This document shows positions 1-64,000 of a DNA stretch of 64,000 bases, one piece after another (the first letter of the stretch is position 1; every line of letters begins with the position of its first letter). Location of the stretch: the NCBI RefSeq assembly GCF_018977255.1, contig NW_024704760.1, forward strand, positions 10,912,001-10,976,000, in the 5' to 3' direction. Under the pieces are notes generated by a model. The model worked only from the letters and a program-made list of their open reading frames with translations, ran no database searches and was not told where the DNA came from. This DNA is from Callorhinchus milii (Eukaryota). The position numbers were made by a program, and so were the translations under genes.

Positions 1-59
1 GGATGGGTCCGTCAATGGGGCAATGAGAAACAGTCAAAGAGCTGTGAAATTTCATAAAG

Positions 60-2345
60 TCATGGAATCATACAGCACAGAAAGAGGCCATTCGGCCCAT
101 TGTGTCTGCGCCGGCTCCGAAAAGAGCAACCCAACTCAATCCCACTGGCCTGCTTTCTCTCCATCGCCCTGCAATCCTGTCCTCCCCAAATACCCATCTA
201 CTTCTCACTTAAAAGTTGTTAGTGAATCGGTTTCCACTACCCGTTCAGGTAATACATTCCAGATCCCAACAATTCACTGGGTGAAACTAACTTAAATCGG
301 TGTCCTCGGGTTACTGACCCACCTGCCAGTGGGAACAGTTTTTCCCGGTTCAACCTATCAAATCCTCTCATGATCTTGAAAACCTCTATTAAATCCCCTC
401 TTAATCTTCTCTGCTCTAGGGAGAATAATCCTAGTTTCGCTAACCTCTCCTCATAACTGAGGTCCTTCATTCCTGGAACTATCCTGGTAAACCTCCTTTG
501 CACCCTCTCCAATGCCCTAACATTTTTGCTAAAGTACAGTGCCCAGAACTGAACTCAGTCTAACCAACATTTTATAAATATTCAATATAATCTCCTGACT
601 TTTGAATTCGATGCCTCTATTTATAAAGTCTAGTATCCCGTATGCTTTTTTAACAGCTTTATCTACCTGTCCTGCCACCTACAGAGATTTGCTTATGTGG
701 ACTCCCAAGTCTCTCTGTTCATTTGCCCTCTTTAAGATTGTACCATCAGCTTTTACTGCCTCTACTTATTCTTCCGACCAAAATACAACATTTTACATTT
801 ATCCACATTAAACCTCATCTGCCACATTTCTGCCCATTTTACCAATCTGTCTAAGTCCTCTTGGAGTCTGGTGCTATCCTCCTCACCATTAACTACGTTT
901 CCTAGCTTAGTATCGTCTGCAAATTTGGAAATTGTGCTCCATATATCCAGGTCCAGATCATTAATATAGATCAGAAAGAGTAGTGGTCCCAATACCAATT
1001 ACTTCTCTGTACTTCCTATATTCTATTTGATTATCCTGCGTTTTGGACCTGACATTTGTCATAAGCCTCCTTCTTCTGTTTTATTTTAATCCCAATTTCC
1101 TTAGTCATCCAAGAAGGTTTGACTGTCCTACCTTTCCCCTTTGTGGGAATATATTTGCTCTGTCCCCGAATTATTTCCTCCTTGAAGGCTGCCCATTGTT
1201 CGTTTGCTGTCTTACCTGCCAATTTTTCTTTCCAGTCTATCTTGGCCAGGTCCCTCTTTAGCTCATTGAAATTAGCCCACCTCCATTTGAGGGTCTTTAC
1301 CTGTGATTGATTGTTGTCCTTTTCCATAACTATTCTAAACCTAATGATGTTGTGATCACTGTTATCCAGATGCTCTCCTACTGAAACCTGCTCCACTTGC
1401 CCCACTTCATTTCCCAGAACTAAATCCAGCTCTGCTTCCTTCCTCGTTGGGCTAGAAACATGTTGATCCAGAAAGTTCTCCCACACACATTTCAGGAATT
1501 GCTCCCCTTCCTTGCCCTTTACACTGCGCGTTTCCCAGTCTATGTGAGGATAATTGAAAAAATCCCCCATTATCACTACTCTATTGGTTTTGCATCTTTC
1601 CGAAATCTGCTTCCGGATTTGCTCATCTGCTCATTTGCTCATCTATCGCCTTCCCACTATTTGGAGGTCTATAGTAAATACCTAAGAGTAATTCTAATCA
1701 AATAGATTGAGTTTTTGGACCCTCTAACACATCGTCTTTTTCCAGGACTGTGACCGTGTCCCTAATGAGTATTGCACCCCTCTTCCTTTTGTCCCTTCCC
1801 TATCCCTCCTGAATAGGTTGTAGCCAGGAATATTCAGCTCCCATTCCTGTTCTTGCTTGAGCCAAGTCTCCGTAATTGCCACTACATCATAACCCCATGT
1901 GGCAACTCGAGCCGCAGCTCACCAAGCTTACGTCACGCTTCGTGCATTTACATACATGCACTCCAAGACCGGCTTAATCCACTCTACATTTCTCCCCCAT
2001 CTTTTTCCAGTTTGCTGGACTATTCCCTGTTTCATTTCTATTTGTCTCTCCTCGTCCACTATGTAACCCGTTTCCCCTCGCTGATGCTACATTCTGATCC
2101 CAACTCCACCCCCTCAAAATCAGCTTAAACGCTTCCCCACAGCATTTGTTATCCTTGTTGCAATGACATTGGTCCCAGCCCTGATCAGCTGTAACCCATC
2201 CCTCGTGTACAGGTCCCATCTGCCTCAGAAGTGGTCCCAGTGGTTTAGAAACCTGAAGCCCTCCTTCCTGCACCATTTCTCCAGCCAGGCATTCGTGTGT
2301 TGAATGCCTGACTGGCGAAATGGTGCCTAGCACATAATTTTTCAA
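60..2345 (-). mobile_element. CR1-type LINE, degenerate and internally deleted
   Basis: Minus-strand ORF pieces: esterase-like segment (1974-2345), APE endonuclease (1031-1576, GDFFNYPHIDW, SDHNIIRF), end of RT (762-998, LGPLLFLIYINDL, KFADDTKL), C-terminus (237-512) and a CR1-like 3'UTR. Most of the RT is missing. Confidence 0.9.
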
Positions 2346-2859
2346 ACACTTTTTTTAAACAATATCTGACTCACAAAGACACTATTTCTTCCACCAAACT
2401 CACAGACAGAACTACCATGAGATTATATTAACAACCACATGCAAAAATTAATCTTTGTAGGTATATTTCGGAGGCCTTCTGGGTACTCCCAGCAAACATG
2501 CAATGTAAAATCAATCACAAAGTGTACAGTACTCCATAATGTTTTCATTTTAATAATCCTTAACTCAGCTGCTTTTTATTAGTAATAATAATAAACCTTG
2601 CATTTGATATACAGGAAAACATTACTCCACTACCGGACGTATGATCTGGGAGTGTTCACACACCCATCCATCTTTTGAACTGCTGGCAAAGTTGTTGAAT
2701 TCTTGAGGCTGCAGTATTTATATAGGGGCTGATCAGGAAGAAAACTCAATAATAATTCCAGAATTTGATATAGCATCTTATCACTTCTTCGAGATGTCAC
2801 AAAGCCCTTCACAAAATATATTGCAAAGTGAATTGACTAAATTTTGTGTGAAAACACGG

Positions 2860-3065
2860 CAGGCAATTGCGCTCAATAGTGTCTCACAAATAATGGTGGA
2901 TTGAGTGACCAAATTATCATTACCCCCCAGAAAACCGCCAATTGACTAACACCCGGGTTCCTACTTATTGCTAGGTAAACAGAGGCGTGTGGAGTAAGGA
3001 AAGTTACCCAACGTTTTGCCCTCCCAGGAATCGAACCCAGGTCCTCTCGCTCGCGAGGTGAGTTC
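2860..3065 (-). mobile_element. tRNA-Ala-like-head Deu-type SINE (family A), partial
   Basis: Reverse complement of the family A head and core seen intact at 23197. Confidence 0.8.
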
Positions 3066-3350
3066 GCCCACTCAGAAGGTTGTGGGTTCAAGCTCCACAT
3101 TGGGGTCTTGAAATCATATCGTCTAAGTTGACACTCCTATGCAGTACTGGGGGTATCTTCCATTGTCGGAGGGCCGTGCTTCAGATGAGACATTAACCCG
3201 AGGTCCCATCTGCCTGTTCAGGTGGATGTTAAAGATCCTGTGAAACTATCCAAAATGAGAAGGGAGTTTCTCTCTCCTGGTGTCCTGGCCAACAACTCCC
3301 AAATAAAATTGGTCACTCGCTCCACGACTGTTTATGGAACATTGTTCAAA
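3066..3350 (+). mobile_element. SacSINE/LF-SINE-like Deu SINE (family B), partial
   Basis: tcagaaggttgtgggttcaag...cagatgagacattaacccgagg...gtggatgttaaagatcc, repeated many times in the window. Confidence 0.8.
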
Positions 3351-3384
3351 GTTCTGATATGTTACTTGAACCCACAACATCGAG

Positions 3385-3760
3385 TCCTGTGGCTTAGTGG
3401 TTAGAGCACTCACCATGCAAGTGAGAGGACCTGATTCGATTAAAGTTGTTTGACAACAACATTGTCCGGGCAGCGCAAAACATTGGGCAAGTTTCCTTAG
3501 TCCACACTCCTCTGTTTACTGAGCAGTAAATAGGAACCCAGTTGGGGGATTGCTTTTCCGGGGGAAATAATCTCCTCAAAAAAAAATATGAATTTGGTCA
3601 CTTAATCCATGACTATTTATGGGACACTGTGTGCGGAATTGACTGCCGGATTTCGGGCACAGGATATAGTTGTTTCACTTTACATTTTGTGAAACATTTT
3701 GAGATGTCTCGAAGATGTGATAAGGCGCTAAATCAAATGCAAGATTTATTATTATTACAT
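3385..3760 (+). mobile_element. Family A SINE, near full length
   Basis: gagtcctgtggcttagtggttagagcac head, Deu core, tail ending atcaaatgcaag(att)n. Confidence 0.85.
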
Positions 3761-4071
3761 TCTGATCCAGAGCATTACTAACTGGAAACATACTTCATTC
3801 AGATCTTATAAATGGCCAAATTTCTGCCTGGATGAATGGCTAGTAGCAGGATTAGACTAGCAACTGTTGGGGTACACAGCATAGGTTTGTTGATGTAGGT
3901 AGGGAGGGACAATAAGAGATGGTGCAACAATCACTGTGCAATTCAGTTACTGTGTTGGTTTTGACTGATTCAAATCATTATAAAAGATGTTGGTAAGCGT
4001 CATGTGAAGGGTCACTGGATTTGACGACTCGTTATAATTTTGTAAAGCGTTGATAGACAAAAGCCACTTAC

Positions 4072-4233
4072 TCATTATAAACTTTCCACGCGTTTGAGCC
4101 ATGCTGGGACATTAGCTCCAGGTTCTCGATCCTCACGGCCTGATGCTCCAGCTGTGCCATTGAGTTGTTGACGCACTCCTGCCAGGCGGTGATGTCGTTC
4201 TTCTGTCCTGAGGATGGGGCAGGCAGCTCATAC
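4072..4233 (-). CDS. BCAS2: BCAS2 (SPF27) coding exon 4
   Basis: 162 nt, cag|GTATGAG...AATGA|gtaagt; [53 protein letters not shown] matches vertebrate BCAS2. Confidence 0.97.
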
Positions 4234-4359
4234 CTGTAAGGGGCAAGAGACAGGAGCAAGAAGGTAGGAAAGAAAATCAATCTAACTGAAGGAACGCAGA
4301 ATGGGCACCAAGCCGCACAATTGTGTTCAGTGTTCAGTGAGAGTGAAGCAAACAGCAAC

Positions 4360-4660
4360 AAAATGACAATTGTATATCACCTTTCACAGCGGGAGGATGT
4401 TCCAAGGCGCTGGACAGATAGAGTTATGGACCCGAGCTGGGGGTCGGGGTGGGGGAGGGTAGAGGGTAGGGGGGAAAGCAGGAAGATCAAAAGCACAGTT
4501 GAAGAGGAGGGTCTTGAGGTGGGTCCTGAAGGTGGCAAGGGAGGGGGCGAGACAGAGGGACAGCAGGATGGAGTTCCAGAGGGTGGGTGCAGAGTGGTGG
4601 AAGGCCCACCCGCCAATAGTGGGGCGAGCAAGGCGGGGGGCGTGAAGCAGGCCAGAGCCG
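4360..4660 (-). mobile_element. L2 LINE 3' fragment
   Basis: GGWAFHHSAPTLWNSI-type L2 C-terminus plus the tail gcgccttggaacatcctcccgctgtgaaagg. Similar short L2 3' pieces lie at about 8690, 16400, 27040, 35380, 39580, 49200, 54650 and 57290. Confidence 0.85.
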
Positions 4661-5560
4661 TCACACCCCCTCATAAATGAACCACATTACTGAGTTGAAC
4701 AGACAAAGGAAAGTCTTGTGCTGAGTTACCTAATCCCACTGAGAATGCCTCTTCCCGCCTGCACTCCAGTCCCACTTGCCACCTGGACTCAAGTGCCAAC
4801 CAAATTAGGTGAGTTAATGGCAACTCAATGGCTGTAGATTGACAGTTATCTTTGATATCAGCAAAGGGGATGGATGCTTTGCTGCAATCTGCTGGACAGA
4901 ACAGCGCAGCACAGGTGGTGGTTTGGCTGGAATTCCACACTTACAATGCCACATAAGTTGGAAGGACATTTCAATACAGATTGTTATCATCACAAAAAGT
5001 ACTCAGAATAGATTAGTGTGCTGCATGGGGGAGAGTAGGAGGGGGAAGAGAGAGCGAGAGAGGAGAGAGAGAAAGAGAGAGAAAGAGTGAAGCGAGAAGA
5101 CTGAGAACTAAATAAGTATTTGGAAAAACTATTCCAAGTACAGGGACTTTACTGTCAATATCTGGTAACTATTTTACACAGAGTGGCTAAGTCAAGCTAT
5201 AGCTGTGGCACCAATTAATACACAATAAAATATAAAATGACATTTGTACAGCGCATTTCACGTCGGGAGGACATCCCAAGGCGCTGGGCTAATATTTCTA
5301 CAAAGAAAGCAAATGTTCATTGCAGTCAATGTCCTAAGTGATCTTTTGCTTCGGATACATTATTTAAGCAGCATATTGCATGAGTTAAGGTAAAGAGATT
5401 GGAAGGAAACATAAAACACCAATTACTGGTCATTTGAAGATTCAAGGACACATTTGAAGATTTGAACATAGAGCAAATTCAACACTAGCAAACTATATCA
5501 GAAAATAATTAAAAAGGACATTTCCAAATAACCACTTCAATACTAAATCTGTGGACTCAC

Positions 5561-5631
5561 CTTTTCATACTGAGCAGTTCCATTGGCTGCCGAGCTGCTA
5601 GACGCTCAAACTCATTCCTCATTATCTCAGT
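5561..5631 (-). CDS. BCAS2: BCAS2 coding exon 3
   Basis: 71 nt, gcag|ACTGAG...AAAAG|gtgagt; [24 protein letters not shown]. Confidence 0.97.
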
Positions 5632-7101
5632 CTGCAAAAAGTTTGGTTTAAATATACATTAATTCCTAATCACATACAATGTTTATGTAGTGCAGATTCA
5701 ATGCATTGCACAAGATGAAAAGGTGAAAAGATGAAAGGGTGTGCGCGTGCTAAACCTATATTTTCCATAATGGAGGTAACGCAAGAAGAAATGTGTAATT
5801 TTTGGCTTGTTTGTTGCTCTAAACAACACAATGTATAATCTTTCTAAAAGAAAGGTTTTACACAGTGGGTAATTAATGACTGGAACATTACCTGGGAAGG
5901 TGATAAGAGGCCATGGTACCCAATTCATTTAATCAACAGCTTGATGCTCGGGTCCAAATCCCCTGACTGTCCAGCGCTTGGGATGTCCTCCTGATGTGAA
6001 AGGTTGCTGTGTAAATGTAATTTGTTGTTGATACTGCAATGGGTGGGCAGCAGGATGGGTATTTTGGAATACTAAGGTCAAATGGAGAGCTTTCTCTATT
6101 GAAACCACTCTGTCAATTTGTTTGTCTTGTCCTGGCTGGACCTATGTTGTTATGTTTTTATTTAATATTGAGCAGGTACAGTTTCTGTAAATTTATCTTC
6201 AAACCATTTTAAAAAGGGAATCGAAGTAACAAGCCGTGAACCTATTGCCAATCCCATTAGCTTGAGCTAAAATATTCTTCTTCTACTCCCTACCAAAAAC
6301 TCACTGTCTGACCCATTTTTCCAAATGGTCACATGGATATAGAAAGCCCAATCTCTTCTAATACCTGATGCCTTTTGGCACATCCCATTCATCTCTGTCG
6401 TCAACACCAGATTAGAATAATAATCCATGCATCTGAGATAGAGCCTTTCCACATCAGGATTTACTGTACAACAACTTGCACTTCTATAGCGCCCTCCACA
6501 CAGGGCAGGTGGATGGTGGAGCCTGACTCCAAGCCGGGGGCAGATGGGGGGAGGGACAGGTGCCGGACACTACAGTGTCAGCACTACACTGTATTGTAAT
6601 GACAGCATTTCTTGGTAAAGGCGGCGGACAGTTTGCAGTGCTCCCCAAACAATGAAGAGAATGAGTGATTATCTGGGGATTTTCAACCAGGCCACTTCAT
6701 TCACTTTTCCAATAATACCATGAGATCTCATTGTCCACTTAAACAGGCAATGGGACCTGGGTTTAACATTTCATCTGAAGGACAGCACCTCCAACAATTC
6801 AGCGCTCCCCCATCTCAGCCTAGACTGAGAGTTTAAAGTTCTTATGTGGAATCTACAACCTTCTACCTCAGAGCCAAGCATGCTCCTACACTTTACAGTA
6901 AATCCTGTAAGAGGTTTTGATGATGTGATAGAATAGGCAAATATGGTAACATAAATTTAAACCCAGGGATTTCCTAGGATTTCTGATTGCTTCTGATGTA
7001 CCGATTTCTGTTAATGGAATGTATTAAAAGACTTGGACATCACTAAGAATGTAATGAGAAGATGCAGATGGCGTGTTCAGGCTACAGCTCCACATACTCA
7101 C

Positions 7102-7194
7102 TTCAAACGCCGAATAGTCAGGTGTAGGCAAATAGCTCAGGTAATTTTTCGTAGGTCGATATCGCCTGGTTTCTTCCTCCACCAGTGCAGCTGC
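7102..7194 (-). CDS. BCAS2: BCAS2 coding exon 2
   Basis: 93 nt, ttag|GCAGCT...TTTGAA|gtgagt; [31 protein letters not shown]. Confidence 0.97.
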
Positions 7195-7287
7195 CTAACA
7201 GATAGAAAGTGGGGGAAAAAAAGTTGTGAGATCGGAGGCACAAATGAGCATTTCTGCCCAACACTGCTCAATATTGCCCAATTATTC

Positions 7288-7410
7288 TAAAGGCAAAATG
7301 CTGGAAATCAGAAATAAAAACAGAAGCCGCTGGGAACACTCAGCAGGTCAGGCAGCATCTATGGAGAGAGGAAAGTGAGTTAATTTTTCAGGTCGATGAC
7401 CTTTCGTGAC
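7288..7410 (+). repeat. Dispersed repeat (aatgctggaaat...cagcaggtcaggcagcatctatggagag), half copy
   Basis: Same sequence at 60640-60825 and a related reverse copy near 40860-40930; family not identified with certainty. Confidence 0.7.
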
Positions 7411-9289
7411 AAAACCTTTTTTTTATTGCCCAACTATTCTTTTCCACTGCTTTTCTCTAAACCGATGCCTTAAAGCGTTCACAGAATATTAATTCTATTT
7501 TTAAAAAAATAGAAAAATGTGGTTAATCAATGCACAAGTCGTTTTTTAAATTTTCTTTGAAGGCTGACTATTCAGTACAATGTGGGGGGCGGCGAGGGTG
7601 GGGGGGTGTTATCCCAGGTAAAGGGAGTTGATAATTTTAGAAAACTCATGAATCTTTTAACAAGTTTTTTGCTTGAGTGATTTTTTCAATGAAAGCACTG
7701 AGTCAATTAGCCAATCAAAATGCAATTACCTGGTTAGAGGTTTGTCAGCTAAATGATGAATCCCAAAGATACCGCCATAACATGCTTTCAAATTGCAAAA
7801 AAACACCAAATTTAGTAGCTGGAGAATAGCCAGACGATCCCAGCTGCTGTCTTGTAAGATTTAACCTACTGTAAATGCATATTTTTATATTAAAATAAAT
7901 CTGTTGAGTTTTGGATTAGTCATATTGGTTACAAGACTGCACTTTATAGTCCATGGATCTCATTTCTGCTTTCATTGTCTAATAAGTCTAAGATAAATTT
8001 GATCAGACCCATTTATATTGGTATGTAAAATCCTTCAGCTGCAAAAGAACAGCCAGTGTAACAATGTTATCTGTTGGAAATAAGTCTAATTGCAATCACA
8101 CTTGAAAATGTGATTGACAACTGCTAAATCCCTTCTGCAAAAAAAACAATCCTCCGAACCATGACTATAATAAAGCCCACTATAAATGTAATTATGCTGT
8201 GCGGTCCAGGTTTAAAATAAGCTCTTATTTCATTTCTCATCTCTCCAGGTGTTGAATTTAGCAAACATCACAGCAGGAGGATAAATAACTTTGGGGGTAA
8301 AGAGCATCAGTATGCTGTCTTTTTTTCCATCTCATTTCTAGCTTTGAATCCAGTCCAGGCTGACAGAACAAAAAGACCTTGTTGGCAGCTCTTCAGTCAG
8401 CACAAAATGAGTGTGGTGTTGGCTCCACTCCCACTGGACACGAGCTCACAGCACCAGACTGCCCACTGAGAGTACGAACTGACAATCTCGCTCAGAGGCT
8501 CGGCACAGATGGCAGTGTGGGAACTGTTAATGCCACAGGTGAGAGGGAGATGGCTAATTGTCAATTGTTGAGGGCTGAACACCAAACTGATTTATTTGGC
8601 CAATACAGTAAACACCCAGCTCCAGGTATTTGAATGAGGGTGAGTAATTACACCTTGGTTTCAAGATCCTCACACTCATTTTTAAATCCCTTCATGCCCT
8701 GGCATCTCCCTACCTCTCCGAGCTGTCTAACCCCCCCCAATCCACAGCCTCTGGCCTCCTGCATGTCTCCCATTCCACCATCGGCAACCGCTATACCATT
8801 ACACCCCAAAACGCTGGAACATCTCTTTCTTGATCTCTCCTCCTTACCCCTTCCTTCCCCATTTTCGGGTCACACCTGAAGACCTTCCTATTTAATCATG
8901 CCTAAGGTCACCTCCACTCCCCGGGCTCGGCGATGTGCTCCGCCACTGTCAAGCGCTCTGGGACACTACTGTGCGTGAGGGCGTATATAATTGCGAGTAG
9001 TTGTTGTTTACATGCAGTGCCGGTAAATGCCAGCATATGCATTAACAGCATTTTCTGGCACTACCTATGCATTTTTTGCATTACTGACATTTTAATTACG
9101 CTTAGCTGGAAATTCCAGCTCAAACTGGATCTCCCCTCATTAGTTCAGCTACCTGGGGTTTTATCTGTACAGAACTGTATCTGAATGATCTTCCTGACAT
9201 CACTGCTGAGTGCTTAAAGTGACAGCCTCATCAAAAGAAGAAGTATGATTCATGACAGAAATTATTTTTGCTTCATCTGAAGATTTATC

Positions 9290-10230
9290 TCAAATCATAA
9301 GAACAACAACAAAATTACATGTGTATCGTGTTTTTCATGCCAGGAGGATGTCCCAATGTGCTGGACTGTCAGGGATCCGCACCCAAGCCGGTAGTTGGGA
9401 TCAGGAGGGGTGGAGGGCAAGGTATGAGGGTGACTGAACGCTCGGTTGAAGAGGAGCATCTTGAGACGGATCTTGAAGGAGGCAAGGGAGGGAGTGTGGC
9501 CAAGGGACTGTGGGATGGAGTTCCAGAGAGTGGGAGCAAAGGGGTTGAAGGCCCACACACCAATGGTGAGGAGGGCAAGGCAGGGGACGTGTATCAGGCT
9601 GGAGTTCGCTGAGAGGTGGGAGCAAACTGGTTGGTGGAGTTTAGGAGGTCACAGAGGATGAGGGTCTCGGCGGCATGCAATGAGACAGTGGCAGAGCTGT
9701 GCGGTGTTACGGAGGTGAGGAAAGGCGGAGCGGATCGTGGCACATATGTGGGGTATGAAGGACAGTTGAAGATCGAACAGGACACCGAGGTTCCAATTTG
9801 GCTCCATGAGGTGAACAGTGCATCCATGAACAGTGTTGCTGTCAGCGCCCGAAGTATGGAGGCACTGACGAAAGCTAAGCAGGAGAATCTGAGTGTCGTT
9901 GACATTCAACTGGAGAAAGTTAGCTCTCATTCAGGACTTGATATCCGACAGGACAGCATTGGAGCGGAGGGCGGAGGCAGAGAGTTAGAGTTGAGTGTCA
10001 TCTGCATACATGTGAAAGTTGACAGATGATGTCACCAAGAGGGAGCATATAGCTGTTGTAGAGGAGGGGACCAAGGACAGAGCCCTGAAGAACGCCGCAC
10101 AAGATGGTCCGGGGGCCGGAGGAGAAGCCATTAGTGGAGATGAAGTGGAGATGGTGTGAGAAGTACGATCTAAACCACTCAAGGGCAGGTCCGTGAAGGT
10201 TGAGCTGAGAGGAGGTGGAGGAGGATAGAA
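9290..10230 (-). mobile_element. L2 LINE fragment (RT end to 3' tail)
   Basis: [26 protein letters not shown] and APTLWNSIP segments on the minus strand, frameshifted. Confidence 0.88.
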
Positions 10231-11454
10231 TAGTCGACAGTGTCGATGCCAGCAGAACTAAATTAAATGCATGGATTATTATTAAAATGAATAAAGAATT
10301 GATTACATGCTCTCCTATTGGTGGAAGCCAGCTTGGATGCCAGCGCTTTTAGATTACATTATCACCTGACAGTCCTTTTTAGCTGACAGTCCTTTATCCA
10401 GACATTTACATTCTGATACCTTCATGGTTTTGATAATGAAATTTTCCTAAGGAAAAGGCCCAGTGTAATTTCAACATCAATTAATAACGATCCTGGTAAA
10501 TTTCAATGATTTTCAATTACACCTACCACAATGTTTGTCAGATTGCAATGACACTACTTGGCACAGAAGAGTTGTAATAAACCATGTATTTGATGAAACG
10601 TCTACACCAATGCTCTCAGTAACAGCTACAATAAACTGACTGCTGTGTGTCGCCCACAGTTAATCCACTTTACACTATATCCTGTGAAGGGCTTTGAGAG
10701 ATCTCAATGGTCTTACCTGATAAGGGGCTATATCAAATGCAAGGATTATTATTATCCACCTGAACAGGCAGCTGGGACCATCTTTCAAACATCTCATCCA
10801 AAGTATGGTACCTTGAGCATTGCACTGGAGTGTCAGCCTGGACTGTGAGCTCAGTCAACCCACCCCCTCTGTCTACCTCTAATCTGCCTTGTCACTCACT
10901 CACTCACTCACGCTCTCTCTATACCATTAAAGCCCTCTCCACCCTTACTCCTTTTCTGATAATAAATAATAATCCTTACATTTAATACAGTGTCTTTCAC
11001 AACAGGATGATGTCTCAAACTACTTTACATGATTCACTTGTGTGTTTTTGTAGATGAATACAGCAGCCAAATTGCTCACAGCAGTATCCCACAGTCATGA
11101 ACATAATAATAATAAGCCTTGTATTTGATATAGTGCCTTGTCACGCCATTGAGACATTTTGAAGCGCTTCACAGAATATACTGTAAAGTGGATTGACTGT
11201 GTATTTTGTGAACAAACACACCATCCAGCTTGCTCTCAGCAGTGTCCCACAAACAGTCATGGAACTAGCGACCAATGTTTTTCTCTGGGAGATTGTTTGC
11301 CAGGACACCGGGGGGGTGGGGGGGAGAGAGACTCCCATCTCTTTTCTAATAGCACTGCGGGATCTTTAACATGTACCTGCACAGGCAGAGGGGGCCTTGG
11401 GTTAACGTCTCATCAGAAGGACGGCACATCTGACAATTAGAGCGAGAGAACCCC

Positions 11455-11850
11455 CACCTCCATCACATCCTCACCACCAGCACCAACCTCCCCACCCCCC
11501 CACCTCCTCACCACCAGCACCAACCTCCCCACCCCCCCACCTCCTCACCACCAGCACCAACCTCCCCACCCCCCCACCTCCTCACCACCAGCACCAACCT
11601 CCCCACCCCCCACCTCCTCACCACCAGCACCAACCTCCCCACCCCCCACCTCCTCACCACCAGCACCAACCTCCCCACCCCCCCACCTCCTCACCACCAG
11701 CACCAACCTCCCCACCCCCCACCTCCTCACCACCAGCACCAACCTCCCCACCCACCCACCTCCTCACCACCAGCACCAACCTCCCCACCCACCCACCTCC
11801 TCACCACCAGCACCAACACCCCCACCCACCCACCTCCATCACATCCTCAC
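11455..11850. repeat. 36-37 bp minisatellite (cacctcctcaccaccagcaccaacctccccaccccc)n in BCAS2 intron 1
   Basis: About 10-11 tandem copies read directly. Confidence 0.95.
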
Positions 11851-12078
11851 CCCCCGCCCCCCAGCGCTGCACTGACAGACGATGTGATTCCAAGTCCTGA
11901 TGTGGAATTGAACCCACGACCTCCTGCCTGAGAGGCTCTCGAGGCTCTCAGTGAGTCAGGCTGACACCCCCCCCCTCCCGGTACAGGCCCCACTGGCCCC
12001 CTCCGCGCCGCTCCCCGGGGGCACAGGCCAGAGGGGCGGCCGCTGCCCCGCGTTTCCCATCGCTGCTCCCGCACTTAC

Positions 12079-12171
12079 CGCCTCCCGCACTCCCGGCGCG
12101 TCGTAGCCCTGGTCAAAGTAGGGCAGCGCGTCCACCACCACATCGCCCGCCACAGCCAGCGGCCCCGCCAT
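12079..12171 (-). CDS. BCAS2: BCAS2 coding exon 1
   Basis: ATG at 12171-12169; [31 protein letters not shown] (93 nt), donor GCG|gtaagt. Confidence 0.97.
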
Positions 12172-12174
12172 CTT
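12165..12174 (+). promoter_or_regulatory. YY1 motif (CCGCCATCTT) overlapping the BCAS2 start codon
   Basis: Exact CCGCCATNTT match in a CpG-rich region. Confidence 0.55.
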
Positions 12175-12180
12175 ACCCCG

Positions 12181-12420
12181 ACACACTGCGCCTGCGCGGT
12201 TTCCCTCCACACACTGCGCCTGCGCGGCTTTCCTCCACACACTGCGCCTGCGCGGCTGCCCGCCACACACTGCGCCTGCGCGGTTTCCCTCCACACACTG
12301 CGCCTGCGCGGCTGCCCTCCACACACTGCGCCTGCGCAGTTTCCCTCCACACACTGCGCCTGCGCAGCCTCACCCCGCCCCCCCCCCCAACGCGACATAC
12401 GCGCTGCGCCTGCGCAGTTT
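12181..12420. promoter_or_regulatory. 28-bp tandem array of NRF1-type motifs (TGCGCCTGCGC) in the BCAS2 promoter/5'UTR
   Basis: Motif starts at 12187, 12215, 12243, 12271, 12299, 12327, 12355 (period 28) plus 12405; GC boxes follow at about 12462 and 12484. Confidence 0.7.
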
Positions 12421-12989
12421 CCTCCTCGCCCTCACGCCCGTTAGTCAATGTGACTACATTTTGGGCGGGTTTCACGCCCCATTGGGCGGGTTTTTGGTTG
12501 TGGTTTTAAAAACTGCTTCAGGCGGGTACCTAACTTTTATAATAATATATATATATATATAATTCACCCCCCACTCCCCTCCCCCTCTGACTAACCTTCC
12601 ACTGTTCGCTCTGCTGCCCCATTAATAGGTAACACATAAGTCATTATTATTGTTGTTGTTGTTGTTGTTGTTGAGCCTCCCTGAGCCGCGGGCAGCACCG
12701 GGACAGTCCCGGGGACGGGGAATCCTCCCACTCAGCTCCTATTCACCCCACAGCCAACCGTGTATATATGGTGTAAAGCTGAGGCCCAAGACCAGAACCC
12801 CGGGGAACAACACTCGTCGTGTTCTCCGCACTTGGCATTTTTGCTAATAACCTCTTGTGTGGAACCATATCAAATGCAAAGGCGATAAGAGAGTTCCCCA
12901 AATCTGGTGAGAGGGACAGTGCAGGTGCTGCTGTGACTGCTGGGGCCAATTTGGAGCTATTCACTGTAACCTGACAACTCGACCCATGC

Positions 12990-13290
12990 GGTCAGCTTGG
13001 CTTAATGGATAGCATTCTGGCCTTTGGGTCTGAAGGTTGTGGATCCAATGCCCAACGCAGTGATCTGAGTTGACACTCCAGTGAAAGAGAGTCGTTGGTA
13101 GTGCTGTCCTTCATCTGAAATGTTAAAACCGAGGTCCCGTCTGCCTGTTCAGGAGGACGATAAAGATCGCCTGACACTATTGGAAAAGAGCAGGGAGTTC
13201 CTACCTGTGTCTTGTTTAACAATCCCCCAGAGTAATGGTTATTCACCTGCTTTCGGATGCTGCTTGATGTTGGCAGTTGCACACATGCTA
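12990..13290 (+). mobile_element. Family B Deu SINE, degenerate
   Basis: Head gtcagcttggcttaatgg...ctgaaggttgtgg and core aaaccgaggtcccgtctgcctgttcagg. Confidence 0.75.
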
Positions 13291-15482
13291 CGGTCCTGCT
13301 CCACAAGCTCCTGAATGGGAAACACTTCACTAATCATTGGTGCTTCTAACGCTCAGTGTGTCTCTGGCTATGCACAGGCTGACCATTCAACCTAGTTACA
13401 GACATTCTGTCTGTCAATCCTCTGAGCCCAGAGAGATGACAGACTGATAGCTGCAAGGAGGGCATGAATAATAAATTATCTCAGTTGACTAGTCACGACA
13501 CTAGATTTTTCACAGATTGCTGCAAAGCACGGATGCAGTCAGACTCAATCACATCCAGGAGGAACGTCTGAGATACTGAGAGTACATTTCCATCGTCTTG
13601 ACAGATCAGCCAGTGCTCTGCTGACTTGACACACCAGCAAATTCCTTGTTATAGGAAAGAAAGAACTTACATATTTTTAGTGCATTAATATTTAAGCTAC
13701 CTTCTCGTTTCCAATAGTGCCGCAGGATCATTAACGTCCATCTGAACAAGCAGAGGGCACCTCACCCCTTTGATCTTGTGCTTAACAGTCATCTCTGTGT
13801 AAACTGTCATTGCTTCACAAAACATTCTGTGTGTTCAGCTCACAACATTGTCGCACTGGGAATAAACCGGGACAACATACATTAACAGGAGGTCAATACC
13901 AAACCAAGACCTGAAACTGATAATTCATTCACCGTTGACAATCGCATTGAATTTTCACCTCACCCACCACTGAAATAAAATGGAAAATTTTGGGAATTTA
14001 TTTGTGAAAAAATAAATGCGTCAACTCTAAGTTTTTCAAAGGTTCTTTAAACCTGCAAATACACAATGTCCTCAGAAGTGGTCAGGTTTCTGCACCAGTT
14101 AGCCAACGGCATCGCAACAACCAACATGGGGAGCTTAACGGTGTGAGGACGTTCCAGCGCCTTGGGACATCCTCCTGACTTTAAAGGCGCTATACAAATG
14201 TAATTTTATTGTTGTTGAAGCTAAGGAGGTTCCAGCAGTGCAGCACACAAGTGGAAGTCTGCAAATATCAGTCTAAGATGTGTGCACAGCCGCAGATACT
14301 CATAAGACCGATAAATCATCAGAGCTACATCCCATGCAACAATGAGTTACCTATCTGTGTACACAAATGCACACAATGGGGTTTGTGTGTTCACTGATCC
14401 ACACAATAGGCTCTCTCCGTACACTCTATGCACTCAGTGGGCAAACAGCTTGCACCTATCAAACTGTACTAGACAGTGAGGCACAGTGTTTGGCAATATT
14501 GCTGCCAATGGCCACCTTATCTATCTTGATAGCTCTGTCTGTGGAGGTGGAGAATACATTACCACCCCGAGAGCTGGCTTTACTCTGGCAGCATTGGAGG
14601 GAGGAGATAAAGGTCAGTATTTTGCAAGCCAAGGTTTTCTGCTCACCAATACTGAATGAGCGGCACACATCAACCCTGGGATCAGAACGGTCTGCAGACA
14701 CATACACACTTGGCACACGTGTGATTATGTATGTGTGTAGCCATTGGTACAGTGTAAAGAGGATACATTTCACAGCATTGACAGACGAGGTGTTTCTGCT
14801 ACAATAGTCTCTGCCATGTGGCATCAGACACACAGACAATGGACTATATCCACACAGTCTGTTAGTCTCAGTCTCAAATATAAGATCTTCACACACTCAC
14901 AAGCACATAACTGATCTTACTCAATACCAGATTCACTCACAAAATTGGCACCAACCATACTAATGGTGCTAATCCTTTAGTTAGGTTGAGTTTAAGGTTG
15001 GGCTGAAAGATGGTTGCGAGATGCCACCTGTGTGAAAGGCGCTCTATTAATGCAGGTGGTGTTGTTGGCAGTAGTTAACAATAGACTATCACTGCTATAG
15101 GGTGTGCACACTATCCTAGTCCCAGATCCAACATGCACTCACAGTTACTCAATGGAGTCCGCCAGTACATTGGACATGTCATTAGTTTCCATTTCAATCT
15201 CAAACCCAGATCCAAAGACACAGAATAGCCTCATGGAGTGTTGTCAACTGGTGGGCCCTTCCATGCAAGTTTCCCTGGAGCCTAGTTACCACTGGCTAAA
15301 GGTTGGGTGGCAGGAGATTTTAAGCATGCGATGTACGCTGCCAAATAAAACGCCTTTCTCTGCAATACTTGATTTGTCTCCATTGGAAAGGGAGCAGAGC
15401 TGGCACCAGTGTTGCTGATGCTGGGATGAGGAGGGATCTTTGTGGTATTCCTGTAGGTTGCACTGAGCTGGCGACGAAGAGT

Positions 15483-15583
15483 TTATACGTAGATTCCTTC
15501 CTGGTTGAAGTTGGAGATCTGGAGATCCTTCACGTTGGCAGGATCCTGTTGACAATTGAGGGGCGTTGGCTGGAGTAGAAACT
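15483..15583 (-). CDS. RASSF7/8-family gene, last coding exon
   Basis: ctcctcag|AG TTT..., phase 1; EFLLQPTPLNCQQDPANVKDLQISNFNQEGIYV*, ending in the FNxEGIYV C-terminus typical of RASSF8. Confidence 0.9.
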
Positions 15584-15649
15584 CTGAGGAGAGAAGAGGA
15601 CAGGAGTGAAAGAATTAGATTGGTACATAACTGGTCCTCATACTATCAG

Positions 15650-17410
15650 AGGACCAATCTGTGCTAGCATTCTCACCTCTGAGAAGGAGGTTTGTGGTTC
15701 AAGGTCCATGTCAGGATGTTGAACTCACACTCTAGGCTGACACTCCAATACAGTACTTGAGAATTCTGAAATGTTGGAGGTGCCTTCCTTCTGATGAAAC
15801 ATTAATCTGAGGCCCTGTTTGACTGTTCATGTGGTCCGTTCATAAAGAGAAGGAAGTTTTTCCTGGTGTCCTGGCCAGCAATCTCACTTATAAAATTAGT
15901 TATTCACATGGTTGTTTGTGGGACATCGCTGTGTGCAAATTGACTGCTGCGTTCACCCACAAAACAGTCATGACACATCATGGTAAAGTCCTGTGAAGCA
16001 CTTTGAGACATCTCAACAATGTGGTAAGGCATGATACCCACAAAATACAGTCAATTCACTTTACTGTATATTCTGTGAAGTGCTTTGAGACGTGATAAAT
16101 ATATCAAATGCAAGGATTATTATTACACCAAAGGATTATTACCATTATTACTGTACTATTATTTCTTGGTTAGCTTTGCCATATTCTCAAGGACATGAAG
16201 GCATTTTAAAGTTAGAAAGCAGTTCTTTAAGTCAATCCACTGGGAGCAAGTGGAGCCTGGTAAGGAATGGCCATCTGGTTGCCTACAAATACCCAGTGAC
16301 TACACAAATCCTGTGAAGCACTTTGGGAAATGTGGTGTTATTAGATATAAATTCAAAAATTATTATTATTTGTAGGCAAGAGGCCCATTTGCAGCAATGT
16401 CACCCCAGACAGTAATAACAACAACTACAACAAATTGTATTTATACAGCACCTTTCACTTTGAGATGACGTCCCAAGGCATTGGACAGTCAATGGTTTGC
16501 ATCCGAGCTGGGGGTTGGAATCAAGAGGGGTGGGGGGCCAAGGTGAATGAGGTGGGAAGATGATCAAAGAGGAAGGCCTTGTGACAGGCCTTGAAGGACA
16601 CCGGGAGAAAGTCTCTTTTCCTTTCAAATAGGCTTTAGTCAGAAAGTTGTGTGTTCAAGCCCCATGTCGCGATTTGGACTCGCAAGGTCTAGACTGACAC
16701 TCCAATACAGTTCTGGGGTGTATTGCATTATTGGAATATGGCCCTTTGGATGAAACGTTAAACCAAGGTTCTGTCGGCCTGTTCAGATGGATGTTAAAGA
16801 TCCTGTGGCACTATTCGAAGAGTGAAGTGTGTTTCTCCCGATTCCTGGCCAACAATCCCCCAGATACATTTGATCATTCACTTCATGGTTGTTTGTGGGA
16901 CACTGCTGTGCCAAATTGGCTGCCGTGTTTGGGAGGCAGGACCTCAGTTTAACATCGCACCCAAAGGACAGCACCTCTATCAATGCAGCAATCCCTCAGA
17001 ACTGTATCGGAGTGTGTCAGCTTAAACGTGAGCTCACAGATCCCGACATGAGGCTTGAAAACACAACATTCTGACCTGGAGGCGAGAGCACGAGCAACAG
17101 AGCAAGATTGAGAACCCACTGAAACTAGTGAAGAAGCCTGTGGACAACTCTGTAGTAGTAGTAATAATAATAATCCTTGCATTTGTTATAGCACCTTATC
17201 ACGTTGTTGAGACATCTCAAAGTTATTTTTGAAGAGATTATTACCCACGGAAAAGTGATGCACCAATTGACTAACAACAGGGTTCCTACTTATTGCTCGG
17301 TAAACAGAGGCATGTGGAGTAAAGAAATTTGCCTAACGTTTCGCCCCACCCAGGAATTGAACCCGGGTCCTCGCAGAGCGAGTGCTCTCACCACTGAGCT
17401 GCAGGGCTCT
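15650..17410. mobile_element. Cluster of Deu-type SINEs and an L2 tail (family B + at about 15650-16150 and 16640-16930; minus copies at about 16945-17100 and 17165-17410)
   Basis: Repeated heads, cores and atcaaatgcaaggattatt tails. Confidence 0.8.
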
Positions 17411-17426
17411 TTCTGCATTTGCTCAC

Positions 17427-17559
17427 CTTTTCCCTTAGCCTGAGCGGGAGCTTCCTCTGAGGGTAGAATGCTGATCCTTGAGCCCGTGCGTTGAATGAAC
17501 TGCAGGAGGTTTATCTGTCGCAGGTCCTTGGTCACATCCTCCAGCTCCTGTTGTTTCCT
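17427..17559 (-). CDS. RASSF7/8-family gene, coding exon 3
   Basis: 133 nt, gatgcag|AGG...AAAG|gtgagc; RKQQELEDVTKDLRQINLLQFIQRTGSRISILP, homologous to RASSF8 [25 protein letters not shown]. Confidence 0.93.
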
Positions 17560-19189
17560 CTGCATCAGGAAAAGAAAAGCCGGCATGTCTTTGCGTTCTA
17601 CAACAGACTTATTGCAAGTGCTTGCACTTCCCTTCCAGGATTGTGTTGGGAATCGCTGCGATTAATGCAGAATCAATTGGTATTTAAAGTATTTAAGTTC
17701 AGATATTTAAACATCTCAAAGCATTTCACAGAATATACTGCAAAGTGAATTGACTGTATATTTTGTGGGCGAAACACGACAGCCAATTGCACACAGCAAT
17801 GTCCGTTGGGGAGTTGGGATTAAACAGGGTTGCGATAGTAGTTAATCTGTGCATTTGATATTAGCATTTGAGACTCTCAACAATGTGATGAGGTGCTATG
17901 TCAAATGCAAGGATTATTATTAGCATCTATAACTTCTCAAAATATTTCACAGTATTTACTGTAAAGTGTAGAGACTGTGTATTGGTATGCAAACACAACA
18001 GCCAGTTGCGCACAGCAATATCCCGCAAACAGCCTTGGACTGAGTGACCAATTTTGTTTGAGGGGATTGTTGACCGGGACATTCGAATAGTGTCATGGGA
18101 TCTTTAACGTCCACCTGATCAGGCAGACGGGACCTCGGTTTAACATCTCACCTGAAGGACGTCACCTCTGACAATGAAGCACATTCACAACACTGAACTG
18201 GAGGGTCAGCTACAAATTGAGCTCAGAAAGGTGGAAAAAGGGAGTAAAGGCTCACTGAACCTTCTCTTAATAATATTACTAGTGATAATAATTCTTGTAT
18301 TTGATATAGCGCCTTTTCACATCTTTGAGACATCTCAAAGCGCTTCACAGAATATACTGTAACAAATCAATCGTGGATTGAGTGTCCCTAATTTTTTTAA
18401 ACGTGATTATTACCCCCAGAAACACAACCTGCTCTCAGTTCCCACCTTCCTGGCGAATTTCAATGAAATCAAGTTCACTTGCAACAGACTCTTCTGCAGT
18501 CTTGTATAGGCCAGAAGTATGAACTTTGTGCATTGTTTGAAGTTTCTCTAATAAATAAAAACATCCTTGGCTGCTTAAACCTTCATGTGAGATTGTCTTC
18601 TGGTTACAGGCCCCCAGGCTCCTCTTCTCCTACCCCCTCCTCTCTCACCATCATCATGACCAAAATGAAACCAACCATCTGCTCCCTCGACGCCATCCCT
18701 AACTCCCAGCTCCACCTCTTTATGATATTATTATTGTTGTATGATACTGCAGTGTAGGAAGAGTTAAAGGTTCAAGGTCCGTGAATGTTCAGTGTGATAT
18801 TTAACATAACGACCTACCACCTGATTGCAACCTGACTGGCATTATCTCAGCTCCTCTCTGGCTCACACTGGGCACAGTAACCCTGCCCGCGAGGCAGATC
18901 TGTAACAGTGACAGAATGGTGGTCTCCGTCATTGCCGTGGCAATTCCCTTGGGAAGGGGGGGTGGGGGGCAGAGAGGAATAAAAGCATTCCCTGAATTGC
19001 TCTCCTGCTGACGTTTAATTGACAGCTCCGTGCTTCACGCTCTCTAACCCGATAAGGTTGTTCCATTTCGATGCATTAATTAAGCAAATGTGATTGAAGC
19101 TTGAGATAGTGTCAGGCTGTGGATTATGCTCATACACCAGAGGTAGTTCCACACAGACCATCACAGCTTTCTGTAAATCAAGTGGAGTC

Positions 19190-19850
19190 CAGTAGTGGAA
19201 TGGTTAGCATGCTCGCCTCGCGAGCGTAGAGGACTCAGGTTCGATTCCCGGGCAAGGCGAAGCTTTGTTTCTTTGCTCCACAGACCTCTGTTTACCTTGC
19301 GGTAAATAGGAATCCGGTTGTTAGTCGATTGGCAGATAGCTTTTCTGGCAGTAATAATCCCTCAAAAAAAATTTCAATCCACGTGTTTGTAGGACACTGC
19401 TGTTCCCAATTTCTTTATTTTCAGTACCAGCCTTTCATGCGGAATTCCATCAAAGGCCTCACTGAAATTCAGATATATAGCATCCACTGTCTTACCCTCG
19501 GCAAGCTCCTTTGTCACACAATCAAACAGAAACAGTAAATTAGTTTGGTCTGACCTCCCCTTCATAAACCCATATTGACTATATTTTATCATTTTATTAC
19601 TGTCTAGATGCTCCATGATTTTGTTTCCAACAAGAGTCTCTATAACTTTACCCACAATGGTAAATAATGGTAATAATCCCTTAAAAAACAATCCACGCGT
19701 TTATAGCGCATTGCTGTGTGCAATTCGCTGCTGCGGTTTGTGCACAAAATACACAGTCCCTGCACTTTACACAGTCCCTACACGCTCTTTGAGACGTCTC
19801 AACCATGTGATAATGCGCTATAATCAAATGCAAGGATTATTATTATTATT
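19190..19850 (+). mobile_element. Family A SINE interrupted by a minus-strand CR1 RT fragment (about 19420-19655)
   Basis: SINE head at 19190, CR1 segment QYGFMKGRSDQTNLL/IYLNFSEAFDGIPHERL, SINE core and tail resume near 19665. Confidence 0.8.
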
Positions 19851-20127
19851 ATTAAATTCATGTATTAGAAATCCTTGGGCCAATCTTCCTGCCTGTCTGC
19901 CTGTACAGTCAGATGTTAAAGATCCCACCACACACACCTCTTGAAAAGAGGTATTTCTGACCAACAATCCTTCAGATAAAACTGATCATGGTTGTCCATG
20001 GGACGTTGCTGAGCACAAATTGGCTGTCAAATTTAGTGTCAATCCATGTTTGTCCCTACACCTTAAAGATAAGCACTTTGAGACGTTTCACACGTTATAA
20101 GCGCTGGATCAGTTGTAAGGATTAGTG

Positions 20128-20420
20128 GAGTCCTGTAGCTCAGTGGTTAGAGCATTCGCTTTGCCAGCAAGAGACCTGAGTTCAATTCCAGGCAGAGGGC
20201 AAAACCTTGGGCAAGTTTCCTTACTCCACACAGAGCCTAATAATAATCCCTTCAAAACAATAATAAATTGGTTATTTTCGATCCACGACTGTTTGTGGGA
20301 CATTGCTGTGCGCGTTCGCCCACAAATATAGTCAATTCACTTTATAGTATATTCTGTGAAGCGCTTTGGGACGTCCTCCCGACGTGAAAAGCGCTTTATC
20401 AAATGCAAGGCTTATTATTA
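20128..20420 (+). mobile_element. Family A SINE, internally deleted subfamily
   Basis: ggagtcctgtagctcagtggttagagc head to gcgctttgggacgtcctcccgacgtgaaaagcgc tail. Confidence 0.9.
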
Positions 20421-21164
20421 TTCTTGTTGTTTTCCTGCACAGAGTGAGTTACTGAGACGGATCAGATGGGTATGCGATTGAGAAGCTCTCCAGTGCCCTC
20501 AACTGGTGAACTTGCTCAGATACCTTTGCCTGTGAGTGTCCAGAGACGGCTCGGTCACACAGCAACAACGTGATATGTACAGCGATGTCATGCAGGAGAG
20601 CGCCTCAGATGCTGTGACTGGTGTGCGGCAGCGGGTGGGGGGGGTGGGGGCGGTAAGGGGGTGAACATGTATTTAATACAGACCTCCACACAGCAGGATC
20701 ACCCCATCTCTGTATGCACAACCTTGTTGGAGCCAATCAGTGGCCCAGAGGTAAACGCACTCCAATTTCTGTCTCAACGCTCAGACCCACGGCTGAACTG
20801 CGTGTGTGTGTGTGTGTGTGTGTGTGAATGTCACAGCTCACACCTGATGACTGGGCCAGATGCTGCAATCACCCAGTGCCTGTGAAAGAATGCACCCCAG
20901 TGTGCCAGCCTGGGACAGTGCGAGCACCCTCACAGGGTCCAAGGTGCTACTCCGATGCAGGGCTGGGGCTGTGTTGCAGTGTCGGAGGTGCTGTCCTTTG
21001 GATAAACCCAGGTCCTGTGGGATCTTTAACATCCACCTGTCCAGGCAGACAGGCAAGAACATTGACCCAGCGATTCCTGCTTCATCAACATGAGTTGGTA
21101 GGAGTTGCACGGGTCTGTCTGGAGCTAAAAGTGAGATATGAGCACAGTTCACAGGTGCTAAGAT

Positions 21165-21300
21165 AATAATAATAATAATTCTTGCATTTGATATACCGCC
21201 AATCTACTGGTAACCGGGAGTAAGGAAACTTGCCTAAGGTTTTGCCCTGACCAGCTCTCACTTGCGAGGCGAGTGCTCTGACCACTGAGCTACAGGAATC
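21165..21300 (-). mobile_element. Family A SINE, head joined directly to tail
   Basis: Reverse head ctctgaccactgagctacagga and (aat)n tail about 60 bp from the RASSF large-exon donor. Confidence 0.8.
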
Positions 21301-21357
21301 CCCAAGGAGGAGGAACAGGAGCAGTTGGTGAGAAGCTGGTGTGACCGACCCACTGAC

Positions 21358-22244
21358 CTGTATTTCCTCTTGCGCCATCTCGACGGCCGCCTCCACCTCC
21401 TGCACCTCCTCCTCCAGCCTCAGGCCCTCCTCAGCCGTCACTCTCAGCTCTTCCTTCAACTCGAGGAGCTTGTCGGCGAGCTCCGCCCCCTCCCCAGTGC
21501 TCTGAGCCTCCCTGTGAGTCTCAAGAGCCTCCTCCAGTCCCCGAGCATTGCCCTCGCACTCCGCCAGCTTCTCCTCGCACTCCCTCAGCCTCGCCTCCAC
21601 CTCCTCCAGCTGCTGCCTCAGCTCCGCCCTGTGGAGCTCCTCTCCTTTCAGCTCGTTCTCCCAGAATTCCACCTGCTCGGCCCCTGGCCCTGGTCCCTGC
21701 AGACGGGCCGCCTCCTGGCTCTCCTCAGGCTCTTCCCTCGCTTTCAGCTGCTGGATTTCCCCCTCGCTGGCCTCCACCTGTGCCTGCAGGCTCTGCAGTG
21801 CCTCCTGCTGGCTGGCGAGGCGCTGGCTCAACCCCAGGGCCGTGTCCTCCCCCTCACCCTCCGGCGGGACTTCCTTCTCAGGCTGCTTGACCTTGACCTT
21901 GCATTCCCTGCCCTTGCCCAGGGATTCCAGCCACTCTCGCGCCCCTTCCGCAAAGGTCAGCGATTTCCTCTTGGGCTCCTTGGCGGGATGGTGGGCTTTC
22001 TCGCTCTTGTTGCGCAGCTTGGCCAGCGGGGGGAGGCTCTGGCGATGCAAGTTCCTCTCAGGCCCCCAAGCCTTGGCCACCGGGGCTCTCTGGCTGAGGG
22101 ATGGCCCCGTGCGGTTCAGGATCAGCTGCACCTCCTTGACTTGTTGCCCCCATTTACTCAGCGATGCCAACAGCTTCTCATCTGGGGTGAAATGCCTTTC
22201 AACGTCTTTCCGCTTCTCCTTCAGAGTGTACCGTCCCGGGCAGC
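21358..22244 (-). CDS. RASSF7/8-family gene, large coding exon 2 (RA domain end and coiled coils)
   Basis: 887 nt, ctacag|GCTGC...ATACAG|gtcagt; GRYTLKEK...LSKWGQ...VQLILNRTGPSLSQR...RQSLPPLAKLR...EPKRKSLTF...EFWENEL, all RASSF8/7 motifs. Confidence 0.95.
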
Positions 22245-22811
22245 CTGTAGGCGGGTGGGGGGGGGGTGGTGGGGGGTGGGGGGGGGGGGGGGGCGGCAGT
22301 GGGGGGAGCGGAAATGTGGAGGAGAGAGACAGAACTTGTCTTTATTGTGTTTTAAAAATAAAAGAATAATCGTTGCATTTAATACAGCGCCTTATCACGT
22401 CGTCGAGACGTCTCAAAGCGCTTCACAGAATATATAGCGGAGTGACTGTGTATTTTGTGGGTGAAACGCAGCAGCCAATCGCACACAGCGGCGTCCCTCA
22501 AATGGATTGAGTGACCACATTTTTTTTTTTAATTTTTTTTTTTTAAATGGTTTATCTTTGCATTATCAAAACATCGGTGCGGCCGGGGGCAAATAGTCAA
22601 CACAATTAAGCAAATGATCCAATTTATTGAACCGTCCTTGCATTTCCATTTGCCTTTGTTTGGTGGATGCTCCAGTCCTGGGTTGCACTGCATTGTCAGA
22701 ACTGCAGAAATTCACAGCCCGGCTGAAGCCCATCATGTCTGTGATGCTCTATTGGGAGACCATCCATTCGGTCCCATTTACAAGCCTTTTCCCAGGCTCT
22801 GCTGATATGTC

Positions 22812-23560
22812 AGCCTGGTGCAACGGTAGCCTCTCACCTCTGAGTCAGAAGGCTGTGGGTTCAAGCCCCACAAGGGAACGTGGAATCACATAATCTAAAA
22901 TGAGATTCCAATGCAGCGCTGGGGGTGTATTGCATTGTCCAAGGAACCGTCCTTCGGATGAAACGTTGAACCGTCTGCCTGTTCAGGTGGATGTTAAAAA
23001 AAACACTACTCAAAAAGAGAAGGGAGTTTCTCCTCCTGGTGTTTTGGCCAAAAATCCCCCCAAAAAACTGGTCACTCACTCCATGGCTGTTTGTGGGACA
23101 TTGCCGTTTCATCCACAAAATACACAGTCACTCTACTTGACAGTATACCCTGTGAAGCGCTTTGAGACGTCTCAATGACATGATAAGGTGCTATATGGAG
23201 TCCTGTAGCTCAGTGGTTAGAGCACTTGCCTCGCAAGCGAGAGACCTGGGTTTGATTCCCGGCAGGGCGAAATGTTGGGCAAGTTTCCTTACTCCAGACC
23301 CCTCAGTTTATTCAGCAGTGAGTAGGAATCCAGTTGTTAGTCAATTGGAGAATTGCTTTTTTTGGAGATAATAATTGCTTCAAAAAATTAATAAAACTAA
23401 TTTGGTCACTTCAATCCACGACTGTTTGTGGGACGCTGCTGTATGTAATTGGCATTTCGCCCACAAAATATAGTCAATTCCTTTACAGTATATTCTTTTA
23501 AGTGCTTTGAGACGTCTCAAATATGTGATAAAGCGCTACATCAAATGCAAGGATTATTAT
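22812..23560 (+). mobile_element. Tandem family B SINE (about 22812-23195) then full-length family A SINE (23197-23560)
   Basis: Two different tRNA-like heads, each followed by the same Deu core and tail. Confidence 0.88.
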
Positions 23561-23829
23561 AATACATTTTGATTCATAAAATGCCCTTCATGTCGGGAGA
23601 ACATTTTATTTATTAGATCATTGAAAGATAGTTTAGTCCCATTTCCTTGCTTTTTCTCCATTCCCCTGTAAGGGGGTAATGAAAATATTGGCTTAATGCA
23701 GTGTAATAATTGATCTCTAATGTAACCTGATCTGAAAGCATTCTCTCCCCCAACGAGCAGAGTCGGACGCTGGAAGATGCAAGTTTGTTGTGGAATTCAA
23801 CCTCACTGTGCGAGCCTAGGGATGGTTTA

Positions 23830-24150
23830 CGGGAGAGTCAGAGGGAGAGAGACAGAGGGAGGGAGAGAGACACAGAGGGAGAGAAAGAGAGAGACAGAGG
23901 GAGAGAGAGACAAGAGGGAGTCAGAGAGAGTCAGAGGGAGAGAGAGTCAGAGGGAGAGAGAGAGAGTCAGAGGGGAAGAGACAGGGGGAGAGAGAGAGTC
24001 ACAGGGGCGAGACAGAGGGAGGGGGAGAGTCGGGAGTGGGGGTGAGAGACAGAGGAAGAGAGAGACAGAGAGCGGCACAGAATGTGATTTGAACGACAAG
24101 GCAGCGACACAGAGGAAAGAGAGAAAGAAACAGAAGAGAAGAAGGAAGAG
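23830..24150. repeat. GA-rich polypurine low-complexity tract
   Basis: Degenerate gagagacagagg repeats. Confidence 0.9.
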
Positions 24151-24519
24151 ACAGATAGTAAACAAATAAAGAATCTGTGTCTTTTACGTTGGAAGGACAC
24201 CTCAAAGCATTTACTGGGAAGTGTAGTGACTGTGTATTTTGTGGGTAAACACGGCGGTCAATCAACACAGGAGTAAACAGTATGTTTTATATCAATGAAC
24301 AATATCCTAACTTACTCCAAAATATGTACGAGTAAAGACACAAAAATATGTCTGGAAACGACACAAAGGAGAGAGGACGGAAACCAGAACAAATCTAAGC
24401 AACAAACATCTGGGGAAAACACTGACCTATCTGCAAACAAGACCTCTGGTGTTCATTGGTTGCAGTGTGACCTCTCTTTCTCCGGAGGGAGCTGCAACCC
24501 TTAACAGGCTGCTTTTTAT

Positions 24520-24740
24520 TTGTTCAGCCGGGTGTCTGAGGTGTGCGGAAACCCATCACCGTGGTTAAGAGTCTCCAAACCAAGCTGGGAATTCCATGCA
24601 TCCCACCACACATGGAAATCCCAGAGATAGATGCTCTCTCCTTGGAGGGACGTATCCTGTTTACCAAATTCCTGAAAATTATTAGGAGCAGGTTGGCGAG
24701 AGCCAAGGTTTGGGGACCCCAGAGTGTGCGTTGGATACAA
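24520..24740 (-). mobile_element. Unclassified non-autonomous element with RTE-like 3' end (family R), 3' half
   Basis: Shares sequence with 29750-30030, 31870-32345, 34770-35230, 38060-38290, 48610-49150 and 59170-59290. Confidence 0.7.
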
Positions 24741-25455
24741 AGGAAGGACTGCAGTGGGAACTATTACTCTGTTAGTCTACTGCAGTATCTGTGACCTTCC
24801 ACAGAGGGAATAACTTCCACAAAGCCCAGGACTGCAGTGACTTTTAGATTGAACTGAAAGTTGCAAACAGTTGAAAATGTTTCAGATGTTTTCCAGAAAC
24901 ATTGTGAAGAAACATAATGAAAAAAATATTCCATTCCCCAGGGATGGTCTACAATCGTCTCCTTGGTCTCCTTGGAGGCTGAACTGGTTTCAAGGTGACA
25001 TGGCTGGCAATGGGATGTCGGAATCGAGCCAGCCCTCTGTGATGGTCTCTAGTCTGGTTCCTGAGCCAGGCAGGTCCGCAGTATCCCAGGACACTACCGC
25101 TCACAGCACAGCCCATCGGCAGGACCTGGAAGGACACAGCCCTAACACATAGGGTGGCCCTGTCTGGGTAAGCAGTGGGAAAGCTTGCCAGACAGCATAC
25201 AGCAAACGCTTTTCTGGGGGTAGTAAACCCTTTAAAAAAAATAATAATTTGGTCTCTCAATCCATGACTGATTGTGGGACATTGCTGTGCGCAAATGGCT
25301 GCTGCCTTTCGCCCACAAAATACAGTCATACACACTTTACAGTTTATGCTTTGAAACATCTCAACTGCGCGATGAGGCGTATATGACATGTAAAGATTAT
25401 TATTATATTTGTTACTATTATAAACATATAAACAGAGAGCAGACCCTGTCCTTAC

Positions 25456-25558
25456 CCATGGCTTGTGCCAGAGCGATGACCACCTCCTGACAGGTGGTGT
25501 TCTCGTTCACCCCACAGACCACCCGCTGGATTCCGTCCACCCACACCTTGAGCTCCAT
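25456..25558 (-). CDS. RASSF7/8-family gene, first coding exon
   Basis: ATG at 25558; [35 protein letters not shown], 103 nt, donor ATGG|gtaagg. The exon begins at acceptor tttgcag|C at 25672. Spliced CDS is 1224 nt = 407 aa plus stop. Confidence 0.96.
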
Positions 25559-25653
25559 CCTCCGGGGCTTCGGGAAGGGGGGGGTGGGAATGTTAGGGCT
25601 GGACCTTCATGAGGTGATGACGGACTCCAGTCTCCCCTCGGAGCTGGGCATCC

Positions 25654-25742
25654 AGTCTTCTCCCTGCTGAAGCTGCAAATAGGGGGAAAAAATGATCTTT
25701 TTCAGACTGACGACAACGAGCCTTTGTAGGAACATCACAGAC
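25654..25742. repeat. 89-bp direct repeat copy 1, containing the RASSF 3' splice site
   Basis: Four mismatches to copy 2 at 26238-26326. Confidence 0.95.
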
Positions 25743-25782
25743 TGACTGACCAACCTCCACACCACTCAATTACCGCAGTCAC

Positions 25783-26215
25783 TTGTTAGCTAAACTGAAA
25801 TATCACTGGCGTGACTATGCCAACTCCCTGCTTGTCGGCCTTCCCAATTCTTCCCTCCACAACCTGCAGATCATCCAGAACTCTACAGCTCGTATCCTCT
25901 CCCGCACCGGGCTCCATGACCTTATCACCCCCACCCTCACCCGGCTTCACTGGCTCCCCATCCCTCAGTGGATCAAGTTCAACATTTTTGTCCTCACCTT
26001 CAAGGTCCTCCTTGGCCTTACCGCCTCCTACCTCCCCGACTGGATAACCCCTTATCAACCTGTCCACTCCGTCTGCTCCATGTCCCTCGCCCGGCCTGCC
26101 ACCATCGGCGGTCAGGCCTTCAGCCTCTCCGCCCCCACCCTCTGGAACTCCATTCCACATTCCATTTGCCTCGCTACCCCACGTGAAGAGTGCTCTATAA
26201 ATGCAAGTTGTTGTA
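25783..26215 (+). mobile_element. L2 3' fragment between the two 89-bp repeats
   Basis: DYANSLLVGLP...LHWLPIPQWIKFNIFVLTFK...APTLWNSIP and tail gctctataaatgcaagttgttg. Confidence 0.9.
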
Positions 26216-26237
26216 ATACTTTCTGGGCATTGCATTT

Positions 26238-26326
26238 AGTCTTCTCCCTGCTGAAGCTGCAAATAGGGGGAAAAAGTGATCTTTTTCAGACTGGCGACAA
26301 TGAGCCTTTGCAGGAACATCACAGAC
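26238..26326. repeat. 89-bp direct repeat copy 2 (duplicate acceptor at 26256)
   Basis: agtcttctccctgctgaagctgcaaatagggggaaaaagtgatctttttcagac...aacatcacagac. Confidence 0.95.
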
Positions 26327-27756
26327 ATTCCAACAATCTACCTTTGGGATTTCCAATGTTTCTAATACTCCTTCTCATGTGTTTATCTATTCACTTCCAG
26401 GTGCTTTAATGGTAATAATCCTTGCATTTGATACAGTGCCTTATCACATCTTCAAGACGTCTCAAAGTGATTCCAAAATATACGGCATCAACAAGAACAA
26501 CATTTTTTTTCACATCATGCCTTTCACGTCAGGAGGACGTCCCAAGGCGCTGGACAGACAGAATTACGGACCCGAGCTGGGGGTCGGGGAGGGTGGAGAG
26601 CAGGGAGATCGAAAGCATGTAAAGTGTAGTGACAGTAATTATTATTATTATTATGGGTGGGGGGGGGGTGGTGGTTGGGGAAAGGGAGGAAGCCGGTTAT
26701 TGAATACCTCACAGCTCATTCATTAAACCCTTTTCCTGTAATTATCCGGTCAAAATAAAAACCGCAAAGTGCAGCGTTTACGTTTCTGCCGCTGTCAAAA
26801 GATGAACAAAGGGAGCGATGACTGATGTGCTTTGCGCTGCCTGACATTTCTGCTCTAAACCCTTTGTCTGTGTGTGTCTGTGTGTGGTGTGAACTGGAGA
26901 TCTCTGGGATTAAAGAGCATAAAAGAGATGCCAGCCAGCGCAGCTCTCCGGCTTTAAACAGGCTCCACTCACCATGGGGCTGTGTGTGGCCGGCAGCCAT
27001 CATCATAATAATAGACATAGAACATAATTATATAAATATAATAGACCCCCAGTCTCTGGAACTCCATCCCACAGTCCCTTCACCTCGCTCCCTCCCTGGC
27101 ATACTTCAAGGCACGTCTCAAGACCCTCCTCTTCGACCGCACTTTCGGTCAAACCTCCTGCCCCTACCCTCCCTGCCCTCCACCCCTTCTGATCCTGACC
27201 CCCAGCTCGGGGGTCCAAATCCCTGACTGTCCAGTGCCATGGCATGACATGAAAGGCACTGTGTAAATGTCATGTGTTGTTGTTGTTGTTGTTGCATAAT
27301 GATAGACAGTGATTATCCCTTCGCTTATTCCTGCAGTTGATCAGTTTGTCACTACTCACAGCTCATAACTGGAGCCATCGCGCCACAGACATTGTAAAAA
27401 GAGATCTACTTTTGTTGCTGGTGTAGAAACAGGGATGGAATATTTTTGGTGGGTGGCGTATGATGCCATCTTCCTCCACTTCGAGTTACTCTGAGGCGTA
27501 GTGACTGTCACACATACAATCATAGTAACTGATCTGTTCCTTCCTACAAATTACATTGGGTTGAAAGACCTGTTAATCTAATAATCCCTGGATTTGGTAC
27601 AGAGTCAATGAGCTTCACAGGAATTACTGTAAAAGGGAGTGACTGTGTATTTGTGGGCAAACTCACCAGTACAATTGCACATCGCGGTGTCCCACAAACA
27701 GACACGGATGGAGTGAGTGACCAATTTTATTTGGGGATTGATGGCCAGAACACCGG

Positions 27757-27787
<31 letters not shown>

Positions 27788-30489
27788 TCCCTTCCTCTTT
27801 TTTCGAATAGTAACATGGGATCTTTAACATCCACCTGAACAGGCAGACGGGAACATGAGCTCAGCTCCTGATGGGCAGCTGGCACAGCCATTCTGACCTG
27901 GGAGAGAGCATGACGGGCTGACAGCAGGACAGAGGCAATCCCGAAATTCCGTCTCAGTGCTGGGACCCAGGAGCTGAGCTGTCCCAGCCGGGCAATGTCA
28001 CACCTGCGTTCAATGCTCTTCTCCCTTTCACTGAGATGGAAATTCCATTCAGACAAGTTCCCAACAATTCCACCACCGTGTGTGCGTACCTGCGACCTGG
28101 TGCAGGAACAACAGCAGCAACAACTACAACAAGATGCATTTATATAGCGTCCTTCTTGTGGGGTGGCGTCTTGGAGCACTTAACAATGGCAAAGCCCGAC
28201 ACTCAGCCAGAGAGAGGGGAGGTGACCATAAGCATGGCCTTTAGATGCGATCTGAAAATGGACAAAGAGCGGGCAAGGCAGAGGAAATGAGGGAGATGGT
28301 TCCAGAGTCTCAGGTGTAGTGGCTGAAATCATGACTGCCAATAGTAGAGCGGAGAGGACGCTAGAGTGTGCGTTGGGGTAACTGCTGGAGTCTAGCCAGA
28401 TAACACTGCAGATACTGCTGTCTATCAAGCATTCCCGCGGCTTGTCCAGCTAGGACCACCCCATCCATTAGATGATGCGTTTAATTTATGCCCCTCTACG
28501 CCATTCTCCACCTCTCCCCAGCAGACAGACACTGACCAACACACTCCGACCACCGCACTGACCGGCACGCACTGCTTTGATCGATACGCACTGACCGGCA
28601 CACAAATACTGACGGTTACCACGCTGACCGACAGGCTGACCAACATATTGACAGACACACACCCACTGACCGGCAGACACTGCCGTGTCAGGCTCCGCAC
28701 TGCCCTGCAGTGTCTCCAGGCTGACTGAGCTCCCACAGGAAGTGTTGGAGACAGAGCTTACACTCAGTGGGCAGCACTAATCACTCTGAGCCTCTGCTCT
28801 GAGCTCAGCAAAGTTTCCAAACTTCCAAATCCTTTCCTTTCTATCTGACTGACCTCGAGCAGTCACACTCACCAGTCCCGCCTACGAGTCACACAGCCCC
28901 CAGGGCTCCAACCAACACAGGCACGAGGCTACTGCAACACGCTTGGTTACATATGACATGATCACATACATGACATTGGTGTGTTGTCTGACAGTTTATG
29001 GTTGAGCAGTTTCCGAGTCAGCCTCAGAGTCACTCACACTCTCATAATAATATAATAATCCTTGCATTTGATATAGCACCTTATCACACTGTTGAGACGT
29101 CTCAAAACTTTTTGCAGAATGTTCTGTAAAAAGGATTGACTGTGTTTTGTGGGGGAAATGCAGCAGCCAATTGCACACCGCGGTGTCCCACACAGTCGTC
29201 GATAGAGTGACCATTCTTTTTTCCAAGCCCCACATCGGGGCTTTAAGCTCACAGTTTAGACCGACTCTTCAGTGCAGGCCTGGGGGAGCACTGGGTTGGG
29301 CTGTCTCCCTGCTCGATGGGCTTTGAAGACCCTGCAAAGCTCAGCAAAAAGAGAAGGGAGTTTCTCTCTCCCTGTTTTCTGGCCAACAATCCTCCAGATA
29401 AAATTGGTCTCTCACTTCATGGCGGGTCATTGCTGTGTGTGGTGTGAACGACACAAGACACAGTCATTACACTTGACAACAATTACTCGTGAAGCACTGC
29501 GACACGATTAGTGCCTGTATCAAATGAAAGGATTATAGCCATTTGATAATAATTGATTATAATTAAAAGATCATAACCAATGTCAAAAATGTAAAACAGA
29601 AAGAAACCAAATGCTGCTTTCACTCCAGACCCAGGAAATCCCAGCGATTTGCAAATGTTCAGTTTAAACATCCACAAACAGTCCATTCACTGTATCACTG
29701 ACCGCACGCAGCATGTGTCAGCATCTCAGGTGTGTCAGGAACCTGCTATCAATGGCAAACTGTGTGGTTTTAGCTGGTTAGACTCCAGCAGTTACCACCC
29801 AACACACACTCTGGGGTCCCCAAAGCCTCACCAACCTGCGCCTAACACTTTCCAGAATTAGGTAAACAGAATATGTACCATCAGGGAGAGAGGGAGGGAG
29901 TGTGCGTTTCATTCCAACAATCTAATTCTGGAATTTCTGTGCGTAGTTGGGAGGCTTGGAATTCTCCGCTTGGTTTGGATACTCTTAATCACAGCGATGG
30001 GTTTCCTCATGTCGCAGACACCCACCCGGCTGGGCACCATAAAAGTGCGTCAGCAAAGTGATCCATACATTCACCTGCCTCTCCAGCAGCTGCCAGCAAC
30101 TCATTCCAGCCTTTCCCAGTTTTTCAGCATCCAAGTGACTTGAGATTCGAGGCATTGGCGGGGGATGGAGGGGGTTGGTGGGGGGAGGGGGTCTACAAGA
30201 GTAGTCTCGATGTACGAAATGCAGAGGTTTTTGGTAAAGATGCTTCTTTCTCCTCCTCAATCTAAGAGGGACACAGATCGTCAGAGCCGGTCAGGCAGCC
30301 AAGGGAACTTGTCACCCCACCCACCCTCACTCTAGAGCAGTGTACAGCCCACTCCTCCACCCGCAGCTAGAATAGGAGCACAGCAGCACACGTTACCCTC
30401 TCGATCCACCGTTACTGCATCGCATCAGGACGTTAACCTCGCAACCTGACATAATTCCCCATCACACAGCAGTCCGACCGCCAATCATT

Positions 30490-30930
30490 AAACACACTCA
30501 CACACTTACTCACACACACACACAGACAGACATTAACACACACACACAGATATTCACACACACACTCACATACACACAGACATTCACACACACACTCACA
30601 TACATACACACACTCACATATACACACATTCACATAGACCCAGAGACATTCACATACACACAGAGACCTTCACACATTCAGACATCCACACAGACGCAGA
30701 CAGAAACACACACAGAGAAACATATTGACACAGAGATAGACATTTACACACACACTCACTCAGATATTCACACAAACACACAGTTATTCATGCACACACA
30801 GACGCAGACATACACACACACACACGCACAGGGAAACACATAGTCACGCAGAGATAGACATTCTTACACACACACAAACAGAAACACATTAGATACACGC
30901 ATATAGACATTTGACATTAAACACACAAGG
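30490..30930. repeat. Degenerate (CA)n-rich tract
   Basis: Direct reading. Confidence 0.9.
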
Positions 30931-31869
30931 CTTGGGAACAAATTGCTCTTTAGGGAACGAAGCGGTTAAGTAGGAAAACACTTAGCATGGATTGTCCTGC
31001 ACTGACCGGGCAGTGTGGGCTAACACCTGGTACTCACCAGAGGGAGGCTGAGGTAGTGTCCAGAGGGACAGGCAGCGGTGTCTCTGTGTATGTCTGTCAG
31101 TCTGTCTGTCTGGACAGGGACAGGTGCTGATATGTGCTCCAGCGGTGGGCAGAAGAGTGGAGTGTCCCTGGGATGCTGCAGGATGGCCAGTGGAGAGGTA
31201 GCAACACTATGTGTGCAGTGGGGAAATGGCTGAGATACAGCCTGGCTCTCAGCCAGTCCCAGGCACACTGGCCACAGCGGTGGGTCAGCCCACAACATGT
31301 GTAATTAGCAGGAATTACTGAGTCAATCTGCTCTGCACTGAGGGCATGGAGGGGGTGGGGGGGAGGGAGTGGGAGAGTGGGGGGGGGGGGGGGAACCAGA
31401 CCTTTGGAAACAGTCAGATTTAACCCTTTCAGCACTCCTACCAGCGCTCTGCATTTCCAACCAGGCTTAATCCTGTTCCTCTCTCCTGCCCTCGCAGCCA
31501 AACAGTTCATTCAGGTTTTACCCTCGGCATCATTTGTGTCTACAAAATGTGTAATTGTGTACAATTACAGGAAATTCTTACATTCGGTCACAAGAATAAT
31601 AACGTGATAAGGTGCTACCTCAACTGCAAACATAATTAGGTTCTCACCCAGGGCTTGGGGTTAAAGCTGCTGGAGTCCGAGTTTGTGAACCCACGTTCGT
31701 ACACCCAGTGCATCCACATGATGGGCTTGCAGAGAGGCAAGCAGCAGCTGCGTAAACCCCACATCTCCATTTGGTGAAACTCAATGGGAAGGGATGTTTG
31801 CCTGAGCTGCAGACAAGAAAATGGGGGCAATGCTCTCACACATTTCATGCTGAGCTGTGTTGCCCACCG

Positions 31870-32345
31870 GGAAGCTTGTACCTACCTTTGCCGGATGGGT
31901 CCGCAGTATTCCAGGGCACTCACTGCTGATGACAGTACAGCCAGACTGGCTCATCAGCAGGACTTGGAAGGGCAGATCGGTCACTGGGGGTAGGGAGTCG
32001 TCCCACTCGGCTCCTGTTAACCCTGCAAACCAGGTGTAGGGTGGGGTGGTCCTGTCTGGCCAAGCAGCAGAAAGCTTGCCAGATAGCAATATCAATGACA
32101 AGCTGTGTGGTTTTAGTTGGTTAGGCTCCAGCAGTTACCGGAAAAAGCACACTCTGGGTTCCCCCCCAAGCCTTGACTCTTGCCAAGTTGTGCCAAAACT
32201 TTCCGGAATTAGGTAAGCAGGATGCGTCCCTCCAGGGAGAAAGAGAGAGAGAGTACATTCCAGTCCAACAACCTACCTCTGGGATTTGGTTTGGATTCTC
32301 TTAAGCACGGTGATGGGTTTCCGCACGCGTCAGATACCCGACTGG
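31870..32345 (+). mobile_element. Family R element, near complete
   Basis: gggtggtcctgtctggccaagc...gtggttttagttggttag...gatgggtttccgcacgcgtcagatacccgactg plus A-run. Confidence 0.7.
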
Positions 32346-33020
32346 CGAAAAAAAAATCAAATGCAAGGAGTTCTGATTCCCAGGCGGGGAGAAACCTTAG
32401 GCGATTTCCTTACTCCACGTGCCTGTTTATCTAGCAATAAGTAGAAACCCAATTGTTAGTCGATTGGCAAATTACTTTTCAGGGGGAGTAAGCCCTTAAA
32501 AAAANTGACTGTTTGTGGGCCACTGTTGTGCGCAATTGTCTGCCACCTTTCACCCACAAAATACACAGTCAATTCACTTTACAGTATATTCCGTGAAGCG
32601 CTTTGAGACCTCTCGAAGACTTGATAAGGTGCTATATCAAATGAAAGGATTATTAATATTGTTATAAAAGGACAGCTCTGAAGCTTTGGCCTGCACTACA
32701 ATATATTATACTATATGGGCTGTTTACTGAATCACTGGTGTGATTTACGCTCTGAGCACTGATGAAACCATTCCCAAATAAAGATAATAAACTGAAGCAG
32801 TTTTCCTCAGCTTGTGAATCAGATACAGCCCCCATTAACCTCAGGGTGGGACACAAACAGGATGTAATACAGCGCGGAGACAAGGAAATGCAACATTAAA
32901 GTAATTACTCCATGTGATGATGAAGAGGCTTTGCTGATCTCAGTGCCACCAACAGCACTAACGGCTGACTTCAGCTCAGGGCCTCAAACCCATCCCCCAC
33001 TCACTCACACACCAGAGATG

Positions 33021-33238
33021 TGTATCTCACTAACACACCACAGGTCCCTGTATCCCACCAACACACCACAGGTCCCTGTATCCCACCAACACACCACAGG
33101 TCCCTGTATCTCACTAACACACCACAGGTCCCTGTATCCCACCAACACACCACAGGTCCCTGTATCCCACCAACACACCACAGGTCCCTGTATCTCACTA
33201 ACACACCACAGGTCCCTGTATCCCACCAACACACCAGC
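33021..33238. repeat. 28-bp minisatellite (aacacaccacaggtccctgtatcccacc) with 84-bp higher-order pattern
   Basis: Variants cccacc (A) and ctcact (B) run B-A-A-B-A-A-B-A. Confidence 0.92.
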
Positions 33239-33799
33239 ACCCACTGTACTTCCTTCCTCCTCCGCCCCAGGCCCACAGCTCATTCTCTACTCACTCCCTC
33301 TGTTTCCCCTATCATTTCGCCCACAAAATATACAGTCACTCCACTTTTCAGTATATTCTGTGAAGCACTTTGAGATGTCTCATCCACGTAATAAACTGTT
33401 ATATCAAATGCAAGGCTTATTATTTATTATCATTGGACAAAGTTTTATTTCCTCTTCTCTCTGAAACTCTCAAATTGACATCCATTGACCACTCTCCTTT
33501 CTTTCCAAAACCCTCTTAACCCCCACTCTCTCTCTGTCTGATCAGCACCAAAGCACTCTCTCTCCTTTCTCTCTCACTATCTGTAGTGCTTTGACACAAA
33601 CAAAAGGGCTACAGGAAAGTTTAACATGTTGTAGTTCTGCATCAGAAAGATCTAATATTGAAAGTAAAAATAAACCAGATTTGGTTTCCATTTGCTTCCT
33701 TTCTCTTAGAACTTTCCAAATTCCCTTTGACCAACTCCCCTCCCCCCACCCCCCACTTCCCCCAACCTCCCTCCGCACCCCCACCTCCCTTCCTTCCAC

Positions 33800-34200
33800 C
33801 TCTCTAACCGCCCGCCCCACACACCTCCGCAACCCCTCACTGCCCCCCGACCCCACACACCTCCACAACCCTTCATTGCCCCCACACACACCTCCACAAC
33901 CCTTCACTGCCCCCACACACCTCCACAACCCTTCATTGCCCCCCACACACACCTCACAACCCTTCACTGCCCCCCACACACCTCCACAACCCTCACTGCC
34001 CCCCGCCCCACACACCTCCACAACCCTTCATTGCCCCCCCAGCCCACACACCTCCACAACCACTCACTGCCCCCCCAGCCCACACACCTCCGAAACCCCT
34101 CACTGCCCCCCATCCCACACACCTCCACAACCCTTCACCGACCCCCCCCACACACCTCCACAACCCCTCACTGCCCCTCCACCCCACACAACCCTGACAT
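33800..34200. repeat. About 31-33 bp minisatellite (cccacacacctccacaacccttcactgcccc)n
   Basis: About 11 degenerate tandem copies. Confidence 0.9.
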
Positions 34201-35664
34201 TTCCCCCACTCCATCCGCAACACCACGGCCATTGCTGTCCCAGACATTCAATTAACATTCCACAGCTCACGGCCACCACAAGCTCTGGAGGAAATCTCAA
34301 GATCTGGCCATTATCTTATCACAAGATCACCTCGGCAGCGGTGTCTGTGCTGTGACACTGTGCTGAGGGGAAGCAGATTAGAGTTGAGAGCTGCAGTGGG
34401 GGAGCGAGCACCAGCAGGGAATGGGGTTAGAGTAGAGAGCTCCATTAGAGGAGCGAGCACCAGTGTAGGCATAGTGAGAGCTAAGTAGCTTCCTGACTGT
34501 AACATTCCTATGGATTGAGTAAATGACTCCAATTATCAGACTATTCACTATCCGAACCCGAGTGGTGAGGTAGAGAACTTCACTCAGACAGGTCCCTGCT
34601 CCCTGAGAAGCCACTGGGCTTCTGATTAATTCATCTCCTGTTTTAGTTTCCACTGCAATCAGTGCCAGTTTGGGCCATATCTCATCCAGCACAGGCCGGA
34701 GCCATTTCCTGTTTCCCAGGCAGTGTCTGTCTCTCAATCCCTTTGTTTTTTACAGCTACGCTTTCCAGCAGAAAATAGCTTTATTTTCTCCCGACCTGGA
34801 CCCAAGCAGGATTGCAATAGTGTTGCCAGCAATGTTGACGACAGATCAACCAGCCTGGATCGTCAAGAAGAACTGGGGTCAAGGATTCTTCCCGCTCAGC
34901 TCCTGCTAATCCTGAAAACCAAGCCCAAGTGGGTACAGAGGTCCTAGCTTGACAAGCTTCCACTGGCTAGACAGTGTCTCGGGGGCAAGCGATGTGGCTT
35001 CAGCTGGACAACTTCCAGCAGTTACCCCAACTCATAATCTGGGTTCCCCAAACTTTTGTCAACCAGTGCCTCATACTCTCTGGGATCAGATAGGAAGGGT
35101 GCATCCCTCCAGAGAGAGTGCATTCTGTCCCTGTCACAGGGATATTTCCGTGTCAACATAATGCATGTGTCTGATTTGGAGAGTTTTAAGCATAGTCATG
35201 GGTTTCCGGATGAGTCAGACACCCAGCAGATACCCAAAGCCACAAATTTTCCAGTTGGAGGGTGGGGGGGGGAGGAATGGAGGTTTGTTGTTGAGGAGGA
35301 ATATGGGTGGAGTGGGAATGAAGAACAGAGAGAAGCAGGTACAGGGGCAAACGTCCTGATTGGAGATTCTCAATACAGTACAAATGTACATTTATACAAT
35401 GCCTTTAAAGTTGGGAGGACAACGCCAAAGCCCTTAACAGTACAGACTGGACACCCAAGCTGGGGTGGGAGATGAGGGAATGGGAAGGGAAAAGATAACT
35501 GAAGGAGTTAGTTGTTGAGATGGACCTTGAAGGAGGTGATGGAGGGAGGCAAATGGGAGGGATGGAGTTTGAGTTCCAGTGAGTGGCAGGCAGAATGGCT
35601 GAAAACCCTGTCGGGCGGGGGACATGAAGCAGGCAAAAAGCTTTTCAGCTGTGGTTTTACAATA

Positions 35665-36020
35665 ATAATCCTTGCATTTGATATAGCGCCTGATCACGTC
35701 TTCGAGACGTCTCAAAGCGCTTCACAGAATATACTGTAAAGTGAATTGACACTGTATTTTGTGGGGCAGCCAACTGTGCACAGCAGCGTCCCACAAACAG
35801 TCATGGTTTGAGTGACCAAATTATTATTTTTCTTTGAAGAGATTATCACCCGCAGAAAAGCAATCCGCCAATGGACTAACAACTGGGTTCCTACGTACTA
35901 TTAGGAAACCAGAGATGTGTGGAGTAAGGAAACTTGCCTAAGTTTTCGCACTGCCCGGGAATCGAACCTGGATCCTCTCACTAGCGAGGCGAGTACTCTA
36001 ACCACTGAGCTACAGGACTC
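35665..36020 (-). mobile_element. Family A SINE, full length
   Basis: Reverse complement from tail (aatccttgcatttgat) to head (ctacaggactcc). Confidence 0.9.
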
Positions 36021-36899
36021 CGCAGGATTTATTTCCCAATCCCTCTGTTTCAGTGGAGGACGGCAGCTCATCAGGAAACAAGTTTTTGCTTTTTTTCCGG
36101 GAAAGGAAGGGATAAAATTGTCAAGGCTGCGTGGGGGAGTTGGGGATATTCAAAATGATTCCACAAACTTGTTCCACGTTCTCAGAGAAAGATTTGAGGT
36201 GTCAGAACATTTTGTGCTATAAACTATCCCCATCTGCAGGTCAGACACCTATAGTACATCTATTACTGCGAAGTACAGTACTGTGTTGCAATTCTTTTTC
36301 GATCGGCCGGGCGTCTGACACATGCGGAAACCCATCACTGTGATAAGATGGATATTCTAGAAGGAGGACATCAAAAGGACCTTCTTCCTCTTCTGTCTCT
36401 TGTGAGAGCCAGTTCTCCTAAAGGTCTGGATCAAACAGTAAATCATCTCTGACAATGGAACTATTTAGCTGAAAATCCCTCCTCACATCTTCACGGTACC
36501 TGCTGTTCAAATAGTTATGCTCTGAATGCGGGGCAGTGTAGCAGAGATGCTCTGTGATAATAATAATAATAATCCTTTCATTTGATACAGCGCCTTATCA
36601 CGTCACTGAGATATCTCAAAACGCTGCACAGGATATATTGTAAAGTAGATTGATTGTATATATTTTTGTGGCAGACAATTATGCACAGTAAAATGGAGGG
36701 ATTATTATCCCCGGAAAGGGATCCACTAATCGACTGACAACCGTGATGCAGGGTTAGCGTGGCAGTGGTGCTCAGTGCAGTTGTGGGTGAGTGAGATGCT
36801 CAGAAGACACTGCTTAACAACTCACATCTATACAGCGCCCCTCAGTAGGACAACGACTTGGAGCACTACACAGTGGCAAGGTCAGACCTGAGTAGGGTA

Positions 36900-37500
36900 G
36901 AATAACAACAACAACAAATTACATTTGGATAGCGCCTTTCACATCAGGAGGACGTCCCAAGGTGCCAGGGATTTGGACGCGAGCTAGGGTTTCGAATCAG
37001 GAGAGGTCGAGGATATAAAGGATAGGGGTAGGAAGGTGGCCGAAGCCAAGATTGAGGCATGCCTTGAAGGAGGAAAGGGAGGGAGCAAGAGGAAGGGACT
37101 GTGGGATGAAAGGTGGGCAGATGAGCTGAAGCCCGACTGCTGATGGTGGGATGGGCCGTGCGAGGGACCTGGAGCAGGCCAGAGCCGGCTGAGTGGAGGG
37201 GGAGATGAGGGAAACAGGTAGGTTTTCAGGCGGGATTTAAAGACAGATAGAGAGGGTGTGAGACTGAGGGATAGACCCAGGGAGTTCCAGAATTTAGGAG
37301 CCTTGTGATTGGAGGCTTGGTCACTTTGTGGTGTGGAAGGGACAGGGGACGTGCAGCCGGCCGGTGTCAGCTGCGTGGATGGGGCGAGCAGAGCATGAGA
37401 TCAGAGAGATAGCGAGGCATGAAGGGATTGATCCGCAAAGGCGAGGAGTGTGAAGTTGACCCATCGGGAGAGGGAACGGGAGCCTCAGTCTCTGCAGTGA
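36900..37500 (-). mobile_element. L2 3' fragment, degenerate
   Basis: Tail (aac)n-ttacatttggatagcgcctttcacatc and decayed L2 C-terminal coding remnants. Confidence 0.7.
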
Positions 37501-38399
37501 ACATGAAAAGATCAAGGGTTGCAGAAATACCGTTTGTTACCAGGTTACGATCACAGACAGACACTAAAGGGCAGACACTAAAATCTCAACATGAAGCAGA
37601 AGGTCACAAGTTACAGTCCCAGGACTGCCTGTCACTCAACTATTACAAGGTTGACTCACATGAACCTGAGCTCCAGGCTGACTTCTGAACTTTGAGGCTG
37701 ACTCCAAGGCACTGATCTCATCACCCGCAGACCCACTCCAGGAGTCTCGTGTCTGGATTGAAGAAGGATGAGCCACAGCAAACCACTCATATTCTGACCA
37801 AAACATTGTGATACGATTAAATGGCTCATAAATCTTAAAGAAATTATGATTTTGTTTTAGATAATAGGGACTTTTTAGTTGTATAATGTATCAGCCTGGC
37901 TCAGCTGGTTACACTCTCACCTCAAAAGATTAGAACCCAAACCCTAAGGCTCAAGCCCTAGGTCTGGACTTTGAATTCTATTCACGTAGTCCAGGCTGAC
38001 ACTCCAGTGCAGTGCTGGGGAAAGCTTTTTCCATTGTTGGATGTGCCGTCTTTCGGGGTTTGTTTTGGGTCAGTCGGGTGTCTGACACCAGCGGAAACCG
38101 TCACCATTGCTTAAGAGTCTCCAAACTAAGCTGAGATTTCCATACATCCCACCTACACATGGAAATCCCAGAGACAGATAGTTGGAATGGAATGTGCTCT
38201 CTCTCCCTGGAGGGATGTGTCCTGCTTACCTAATTCCAGAAAATAGGTACAGTTTGGCAAGAGCCAAGGCAGAGTGTGCGTTGGGGTAACTTGACTGTAC
38301 GATAAACCAAGGTCCGTCCCATCTGCCTGTATATGGTATTGCTCAAAAAGAGAAAGGAATTTCTTCTTGTGCCCCGGCCAACAATATAATACAATAAAA

Positions 38400-38935
38400 A
38401 ATTACATTTGTATCTCGCCTTTCATGTCGGGAGGATGTCCCAAGGCGCTGGACAGTCAGGGGGTTGGGATCGGGGATGGTGGAGGGCAGGGAAAATAAGA
38501 GGTTGGGCGAAGACTCGGTCAAAGAAGAAAGTTTTGAGACACGCCTTGAATGGTGCAAGAGCGGGAACGAAGAGAAGGGAATGTGGGATGGAGTTCCAAA
38601 GCGTGGGGGCAGAGAGGCTGATGGTGGGGTGGGCCAGGCGGGGACGTGGAGCCTGCTGAGTGGAGGGAGCGGACAGGTTGATATGGGGTCAGCAGGTAGG
38701 GAGGAAAGACCATGAAGGGCCTTGAAGGCGAGGACGTTGAACTCTATCCTCTGGTGGAAGGGGAGCCAGTGGAGCCGGGCAAGGATGGGGGTGATAGGGT
38801 CACGGAGCCCGGTGCGAGAGAGGACACGAGCTGCAGAGTTCTGGATGATCTGCAGCTTGTGGAGGGAAGAGTTGGGGAGGCCGACAAAAGGAGCCTAGAT
38901 GTGATGAATGTGTGGATGAGGGTTTTGGCGGATTG
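38400..38935 (-). mobile_element. L2 3' fragment
   Basis: AKTLIHTFITSRL, LPVRSLHSAG segments and L2 tail. Confidence 0.82.
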
Positions 38936-40029
38936 AGGGGTGAGGAAGTGGCGCCTCATCGTGCCTTCGAGATGTCTCAAAGCTTCACAGAAGATACCGT
39001 TAAGTGACTTGACTGTATATTTTGTGGAAACGCTGCAGCCAATTGTGCCCGGCAGAGTCCCACAAACAGTCGTGGATTGAATGGACAAATTATTACTATT
39101 TTTGTTGAGGGTGTTATTACCCCCGTCCAATACTCAGTCCCTCAGATTGATTATCCTCCATCATTGTCTTGAGTGGTTAGTGACATTGCGTTACAGCGAG
39201 GAGGTCGACTCTCGCTGCTGCTATTGCTACAGTTTGAGCAGCAGTTAAAAGGAAATAACTTGTGAAGCAGCGTATATAAGAAAGTCGGTACTTTAGAAAA
39301 TAAACTAAGTTATGGCTCGGGGGGGGGGGGGGCGGGGGGGTGAGAGGTGGTTACACAGACTCTGCTACTGCTGTTTGAAACTGTGAAACTGAGTCCAGTG
39401 ATGTTATTGAAGGAGAGGGAGAGTGTGATATTGAAGCCCCCCACAACCACTCCGCTCCACCCCTCCCTATCCCCCACCCCCACTCAACCCCTCCTCCTCA
39501 CAACGCTTGCCCTCACTGCCGCCCTATCTCTCTGTGAATGGGATCAGCCTCACAGCTTCTCTCAGCCCCTCACAGCCTGACCCTGCCCTGCCCCTGTTGT
39601 TTTGGACCCGAGCTGAGTTTGGGATCGGGGAGGGCAGGGGGTGAAGGAAGGTGATTAAAGGCACAGTTGAAGGGTCTTGAAGGAGGCAAGGGAGGGGGTA
39701 AGGCTGAGGGACTGCGGGATGGAGTTCCAGAGGGTGGGGGCAGAGTGGCTGAACACCTGCCCGCTGAGCAAAAGTAGTGAGCAGGATGGTAGGGGGTTAG
39801 GAGGTCACAGAGGTAGGAGGGAGCAGGACCATGGAGGGCTTTGAAGGTGAGGACCAGGATCGTGAACTGTATCCTCTGTGTGATGGGAAGCCAATGGAGT
39901 TAGGGCAAGAATGGGGGTGTCTAGAAGACGTGAAAAGCACTATATCAAATGCAAGGATTATTATTATATGTTTCTATAAGATCTCCCTAATTCTTCTATA
40001 TTCTAAAGCATGTAGGCCTAGTTTACTCA

Positions 40030-40400
40030 ACCTATCCTCGTAGGTCAACCCCCTCATCCCAGGCACTAACCGAGTGAATCACCCACTCGAGGGCAAGTAT
40101 GTCCTTTTTTAAATAAGGAAACCAAAACTGCACACAATACTCTCGGTGCGGTCTCACCAAAGCCCTATACAGTTGCAGTCAGACTTCCCTACTCTTGTAC
40201 TCTAAAGCTTTTGCAATGAACGCTAACATACCGTTCGCCTTCTTAGTTGCTGCTGCACCTGCAAACTAACTTTTTGTGACTGGTGTACAAGGACATCCAA
40301 ATCCCTCTGAACACTAACACTATCTAATCTCTCCCCCTCTAGAAAATAATCTTTTTTTCTATTTTTTCTACCTATATACCCAAAAAGGAGTACATTCTGT
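40030..40400 (-). mobile_element. CR1 fragment
   Basis: ccaaaactgcacacaatactc...ggtctcacc, the reverse of the CR1 C-terminal YCVQFW region. Confidence 0.75.
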
Positions 40401-41029
40401 GAAAGGGGGATAGGTCGGGGCTGAGAGGATTCCTCTTAAAATAACAGCACACAGTATATTCTGTGAAGCGCTTTGAGATGTCTCAAAGACATGATAAGGC
40501 CCTATATCAAATACAAGGATTATTATTTTAATACGACTAATGCAGATAAAAGTCAAAGTGGATTTAATAGGAAATTGAACAGTTACATGATACGATTTAC
40601 ACAAAAGAACATTTAATTAGAGCATTGTCGATTAGTACAGTTTAGACTTAATGTGAATTTTGCTGTATTATATAGTGATAGTGACACAGTATAGTACACA
40701 GTGATACAGTTCAGTATCAGAGGCAGTTATAGCTATCATTGCGTTGACTGAATATTGTCTCCAAATTTACAATCAAGAATAAGATGAAATATACTTATTT
40801 CTCACAAGCTGCAAATAGAGCCCAACATAAAGACAAGCAGTTTAAAAACACAAGGTCAAAGACCCGAAAGGTTGACCCATGTTCTTTTCTCCATAGATGC
40901 TGCCTGACCTGCCCTGAATGTTACCAAGAAGTGTATTGTTTGAAAATCTGTATGAGTCTTTACGCCGCCTGTTTACAGTTGGCACTGTATAGAGTAAAAT
41001 TAAGGAAGACAATTTAAAATGGACGCAAT

Positions 41030-41880
41030 TTAAAATAGAGGATTTTTATTAAGCTTATGCTATGTTTTTATGGCAGATGAGTTTCAATGTGGAAAGAATG
41101 AGGGGCGGCAATATAGGCGGTAATACAATCTTAAGGGGGTAAAAGAACAGAGAGACCTGGGGGGGCAGGTAAATGAATCGTTGAAGGTGACAGGACAGGA
41201 AGATACAGCTGCAAAAAAGTGCATATGGGATACTAGTCTTTATAAATAGGGGCATAGAGTACAAGAGTCAGGAGGTTATGATTAACCCATATAAACACTG
41301 GTTAGGCCTCAGTTAGAATACTGTGCCCAGTTCTGGGCACCGCACTATAGGAAGGATGTTAAGGCATTGGAAAGGGTACAGAGGAGATTTACGAGGATGG
41401 GACCAGGAATGAGGGACCGTGATGATGAGGAAAGGATAGAGAGGTTAGGATTATTCTCATTGGAGCAGAGAAGGTTACGAGGACCTAATAGAGGTCTTCA
41501 AAATCATTAGGTTATTTGATAGGTTAGAAAGGGAGAAACTGTTCCCACTGGTGGGTGTGTCGGTGACTCGAGATCACAGATTCAAAATAGTCTCTAAAAG
41601 AAGCCGAGGGGAGGGGAGAAGAAATTTTTTCACGCAGCGAGTTGTTCGAATCTGGAAGGCATTGCCTGAAAGGGCGGTCGAGGCCGATTCGATAACTACT
41701 TTTAAAAACGCGGTGGACGGTATTTGAGGAGGACGGGTTTGCAGGTTATGGGGAAAGGGCCGGGCAGTGGGGTTGACACTACATTGCTCTTTTCAAAGAG
41801 CCGTCACAGACTCGATGGGCCGAATGGCCTCTTTTTGTGCTGTACAATTCTATGATTCTTTCTGGAAGCGAAACCCAGAA
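41030..41880 (+). mobile_element. CR1 3' fragment
   Basis: gtgcccagttctgggcaccgcactataggaaggatg...gagcagagaaggtt...ttcacgcagcgagttgtt...gatgggccgaatggcct 3'UTR. Confidence 0.88.
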
Positions 41881-41939
41881 ATATTGCTTATGCAGCCCAC
41901 GGGCATGTCTCAAATCAGGCTTGTGAGAGGGGGGAGAGG

Positions 41940-42180
41940 GCAGCCTGGGAGAGGGGAGACTGCGGAGTGGGTGGGTGGCTGTGGGGGGGGCCTGGGAGAA
42001 GGGAGACTGCGGAGGGGGGGGGGCTGGGAGAGGGGAGACTGCGGAGGGGGGGGCCTGGGAGAGGGGAGACTGGGGAGGGGGGGGGTCTGGGAGATGGGAG
42101 ACTGGCAGAGGGGAGACTGGGGAGAGGAGGCTGGGAGAAGGAGGGGTGGTGAGTGGAGGCTGCGGGAGAGGGGGGCTGGG
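41940..42180. repeat. G-rich tandem repeat (gggagaggggagactgcggagggggg)n
   Basis: About 6-7 degenerate copies just 3' of the predicted class I stop codon. Confidence 0.85.
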
Positions 42181-42186
42181 AGAGGG

Positions 42187-42284
42187 TTAGGGTTGCACGG
42201 AACAGGAGCTGGAGGTCGAGGAGTCATCGGGAGAAGTCATCAACTTGTCAAATTCCTGCAACGGAGGGAGACTTTCCTGAGAAC
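42187..42284 (-). CDS. MHC class I gene, probable last cytoplasmic exon
   Basis: Long pyrimidine tract and cacacag|GTTCTC; in phase 1 it reads SQESLPPLQEFDKLMTSPDDSSTSSSCSVQP*. Phase is assumed from class I convention. Confidence 0.6.
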
Positions 42285-43074
42285 CTGTGTGGGAGAGAGG
42301 GAGAGAACATGTGAGAGAGATAGAGGGTGTGTGTGTGTGTGCGTAAGTGTGAGAGAGAGTGACAGTGAGAGAGGGAATGAGAATGAGTGTGAAAGAGAGT
42401 GAGAGTGAATGAGTGTGAGCGTGAGAGAACATGGTTGAGAGTGTGAGTGCATGAGAGAGTGAGGACGTGCAAGAGTAAGAGGGAAGAGTAAGCGAGTGTG
42501 TGCGAGAGAGACAGAGAGCGTGTGAGTGTGAGAGATAGTGAGACAACCGAGAGCGTCAGTTATCAAATTATTTTGATGAGCCTAATCTCCCGCTTCCTTT
42601 CTGATGTTTGACTCCATCAACGTGTCCTATTGCTGAGCTCAGGCCAACGGCTCTATCGTTGTCAGGATTTGTTTTGACGCCTCTCTTGACTCTGGCTGTT
42701 TCCTGCCCGCGGAAACCTCCTGGTCCTGACCCACTGACTGACTCCCCGATGACTGGCAGCTCTGCACAGATCTCCTGCCATGTCTCCCTCAGCCCCTGGG
42801 CCACTGGGCAATGCCGAGGGCAATCGTTTAACACCCAGAGTCTCAGCCTCACTCAGGTTAAAATCCTGGGGCTCAAACAATGTTTGCCGCTGTCGGGAGC
42901 AGATATTTAATGTCCTCCCTGGTAAAAGCCCTCCAGGCAGCAGTTATAATATTCCTTGCATTTGATATAGCACCTTATCACATTTTTTGAGACATCTCTC
43001 AATTCACTGCTGCTGTATTTCACCCACAAAATATAGTCAATTCACTTGACAGTATATTTTGTGAGGAAGAGTAT

Positions 43075-43480
43075 ATTAGTGTACTGGCTAGAGCACTCGC
43101 CTCGCAAGCGAGAGGACACCAGTTCGATTCCTGGGCAGGGCAAAATGTTCGGCAAGTATCCTTACTCCACACGCCTCAAATTCAAGGATTATTATTATTA
43201 TATGAGCGATTATTACACAATTATTATTATTTTGTGGGCGAAACGTGGCAACCGATTGCACACGGCAGTGTCCCACAAACAGCCATGGATTGAGCGACCA
43301 AATTATTATTTATAATCTTCTTGAAGGGATTATTACCCCCAGAAAGTGATCCGCCAAACGGCTGACACCCTAATCACCGCCGGGTCAAAAGAGGCGCGTG
43401 GAGTAAGGAAACCTGCCTAACGTTTCGCTCTGCCCGGGATTCGAACCCGGGTCTTCTCGCTTGCGAGGCGAGCGCTCTCC
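43075..43480. mobile_element. Two family A SINE copies in inverted (tail-to-tail) orientation
   Basis: Plus head at about 43085-43170, minus head at about 43390-43475. Confidence 0.8.
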
Positions 43481-43669
43481 ACACTCAGCTTCGTGGTTAG
43501 AGCACTCTAATGTGTTGCTATCTCCTGTTTATTCTCTTTCTCAGCCCCACGTGAATCGCTGAGGGTTTAAAACCTTCCCTCTCACCCACTCACACACAGA
43601 CACACATACACTATCACGTACTCCTTCTCTCACACTCTTTCCCCTCTCATATTCTCCCTCATACACACA

Positions 43670-44095
43670 CTGCCGCACTCACTCACTCACTCACTCACTC
43701 ACTCACTCACTCACTCACTGCCGCACTCACTCACTCACTGCCGCACTCACTCACTCACTGCCGCACTCACTCACTCACTGTCTCACTCACTGTCTCACTC
43801 ACTNNNNNNNNNNNNNNNNNNNNNNNNNNNNNNNNNNNNNNNNNNNNNNNNNNNNNNNNNNNNNNNNNNNNNNNNNNNNNNNNNNNNNNNNNNNNNNNNN
43901 NNNNNNNNNNNNNNNNNNNNNNNNNNNNNNNNNNNNNNNNNNNNNNNNNNNNNNNNNNNNNNNNNNNNNNNNNNNNNNNNNNNNNNNNNNNNNNNNNNNN
44001 NNNNNNNNNNNNNNTCACTCACTCACTCATTGCCGCACTCACTCACTCACTGTCTCACTGCCGCACTCACTCACTCACTCACTCACTCACACCCT
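43670..44095. repeat. (ACTC)n tetranucleotide array with tgccgc interruptions, spanning an N-gap
   Basis: Direct reading; N-run 43804-44014. Confidence 0.9.
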
Positions 44096-44126
44096 CTCTG
44101 ACACATTCCCTCTCTCACAAACTCAC

Positions 44127-44156
44127 TTCCTGATGATGAACTGCTTTGTTCCGAAC
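44127..44156 (-). CDS. MHC class I gene, probable 30-nt cytoplasmic exon
   Basis: ttattttctttcag|GTTCGG...CAGGAA|gtgagt, strong sites and length divisible by 3; phase 1 gives SEQSSSSSG. Confidence 0.7.
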
Positions 44157-44592
44157 CTGAAAGAAAATAAACGGACAGTGTGAGTGACGCAGTGACACGC
44201 AATGTGTGTGCGTGTGAGCGCGTGTGAGCGCGTGGGCTGTGTCTGTGCGCTCGCTGTTAGTGTGTGTTTTTGAGTGCGTGTGGGTGGGGGTGTCCGTGTG
44301 TGTGTGCAGGTGGCACTCTTATGTGTGTTGGGGAGTGTGTTTGTGTGGGGGGAGAGGGTGTCTGTGGGAGNNNNNNNNNNNNNNNNNNNNNNNNNNNNNN
44401 NNNNNNNNNNNNNNNNNNNNNNNNNNNNNNNNNNNNNNNNNNNNNNNNNNNNNNNNNNNNNNNNNNNNNNNNNNNNNNNNNNNNNNNNNNNNNNNNNNNN
44501 NNNNNNNNNNNNNNNNNNNNNNNNNNNNNNNNNNNNNNNNNNNNNNNNNNNNNNNNNNNNNNNNNNNNNNNNNNNNNNNNNNNNNNNNNNNN

Positions 44593-44728
44593 TTGCAGCT
44601 CAGAGAGCGAAGTCTGTATCTCTTTCTCCATATAAACACAATGAGAGCGACAATGCTGATGACGAGTAGTAAAACCCCACAAACACACAGAGCCGCGATC
44701 TTTCCGGGTGTCCAGAGCACTGCGTCCC
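44593..44728 (-). CDS. MHC class I gene, connecting peptide/transmembrane exon (3' end hidden in N-gap)
   Basis: gtgacag|GGGAC; [44 protein letters not shown]: 24-residue hydrophobic helix followed by basic stop-transfer residues, in frame with alpha3. Confidence 0.85.
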
Positions 44729-44769
44729 CTGTCACCAAACACAGCAACAGCCCTGACACAGAGCCTACA

Positions 44770-47700
44770 GCCCCCCACAGCGACTGCCCCCCCACACACA
44801 GCGACTGCCCCCCCACACACACACACAGCGACTGCCCCACACACACAGCGACTGCCCCACACACACAGCGACTGCCCCACACACACACACACAGCGACTG
44901 CCCCACACACACACAGCGACTGCCCCACACACACACACACAGCGACTGCCCCCACACACACACAGCGACTGCCCCACACACACACACACAGCGACTGCCC
45001 CCACACACACACGCAGCGACTGCCCCCCACACACACACACAGCGACTGCCCCACACACACACAGCGACTGCCCCACACACACACACACACACAGCGACTG
45101 CCCCCCACACACACCACACAGCGACTGCCCCCACACACACAGCACTGCCCCCCACACACACACACAGCACTGCCCCCACACACACAGCGACTGCCCCCCA
45201 CCACCGACACACACACACCACAGCGACTGCCCCACACACACACAGCGCCCCACACACACACACACAGCGACTGCCCCCACACACACACAGCGACTGCCCC
45301 ACACACACAGCGACTGCCCCCACACACACACACAGCGACTGCCCCACACACACAGCGACTGCCCCCCCACACACACACACAGCGACTGCCCCACACACAC
45401 ACACAGCGACTGCCCCACACACACACAGCGACTGCCCCACACACACACAGCGACTGCCCCACACACACACAGCGACTGCCCCACACACACACAGCGACTG
45501 CCCCACACACACACACACACACAGCGACTGACACACACACACAGCGACTGACACACACACACACAGCGACTGACACACACACAGCGACTGACACACACAC
45601 ACACACAGCGACTGACACACACACACACACACACAGCGACTGACACACACACACACACACAGCGACTGACACACACACACAGCGACTGACACACACACAC
45701 ACACACAGCGACTGCCCCCCCACACACACACAGCGACTGCCCCACACACACACAGCGACTGCCCCACACACACACACACAGCGACTGCCCCCACACCACA
45801 CACAGCGACTGCCCCACAACACCACAGCGACTGCCCCACACACACACCAGCGACTGCCCCCACACACACAGCACTGCCCCCCCACACACACACACAGCGA
45901 CTGCCCCCACACACACACACACAGCGACTGCCCCACACACACACCACACAGCGACTGCCCCACACACACACACCACACACCACACACACAGCGACTGCCC
46001 CCACACACACACACACACACAGCGACTGCCCCACACACACACACAGCGACTGCCCCACACACACACACACAGCGACTGCCCCACACACACACACACACAG
46101 CGACTGCCCCACACACACACACAGCGACTGCCCCCCACACACACAGCGACTGCCCCCACACACACACACACACAGCGACTGCCCCCACACACACACACAG
46201 CGACTGCCCCACACACACAGCGACTGCCCCACACACACAGCGACTGCCCCACACACACACACACAGCGACTGCCCCACACACACAGCGACTGCCCCACAA
46301 CACACAGCGACTGCCCCCACACACACACACAGCACTGCCCCACACACACAGCGACTGCCCCCACACACACACACACACAGCGACTGCCCCACACACACAC
46401 AGCGACTGCCCCCACACACACACACAGCGACTGCCCCACACACACACACACAGCGACTGCCCCACACACACACAGCGACTGCCCCACACACACAGCGACT
46501 GGCCCACACACACAGCGACTGCCCCCACACACACACAGCGACTGCCCCACACACACAGCGACTGCCCCCACACACACACACACACACAGCGACTGCCCCC
46601 ACACACACACACACACACAGCGACTGCCCACACACACACACACACAGCGACTGCCCCACACACACAGCGACTGCCCCACACACACACACACACAGCGACT
46701 GCCCCACACACACACACACACAGCGACTGCCCCCACACACACACACACAGCGACTGCCCCACACACACACAGCGACTGCCCCCACCACACACACAGCGAC
46801 TGCCCCACACACATACACACAGCGACTGCCCCACACACACAGCGACTGCCCCACACACACAGCGACTGCCCCCACACACACACACACAGCGACTGCCCCC
46901 ACACACACACAGCGACTGCCCCCACACACACACACACAGCGACTGCCCCACACACACACAGCGACTGCCCCACACACACAGCGACTGCCCCACACACACA
47001 CACACACACACACAGCGACTGCCCCACACACACAGCGACTGCCCCACACACACAGCGACTGCCCCACACACACAGCGACTGCCCCACACACACACACACA
47101 CAGCGACTGCCCCCACACACACACACACAGCGACTGCCCCACACACACAGCGACTGCCCCCACACACACACACACACAGCGACTGCCCCACACACACACA
47201 CACACAGCGACTACCCCCCCACACACACACACAGCGACTGCCCCACACACACAGCGACTGCCCCACACACACACAGCGACTGCCCCACACACACACAGCG
47301 ACTGCCCCCACACACACACACAGCGACTGCCCCACACACACACACACACAGCGACTGCCCCACACACACAGCGACTGCCCCCACACACACACACAGCGAC
47401 TGCCCCACACACACAGCGACTGCCCCCACACACAGACACACAGCGACTGCCCCACACACACACACAGCGACTGCCCCACACACACACAGCGACTGCCCCC
47501 ACACACACAGCGACTGCCCCACACACACAGCGACTGCCCCACACACACACACACAGCGACTGCCCCACACACACAGCGACTGCCCCACACACACACAGCG
47601 ACTGCCCCCACACACACACAGCGACTGCCTCCACACACACACAGCGACTGCCCCCACACACACAGCGACTGCCCCCACACACACACACACACACAGCGAC

Positions 47701-47770
47701 TGCCCCCACACACACACAGCGACTTCCCCCCCACACACACAGCGACTGTCCCCCCCACACACACAGCGAC
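44770..47770. repeat. About 3-kb satellite, unit cagcgactgcccc + (ca)n of variable length
   Basis: On the order of 100 units; a sub-block at about 45520-45710 uses the variant cagcgactga. Confidence 0.97.
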
Positions 47771-48225
47771 TGCCCCCCACAAAAACACCCACACACTCCC
47801 CCCAACAAACACACCCACACACTCCCCCCCAAATACACCCACAGACACTCCCACCCCACGTGCACACTTCCCCTCCCATACACCCCCACCCAAACACACA
47901 TACTCCCCCCAAACACACACACACCCCAAACACACACACCCCCCCCAAACACACACACTCCCCCCATACACACACACCCCCCGCAAACACACACACCCCC
48001 CCAAACACACACACCCCCCCAAACACACACACTCCCCCATACACACACACCCCCCGCAAACACACACCCCCCCCCCGCAAACACACACACTCCCCCCATA
48101 CACACTCACCCCTCCCACCACACACACGCACACTTCCCTCCCCACACACCCCCTACACACAGCCCCCACACCGCACACACTCCCCCCACCCACCAACACA
48201 CAGACACTCCCCCTCCACACACAGA
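47770..48225. repeat. C/A-rich degenerate repeat (cccccaaacacacac)n
   Basis: Direct reading. Confidence 0.85.
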
Positions 48226-48236
48226 GTCTCTCTTAC

Positions 48237-48515
48237 TGCAGACCACGGTTTTCCCCTCTGGAAAACTGCTGTGTTGAACGTGGCAGCAGTAGGCGTCCTT
48301 GGAGTGGGGGGGGCTGGTGTCATGGTAGCTGGTGATCTGGTAGGTGCTGTCGTGGTTGGGGATAATGCCGGTGTTGGTGGTCTCGGGCACGTCCTGTCCC
48401 TCGTGGCGCCAAGTCACTCGCACATCCCGCGTGTAAAACCCCGTCACCAGACACACCAGGCGGTGCCCGAGGGAATTCACCATCTTAAGGGCTCTCACTG
48501 TCACCTTGGGCTTCA
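48237..48515 (-). CDS. MHC class I alpha3 (Ig C1-set) exon
   Basis: 279 nt, ctcag|TG AAG...TGC A|gtaag; VKPKVTV...LVCLVTGFYTRDVRVTW...DSTYQ...YCCHVQHSSFPE with C1-set C-W-C and GFY motifs. Confidence 0.95.
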
Positions 48516-48609
48516 CTGAGGGGGGCAAGAGGGCCAAGGTCAGGACAGCTCAGGGAAGGGGCTCGTGTTTAACCTCAGGAGGGGGGAGGTGCTAAGCGGG
48601 GCCTCGTTG

Positions 48610-49150
48610 GAGCCAAATTGGCTCCCAGGTGACCGTATGACAACCCAATATTGGAATCGAGCCAACCCTCGGAGACGGTCTCCAGTCTGGTTCACTGCAC
48701 CATGGGCACTGCTGCTCACCGCACGGCCCGGCTCCTCAGCAGGAACTTGAAGGGTAGACCAGTCACTGGGGGCAGTGAATCCTCCCCCTCACTCCCGTTA
48801 ACCTGAAAGCCAAAGCCCTAATGGGTAGGGTGGTCCCAGCCGGACAAGCAGCGGGAAAGCTGGCCAGACAGTGATACCAACGGCAAGCTCTGTGGTTTTA
48901 GCTGGTTAGACTCCAGCAGTTACCCCAATGCACACTCTGGGGTCCCCCCCAAGCCTTGAGTCTTGACAACCTGCAACTAATACTTTCTGGAATTAGGTAA
49001 ACAGGAAGTGTCCCTCCAGGGAGAGAGAGAGCACGTTCCATTCCAACCTTCTATCTCTAGGATTTTCATGCGATGCATGGAATTCTCAGCTCGGTTTGGA
49101 TACTCTTAAGCAGATGGATTTCACGTGTGTCAGACGCCCGGCTGACCCCC
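48610..49150 (+). mobile_element. Family R element, longest copy (about 540 bp)
   Basis: Contains both the 5' block (ggaatcgagccaaccc) and the 3' end (tcagacgcccggctg). Confidence 0.7.
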
Positions 49151-49545
49151 AAACAAATAGAGGGTGGGTGTGGGGGTGATTATTGGCTGTGCTGTGTGGT
49201 GAATTCAAAATCCTCGTCCTCGCCTTCAGCACCTGTCCAGGGCCTTGGGACATACTCCTGACGCCTGCTCCACCATCAGCGGTTGGGCCTTTAGCCTCTC
49301 TGCCCCCACCCTTTGGAACTCTATCCCACAGTCCCTTCACCTCGCCCTCTTTCTTGCCTCCTTCAAGACACGTCTCAAGACCCTCCTCTTCGACCGGTCA
49401 CCCTCCTACCCTCTACCCTCCACCCTCCCTGCCCTCCATGTTTCCTGATCCCAACCCCCAGCTCGGGACCAAATCCCTGACTGTCCAGCGCCCTGGGACG
49501 TTCTCCAGACATGAAAGCCGCTGTACAAATGTAATTTGTTGTTAC

Positions 49546-49821
49546 CTGTGCTGTCCAGTGCCTCCTGTTGCAGGTGTAGGTATTTGCGTAACCAGTTCAC
49601 ACAGATGCTCTCACTGTACGTCTTCTTGTACAGGTTCTCGGGCCCATTGCGATCCCACTTCTCTTTGGTGAGGCGGGCGATGGGCGAGGACGCCACCCAG
49701 GTCAGGGTCTCCATGTCAAAAGACAGCAGGTCGCGGCCGTTGAAGGCATAACTGCGGAAGCCGCGCACTGAACCATCCTCAAGCAGCTGACAGCCCGACA
49801 TGTACTGGAACACGTTCAGCC
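49546..49821 (-). CDS. MHC class I alpha2 exon
   Basis: 276 nt, gacag|GG CTG...ACA G|gtaac; FQYMSGC...YAFNGRD...TW...LTKEKW...Y...C.NWLRKY with the C101-C164 pair. Confidence 0.96.
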
Positions 49822-49904
49822 CTGTCCCCGGGAACCAGAGATACATAGTGTTACGCAGTGTTATACCGAGCTTTACACCAGCGTTTACTTCACCAGAATG
49901 ATAC

Positions 49905-50450
49905 CAAAGTTAAAAGGTTAAATCACAAGGAAAGTTTGCAAAACTTGTTCTATGTTCCCTTGAGGTTAGAAGGTTGAGGGTTGATCTAATTTAGGTTTGT
50001 AAAATAATAAAGGGATTTGATAGAGTAGATACAGAGAAACTATTTCCTCTGGTCGGGAATCCAGAACAAGGGGCGTCATCTTAAAATTAGAGACAGGACA
50101 TTTAGGAGTGAAATCAGGAGCAGTTTCTCACCCAAAGGGCAGTGGAAATCTGGAACTCTCTCCCGCAAAAGGCTGTGGATTATGGTTGGATCCATTCACA
50201 TTTTCAAGATTGAGGTGGTTAGATGTTTGTTAGGTCAGGGGATCAAGGGATATGGGCATAGGCAGGTAATTGGAATTGAGGTACAGATCAGCCATAACCT
50301 TATAGAATGGCAGAACAGGATGAGGGGCTGAATGGCCTACTCCTGTTCCTATGTCATCTGGTAAATCTCCTCTGCACCCTCTCCAAGGCCTTGATATGCT
50401 TCCTGTAATGTGGTGCCCAGAACTGGACACAATACTACAGCTGAGCCCTC
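49905..50450. mobile_element. CR1 3' end (+, to about 50353) followed by a short inverted CR1 piece
   Basis: ttagaaggttgaggggttgatct...ggctgaatggcctactcctgttcctatgt then ctctgcaccctctccaaggcc...gtgcccagaactgg. Confidence 0.8.
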
Positions 50451-50943
50451 ACGTATCACGTCAGGAGGACCTCCCAAAGCCCTTCACAGAAATTGCAACA
50501 CTCCCAGCCCAGAGCTGCATTTGAGCATCAGTCAGACGATGTGATGGCAAGTCCCAGTGCGCTGAGGGGGTGTTGGGGGGGGAATTGTCATTGTCAGAGA
50601 TGCCGTCCTTCAGATGAGCTATAAAACAAGTCTGCCTGTTCCGGTGGATGTCAAAGATCCCGCGGCGTTGTTAGAAAAGGGAAGGGAATTCCTCCCTCCC
50701 AGGGTCCTGGCCAACAATCTCCCAAGTAAAAAATAATTGGTCATTCACTCCATGGCTGTTGGTGGGGCAATTGCTGGGGGGATTTGTGCTGCCCATATGC
50801 ACCTTTCTGACTCCAAGTGAGAGCGCGACCACTGAACCCAACTGACACCCAAACAACAACAATAAATTGCCCTGATGAAGCCCTTGGTGTTGGGGGGGGA
50901 CCCCTCCGAGGGTGAACTGGGGGTGAGGGATGGAGAGACCAAC

Positions 50944-51204
50944 CTGTGTTGATGTTACTGCGTCGCATGGCAATCTTGACGTTGGCCAGGTAGAGTTTCT
51001 GTCTCTCGCTCAGTTTGACAGTCTCGCTCTCCCACTCGTCGGGCTTCAGTGCCTCCCCCATCCAGGGCTGTGTGGGACGGTTGTGGGGCCTCTCGCTGTC
51101 ATAGCGCGTGATCTGTACATCATCCAACATCCCCACGTGGGAGAAGGTGGGCAACGTATTATTGCTATACATCGCCGTGTAGTAATAACGCAGAGAGTGC
51201 GGCT
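50944..51204 (-). CDS. MHC class I alpha1 exon
   Basis: 261 nt, ttacag|AG CCG...ACA G|gttgg; KPHSLRYYYTAM...VGMLDDVQITRYDS...QPWM...W...AMRRSN. Confidence 0.96.
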
Positions 51205-51209
51205 CTGTA

Positions 51210-51530
51210 ACACACACACAGTATACACATGCATTACAGTGTAGACACACACACAATATACACACAATATGTTGTATACATAATACAGTATACAAACACA
51301 CACAATAGATACACACAATACAGTATACATACACACAAGCAATACAGTATATACATATACACAATATACACATAATACAGTATACACACTAAATACAGTA
51401 TACACATACACAATCTACACATAGAATACAGTATATATACTCATACAATATACACACACCAGTATATACACACAGAATACTGTATATATACACATACACA
51501 ATATACCCACCCAATACCGCATATACACAC
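51210..51530. repeat. cacaatacagtata-type CA/TA minisatellite
   Basis: Direct reading; continues at 51860-51916 and 54610-54645. Confidence 0.85.
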
Positions 51531-51539
51531 ACACACAAT

Positions 51540-51860
51540 AATAATAATAATAATCCTTGCATTTGATATAGCGCTTTTCACGTCGGGAGGACGTCCCAAA
51601 GCGCTTCACAGAACACACTGTAAAGTGAATTGACTGTATATTTGTGGGCGAACGCGGCAGCCAATTGCGCACAGCAATGTCCCACAAACAGTCGTAGATT
51701 GAAAATGACCAATTTATTATTGTTTTTGGTTTTGGAGGGATTATTATTAGGCTCTGTGTGGAGTAAGGAAACTTGCCCAAGGTTTCGCCCTCTGCCTGGA
51801 ATTGAACTCAGGTCTCTCACTTGCAAAGCGAGTGCTCTAACCACTGAGCTACAGGACTCC
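51540..51860 (-). mobile_element. Family A SINE, young subfamily
   Basis: Nearly identical to 59745-60012. Confidence 0.9.
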
Positions 51861-51916
51861 ACAATATACACATGCAATACAGTATACACAATATACACAC
51901 ACACAATACAGTATAC

Positions 51917-54610
51917 AACAACAACAAAATTACATTTATAGAGCGCTTTTCACGTCGGGAGGACGTCCCAAGGCGCTGGACGGTCAGGGGTCAGGGCCCG
52001 AGCATGGGGGAGGGGTGGTGTAGGGGCGAGGGAAAGCAGAGAGGTGGGAGGGCGACCAAAGGCACGGTCGAAGAGGAGGGTCTTGAGACCGGCCTTGAAG
52101 GAGGCGAGGGAGGAAGCGAGGCGAAGGGACCGTGGGATGGAGTTCCAGAGTGTGGGGGCAGAGAGCCTGAAAGCCCGGCCACCGATGGTGGGGCGGATCG
52201 GACGTGGAGCAGTCCAGAGTCTGATGAACGGAGGGAGATGGGTAGGGGATAGCAGGTCAGAGAGGTAGGAGGGGACAAGGCCATGGATGGCATGGCAAGG
52301 CCATGTACATGAGCTGCAGAGTTTTGGATGATCTGCAGTTTGTGAAGGGAAGAGTTGGGAAGGCCGATGAGGAGGAGTTCCTGTAATCGAGCCTTGATGT
52401 GACGAATGCGTGGGGTGAGGGTTTGGGGGCCTGAGGGGTGAGGCAGTGATGGAGTCTGCAATGTTTGCGGAGGTGGTGGTAGGCAGTGCCGGTCATGGCG
52501 CGGATGTGGGGGAGAAAGGACAGTTCAGGGTCAAACAAGACCCCCAGGTTCCTGACCGGCTTAGTGAGGTTGAGTGTGCAGCCGTGGAGGCTGATGCTGT
52601 CAGCGCCCGAGGTGCGGAGGCACTGGCGTGAGCCAATCAGGAGGGCCTCGGTCTTGCTGACGTTGAGTTGGAGAAAGTTGTCCCTCATCCAGGACTTGAT
52701 GTCGGACAGGCAGTCGGTCAGGACACCAGTAATCCTGGAGTTCAGGGTGGAGGCAGAGAGATAGAGTTGGGTGTCATCCGCATACATGTGGAAAGTTACC
52801 CCATGTCTGTGGATGATGTCACCAAGGGGGAGCATGTAGAGGAGGGGACCGAGGACAGAGCCCTGAGGAACACCGCACGAGACGGTGCGGGGACTGGAGG
52901 ACAAGCCATTTGCCGCGACGAAGTGGAGGCGGTGTGAAAGGTCGGACCTGAACCAGTCAAGGACAGAACCTTGAAGATTGAGGTGGGAGGAGAGGCGGTG
53001 GAGGAGGATTGAATATTCCACAGTATCAAAGGCGGCGGAGAGGTCGAGGAGGACGAGGTGGCAGAGGGAGCCCTGGTCACACATGGTCAGGTTGTCATTT
53101 GTGACCTTGACCAGAGCAGTTTCCGTTCATGGAGGAGTTCATGGAGGGAGTGGGAGGAGAGGAAAGAGCGAAGCTGAGAGGCAACGGCTCTCTTAGATAG
53201 AAAAGGGAGATGGGCCGGTAACTGGACAGCTATGATTGGTCAAGGGAAGGTTTCTTCAAGGTGGGGCTGATAGTGGCTGTTTTGAGGGGGGAAGGAACAG
53301 TGCCAGATGACAGGGAAGGTTGATGATGTCGGAAAGTAGTGGGGCGAGGAGGTGGAGCTGCGATTTAAGGAGAGGGGTGGGGCTGGGGTCCAGGGAGCAG
53401 GTGGTGGGCTTCATGGAGGATATGGTGGTGATGAGGAGGGGGTGGCATGTTCAAAGTGTGGAAGGACAGATGGGTAGTGGTCGGAATGTGTGGGGGAGTA
53501 GGGAGGGAGTGGAAGTTGGGAGGGCAGTGGCAGCTGAGCGGATTCCCTGGATTTGGGACTCGCAATGGGAGTCGGAGGAAAGTATCTGCGTTGCGTGGCG
53601 GGGAGAGCGGAGGAGCCGGTTGGTGGTGGAGAACAGGAGCCCGGGGTTGCCCTTCACCTCCAGGATTAACCTGAAGTAGAAGGACAATTTGGCTGAGGCG
53701 AGAGCGGAGCGGTAGTTCTTATGAGGTCCAGCCAGATGTGGCGGTGGACCGTTAGGCCGGATTTGAGCCAAGTGCATTTGGCAGCTGCACCTGGCCTTAA
53801 GCGAGCGGAAATGGCTGGTGAACCAGGGTGAGGATCGGGAATAGGAGGCAGTTCATGAGGAGAGGGGGGCAAAGGCGTTGAGTGTGATGGAGAGGGCGCT
53901 GTGGAGAGAGTAAACGCAGAGGATGGGTTGTTGCGAGAGGTGGGCCAGAGGGGGAGGAGTTCAGAGGACTCCATATCAGCGGAGAGGGATTGCGGGAGAT
54001 CTTCTTCCACGGGCAGAAGATGGTGGTAGGTTTGGAGGCAGTGGGGAGACGGATATGGGAGTCCCCCCCGAGAGAGATGAAATGGTGGTCAGAGATGTGA
54101 CATCCGAGACGCTGAGGCCCCAGGTGATCACCAGGTCGAGTGGGTGACCGTGGGTGTGGGTAGCAGAGTGGATGTGGAGGGAGAGGTTGAGAGGAGAGGA
54201 GAGAGAAGTGTGAGGAGGTGGAGCAGGAGGGGGTGAAGTGGAGGTTGAAGTTGCCAAGGATGATGAGGCGGTTGGAGCAGAGGCAGAGGGAGGCGAGGAG
54301 GCTGGAGATGTCAGAGATGAAGGTGGGGGAGGATTTTTTGGGGGGGGGGATAAATTAGGATAAGGTTTAGTGAGAGGTGGGAGGGATGGCAGAGGATAAG
54401 GTGTTCAAAAGAGGGGAATATGAGTCAGTGGAGTGGGGGGATACGGCCAGTGACACCCTGGAGATGAGGGCCACACAACTGCCACGACGGTTGGGGCGTG
54501 GGGCATGGTGGTAGGTGTAGCCGGGTGGTGGGGCCTCAGTGAGGCGGGAGTTGACACCTGGAGTGATCCAGGTTTCCGTGAGGGCCATAATATCAACCGT
54601 ACAACATAGC
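51917..54610 (-). mobile_element. L2 LINE, most of ORF2 (endonuclease to RT to 3' tail), frameshifted
   Basis: DIMALTETW (EN), [35 protein letters not shown] (RT), tail gcgccttgggacgtcctcccgacgtgaaaagcgctctataaatgtaa(ttg)n. Confidence 0.93.
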
Positions 54611-55226
54611 AACACACACAATACAGTATACACACCCCCAACAACAACAACAACAACAACAAGATTCCATTTATAGAGCGCCTTTCACGTCGGGAGGACG
54701 TCCCAAGGCGCTGCACAGTTGGGTCAGGACAACTTGCTCCCCCTGCCACCCACCCCCACACTCTCCCCCCACGCCCTCCCCTGCCCCCACCCACTCTCCC
54801 CCACCTCTCTCTCGTTCTCACGCAGGAGAGCGCCCCCAGACCACTTGACCGTGGCGGACATGGCTCCACGCTGGGGGGAGAGGGAGGTGACCGTAGACAC
54901 CACCGAAGAGGAAGCTCTTCAGACGCAATCTGAATATGGGGAAGAAAGGGGCAAAGCGGAGGGATCCAGGAAGTGTTCCAGAGTTACACACACACACAAC
55001 CTCGAGCCCCTCAACACCACCACTCCGGAGAGAGAGAGAGAGAGTGGGGGTGGGGGAGAGTAGGGAGGGAGAGAGGGAGGGGGGGGAGAGCAGGGAGGGG
55101 GGAGAGCAGGGAGGGGGGGGAGAAATGAGGGAGAGAGGGGGGTGGGGGAGAGCAGGGGAGAAAGAGAGAGAGAGAGAGGAGGGAGAGGAAACGCGGGGGG
55201 GGGGGGGAGGTTTGGAGGTAACTTAC

Positions 55227-55275
55227 TGCCACAGACAGAGGTCAGGCAGAGAGCGATGGGGAGCAGCGCCCACAT
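55227..55275 (-). CDS. MHC class I leader (signal peptide) exon
   Basis: aagATGTGG; MWALLPIALCLTSVCG, 49 nt, phase-1 donor GGCA|gtaagt, in frame with alpha1. Confidence 0.85.
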
Positions 55276-55396
55276 CTTGCTGCCCCCGGGCCACCACTGG
55301 CCCCCGGGCCGCCACAAGGTCGAGACGAGAGACCAGGTGTGAGCGGTCAGGACTCGCTCTGAGCAGCTCCACAGCCTCTCACAGCCACTCACACCC

Positions 55397-55417
55397 CGAC
55401 CGTCAGCTGTCACTGAG
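55397..55417 (-). promoter_or_regulatory. X1/X2-like (RFX/CREB) box of the class I promoter
   Basis: Minus strand CTCAGTGACAGCTGACGGTC about 125 bp upstream of the ATG; resembles class I/B2M X1-X2 modules, with a TGACG half-CRE. Confidence 0.55.
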
Positions 55418-55452
55418 CAGCGCAGGTTCTCAGTGGGTGAGAGAGAGGGGGG

Positions 55453-55468
55453 AGAGTGAAAGTGAAAG
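55453..55468. promoter_or_regulatory. ISRE/IRF motif (GAAAGTGAAA)
   Basis: Exact tandem GAAA repeat at 55458-55467, about 40 bp upstream of the X-like box. It sits at the edge of a GA-rich tract, so chance is not excluded. Confidence 0.5.
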
Positions 55469-55759
55469 AGAGAGNNNNNNNNNNNNNNNNNNNNNNNNNN
55501 NNNNNNNNNNNNNNNNNNNNNNNNNNNNNNNNNNNNNNNNNNNNNNNNNNNNNNNNNNNNNNNNNNNNNNNNNNNNNNNNNNNNNNNNNNNNNNNNNNNN
55601 NNNNNNNNNNNNNNNNNNNNNNNNNNNNNNNNNNNNNNNNNNNNNNNNNNNNNNNNNNNNNNNNNNNNNNNNNNNNNNNNNNNNNNNNNNNNNNNNNNNN
55701 NNNNNNNNNNNNNNNNNNNNNNNNNNNNNNNNNNNNNNNNNNNNNNNNNNNNNNNNNCT

Positions 55760-56510
55760 GTGAGAGAGAGAGTGNNNNNNNNNNNNNNNNNNNNNNNNNN
55801 NNNNNNNNNNNNNNNNNNNNNNNNNNNNNNNNNNNNNNNNNNNNNNNNNNNNNNNNNNNNNNNNNNNNNNNNNNNNNNNNNNNNNNNNNNNNNNNNNNNN
55901 NNNNNNAGTGTGAGAGAGAGAGAGAGTGTGAGAGTGAGAGACAGAAAGTAAGAGAGACAGAGTGTGAGAGACTGAGAGTGAGAGAGACAGAAAGTGAGAG
56001 TGAGAGAGACAGAAAGTGAGAGTGAGACAGAGAGTGAGAGAGTGTGAGACACAGAGTGAGAGACAGAAAGTGTGAGAGAGACAGAGAGAGACAGAGTGTG
56101 ACAGTGAGTGTGAGAGTGACGCAAAGACAGAGAGTGTGACAGAGAGTGTGTGAGAGAGAGAGACAGAGAGTGTGAGTGAGAGAGTGTGTGTGAGAGAGAG
56201 TGACAGAGTGTGAGAGTGACCGAGAGTGTGAGACAGAGAGAGTGAGAGAGAGAGAGACAGAGTGTGTGAGAGTGAGGGAAAGATAGAGTGTGTGAGAGTG
56301 ACAGAGATAGAGAGTGACAGGGAGAGAGTGACACAAAGAGACAGAGAGTGACAGAGGAGTGCGAGTGAGGGAAAGTGAAAGAGAGAAAGAGTGAGACAGA
56401 GAGTGTGAGAGTGACACAGAGATAGAGAGTGACAGAGTGGAGTGTGAGTGAGGGAAAATGAAAGAGTGAGTGTGAGAGTGACAGAGAAAGAGAGAGACAC
56501 AGCGAGAGCA
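55760..56510. repeat. GA/GT-rich low-complexity tract with N-gaps
   Basis: Direct reading; N-runs 55475-55757 and 55775-55906. Confidence 0.9.
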
Positions 56511-58019
56511 GGAGTGAGGGAAAGTTGTTCCACAGAAGGAAGGACGTGGCTGTTTCCAGGTCGTGCTCGTGCCTTAGTGAAGCACTTTAGTCTGTGTCAG
56601 ACCCCATTAGAAAATCCCCGGATCGGTTTGGATGAAGGCCCTTTGGTCCATTGTATCTCATCGTTCCAGGACCCCCACAGCGCCGTCCTCCCAGCACAAC
56701 ATCGAGCTGCTTTTCCAATCAGTCCCACGTCCCGGCCTCTCCCACCTTTCCTGGTCACCCTGTTCCGGTCATCATCATGTCGGCTGAGTAAAGAAAACCG
56801 CCCCTGGTGTCTGCCCTCTTATTCCCAAAATTTCCATTTTTAATCCCATTTCAAATTTTCTAAACCTCTAAAAGGTCCCCTCTGAGCCGTCTTCTCTTGA
56901 GACTGAAGAGCCTGAGCTTGTCTAGTCCCTCCCAGCTCGTCCCTCTCACGCTGGAGATCAGTCTCGCTGCTCTCCTCTGCACCGCACTGCTCTGTACTGC
57001 CTTGTTACAGTAATCAGATCTGGATGCCATAGCCTGGCTGAAGGCCACAGAATAAGTGCTAGCGATTCTGTAATCAACCCGACCGATTCAGTGTTGTTTG
57101 GGAATGGAACTGGGGATCTTTCTCCCTCTGTAAGGATCAGCCACCTTTGGAGATGCTCGTATATGATTTTTCTTGTCGATTTATTAAACACTAACAGTTG
57201 CAGTCCTGGGGGCCGTCACTCCATTGTCCAGAGGTGTCGTCTTTCAGATGAGATTTTATACCAAGGTCCTTCTCTTCAACTGCTCCTTCGATCATCCTCC
57301 TACCCCCACCCTCCCTGTGCTCCAGCCCTCCTGATCACCAACCCCCAGCTTGGGTGCAAATCTTGACTGTCCAGCGCCTTGGGATATACAGCCTCCTGAC
57401 ATGAAAGACGCCGTGTAAATATAATTTGTTGTTGTTGTCTCATCTCTCTGTTCAGATGGACATTAGAGATCCTGTGGTGTTACTCGAAAAGAGAAGGGAG
57501 TTTCTCTCTCCCAGTTTCCTGGCCAACAATCCCGGAGATAAAATTGGTTATTCACTTCATGGTTGTTAATATCAAATCAAATACAAGGATTATTATCATT
57601 CTTTATATAGGAGAGTAACTTTACTAAAACAGAGAGACTTTTAATCCTTTGTGTATGAAACGTTCCCTGAATTGACTGTTAACAAATCGTTGAACTCGGA
57701 GTTTAAGACTTGGTCACTTCTTGAAGACGGACTCCTGCAGAGTGTATCGTCTGTTTAAGGTGGATTTACAAATCGCAGCCAATGTACAGAGGCGGCTCAC
57801 GACAAAGAGTGTGTGAATGGAGCGAAATGTCAAACCTTTACAAAACGAAACAAACACAACTTGAACTCGTTACTTTACTTCAGACCGTGGTTGCATAAAC
57901 AGAACACACCAGAGGTGGGAGGGGGTGGGGAGTGGGAGAAGGTGAGATATCCAATTCACATCCCTGGTACATAGGACCTTCAGGAGCTGTGAAAATTCCC
58001 ATAAGCGCCTGAGACACAG

Positions 58020-58410
58020 GGCTCCGTTCAGAGAGAGATGTGAAGCTTTGTCAGGTTCTGATTAGGTTGAGGGATGATATGATTACGGAGTCTTTAAATA
58101 AGCTGTGTTATCCTCTACTGAACAGTAGAACCAGAGGACACGGCCTGCGATTGAAGGGGGGGGGGGGAATTCGGGAAAAATCTAGGGAAACACTACTTCA
58201 GTGAGCGAGGAATAAACGTATGGAACAGAGTCTCGGGAGACGGTGGAAGCAGAAAGTTTTCAAGAACAAATTGGATAGATTTCTGCTAGAAAGTAATATA
58301 TGGGGATACAGAATATAGTTTGCGACATGCATGCAACTGTCAGAATGGTGGGAGGTGAACTGGATGGATCTTGGTCTTTTTTTGCCCAACAATTCTTATG
58401 TTCTTATGTT
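58020..58410 (+). mobile_element. CR1 3' fragment, degenerate
   Basis: aggttgaggggatgatatgatt...agaaccagaggacacggcctgcgattgaagggg...gatggatcttggtctttt. Confidence 0.72.
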
Positions 58411-58606
58411 CAGGTGTTTGATCAATCATGTGTTGGGTCCCAGGAAACCTGGAGCTATCAAAGTGAACGTGGGCTGGAGATTACAGGAGCTAATGAAGCT
58501 GGGAGATCGTACCGCAGGAGGATTTTCCAACATTATTCAGTAATGGCAGGTGATCGACTCATAATCCCACAGGTTCCAGTGGATGGAATGTGAAGTGCCA
58601 ATACTC

Positions 58607-58765
58607 TTACTCAGAGACTTTTAAGCCTTCCATGATCAGGTTCAGTTCATAGCAGAGGGTTTCATAGCGGTAAGCCATCCGAATCTGAGACACGTTTGTC
58701 TTCTGAATGCTGTTACCTTCCGGGCCCTCCTTACGGTAGTTAGGTCCCAGGAATTTGATCTTCTC
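58607..58765 (-). CDS. AMPD1: AMP deaminase 1, last coding exon
   Basis: gacag|GAG; [52 protein letters not shown], 159 nt. Confidence 0.95.
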
Positions 58766-59744
58766 CTGTCAGGCAAGAGTGAAAGGGTAGAGGTTGAAGT
58801 TACAGAAGGAGACAGACAGACAGGTCGTGAGGTGCATTAGGAATCCAGGACCTGCTGTGTTAGAGAGCTGGCACTAAGGGTTAGCAGCTGCACAGAGAAT
58901 TATTACAGAAAAGATATGATCAACCAAGGTAGAAGATGCTCCAGCAGAGCTGGGGGGAGCTTCCCATTGTCAGATGTTCCATCCTTCGTTTTATTTTTGG
59001 TCTGATACACACAGAAACCCACCTAGACATGGAAATATCGCCCACGTTCGCCCACAAATATACAGTCAATTCACTTTACAGTGTGTTCTGTGAAGCGCTT
59101 TGGGACGTCCTCCTGACGTGAAAAGCGCTATATCAAATGCAAGGATTATTATTATTATTATTATTATAAATCCCAGAGATAGGTTGTTGGAATGGAATGC
59201 GCTCTCTCTCTCTCTCTCTCTCTCCCTGGAGGGAAGCAGCACTTACCTAATTCTGAAATGTATTAGGCGCAGGTTGGCAAGAGCCAAGGCTTGGGTACTA
59301 GGTTATATATGCAATATATGGTTAGTTCAAATCCACAAAGGTCTGATCGAGATGTTTTAACATCAAGGCTATGGTTGGAATTCTTCAGGAATATTTTAGA
59401 TTTCTTTTAATATAGAAATAGTCGCCCTGTTAAAAGCAGCCCATCCCTCCCTGACCACCACCCACCCCCGGCAAACCTCTGCCCATTGCTAAACTTCCCA
59501 ACTGGGCCACAAAATACACAGTCAGTTCACTTTTCAGTATGTTCTGTGACGTGCTTTGAGACGATGAAGTCTCAGCAACATGATAAGGCTATAACATATG
59601 CACGGATTTTTATTGTAACTCTCTCCGGGAGAGATTTCTGGAAGATAATATTGCTTTTCATATCAGAAGCTGATTATTGTAATTCAGTTGTCACGGTTTC
59701 TGATTGAGAACATTTCAGGAAGGAAGTAATAATAATAATAATAA

Positions 59745-60012
59745 TCCTTGCATTTGATATAGCGCTTTTCACGTCTTCTAAACGTCTCAAAGCGCTTCAC
59801 AGAATATGCTGTAAAGTGAATTGACTGTATATTTGTTGGCGAACGTGGCAGCCAATTGCGCACAGCAATGTCCCACAGACAGTCGTGGATTGAAAATGTC
59901 CAATTTATTATTGTTTTTGGTTTTGGAGGGATTATTATTAGGCTCTGTGTGGAGTAAGGAAACTTGCCCGAGGTTTCACCCTCTGCCTGGAATTGAACTC
60001 AGGTCTCTCACT
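59745..60012 (-). mobile_element. Family A SINE, young subfamily (5' truncated)
   Basis: Shares the diagnostic ttattgtttttggttttggagggattattattaggctctgtg segment with 51540-51860. Confidence 0.9.
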
Positions 60013-60469
60013 GAGTAAAAGTGAGTATTAAAAGCCGGATGTGGGTTAGGTTGTATTTGGGTACGGGACACCTCTAGTCACAGGTACCTGATGTGTTGCT
60101 TACAAAGGAACAACATTGTAAGTGAATTGCACCAAAAGGACAAATTGATCACACCAGAGGTACCTTCTGCGTCACAAAGGGTGGTCAAACACTGCGATAC
60201 AGTGACACGACTCCTGGTAATTCTAAGTGACTAGCTCAGGGGCACTGAGGCCAATTGTAGCAACTCCACCTCCAGCCCTTGGTTCAGATCATCCTACTGT
60301 GTCCTGGCAAGTGTCTTAGTGATGTTTTCTTGATTCACGAGACTATCAAGGACCCCCCAACCCCACACTCAAATAAAGCAGCTACACATTGAGCTGAAAC
60401 ACGAGGGGGTCTGTGGTGTAGGAAGCACTGAATACGTTGTGTAGGACTAACTATGCCGACAGGAAGTAC

Positions 60470-60580
60470 CTGCTCAGAGAAGCCACTCTGCAGGACGCTG
60501 TTTCGGGCGATCTCACACATGTCACAGGTGCTCAGCTTGAAGACCTGGGCTGCGATGGCATACTCCTCCATCAGAGGTTC
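60470..60580 (-). CDS. AMPD1: AMP deaminase 1, penultimate exon
   Basis: 111 nt, gacag|GAA...CAG|gtact; [37 protein letters not shown]. Confidence 0.96.
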
Positions 60581-60639
60581 CTGTCAACAGACAACACACG
60601 TTTACCATCGTCGATCCACGCTGAAATCAGACAGTTAAC

Positions 60640-60825
60640 AAAAGGCAAAATACTGCAGTTGCTGGAAATCTGGAATAAAAACAAGTGGTTGGGAACACTC
60701 AGCAGGTCAGGCAGCATCTATGGAGAGAAGAAAGTGAGTTAACGTTTCAGATCGATGACCTTTCATCAGAGATCTGCTGTCTGAGCTGCTGAGTGTTCCC
60801 AATGACATCTGTTTCTATTTCAGTC
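60640..60825. repeat. Imperfect palindromic dispersed repeat
   Basis: gggaacactcagcagg at about 60690 pairs with ctgctgagtgttccc at about 60786; same family as 7288-7410. Confidence 0.75.
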
Positions 60826-61767
60826 CGTCAGTTGTTGTTGTTGGTTCCATTGAACACCACAAGATCTCAGCGGTATCAGCTCTAACAATAGAACTAATCT
60901 ACCAGTTCAGCACAAACCATAGAATTAAATAGTTATGTTGAGTGATGCAGCATGGAAACTAGTCTGTGCTAATGTTTATATCCAAACGAACCCCCAACTA
61001 AACCACCCTCATATTTCCTCTATTCCTTTCTCTCTCTCATGTATGTATAATATTTTCCTCATAAATAAGAGAGTCTGGGAGCCCCGGTTCAGCCTCCCAT
61101 TCAGATCAGGTCAGTGAAGGCATCCTCTTGTCTTGAAAGGCACAGTATAAATGTAAATTAATGTTGCTGAAACAGCTATTATATTTATGCCCCCTTTGTT
61201 CAAATTCTTTCATAAACTTGGAGGGAATTAATCAAGTCTCCTCTCAATTGCCCCATCTCTGGAGAGGAGCAATCTTTCTAAATAACTATCGCCTCATCTC
61301 TGGCAACATCCTGGTTAATCTACGCTGGCCTCTCTCCAATGCTACACTATAATAATAATAATCCTGCATTTGATATGGCACTTTATCACATCTTCAAAGC
61401 GCTTCACAGAATATACTGTAAAGTGAATTCACTATACTCTGTGGACGAAACGCAGCAGCCAATTGTACACAGCGGTGTGCCACAAACAACCATGGATTGA
61501 ATTGGCCAAATTATTGCTATTTTCATTTATTTATTTTGAAGCGATTATTACCCCTGGAAAATAATAAAAAAAACTATTATCCCTTCCTGCAGTGTAGTGA
61601 CCAGAACTGTACAAGTACTCCCTATGTGGTTTTATATAAATGTAACAATACCTCTGTACTTTTATACTCTATTCCTCTGGACATAAAATACCTCCTCCAC
61701 CGGGAGCAGCAGTGATGACTGAAGGACATGAGTGAGTCCTGGTGCCCAGCCCGAGCCCCACACTTAC

Positions 61768-61941
61768 CTTGGTGTAATGGAACTGCATGGGGTCATCAGT
61801 GGAGAGTGAGACCATCAGCCCTTTCTGCATGTACTCCAGGAGTGGATTCTTGGCGTACTCCAGGAACAGGCTGTTGTTGCTGAGGGGAGACATGGCGATT
61901 GGGATCTGGGTCAGGAAGTACAGGTACTGCAGGACAGGGCT
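61768..61941 (-). CDS. AMPD1: AMP deaminase 1 exon (catalytic SLSTDDP motif)
   Basis: 174 nt, ctccag|AGC...AAG|gtaagt; [58 protein letters not shown]. Confidence 0.97.
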
Positions 61942-61974
61942 CTGGAGGGACACAGCAGCTTGGTCAGCCTTAAT

Positions 61975-62312
61975 AATAATGATAATAATCCTTGCATCTG
62001 ATATAGCGCTTCATGTCTTCAAGACGACTCAGGCTTCACAGAATATACTGTAAAGTGCAGTCTGTTTTTTGGGTGAAATGCGGCAGCCAATTGTGCACGG
62101 CAGCGTCCCACAAACAGTCGTGGGTTTAGCGACCGAATTACTATTATTATTATTGATTTTTTTTAAGGAAAAGTGATCCGCCGATTGACAAACAACAGGA
62201 CTACTTACTGACTGCTAAGTAAGCAGAAGCGTGTGGAGTAAGGAAACTTGCCCAACGTATCGCCCTGCCCGGGAATCGAACCCGGGTCTCCTCGCTTGTG
62301 AAGCGAGTGCTC
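61975..62312 (-). mobile_element. Family A SINE, full length
   Basis: Tail, core and head on the reverse strand. Confidence 0.85.
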
Positions 62313-63481
62313 TAATCTAATCCCTAAAATTTTTGTTTTGAATGTTCCATCTAAGTAGGTCACCACCACAACTGTTCGTCAAATCTCAATTCACAGCCAT
62401 CCTCACAACTAAACAGATAGCGTTGTATCGTGGAAACAAGAGGTTCTAAAATGAGATTTAAGACTTTCCACCCCTCCAACTTTCACTCTTATCCTGATAT
62501 CTCTGTACACAGGATGTACCGGACGCTACACTGTGTGAGGGCCGCTATATCAATGCAAGTTGTTGTTGTTACTCCAGGAGAAGAGGACACACGGTCAAAC
62601 TGGCTCCTCTTCCCCACTAGTGACCATTTTGTAACCTGTGAGCCTGGTCAGTTAGTGTCAACTAGCATCAGCCATTGTGGATGGGCACATTTAAGTCCGA
62701 TCCAGTCCACGTACAAATTCCACACAGTTACACACTCCCATAGGATCACTAGGTGGTCCACAGACAGAGGAACTTGACAGACTTTCTAGCTCCCCAACAC
62801 AAGGACGCTGAGGCCAACTGCACCATCTCAATAGATAACACAGCACTGAACCTGTGCCGGTATAATCAGCACTCGACCAAATAAGGGGAGTGACAGACCA
62901 AAAGACATTTAACTCTTATTTGGCATGAAGCCCCTTTGTGCAGGAGAATACCGAAATGTTAGGAGAATCAGGAAACAAATGGCACATTTATTTGAAAGTC
63001 GTTCCAAACAACTAATGAGAAACTTCCTTCTTTTTTTGAATAGTGCCATGGGATCTTTAACTTCCATCTGAACAGGCAGATGGGGAGCTCAGTTTAACGT
63101 CTCATTCAAAAGACAGCACCTCTGACAGTGTTGCATTGGAGCATCATCTCAGACAATGTGATTCCAAGTCCCGACGTGGGGCTTGAACCCACATGTTTCT
63201 GACTGGGAGGCGAGAGCGCTACCACTGAGGTAGGCCGACACAATGTGCCAACGTGCCTTTAAGTAAAACTGGAATTGGAGTAACTTTAAACAGATAACCA
63301 AGTCTGAATGGGCGCTTTGATTGAGATGCCACCAGCAGTAACAGGAGTAAATCCCCGAGCAAGAATCTGACTGTAACATTCCCTGTGTGTTAACAGTACC
63401 CGTTTATTTCATACCGATTACTTGGTGGTGCTGATCTCTGAACGCTGCAGACATCAGCACGGCTGCACTCTCCACACTGAC

Positions 63482-63602
63482 CTTTTTCAGATTGAGTCCG
63501 TGCGAGATGTTGTCCGCAGTCATGAATGCCGTCAGGAGATGTGTCACGGCTCCTGCCTCACCACAGTGCGGACGGAACAGAAACGTGTTCATCCCCCTTT
63601 CC
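63482..63602 (-). CDS. AMPD1: AMP deaminase 1 exon (RPHCGEAG motif)
   Basis: 121 nt, ttcag|G GAA...AAG|gtcagt; [47 protein letters not shown] and GLNLKK are AMPD1-type rather than AMPD2/3. Confidence 0.95.
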
Positions 63603-64000
63603 CTGAAGAAATAATAATAATAATCCTTGCATGTGATACAGAGCCTTATCAGATCTTCCTAGACGTCTCAAAGCGTCTCACAGTACATACTGTAAAGTGA
63701 ATTGAGCAAATTATTTTGTGAGTGAAACTTCTTCGCCAAAGTACGGCACAAGACACAAGTGGAGAAATACAGGAACGAAGGGAAAGCCTTCTCTGGCACA
63801 GACCAGTCCAGGGCATTATATACCTTCCCCCACCACCGTCACACCCCCTCTCCTCATCCCACTTTGCTGTCTTTTCACCGTTCTGCAGTGCAGAGCAGTG
63901 AACTCTTTTTCACCCACTGCAAGTGAGACAGTCTGCACGGACTCGAGATCAGAAAAGAGAAGTTGAAAATATAGGTCAGTTTTAATTACTGTACTTTTCA

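What the first reader, a model, noticed from the sequence alone, without database searches (positions are those of the whole stretch)
15483..25558. Probable third RASSF7/8 paralogue in the NRAS paralogon
Seen: a complete 407-aa N-terminal RA-domain protein with four coding exons (103, 887, 133, 101 nt) and the FNxEGIYV terminus. The termini resemble RASSF8, but the coiled-coil middle is very divergent. Established: RASSF7 lies by HRAS and RASSF8 by KRAS; mammals have no such gene by NRAS. Inference: its position between BCAS2 and AMPD1 makes it the missing NRAS-linked ohnologue from whole-genome duplication, lost in mammals. It may correspond to an extra fish RASSF gene (I recall the name rassf11 but have not verified it).
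Basis: partly seen in the sequence, partly recalled or inferred. Interest (0 to 1): 0.72.

Follow-up and report, generated by a model that had tools for sequence, protein, structure and literature searches.

The report
Elephant-shark rassf11, the NRAS-linked RASSF7/8 paralogue
The window holds an intact four-exon gene for a third RASSF7/8-type adaptor protein lying in the NRAS neighbourhood of the elephant shark; it is the gene that fish databases already call rassf11, it is old (present in sharks, coelacanth, lungfish and ray-finned fishes), and no land vertebrate turned up in its clade.

Summary
On the minus strand, four GT-AG exons of 103, 887, 133 and 101 nt encode a 407-aa protein ending FNQEGIYV. 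The protein has an N-terminal RA domain and a long coiled coil.

The window is Callorhinchus milii, and the gene is already in RefSeq as "RASSF8-like" (XP_007908422.1).

A maximum-likelihood tree gives three jawed-vertebrate clades, each with its own C. milii member:
- RASSF7 (100/99)
- RASSF8 (100/98)
- a third clade (100/100) holding the window gene plus sharks, rays, coelacanth, lungfish, bichir, sturgeon, bowfin, gar and teleosts

Members of the third clade are named rassf11 by UniProt (Tetraodon) and NCBI (Alosa). No tetrapod falls in it.

Synteny places the clade in the NRAS block:
- C. milii and sawfish: AMPD1 … rassf11 → BCAS2
- Shad: AMPD–NRAS–rassf11–CSDE1
- Smelt: AMPD–rassf11–CSDE1; bichir and bowfin: rassf11 next to CSDE1

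But the gene and its family are already annotated, so this is a correct identification and not a discovery. NRAS itself lies outside the window. Function as an ASPP/PP1-type scaffold is inferred by homology only.

The parts
25456..25558 (-). rassf11 coding exon 1 (103 nt, ATG at 25558; aa 1-34 plus 1 nt)
   Evidence: ATG start and GTAAGG donor; encodes the first half of the RA domain.
21358..22244 (-). rassf11 coding exon 2 (887 nt): rest of the RA domain, the disordered linker with the RQSLPPLAKLR and KRKSLTF motifs, and most of the coiled coil
   Evidence: acceptor ...cctacag| and donor |gtcagt; conserved motifs; helices 169-216, 221-284 and 288-355.
22181..22181 (-). Internal acceptor (ccccag|ATGAG) used by the older RefSeq model XP_007908422.1; it removes 21 conserved RA-domain residues
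   Evidence: Orthologues in sharks, coelacanth and all RASSF8 keep these residues, so the 887-nt exon is the conserved form.
17427..17559 (-). rassf11 coding exon 3 (133 nt): end of the coiled coil, with the ...LRQINLLQFIQ motif
   Evidence: cag| acceptor, |gtgagc donor..
15483..15583 (-). rassf11 coding exon 4 (101 nt including the TAA stop): tail ending FNQEGIYV
   Evidence: The terminus is shared with RASSF8 and with shark and coelacanth rassf11.
4071..7194 (-). BCAS2 (two exons recognised, inside ORFs 4071-4376 and 7027-7194); it lies downstream of rassf11 on the same strand
   Evidence: Pfam BCAS2 PF05700 at 1.6e-22 and 1.1e-3. The same rassf11 → BCAS2 tandem is seen in Pristis pectinata.
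58610..63658 (-). 3' part of an AMPD1-type AMP deaminase gene (exons inside ORFs 63407-63658, 61672-62010, 60338-60583 and 58610-58768); the gene runs off the right end of the window
   Evidence: PF19326 at 2e-33 and 4.8e-19; the best named hits are 'AMP deaminase 1-like' (82-89% identity), against AMPD3 at 78% and AMPD2-like at 70%.
48237..51204 (-). MHC class I-like gene between rassf11 and AMPD1 (alpha1 51204-50944, alpha2 49821-49546, alpha3 48515-48237). Not part of the finding; listed as a neighbour.

Best explanation
This is the Callorhinchus milii orthologue of the fish gene rassf11. It is a third member of the RASSF7/RASSF8 subfamily of N-terminal RA-domain proteins.

The three genes separated before cartilaginous and bony vertebrates diverged, with rassf11 sister to RASSF8. 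The most economical reading is that rassf11 is the copy retained in the NRAS paralogon after the early vertebrate genome duplications, as RASSF7 is beside HRAS and RASSF8 near KRAS. No tetrapod orthologue was found, so the gene was probably lost on the tetrapod stem. Ray-finned fishes keep it but have lost the last two coding exons and with them the RASSF8-type tail.

Shown here:
- the gene model
- the domain content
- clade membership
- separate RASSF7 and RASSF8 genes in the same genome
- linkage to BCAS2/AMPD1 in chimaera and sawfish, to NRAS in shad, and to AMPD and/or CSDE1 in shad, smelt, bichir and bowfin

Inferred by homology only: the protein is a non-enzymatic scaffold. It has a ubiquitin-fold RA domain with, as in RASSF7-10 generally, weak or atypical Ras-family binding. 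Behind that come a disordered linker carrying conserved short motifs, a roughly 190-residue coiled coil and a short conserved C-terminal motif. It probably acts like RASSF7/8 as a subunit of ASPP-PP1 complexes at cell junctions or the spindle.
For: - Gene model.
- RA domain.
- AF2 model: beta-grasp at 1-80 (pLDDT 83-91), helices at 169-355 (pLDDT 80-96), disordered linker and tail.
- Species and existing annotation.
- Careful ML tree with three reciprocally monophyletic jawed-vertebrate clades, and rassf11+RASSF8 joined at 98/91.
- A 306-sequence FastTree gives a 64-member rassf11 clade (support 100) with no tetrapod. Short fragments that match the clade are all teleost-like.
- The coelacanth rassf11 query finds no tetrapod hit other than RASSF8.
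- AU test against a chondrichthyan-only duplication: p = 8.7e-07.
- Names 'rassf11' / 'member 11'.
- C. milii RASSF7 (P0129) and RASSF8 (P0080).
- Synteny: window; Pristis rassf11 → BCAS2; Alosa AMPD/NRAS-type Ras/rassf11/CSDE1; Osmerus AMPD/rassf11/CSDE1; bichir and Amia rassf11/CSDE1.
- Shared intron position after codon ~35 with C. milii RASSF7.
- Motifs shared with RASSF8 (RQSLPPLAKLR, KRKSLTF, EFWENEL, NLxQFIQ, EGIYV).
- Family biology: RASSF7/8 are in ASPP/PP1/CCDC85 complexes (PMC6377682). [quoted passage not shown]
Against: - NRAS is not inside the window. Its position in C. milii, and the HRAS/KRAS linkage of C. milii RASSF7/8, could not be checked: there were no neighbours within the 10-kb flanks.
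- HRAS-RASSF7 and KRAS-RASSF8 linkage in human rests on established knowledge. The only support found here is the 11p15.5-like neighbours of cod-relative RASSF7.
- The slot differs between lineages (BCAS2 side in cartilaginous fishes, NRAS/CSDE1 side in ray-finned fishes), so at least one local rearrangement is needed.
- Absence in tetrapods is based on predicted protein sets, not on genome DNA.
- Cyclostome sequences are poorly placed (86/60 and 90/81), so timing relative to the two duplication rounds is not resolved.
- There is no expression or binding evidence for this protein. Function is by analogy, and the coiled coil is only 32% identical to RASSF8.
Confidence: 0.82

Rival explanations
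1. A recent, cartilaginous-fish-specific duplicate of RASSF8 that landed by chance next to BCAS2.
For: NCBI labels it 'RASSF8-like', and RASSF8 proteins are its best hits outside cartilaginous fishes.
Against: Orthologues exist in coelacanth, lungfish, bichir, sturgeon, bowfin, gar and teleosts, and they form one 100/100 clade with it. The AU test rejects grouping chondrichthyan rassf11 with chondrichthyan RASSF8 (p = 8.7e-07). Bony-fish orthologues lie in the same NRAS block.
Confidence: 0.01
2. It is simply RASSF7 or RASSF8 moved to a new locus, with the usual locus empty.
For: None beyond the similarity of the termini.
Against: C. milii encodes a distinct RASSF8 (P0080, XP_007907215.1). It also encodes a distinct RASSF7 (P0129, XP_007907537.2, on scaffold MU249848.1). 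Each falls in its own clade.
Confidence: 0.01
3. A true third paralogue, but made by a small-scale duplication of RASSF8 in the jawed-vertebrate stem and not by whole-genome duplication. Its place near NRAS would then be secondary.
For: rassf11 is sister to RASSF8 (98/91). The slot within the NRAS block differs between cartilaginous and ray-finned fishes, which shows the gene has moved locally at least once. Cyclostome placement does not fix the timing.
Against: The gene lies within a few kb to tens of kb of NRAS-block genes in every lineage examined. In shad the divergent NRAS(-)/rassf11(+) pair mirrors the human HRAS/RASSF7 and KRAS/RASSF8 orientation (the latter from memory). An independent landing beside the third Ras paralogue would be a coincidence.
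Confidence: 0.1
4. A decaying or non-functional copy in the elephant shark.
For: The terminal branch is long (0.59 against 0.17 for C. milii RASSF8). The coiled coil is divergent. No expression data were available.
Against: The 407-codon ORF is intact and all four exons have canonical splice sites. The RA domain is 87% identical to the shark orthologue, and family motifs and the C-terminal EGIYV are retained. The gene has been kept in lineages separated by more than 400 My.
Confidence: 0.05

Closest known systems
rassf11 of ray-finned fishes (UniProt H3CZX3 Tetraodon 'Ras association domain family member 11'; NCBI 'rassf11' Alosa pseudoharengus XP_076132444.1)
   Same: Same orthology clade (100/100). 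Same N-terminal RA domain, linker motifs and coiled coil. Same NRAS-block neighbourhood.
   Different: Ray-finned fish genes have only two coding exons. They lack the RASSF8-type tail (NLLQFIQ...EGIYV); non-teleost ones end in -T[AR]V. They sit between NRAS and CSDE1 and not between AMPD1 and BCAS2.
RASSF8 (human C12orf2/HoJ-1; RA domain structure 2CS4)
   Same: Sister clade (98/91). RA domain 71% identical. Same four-coding-exon layout, the same motifs and the same C-terminal EGIYV.
   Different: A separate gene exists in the same genome (P0080). The coiled coil is only 32% identical. There are diagnostic differences, e.g. LTFAEGAREW against LTFTGGAKGL and NLLQF against NLQQF. RASSF8 is KRAS-linked (from memory) and retained in tetrapods.
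RASSF7 (HRAS-linked N-terminal RASSF)
   Same: Same family architecture and the same first-intron position.
   Different: More distant clade. A separate C. milii gene exists (P0129).
Drosophila RASSF8 and the ASPP/PP1/CCDC85 complex
   Same: Pro-orthologue of the whole RASSF7/8/11 group. It provides the functional model of a scaffold recruited through the ASPP coiled coil to PP1 at adherens junctions (PMC6377682).
   Different: No binding data exist for any rassf11. Invertebrate sequences are the outgroup.
RASSF9/RASSF10 (the other N-terminal RASSF pair)
   Same: N-terminal RA domain plus coiled coil; the Pfam family PF21712 covers RASSF8-10.
   Different: Not recovered among the close relatives placed in the trees here; a different subfamily.

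Membership tests
N-terminal RASSF proteins (RASSF7-10 group) | RA (ubiquitin-fold) domain at the extreme N-terminus | tested here: met
   Pfam PF00788 3.4e-10 and PF21712 at aa 2-79. 2CS4 match at 6.4e-33. AF2 beta-grasp at aa 1-80 with pLDDT 83-91.
N-terminal RASSF proteins (RASSF7-10 group) | No C-terminal SARAH domain; a coiled coil follows the RA domain | tested here: met
   No SARAH family among the Pfam hits at E <= 0.1. Long helices at 169-216, 221-284 and 288-355.
RASSF7/RASSF8 subfamily | Shared linear motifs (RQSLPPLAKLR, KRKSLTF, EFWENEL, NLxQFIQ, C-terminal EGIYV) and a shared first intron after codon ~35 | tested here: met
   Alignment A1. Exon mapping of C. milii RASSF7 and shark rassf11.
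rassf11 orthology group | Falls in one clade with sequences named rassf11, to the exclusion of RASSF7 and RASSF8 | tested here: met
   100/100 clade including Tetraodon 'member 11'. Alosa 'rassf11' belongs to the P0127 cluster. 64-member clade.
rassf11 orthology group | Location in the NRAS gene block (AMPD1, NRAS, CSDE1, BCAS2) | tested here: met
   Window: BCAS2 and AMPD1-type AMPD flank the gene. Alosa, Osmerus, bichir, Amia and Pristis loci. NRAS itself is not in the window.
RASSF8 proper | Orthology to human RASSF8 (inside the RASSF8 clade; the only such gene in the genome) | tested here: not met
   Outside the RASSF8 clade (100/98). C. milii has its own RASSF8, P0080. AU test.
2R ohnologue triplet RASSF7 / RASSF8 / rassf11 | Duplications date to before the split of cartilaginous and bony vertebrates, and each copy lies beside a different Ras paralogue | tested here: inconclusive
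   Timing before the jawed-vertebrate radiation is shown, and NRAS adjacency is shown in shad. HRAS/RASSF7 and KRAS/RASSF8 linkage comes from memory of the human map. Only 11p15.5-like neighbours (BRSK, a RING-PHD gene) were seen beside Lota RASSF7. Cyclostomes are unresolved.
Ras effectors | GTP-dependent binding of a Ras-family GTPase through the RA domain | not testable with these tools
   The literature reports non-conserved Ras-contact residues and low affinities for RASSF7-10 (PMC8163975). Nothing is known for rassf11.
ASPP/PP1 complex subunits | Association with ASPP1/2 and, through it, PP1 | not testable with these tools
   Shown for RASSF7/8 and Drosophila RASSF8 (PMC6377682). For rassf11 it is an inference from homology.

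The most novel reading that the evidence does not exclude
All three Ras paralogons (HRAS, KRAS, NRAS) kept a RASSF7/8-type gene beside the Ras gene for more than 450 My. In shad, NRAS and rassf11 form a divergent head-to-head pair. This would mean the Ras / N-terminal-RASSF linkage is under selection, through shared regulation or functional coupling, and is not mere inertia. The tetrapod loss of rassf11 and the removal of its RASSF8-type tail in ray-finned fishes would then be informative natural experiments on that coupling.
Probability: 0.12. Interest if true: 0.5.

Novelty: already known. Interest (0 to 1): 0.3.

Why it matters
It tidies the RASSF family. Vertebrates ancestrally had three RASSF7/8-type genes, one per Ras paralogon, and land vertebrates appear to have lost the NRAS-linked one.

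Database names are inconsistent. The same orthologue is called 'RASSF8-like', 'RASSF8' or 'rassf11', and C. milii RASSF7 is itself labelled 'RASSF8' by NCBI. This can mislead orthology-based transfer of function from human RASSF8 to fish genes.

The cartilaginous-fish and coelacanth copies keep the ancestral four-exon, EGIYV-ended form. They are therefore the right comparators for asking what the C-terminal motif does.

No paper on rassf11 was found in the searchable library, so it is an unstudied relative of two cancer-associated scaffold proteins, and it can be studied in zebrafish. None of this overturns anything.

Tried and rejected
- **Literature on 'rassf11':** 4 hits. The two I read are text artefacts of 'RASSF1_1'; the other two were not read.
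- **Other literature searches:** 'rassf8a', RASSF7/8 paralogy and N-terminal RASSF phylogeny gave nothing on a third paralogue.
- **Context look-ups that gave no neighbours:** Hemiscyllium rassf11 (a 49-kb gene with nothing within 10 kb), C. milii RASSF7 and lungfish (gene too long, no DNA). Gar rassf11 was not on record.
- **Ras exons:** It found none in the window, smelt, bichir, bowfin, shark or C. milii RASSF7 loci.
- **DENND2C (which sits between BCAS2 and AMPD1 in human, from memory):** no non-repeat ORF in 8-15 kb, 26-48 kb or 52-60 kb looked like a DENN protein by eye. These ORFs were not put through Pfam, so this is weak negative evidence.
- **dN/dS:** not attempted, because chimaera-shark synonymous sites would be saturated.
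- **Pseudogene reading:** considered and rejected (intact ORF and splice sites).


Full report
**Observation**

The region was read on both strands and the gene model rebuilt. On the minus strand there are four exons:
- 25558-25456 (103 nt)
- 22244-21358 (887 nt)
- 17559-17427 (133 nt)
- 15583-15483 (101 nt)

All are bounded by canonical AG/GT sites. They join into a 1224-nt ORF of 407 codons that starts at an ATG and ends ...FNQEGIYV-TAA. None of the window's N runs (32505, 43804-44014, 44371-44592, 55475-55757, 55775-55906) touches the gene.

**What the protein is**

Pfam finds an N-terminal RA domain (PF00788, 3.4e-10; PF21712 RASSF8-10_RA) at aa 2-79 and no SARAH domain. The only solved relative is the RA domain of human RASSF8/C12orf2 (2CS4, 6.4e-33).

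An AlphaFold2 model built on a 24-sequence alignment shows:
- a confident beta-grasp at aa 1-80
- a disordered linker at 85-167 with one short helix at 132-144
- three long helices at 169-216, 221-284 and 288-355 (pLDDT 80-96)
- a disordered tail

The alignment shows the family motifs RQSLPPLAKLR, KRKSLTF, EFWENEL, NLLQFIQ and the C-terminal EGIYV.

Against the elephant shark's own RASSF8, identity is 71% in the RA domain, 47% in the linker, 32% in the coiled coil and 38% in the tail.

**Source and existing annotation**

The best database hit (4.8e-228) is Callorhinchus milii XP_007908422.1, "ras association domain-containing protein 8-like". It is identical to the window protein except for two points. 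First, a 21-residue gap is caused by an internal acceptor (ccccag|ATGAG at 22181). Second, the last residue is I there and V here. The window is therefore C. milii, and the gene is already in RefSeq.

**Is it a third paralogue?**

An exhaustive profile-free search of 1.84 billion representatives plus two word-indexed searches supplied sequences. Cluster look-ups supplied their names.

The main tree is a careful IQ-TREE analysis (LG+C20+F+G4) of 59 sequences. It is rooted on amphioxus, a hemichordate, a tunicate, an insect and a brachiopod. It gives three jawed-vertebrate clades:
- RASSF7 (100/99)
- RASSF8 (100/98)
- a third clade (100/100)

Each clade contains a C. milii sequence: P0129, P0080 and the window protein. 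Each splits into cartilaginous and bony vertebrates roughly as the species tree does. The third clade is sister to RASSF8 (98/91).

A 306-sequence FastTree recovers the third clade with 64 members (support 100). They are chimaera, sharks, rays, coelacanth, lungfish, bichirs, sturgeons and paddlefish, bowfin, gar and many teleosts.

An AU test rejects the alternative that the cartilaginous-fish copies are a lineage-specific RASSF8 duplication (delta lnL 117, p = 8.7e-07).

It fails on both counts.

**The name**

One clade member is UniProt H3CZX3, "Ras association domain family member 11" of Tetraodon (placed in the clade). Another cluster contains NCBI's "uncharacterized protein rassf11" of Alosa pseudoharengus.

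Elsewhere the same orthologue is labelled "RASSF8" or "RASSF8-like". C. milii RASSF7 is labelled "RASSF8" by NCBI and "7a" by UniProt. Naming is therefore inconsistent.

No paper on the gene was found. Of the four full-text hits for "rassf11", the two I read are artefacts of "RASSF1_1".

**Tetrapods**

No tetrapod sequence falls in the clade. All short fragments that match it are at least 52% (mostly over 70%) identical to teleost members.

With coelacanth rassf11 as query, every tetrapod hit is the species' single RASSF8.

This supports loss on the tetrapod stem, after the lungfish split. It rests on predicted proteomes and not on genome DNA.

**Synteny**

All the genes recognised in the window are on the minus strand:
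- BCAS2 exons at about 4.1-7.2 kb (Pfam PF05700).
- rassf11 at 15.5-25.6 kb.
- An MHC class I-like gene at 48.2-51.2 kb.
- The last four exons of an AMP deaminase at 58.6-63.7 kb. Its best named matches are AMPD1-like at 82-89% identity, against 78% for AMPD3 and 70% for AMPD2-like.

NRAS is not in the window.

In other species:
- Sawfish (Pristis): rassf11 is followed directly by BCAS2 on the same strand. The window's arrangement is therefore shared by chimaeras and rays.
- American shad: the order is AMPD(-), a 188-aa Ras(-), rassf11(+), CSDE1(-).
- Smelt: AMPD / rassf11 / CSDE1.
- Bichir and bowfin: rassf11 / CSDE1.

Every lineage examined therefore has the gene inside the BCAS2-AMPD1-NRAS-CSDE1 block. 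The slot differs: the BCAS2 side of AMPD1 in cartilaginous fishes, and between NRAS and CSDE1 in ray-finned fishes. At least one local rearrangement is needed.

For comparison, a cod-relative RASSF7 is flanked by a BRSK kinase and a RING-PHD gene. This matches human 11p15.5 (BRSK2, PHRF1; human map from memory). HRAS-RASSF7 and KRAS-RASSF8 linkage as such was not re-tested here.

**Gene structure**

Shark rassf11 and C. milii RASSF7 share the first intron position (after codon ~35) and the four-coding-exon plan of the window gene.

Bichir, bowfin, shad and smelt rassf11 have only two coding exons. In the alignment sturgeon, paddlefish, bowfin and gar rassf11 lack the NLLQFIQ...EGIYV tail and end in -T[AR]V instead. 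The chimaera, shark and coelacanth genes thus preserve the ancestral architecture.

**Mechanism**

Shown: the domain plan of an N-terminal RASSF scaffold.

Inferred from the family literature:
- RASSF7/8 and Drosophila RASSF8 join ASPP-PP1-CCDC85 complexes through the ASPP coiled coil, at adherens junctions (PMC6377682).
- RA domains of RASSF7-10 lack the canonical Ras-contact residues and bind Ras-family GTPases weakly (PMC8163975).

I therefore expect rassf11 to be a coiled-coil adaptor of that kind and not a classical Ras effector. I put roughly 60% on that step. Nothing here tests it.

**Rivals**

- A lineage-specific duplicate and a relocated RASSF7/8 are both rejected.
- A small-scale duplication of RASSF8 in the jawed-vertebrate stem that later came to lie by NRAS cannot be formally excluded. 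Cyclostome placement is weak (86/60 and 90/81) and the slot has moved. It would, however, require a coincidental landing beside the third Ras paralogue.
- A decaying copy is unlikely, given the intact ORF, splice sites and conserved motifs.

**Verdict**

It is a correct identification of an annotated but unstudied gene. The added value is threefold:
- explicit evidence for the three-clade, three-paralogon picture
- the apparent tetrapod loss
- the tail loss in ray-finned fishes

I score interest as modest.

Noticed in passing
window 48237-51204 (minus strand): An MHC class I-like gene lies between rassf11 and AMPD1. Three phase-1 exons were modelled: alpha1 51204-50944, alpha2 49821-49546 and alpha3 48515-48237. 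The 271-aa product's best PDB matches are MR1 chains (8bp6 6e-57, 196 bits; about 15 MR1 entries at 176-185 bits). They are only slightly ahead of classical class I chains (8kcv 182 bits; HLA/H-2 about 150 bits). The residue I recall as MR1's ligand-binding Lys43 appears to be Asn here (judged by eye and from memory). Leader and transmembrane exons were not located, and no phylogeny was done. A class I gene in the chromosome-1-type MHC paralogous region of a chimaera may deserve its own look.
   Followed up: partly
window 8000-15400, 25600-48000, 51500-60300: No DENND2C-like exons were seen between BCAS2 and AMPD1, where DENND2C lies in human (from memory). The interval is mostly SINE/LINE copies and satellites. 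This was checked only by eye on non-repeat ORFs, not by Pfam.
   Followed up: partly
window 22181 (minus strand) and 15486-15488: RefSeq XP_007908422.1 differs from the window gene in two ways. An internal acceptor drops 21 conserved RA-domain residues, which is a likely model error or a minor isoform. The terminal residue is Ile instead of Val, which is a polymorphism or an assembly difference.
   Followed up: yes
L001, L004, L005, L006 (Osmerus, Erpetoichthys, Alosa, Amia rassf11 loci): In all four ray-finned species mapped, rassf11 has two coding exons instead of four. In alignment A1 the sturgeon, paddlefish, bowfin and gar proteins replace the RASSF8-type C-terminus with an unrelated tail ending -T[AR]V, a PDZ-ligand-like ending.
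   Followed up: partly
L008 54753-54786 (Pristis pectinata): The sawfish rassf11 model (449 aa) runs 35 residues past the conserved ...EGIYV end and stops 33 bp before the BCAS2 gene call. This looks like a run-on annotation.
   Followed up: no
window 23199-23270 (+), with similar copies near 19190-19260, 20128-20200 and (reverse) 17330-17410, 21240-21300: ARAGORN calls a tRNA-Ala(CGC) in intron 1. It and several near-copies look like heads of a tRNA-derived SINE that, together with another abundant short repeat, fills the rassf11 introns.
   Followed up: no
window 44776-47781, 11452-11842, 33021-33236: A roughly 3-kb satellite of 20-22-bp units (about 130 copies, C/A-rich) lies next to two assembly gaps just downstream of the MHC-like gene. 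There are also a 37-bp x 10.6 proline-codon-rich array and a 28-bp x 7.7 array.
   Followed up: no
window 1034-1630 and 52260-53126 (minus strand): LINE fragments: an endonuclease domain (PF14529) and a reverse transcriptase (PF00078).
   Followed up: no
databases: Orthologue naming is inconsistent. rassf11 orthologues appear as 'RASSF8', 'RASSF8-like' or 'rassf11'. C. milii RASSF7 is 'RASSF8 isoform X1' at NCBI and '7a' at UniProt. Many bird RASSF7 entries are labelled 'RASF8'.
   Followed up: partly

What the first reader, a model, noticed from the sequence alone, without database searches (positions are those of the whole stretch)
42187..55275. Lone, intact MHC class I gene in the BCAS2-AMPD1 (NRAS/1p13-type) block, not in an MHC gene context
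Seen: leader, alpha1, alpha2, alpha3 and TM exons splice in phase 1 with canonical GT-AG sites and no stops or frameshifts. No second class I copy and no TAP/PSMB/TAPBP genes occur in the window. Established: BCAS2 and AMPD1 flank DENND2C next to NRAS at human 1p13, and no class I gene is present there. 1p13 belongs to the RAS/neurotrophin paralogon (1p13, 11p15, 12p12-13, 19q13), whose 19q13 member carries the class I-like FCGRT near RRAS/NTF4. Inference: this is either an ancient class I lineage retained in that paralogon or a lineage-specific translocation. Either bears on class I origins. I cannot assign it to a named chondrichthyan lineage (UAA-UFA) by eye.
Basis: partly seen in the sequence, partly recalled or inferred. 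Interest (0 to 1): 0.9.

Follow-up and report, generated by a model that had tools for sequence, protein, structure and literature searches.

The report
Elephant-fish UDA class I gene outside MHC
This is a real, expressed class I gene of the elephant fish (Callorhinchus milii), but it belongs to an already described nonclassical lineage (most likely UDA) that sits inside the MHC in sharks and rays, so its place between AMPD1 and BCAS2 looks like a chimaera-lineage relocation, not a relic of class I origins.

Summary
One class I gene lies on the minus strand at 42187-55275, with leader, alpha1, alpha2, alpha3, TM and two cytoplasmic exons, all in phase 1. One gap hides the last 8 nt and the donor of the TM exon. 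An independently deposited 378-aa protein of this species matches the visible exons on both sides, so the frame is continuous. The flanks are an AMP deaminase gene, a RASSF8-like gene (not DENND2C) and BCAS2.

The gene is already in RefSeq and UniProt. In trees it is sister, with 100/98 support, to a one-per-species nonclassical lineage of sharks and rays. That lineage includes nurse shark QGX07421.1 and the sawfish "MHC-Ib" gene about 75 kb from B2M. This fits the published UDA lineage.

The groove keeps 7 of 9 peptide-end residues and is nearly invariant. Variation among six C. milii records lies in alpha3 and TM, so the gene is nonclassical. The resemblance to MR1 is superficial.

In eight elasmobranch species the RASSF8-like gene lies on a different chromosome from the UDA-like and other class I genes; in sawfish it abuts BCAS2, as in the window. 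The best reading is a DNA-level relocation in holocephalans, not a paralogon relic. Interest is modest.

The parts
42187..55275 (-). Whole class I gene, ATG to stop. Equals RefSeq XP_042197998.1 and UniProt V9KZF7-type proteins of Callorhinchus milii.
   Evidence: The annotated gene span of 13089 bp on GCA_018977255.1 scaffold MU249850.1 equals this span.
55227..55275 (-). Exon 1: leader MWALLPIALCLTSVCG plus the first base of codon 17.
   Evidence: Donor GTAAGT, phase 1.
50944..51204 (-). Exon 2: alpha1 domain, 261 nt.
49546..49821 (-). Exon 3: alpha2 domain, 276 nt.
48237..48515 (-). Exon 4: alpha3 domain (Ig C1-set), 279 nt.
44593..44728 (-). Exon 5: connecting peptide, TM and start of the tail. 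136 nt are visible; the exon runs on into the gap.
   Evidence: By residue count, 8 more nt and the donor are hidden.
44371..44592 (.). Assembly gap hiding the 3' end of exon 5 and its splice donor.
   Evidence: Not filled.
44127..44156 (-). Exon 6: cytoplasmic, 30 nt, AG/GTGAGT.
43804..44014 (.). Assembly gap inside the last intron, in a (CACT)n microsatellite.
42187..42284 (-). Exon 7: cytoplasmic tail and the TAA stop.
   Evidence: Exons 6 and 7 joined equal residues 338-378 of P0001.
44740..47780 (.). About 3 kb of minisatellite, CAGCGACTGCCCC(AC)n, filling the alpha3-TM intron.
52260..53126 (-). LINE reverse-transcriptase fragment in intron 1.
   Evidence: RVT_1, 5e-20.
58610..63658 (-). 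3' part of the upstream AMP deaminase gene. ORF pieces at 63407-63658, 61672-62010 and 60338-60583 match the AMP_deaminase profile; a further ORF at 58610-58768 is taken as the last coding exon from its sequence and from the annotated gene end, and was not scanned against Pfam. The gene ends about 3.3 kb upstream of the class I ATG.
   Evidence: The AMPD1 assignment rests on the position beside BCAS2 and on a C-terminus recalled from memory.
17427..25558 (-). RASSF8-like gene. Exons at 25456-25558, 21358-22244 and 17427-17559, plus at least one more exon. It is the downstream neighbour of the class I gene.
4071..12171 (-). BCAS2 exons 1-4. The gene continues off the left end of the window.

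Best explanation
The gene is the Callorhinchus milii member of an old nonclassical class I lineage of cartilaginous fish, most likely the one published as UDA.

What it encodes. A normal membrane-bound class I heavy chain. It presumably pairs with beta2-microglobulin. Its groove keeps the residues that clamp peptide ends, and the rest of the groove is almost frozen across chimaeras, sharks and rays. It probably shows a narrow, conserved set of peptides to T or NK-type receptors, in the manner of HLA-E/Qa-1 or the fish Z lineage, rather than sampling diverse peptides.

Where it sits. The gene was moved as genomic DNA, with its introns kept. It lies in the AMPD1 - RASSF8-like - BCAS2 block, a conserved non-MHC block. 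The shark and ray orthologues lie in the MHC class Ib cluster near B2M and BRD2.

Shown: gene structure, evidence of expression, lineage membership, groove conservation, and the different chromosomal contexts.

Inferred: the direction of the move (out of the MHC, in the holocephalan lineage), peptide binding, and beta2m pairing.
For: Structure and frame.

Expression: several UniProt 'MHC class I protein' records (V9KZF7, V9KY55, V9KY31, V9KYL6) and two RefSeq models exist for this gene.

Lineage:
- The profile search finds one relative per elasmobranch species at 42-50% identity, then a drop to about 30%.
- In careful trees, window + P0003 are supported at 100/100. They are sister to the elasmobranch clade (100/99), and the whole clade is supported at 100/98. 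This holds when UAA-type, Z, UEA-like, tetrapod and MR1 sequences are included.
- No other representative among the best 150 of 1.84 billion proteins enters the clade.

Naming:
- The clade holds QGX07421.1, 'nonclassical MHC class I antigen' of nurse shark.
- It also holds the sawfish gene LOC127585849, marked MHC-Ib next to B2M and BRD2.
- Verissimo 2023 places single-copy UDA in that cluster (PMC10751288).

Groove:
- Y7, R84, T143, K146, W147, Y159 and Y171 are kept. Y59 is E in the two holocephalan sequences, and position 123 is L.
- 26 of 42 groove positions are invariant in all 11 sequences compared.

Not classical: 25 positions vary among six C. milii records. Of these, 21 lie in alpha3 or CP/TM and only one lies in alpha2.

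Constraint: dN/dS against P0003 is 0.39 for alpha1 and 0.48 for alpha2.

Fold: the model has pLDDT 91 and a class I heavy-chain fold.

Context:
- The RASSF8-like orthologue and the class I genes are on chromosomes of different lengths in eight species: Heterodontus, Hemiscyllium, Carcharodon, Pristis, Mustelus, Hemitrygon, S. canicula and Rhincodon.
- In sawfish the RASSF8-like gene abuts BCAS2, as it does here.
- NRAS-block gene symbols are absent from the published gene lists of three elasmobranch MHC chromosomes.
Against: - The two J Immunol papers that define UDA and UEA could not be read. The name 'UDA' therefore rests on Verissimo 2023, database names, and my memory of the 2020 abstract.
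- Polarity cannot be settled by parsimony. There is one holocephalan state, one elasmobranch state, and no outgroup.
- The MHC of C. milii is on small unplaced scaffolds (PMC10751288). Linkage to MU249850.1 at chromosome scale is therefore not excluded.
- The elasmobranch AMPD1 to RASSF8-like interval itself could not be read. Only 10 kb of flank was available.
- The six protein variants could mean further copies elsewhere.
- C. milii lacks the usual N86 glycosylation sequon and has E at position 59, so ligand handling may differ from that of the elasmobranch members.
Confidence: 0.72

Rival explanations
1. Duplicative transposition. C. milii keeps one or more further UDA copies, possibly in its MHC, and the window copy is an extra, dispersed one.
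For: Six distinct protein records at 93-99.7% identity exist for 'this' gene. Two of them carry a one-residue TM deletion. From memory of the 2020 abstract, UDA is multicopy in the ratfish. P0003 is a second holocephalan sequence at only 61-68% identity.
Against: Only one RefSeq model from the current assembly falls in the 90% cluster, and no other C. milii relative appeared in three searches. The 87% 'paralogue' P0002/P0011 is a mis-modelled copy of the same locus from the older assembly. The old and new assemblies differ in alpha3, so allelic variation can explain much of the diversity.
Confidence: 0.2
2. Ancient retention. The lineage arose, or was kept since the genome duplications, on the RAS/neurotrophin paralogon, and the elasmobranch copy later moved into the MHC.
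For: Parsimony alone cannot set the direction. The deep branching of the lineage is unresolved, and it groups weakly with the bony-fish Z lineage rather than with UAA-type genes. The neighbouring RASSF8-like gene fits a RAS-linked paralogon (plus my own knowledge that RASSF7 lies near HRAS and RASSF8 near KRAS).
Against: [quoted passage not shown] In both sharks and rays the orthologue lies in the same Ib cluster by B2M and BRD2. No class I gene is reported outside the MHC in three elasmobranch genomes. The gene is a typical late-type class I with all peptide-end residues, not a divergent form.
Confidence: 0.07
3. Assembly artefact. The contig carrying the leader to TM exons (44593-55474) is bounded by gaps on both sides and was wrongly placed into this scaffold.
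For: Gaps lie at 44371-44592 and at 55475-55757 / 55775-55906.
Against: The last coding exon (42187-42284) is on the contig that runs to the RASSF8-like gene and BCAS2, interrupted only by a single N at 32505. Exons on both sides of both internal gaps join into one deposited 378-aa protein. In the older, separately built assembly the class I and RASSF8-like models have adjacent RefSeq numbers, XP_007908419 and XP_007908422. This last point is suggestive only.
Confidence: 0.04

Closest known systems
UDA, the nonclassical class I lineage of cartilaginous fish (Almeida et al. 2020, J Immunol 204:892; Verissimo et al. 2023, PMC10751288)
   Same: It forms a clade with the one-per-species elasmobranch genes, including a nurse shark 'nonclassical' record and the sawfish MHC-Ib gene by B2M/BRD2. 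The peptide-end residues are kept. The groove is nearly invariant. Polymorphism in alpha1 and alpha2 is low. The lineage is present in chimaeras.
   Different: Here the gene is not in an MHC gene context; it lies between AMPD1 and RASSF8-like/BCAS2. Y59 is E. The N86 glycosylation sequon is missing and an NNT sequon at residues 15-17 appears instead.
HLA-E / Qa-1 and the bony-fish Z lineage (class I molecules with a conserved groove)
   Same: They share a class I fold with peptide-end anchors and a groove frozen over long evolutionary times. This suggests a fixed ligand set.
   Different: There is no orthology. Z-lineage consensus groove residues differ from those of this lineage at 23 of 42 positions, and the deep branching is unresolved. 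No ligand is known.
MR1 (the source of NCBI's automatic name for this gene)
   Same: Sequence and fold scores are as high as for any class I molecule.
   Different: The ligand-binding K43 is N here and R9 is Y. MR1 falls with tetrapod class I at 100/98. The top PDB score owed 21 bits to a fused beta2m. MR1 alone scores 180-185 bits, against 182 for the chain 8kcv_A ('MHC class I antigen') and 177 for shark UAA.
Class I genes that left the MHC (CD1, MR1 and FcRn in mammals; teleost L, S and P lineages; tammar wallaby class I)
   Same: A nonclassical class I gene embedded among unrelated genes on a non-MHC segment.
   Different: This would be a case in cartilaginous fish. In the elasmobranchs studied so far, all class I genes were reported inside the MHC.
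Classical class I (UAA) of cartilaginous fish, e.g. nurse shark 6LUP
   Same: The domain plan and the peptide-end residues.
   Different: The clades are separate (the UAA-type representative P0301 scores 358 bits to 6LUP). There is no groove polymorphism. No TAP or PSMB neighbours were seen, though I did not search for them directly.

Membership tests
MHC class I heavy chain | alpha1-alpha2 superdomain plus a C1-set alpha3 domain | tested here: met
   Pfam MHC_I 4e-39 and C1-set 4e-16. The AlphaFold model has pLDDT 91 and matches class I chains at E about 3e-29.
MHC class I heavy chain | One exon per domain, phase-1 introns, and the disulfide cysteines 101-164 and 203-259 | tested here: met
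MHC class I heavy chain | Pairing with beta2-microglobulin | not testable with these tools
   Inferred from the fold only.
UDA lineage (cartilaginous fish) | Forms one clade with the low-copy nonclassical genes of sharks and rays | tested here: met
   Support 100/98 in two careful trees and SH-aLRT 96 in the 119-row tree. Named UDA reference sequences from the defining paper were not available.
UDA lineage (cartilaginous fish) | Eight of nine peptide-end residues kept (figure recalled from the 2020 abstract) | tested here: inconclusive
   Elasmobranch members keep 8 of 9, with position 123 as L. C. milii and P0003 keep 7 of 9, with Y59E as well.
UDA lineage (cartilaginous fish) | The other groove residues are conserved across species, and the gene is mono- or oligomorphic | tested here: met
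   26 of 42 groove positions are invariant in 11 sequences. Only one alpha2 position and two N-terminal positions vary among six C. milii records.
UDA lineage (cartilaginous fish) | MHC linkage | tested here: inconclusive
   Not met locally: the gene is flanked by AMPD, RASSF8-like and BCAS2 on a 13.3-Mb scaffold. Chromosome-scale linkage to the unplaced C. milii MHC scaffolds is unknown.
Classical class I (UAA) | High polymorphism in alpha1/alpha2 and close linkage to TAP and PSMB8/9 | tested here: not met
   It forms a clade separate from the UAA-type sequences.
MR1 | Lysine 43 for Schiff-base ligands, and a clade with MR1 | tested here: not met
   Position 43 aligns to N. MR1 groups with tetrapod class I.
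Bony-fish Z lineage | The Z-specific invariant groove | tested here: not met
   The consensus residues differ at 23 of 42 groove positions. A sister relation is weak, at 89/68.

The most novel reading that the evidence does not exclude
The AMPD1 - RASSF8-like - BCAS2 site is the original home of this lineage, or holocephalans preserve an old linkage between the RAS/neurotrophin paralogon and class I genes. In that case the elasmobranch pattern of 'all class I in the MHC' would be derived, and at least one class I lineage would predate, or have escaped, the single-locus origin proposed for the MHC.
Probability: 0.08. Interest if true: 0.75.

Novelty: already known. Interest (0 to 1): 0.33.

Why it matters
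The gene and its lineage are already on record, so nothing new is added about what kinds of class I molecules exist.

What may be new is the address. Verissimo et al. 2023 found every class I gene of sharks and rays inside the MHC. They used that to argue that all MHC genes began linked, and they noted that chimaeras were data-poor. Here a chimaera carries its member of a lineage more than 400 million years old in a conserved non-MHC block.

Class I genes could therefore leave the MHC early in cartilaginous-fish history too. The elasmobranch pattern is not universal for the class. This gives a clean, datable case for studying how a nonclassical class I gene works away from the antigen-processing genes.

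Tried and rejected
1. MR1 kinship. This was suggested by NCBI's name and by the top PDB hit. I rejected it for three reasons: the top chain is a beta2m fusion, K43 is N, and MR1 groups with tetrapod class I.

2. A second paralogue at 87% identity (P0002/P0011). I rejected it. These are Ensembl mis-models of the same locus, with an N-terminus translated from the intron-1 microsatellite.

3. Orthology with the bony-fish Z lineage. It was suggested by the 119-row tree. It is not supported, because the groove residues differ and the support is weak.

4. Reading the defining J Immunol papers (PMC7002201, PMC8454915, PMID 31932500). They are not held. The Venkatesh 2014 supplements are not held either.

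5. Direct look at the elasmobranch AMPD1 to RASSF8-like interval. Only 10 kb of flank can be fetched. No class I or AMPD exons were found in the sawfish and Heterodontus loci. The look-ups for P0002 and P0018 failed.

6. Placing the block on an MHC paralogon chromosome. Chromosome lengths suggest that it is not on the listed para-1 chromosomes of catshark and sawfish, but this is only a size argument.

7. Repeats that could explain the move. Only SINEs and simple repeats were found.

8. Fold search. It could not tell class I subtypes apart.

Full report
**What is there.** The window comes from Callorhinchus milii, assembly GCA_018977255.1, scaffold MU249850.1 (13.26 Mb), near 10.95 Mb.

On the minus strand I find seven exons:

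| Exon | Coordinates (+ strand) | Note |
|---|---|---|
| Leader | 55227-55275 | ATG at 55275 |
| alpha1 | 50944-51204 | 261 nt |
| alpha2 | 49546-49821 | 276 nt |
| alpha3 | 48237-48515 | 279 nt |
| CP/TM | 44593-44728 | 136 nt visible |
| Cytoplasmic | 44127-44156 | 30 nt |
| Last | 42187-42284 | ends in TAA |

All introns are phase 1 and every visible junction is AG/GT. Pfam gives MHC_I at 4e-39 and C1-set at 4e-16. An AlphaFold model has pLDDT 91 and matches class I heavy chains. tblastn finds no second class I copy in the 64 kb.

**The gaps, tested first.**
- Gap 43804-44014 lies inside the last intron, in a (CACT)n run, and touches no coding base.
- Gap 44371-44592 abuts the TM exon. The donor cannot be seen, and the visible frame stops two bases into codon 334.
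- I tested continuity without reading the hidden letters. The visible exons match residues 1-333 of the deposited 378-aa proteins: P0006 exactly, and P0001 except for K17E.
- The two cytoplasmic exons, spliced, match residues 338-378 at 100% identity.
- Four codons therefore bridge the gap. That means 8 exon nt plus the donor, a 144-nt exon, and phase 1 kept.
- The same result ties the gap-bounded contig (44593-55474) to the contig that carries the last exon, the RASSF8-like gene and BCAS2.
- An ungapped comparison incidentally printed one residue of two allelic records just past the last visible codon. I neither use nor repeat it.

**Surroundings.**
- Upstream lie the last exons of an AMP deaminase gene whose product is 738 aa. 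It ends about 3.3 kb from the class I ATG, and two further gaps lie in between.
- The AMPD1 assignment rests on its position and on a C-terminus I recall from memory.
- Downstream lies a RASSF8-like gene, not DENND2C, at 25558->17427.
- BCAS2 exons 1-4 follow at 12171->4071.
- The ten longest unexplained ORFs, nine of them between the RASSF8-like start and the class I gene, have no Pfam family.

**Is it known?** Yes.
- The protein is XP_042197998.1. Its 90% cluster also holds the UniProt records V9KZF7, V9KY55, V9KY31 and V9KYL6 ('MHC class I protein') and the older XP_007908419.1.
- The 87%-identical P0002/P0011 are mis-modelled versions of the same locus.

**Which lineage?**
- A profile search finds one close relative per species at 42-50% identity in sharks and rays. 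Identity then drops to about 30% for other shark class I genes.
- The relatives come from Heterodontus, Pristiophorus, Ginglymostoma, Mustelus, Chiloscyllium, Hemiscyllium, Cetorhinus, Scyliorhinus, Pristis, Hemitrygon, Hypanus, Mobula and skates.
- In a careful tree, the window gene plus a transcript from run SRR6291258 (P0003, 61-68% identity, presumably another chimaera) are supported at 100/100. They are sister to the elasmobranch clade (100/99), and the whole clade is supported at 100/98.
- I then added the best 150 representatives from 1.84 billion proteins.
- These include UAA-type sequences (P0301 scores 358 bits to nurse shark 6LUP). They also include the bony-fish Z lineage (lungfish AAF15304.1, bichir ZKA, sturgeon, carp), UEA-like genes, amphibians, amniotes and MR1.
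- The clade stays intact at 100/98 and nothing else enters it.
- The clade contains QGX07421.1, 'nonclassical MHC class I antigen' of nurse shark.
- It also contains the sawfish gene 'H-2 Q10 alpha chain-like' (LOC127585849). Verissimo et al. mark that gene MHC-Ib at 13.17 Mb of chromosome 34, about 75 kb from B2M and 120 kb from BRD2.
- That paper places single-copy UDA in exactly this cluster and says some Ib lineages are shared with holocephalans. I therefore call the gene C. milii UDA.
- The defining paper could not be read. My memory of its abstract is that UDA keeps 8 of 9 peptide-end residues, has its other groove residues conserved, is oligomorphic, and is present in chimaeras. That agrees with what I computed.

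**How it probably works.**
- The groove keeps Y7, R84, T143, K146, W147, Y159 and Y171. Position 123 is L across nearly the whole lineage, and Y59 is E in the two holocephalan sequences.
- 26 of 42 groove positions are identical in all 11 sequences compared, which span chimaera, sharks and rays.
- Among six C. milii records, 25 positions vary: 12 in CP/TM, 9 in alpha3, 2 at the mature N-terminus, 1 in alpha2 and 1 in the leader.
- dN/dS against P0003 is 0.39 for alpha1, 0.48 for alpha2 and 0.86 for alpha3.
- This is the pattern of a nonclassical presenter of a fixed ligand set, most likely peptides. It resembles HLA-E/Qa-1 or the Z lineage in principle, but the Z groove differs at 23 of 42 positions.
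- The MR1 resemblance is not specific. The top PDB chain is a beta2m fusion, MR1 alone scores like 8kcv_A ('MHC class I antigen') and shark class I, K43 is N here, and MR1 groups with tetrapod class I.

**Location.** Elasmobranch members lie on the chromosome that carries all the other class I genes:
- Heterodontus: 74.47 Mb, with class I genes on both sides.
- Mustelus: 140.55 Mb.
- Chiloscyllium punctatum: 81.30 Mb.
- Hemiscyllium: 49.33 Mb.
- Pristis: 19.91 Mb.

The orthologues of the RASSF8-like neighbour (54-60% identity) lie on other chromosomes:

| Species | RASSF8-like chromosome (Mb) | Class I chromosome (Mb) |
|---|---|---|
| Heterodontus | 79.33 | 74.47 |
| Hemiscyllium | 58.72 | 49.33 |
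| Carcharodon | 173.48 | 115.85 |
| Pristis | 42.96 | 19.91 |
| Mustelus | 58.72 | 140.55 |
| Hemitrygon | 181.70 | 214.36 |
| S. canicula | 147.04 | 163.47 |
| Rhincodon | 45.17 | 25.07 |

- In sawfish the RASSF8-like gene abuts BCAS2 on the same strand, as in the window.
- The symbols ampd1, nras, bcas2, csde1, trim33, sike1, ngf and tshb do not occur in the published gene lists of the white shark, catshark and sawfish MHC chromosomes.
- The flanks of the C. milii gene are therefore a conserved non-MHC block, and the gene's orthologues are MHC residents.
- Because the two are orthologues, their common ancestor had one location, so one lineage moved.
[quoted passage not shown] A move in the holocephalan line is therefore the better reading.
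- The move was at the DNA level, because the introns are retained.
- Parsimony alone cannot prove the direction. Chromosome-scale linkage in C. milii is unknown, because its MHC is on unplaced scaffolds.

**Verdict.**
The gene is not a newly found ancient lineage; it is the known UDA-type gene. The 'paralogon relic' reading is unlikely.
- The non-MHC address in a chimaera is a modest point and possibly unreported. It qualifies the statement that cartilaginous-fish class I genes all sit in the MHC.

Noticed in passing
window 17427-25558 (-): A RASSF8-like gene sits where human has DENND2C. Orthologues at 54-60% identity exist in many sharks and rays and are distinct from RASSF8/8b (42-46%). This looks like a third RAS-block-linked N-terminal RASSF paralogue. 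From my own knowledge, RASSF7 lies by HRAS and RASSF8 by KRAS. It may be lost or unrecognised in tetrapods.
   Followed up: partly
window 44740-47780: About 3 kb of minisatellite, in units of roughly 18-26 nt of the form CAGCGACTGCCCC(AC)n, fills the alpha3-TM intron. Strong C/A strand bias.
   Followed up: no
window 55458 and 56371: GAAAGTGAAAG, an ISRE/IRF-E-like motif, occurs only twice in the 64 kb. Both copies lie within 1.1 kb upstream of the class I ATG, but inside GA-rich simple repeats next to assembly gaps.
   Followed up: partly
window 50944-51204 (alpha1 exon): The C. milii protein lacks the usual N86 glycosylation sequon: it reads N-I-N, where P0003 and the elasmobranch members examined (nurse shark, sawfish) read N-x-S/T. 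Its only sequon is NNT at mature residues 15-17.
   Followed up: partly
window 48237-48515 and 44593-44728: Variation among six C. milii records, and divergence from P0003, concentrate in alpha3 and CP/TM (alpha3 dN/dS 0.86). The groove domains are nearly fixed. This could reflect a co-evolving receptor contact, relaxed constraint, or hidden copies.
   Followed up: partly
window 55227 (last base of the leader exon): The genome encodes K at residue 17, with a split codon A|AG. Five of the six deposited proteins have E. This looks like an allelic A/G difference at the exon's last base.
   Followed up: no
window 52260-53126 (-); 1034-1630 (-): LINE fragments: RVT_1 in intron 1 of the class I gene, and an endonuclease fragment near BCAS2. 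tRNA-derived SINE copies lie at 51537-51809, 59042-59162 and 59728-60000.
   Followed up: no
L003 (Logan run SRR6291258, transcript): A second holocephalan-type UDA transcript at 61-68% protein identity, with dS about 0.4. The species is unknown. It could be an orthologue in another chimaera or an old paralogue.
   Followed up: partly
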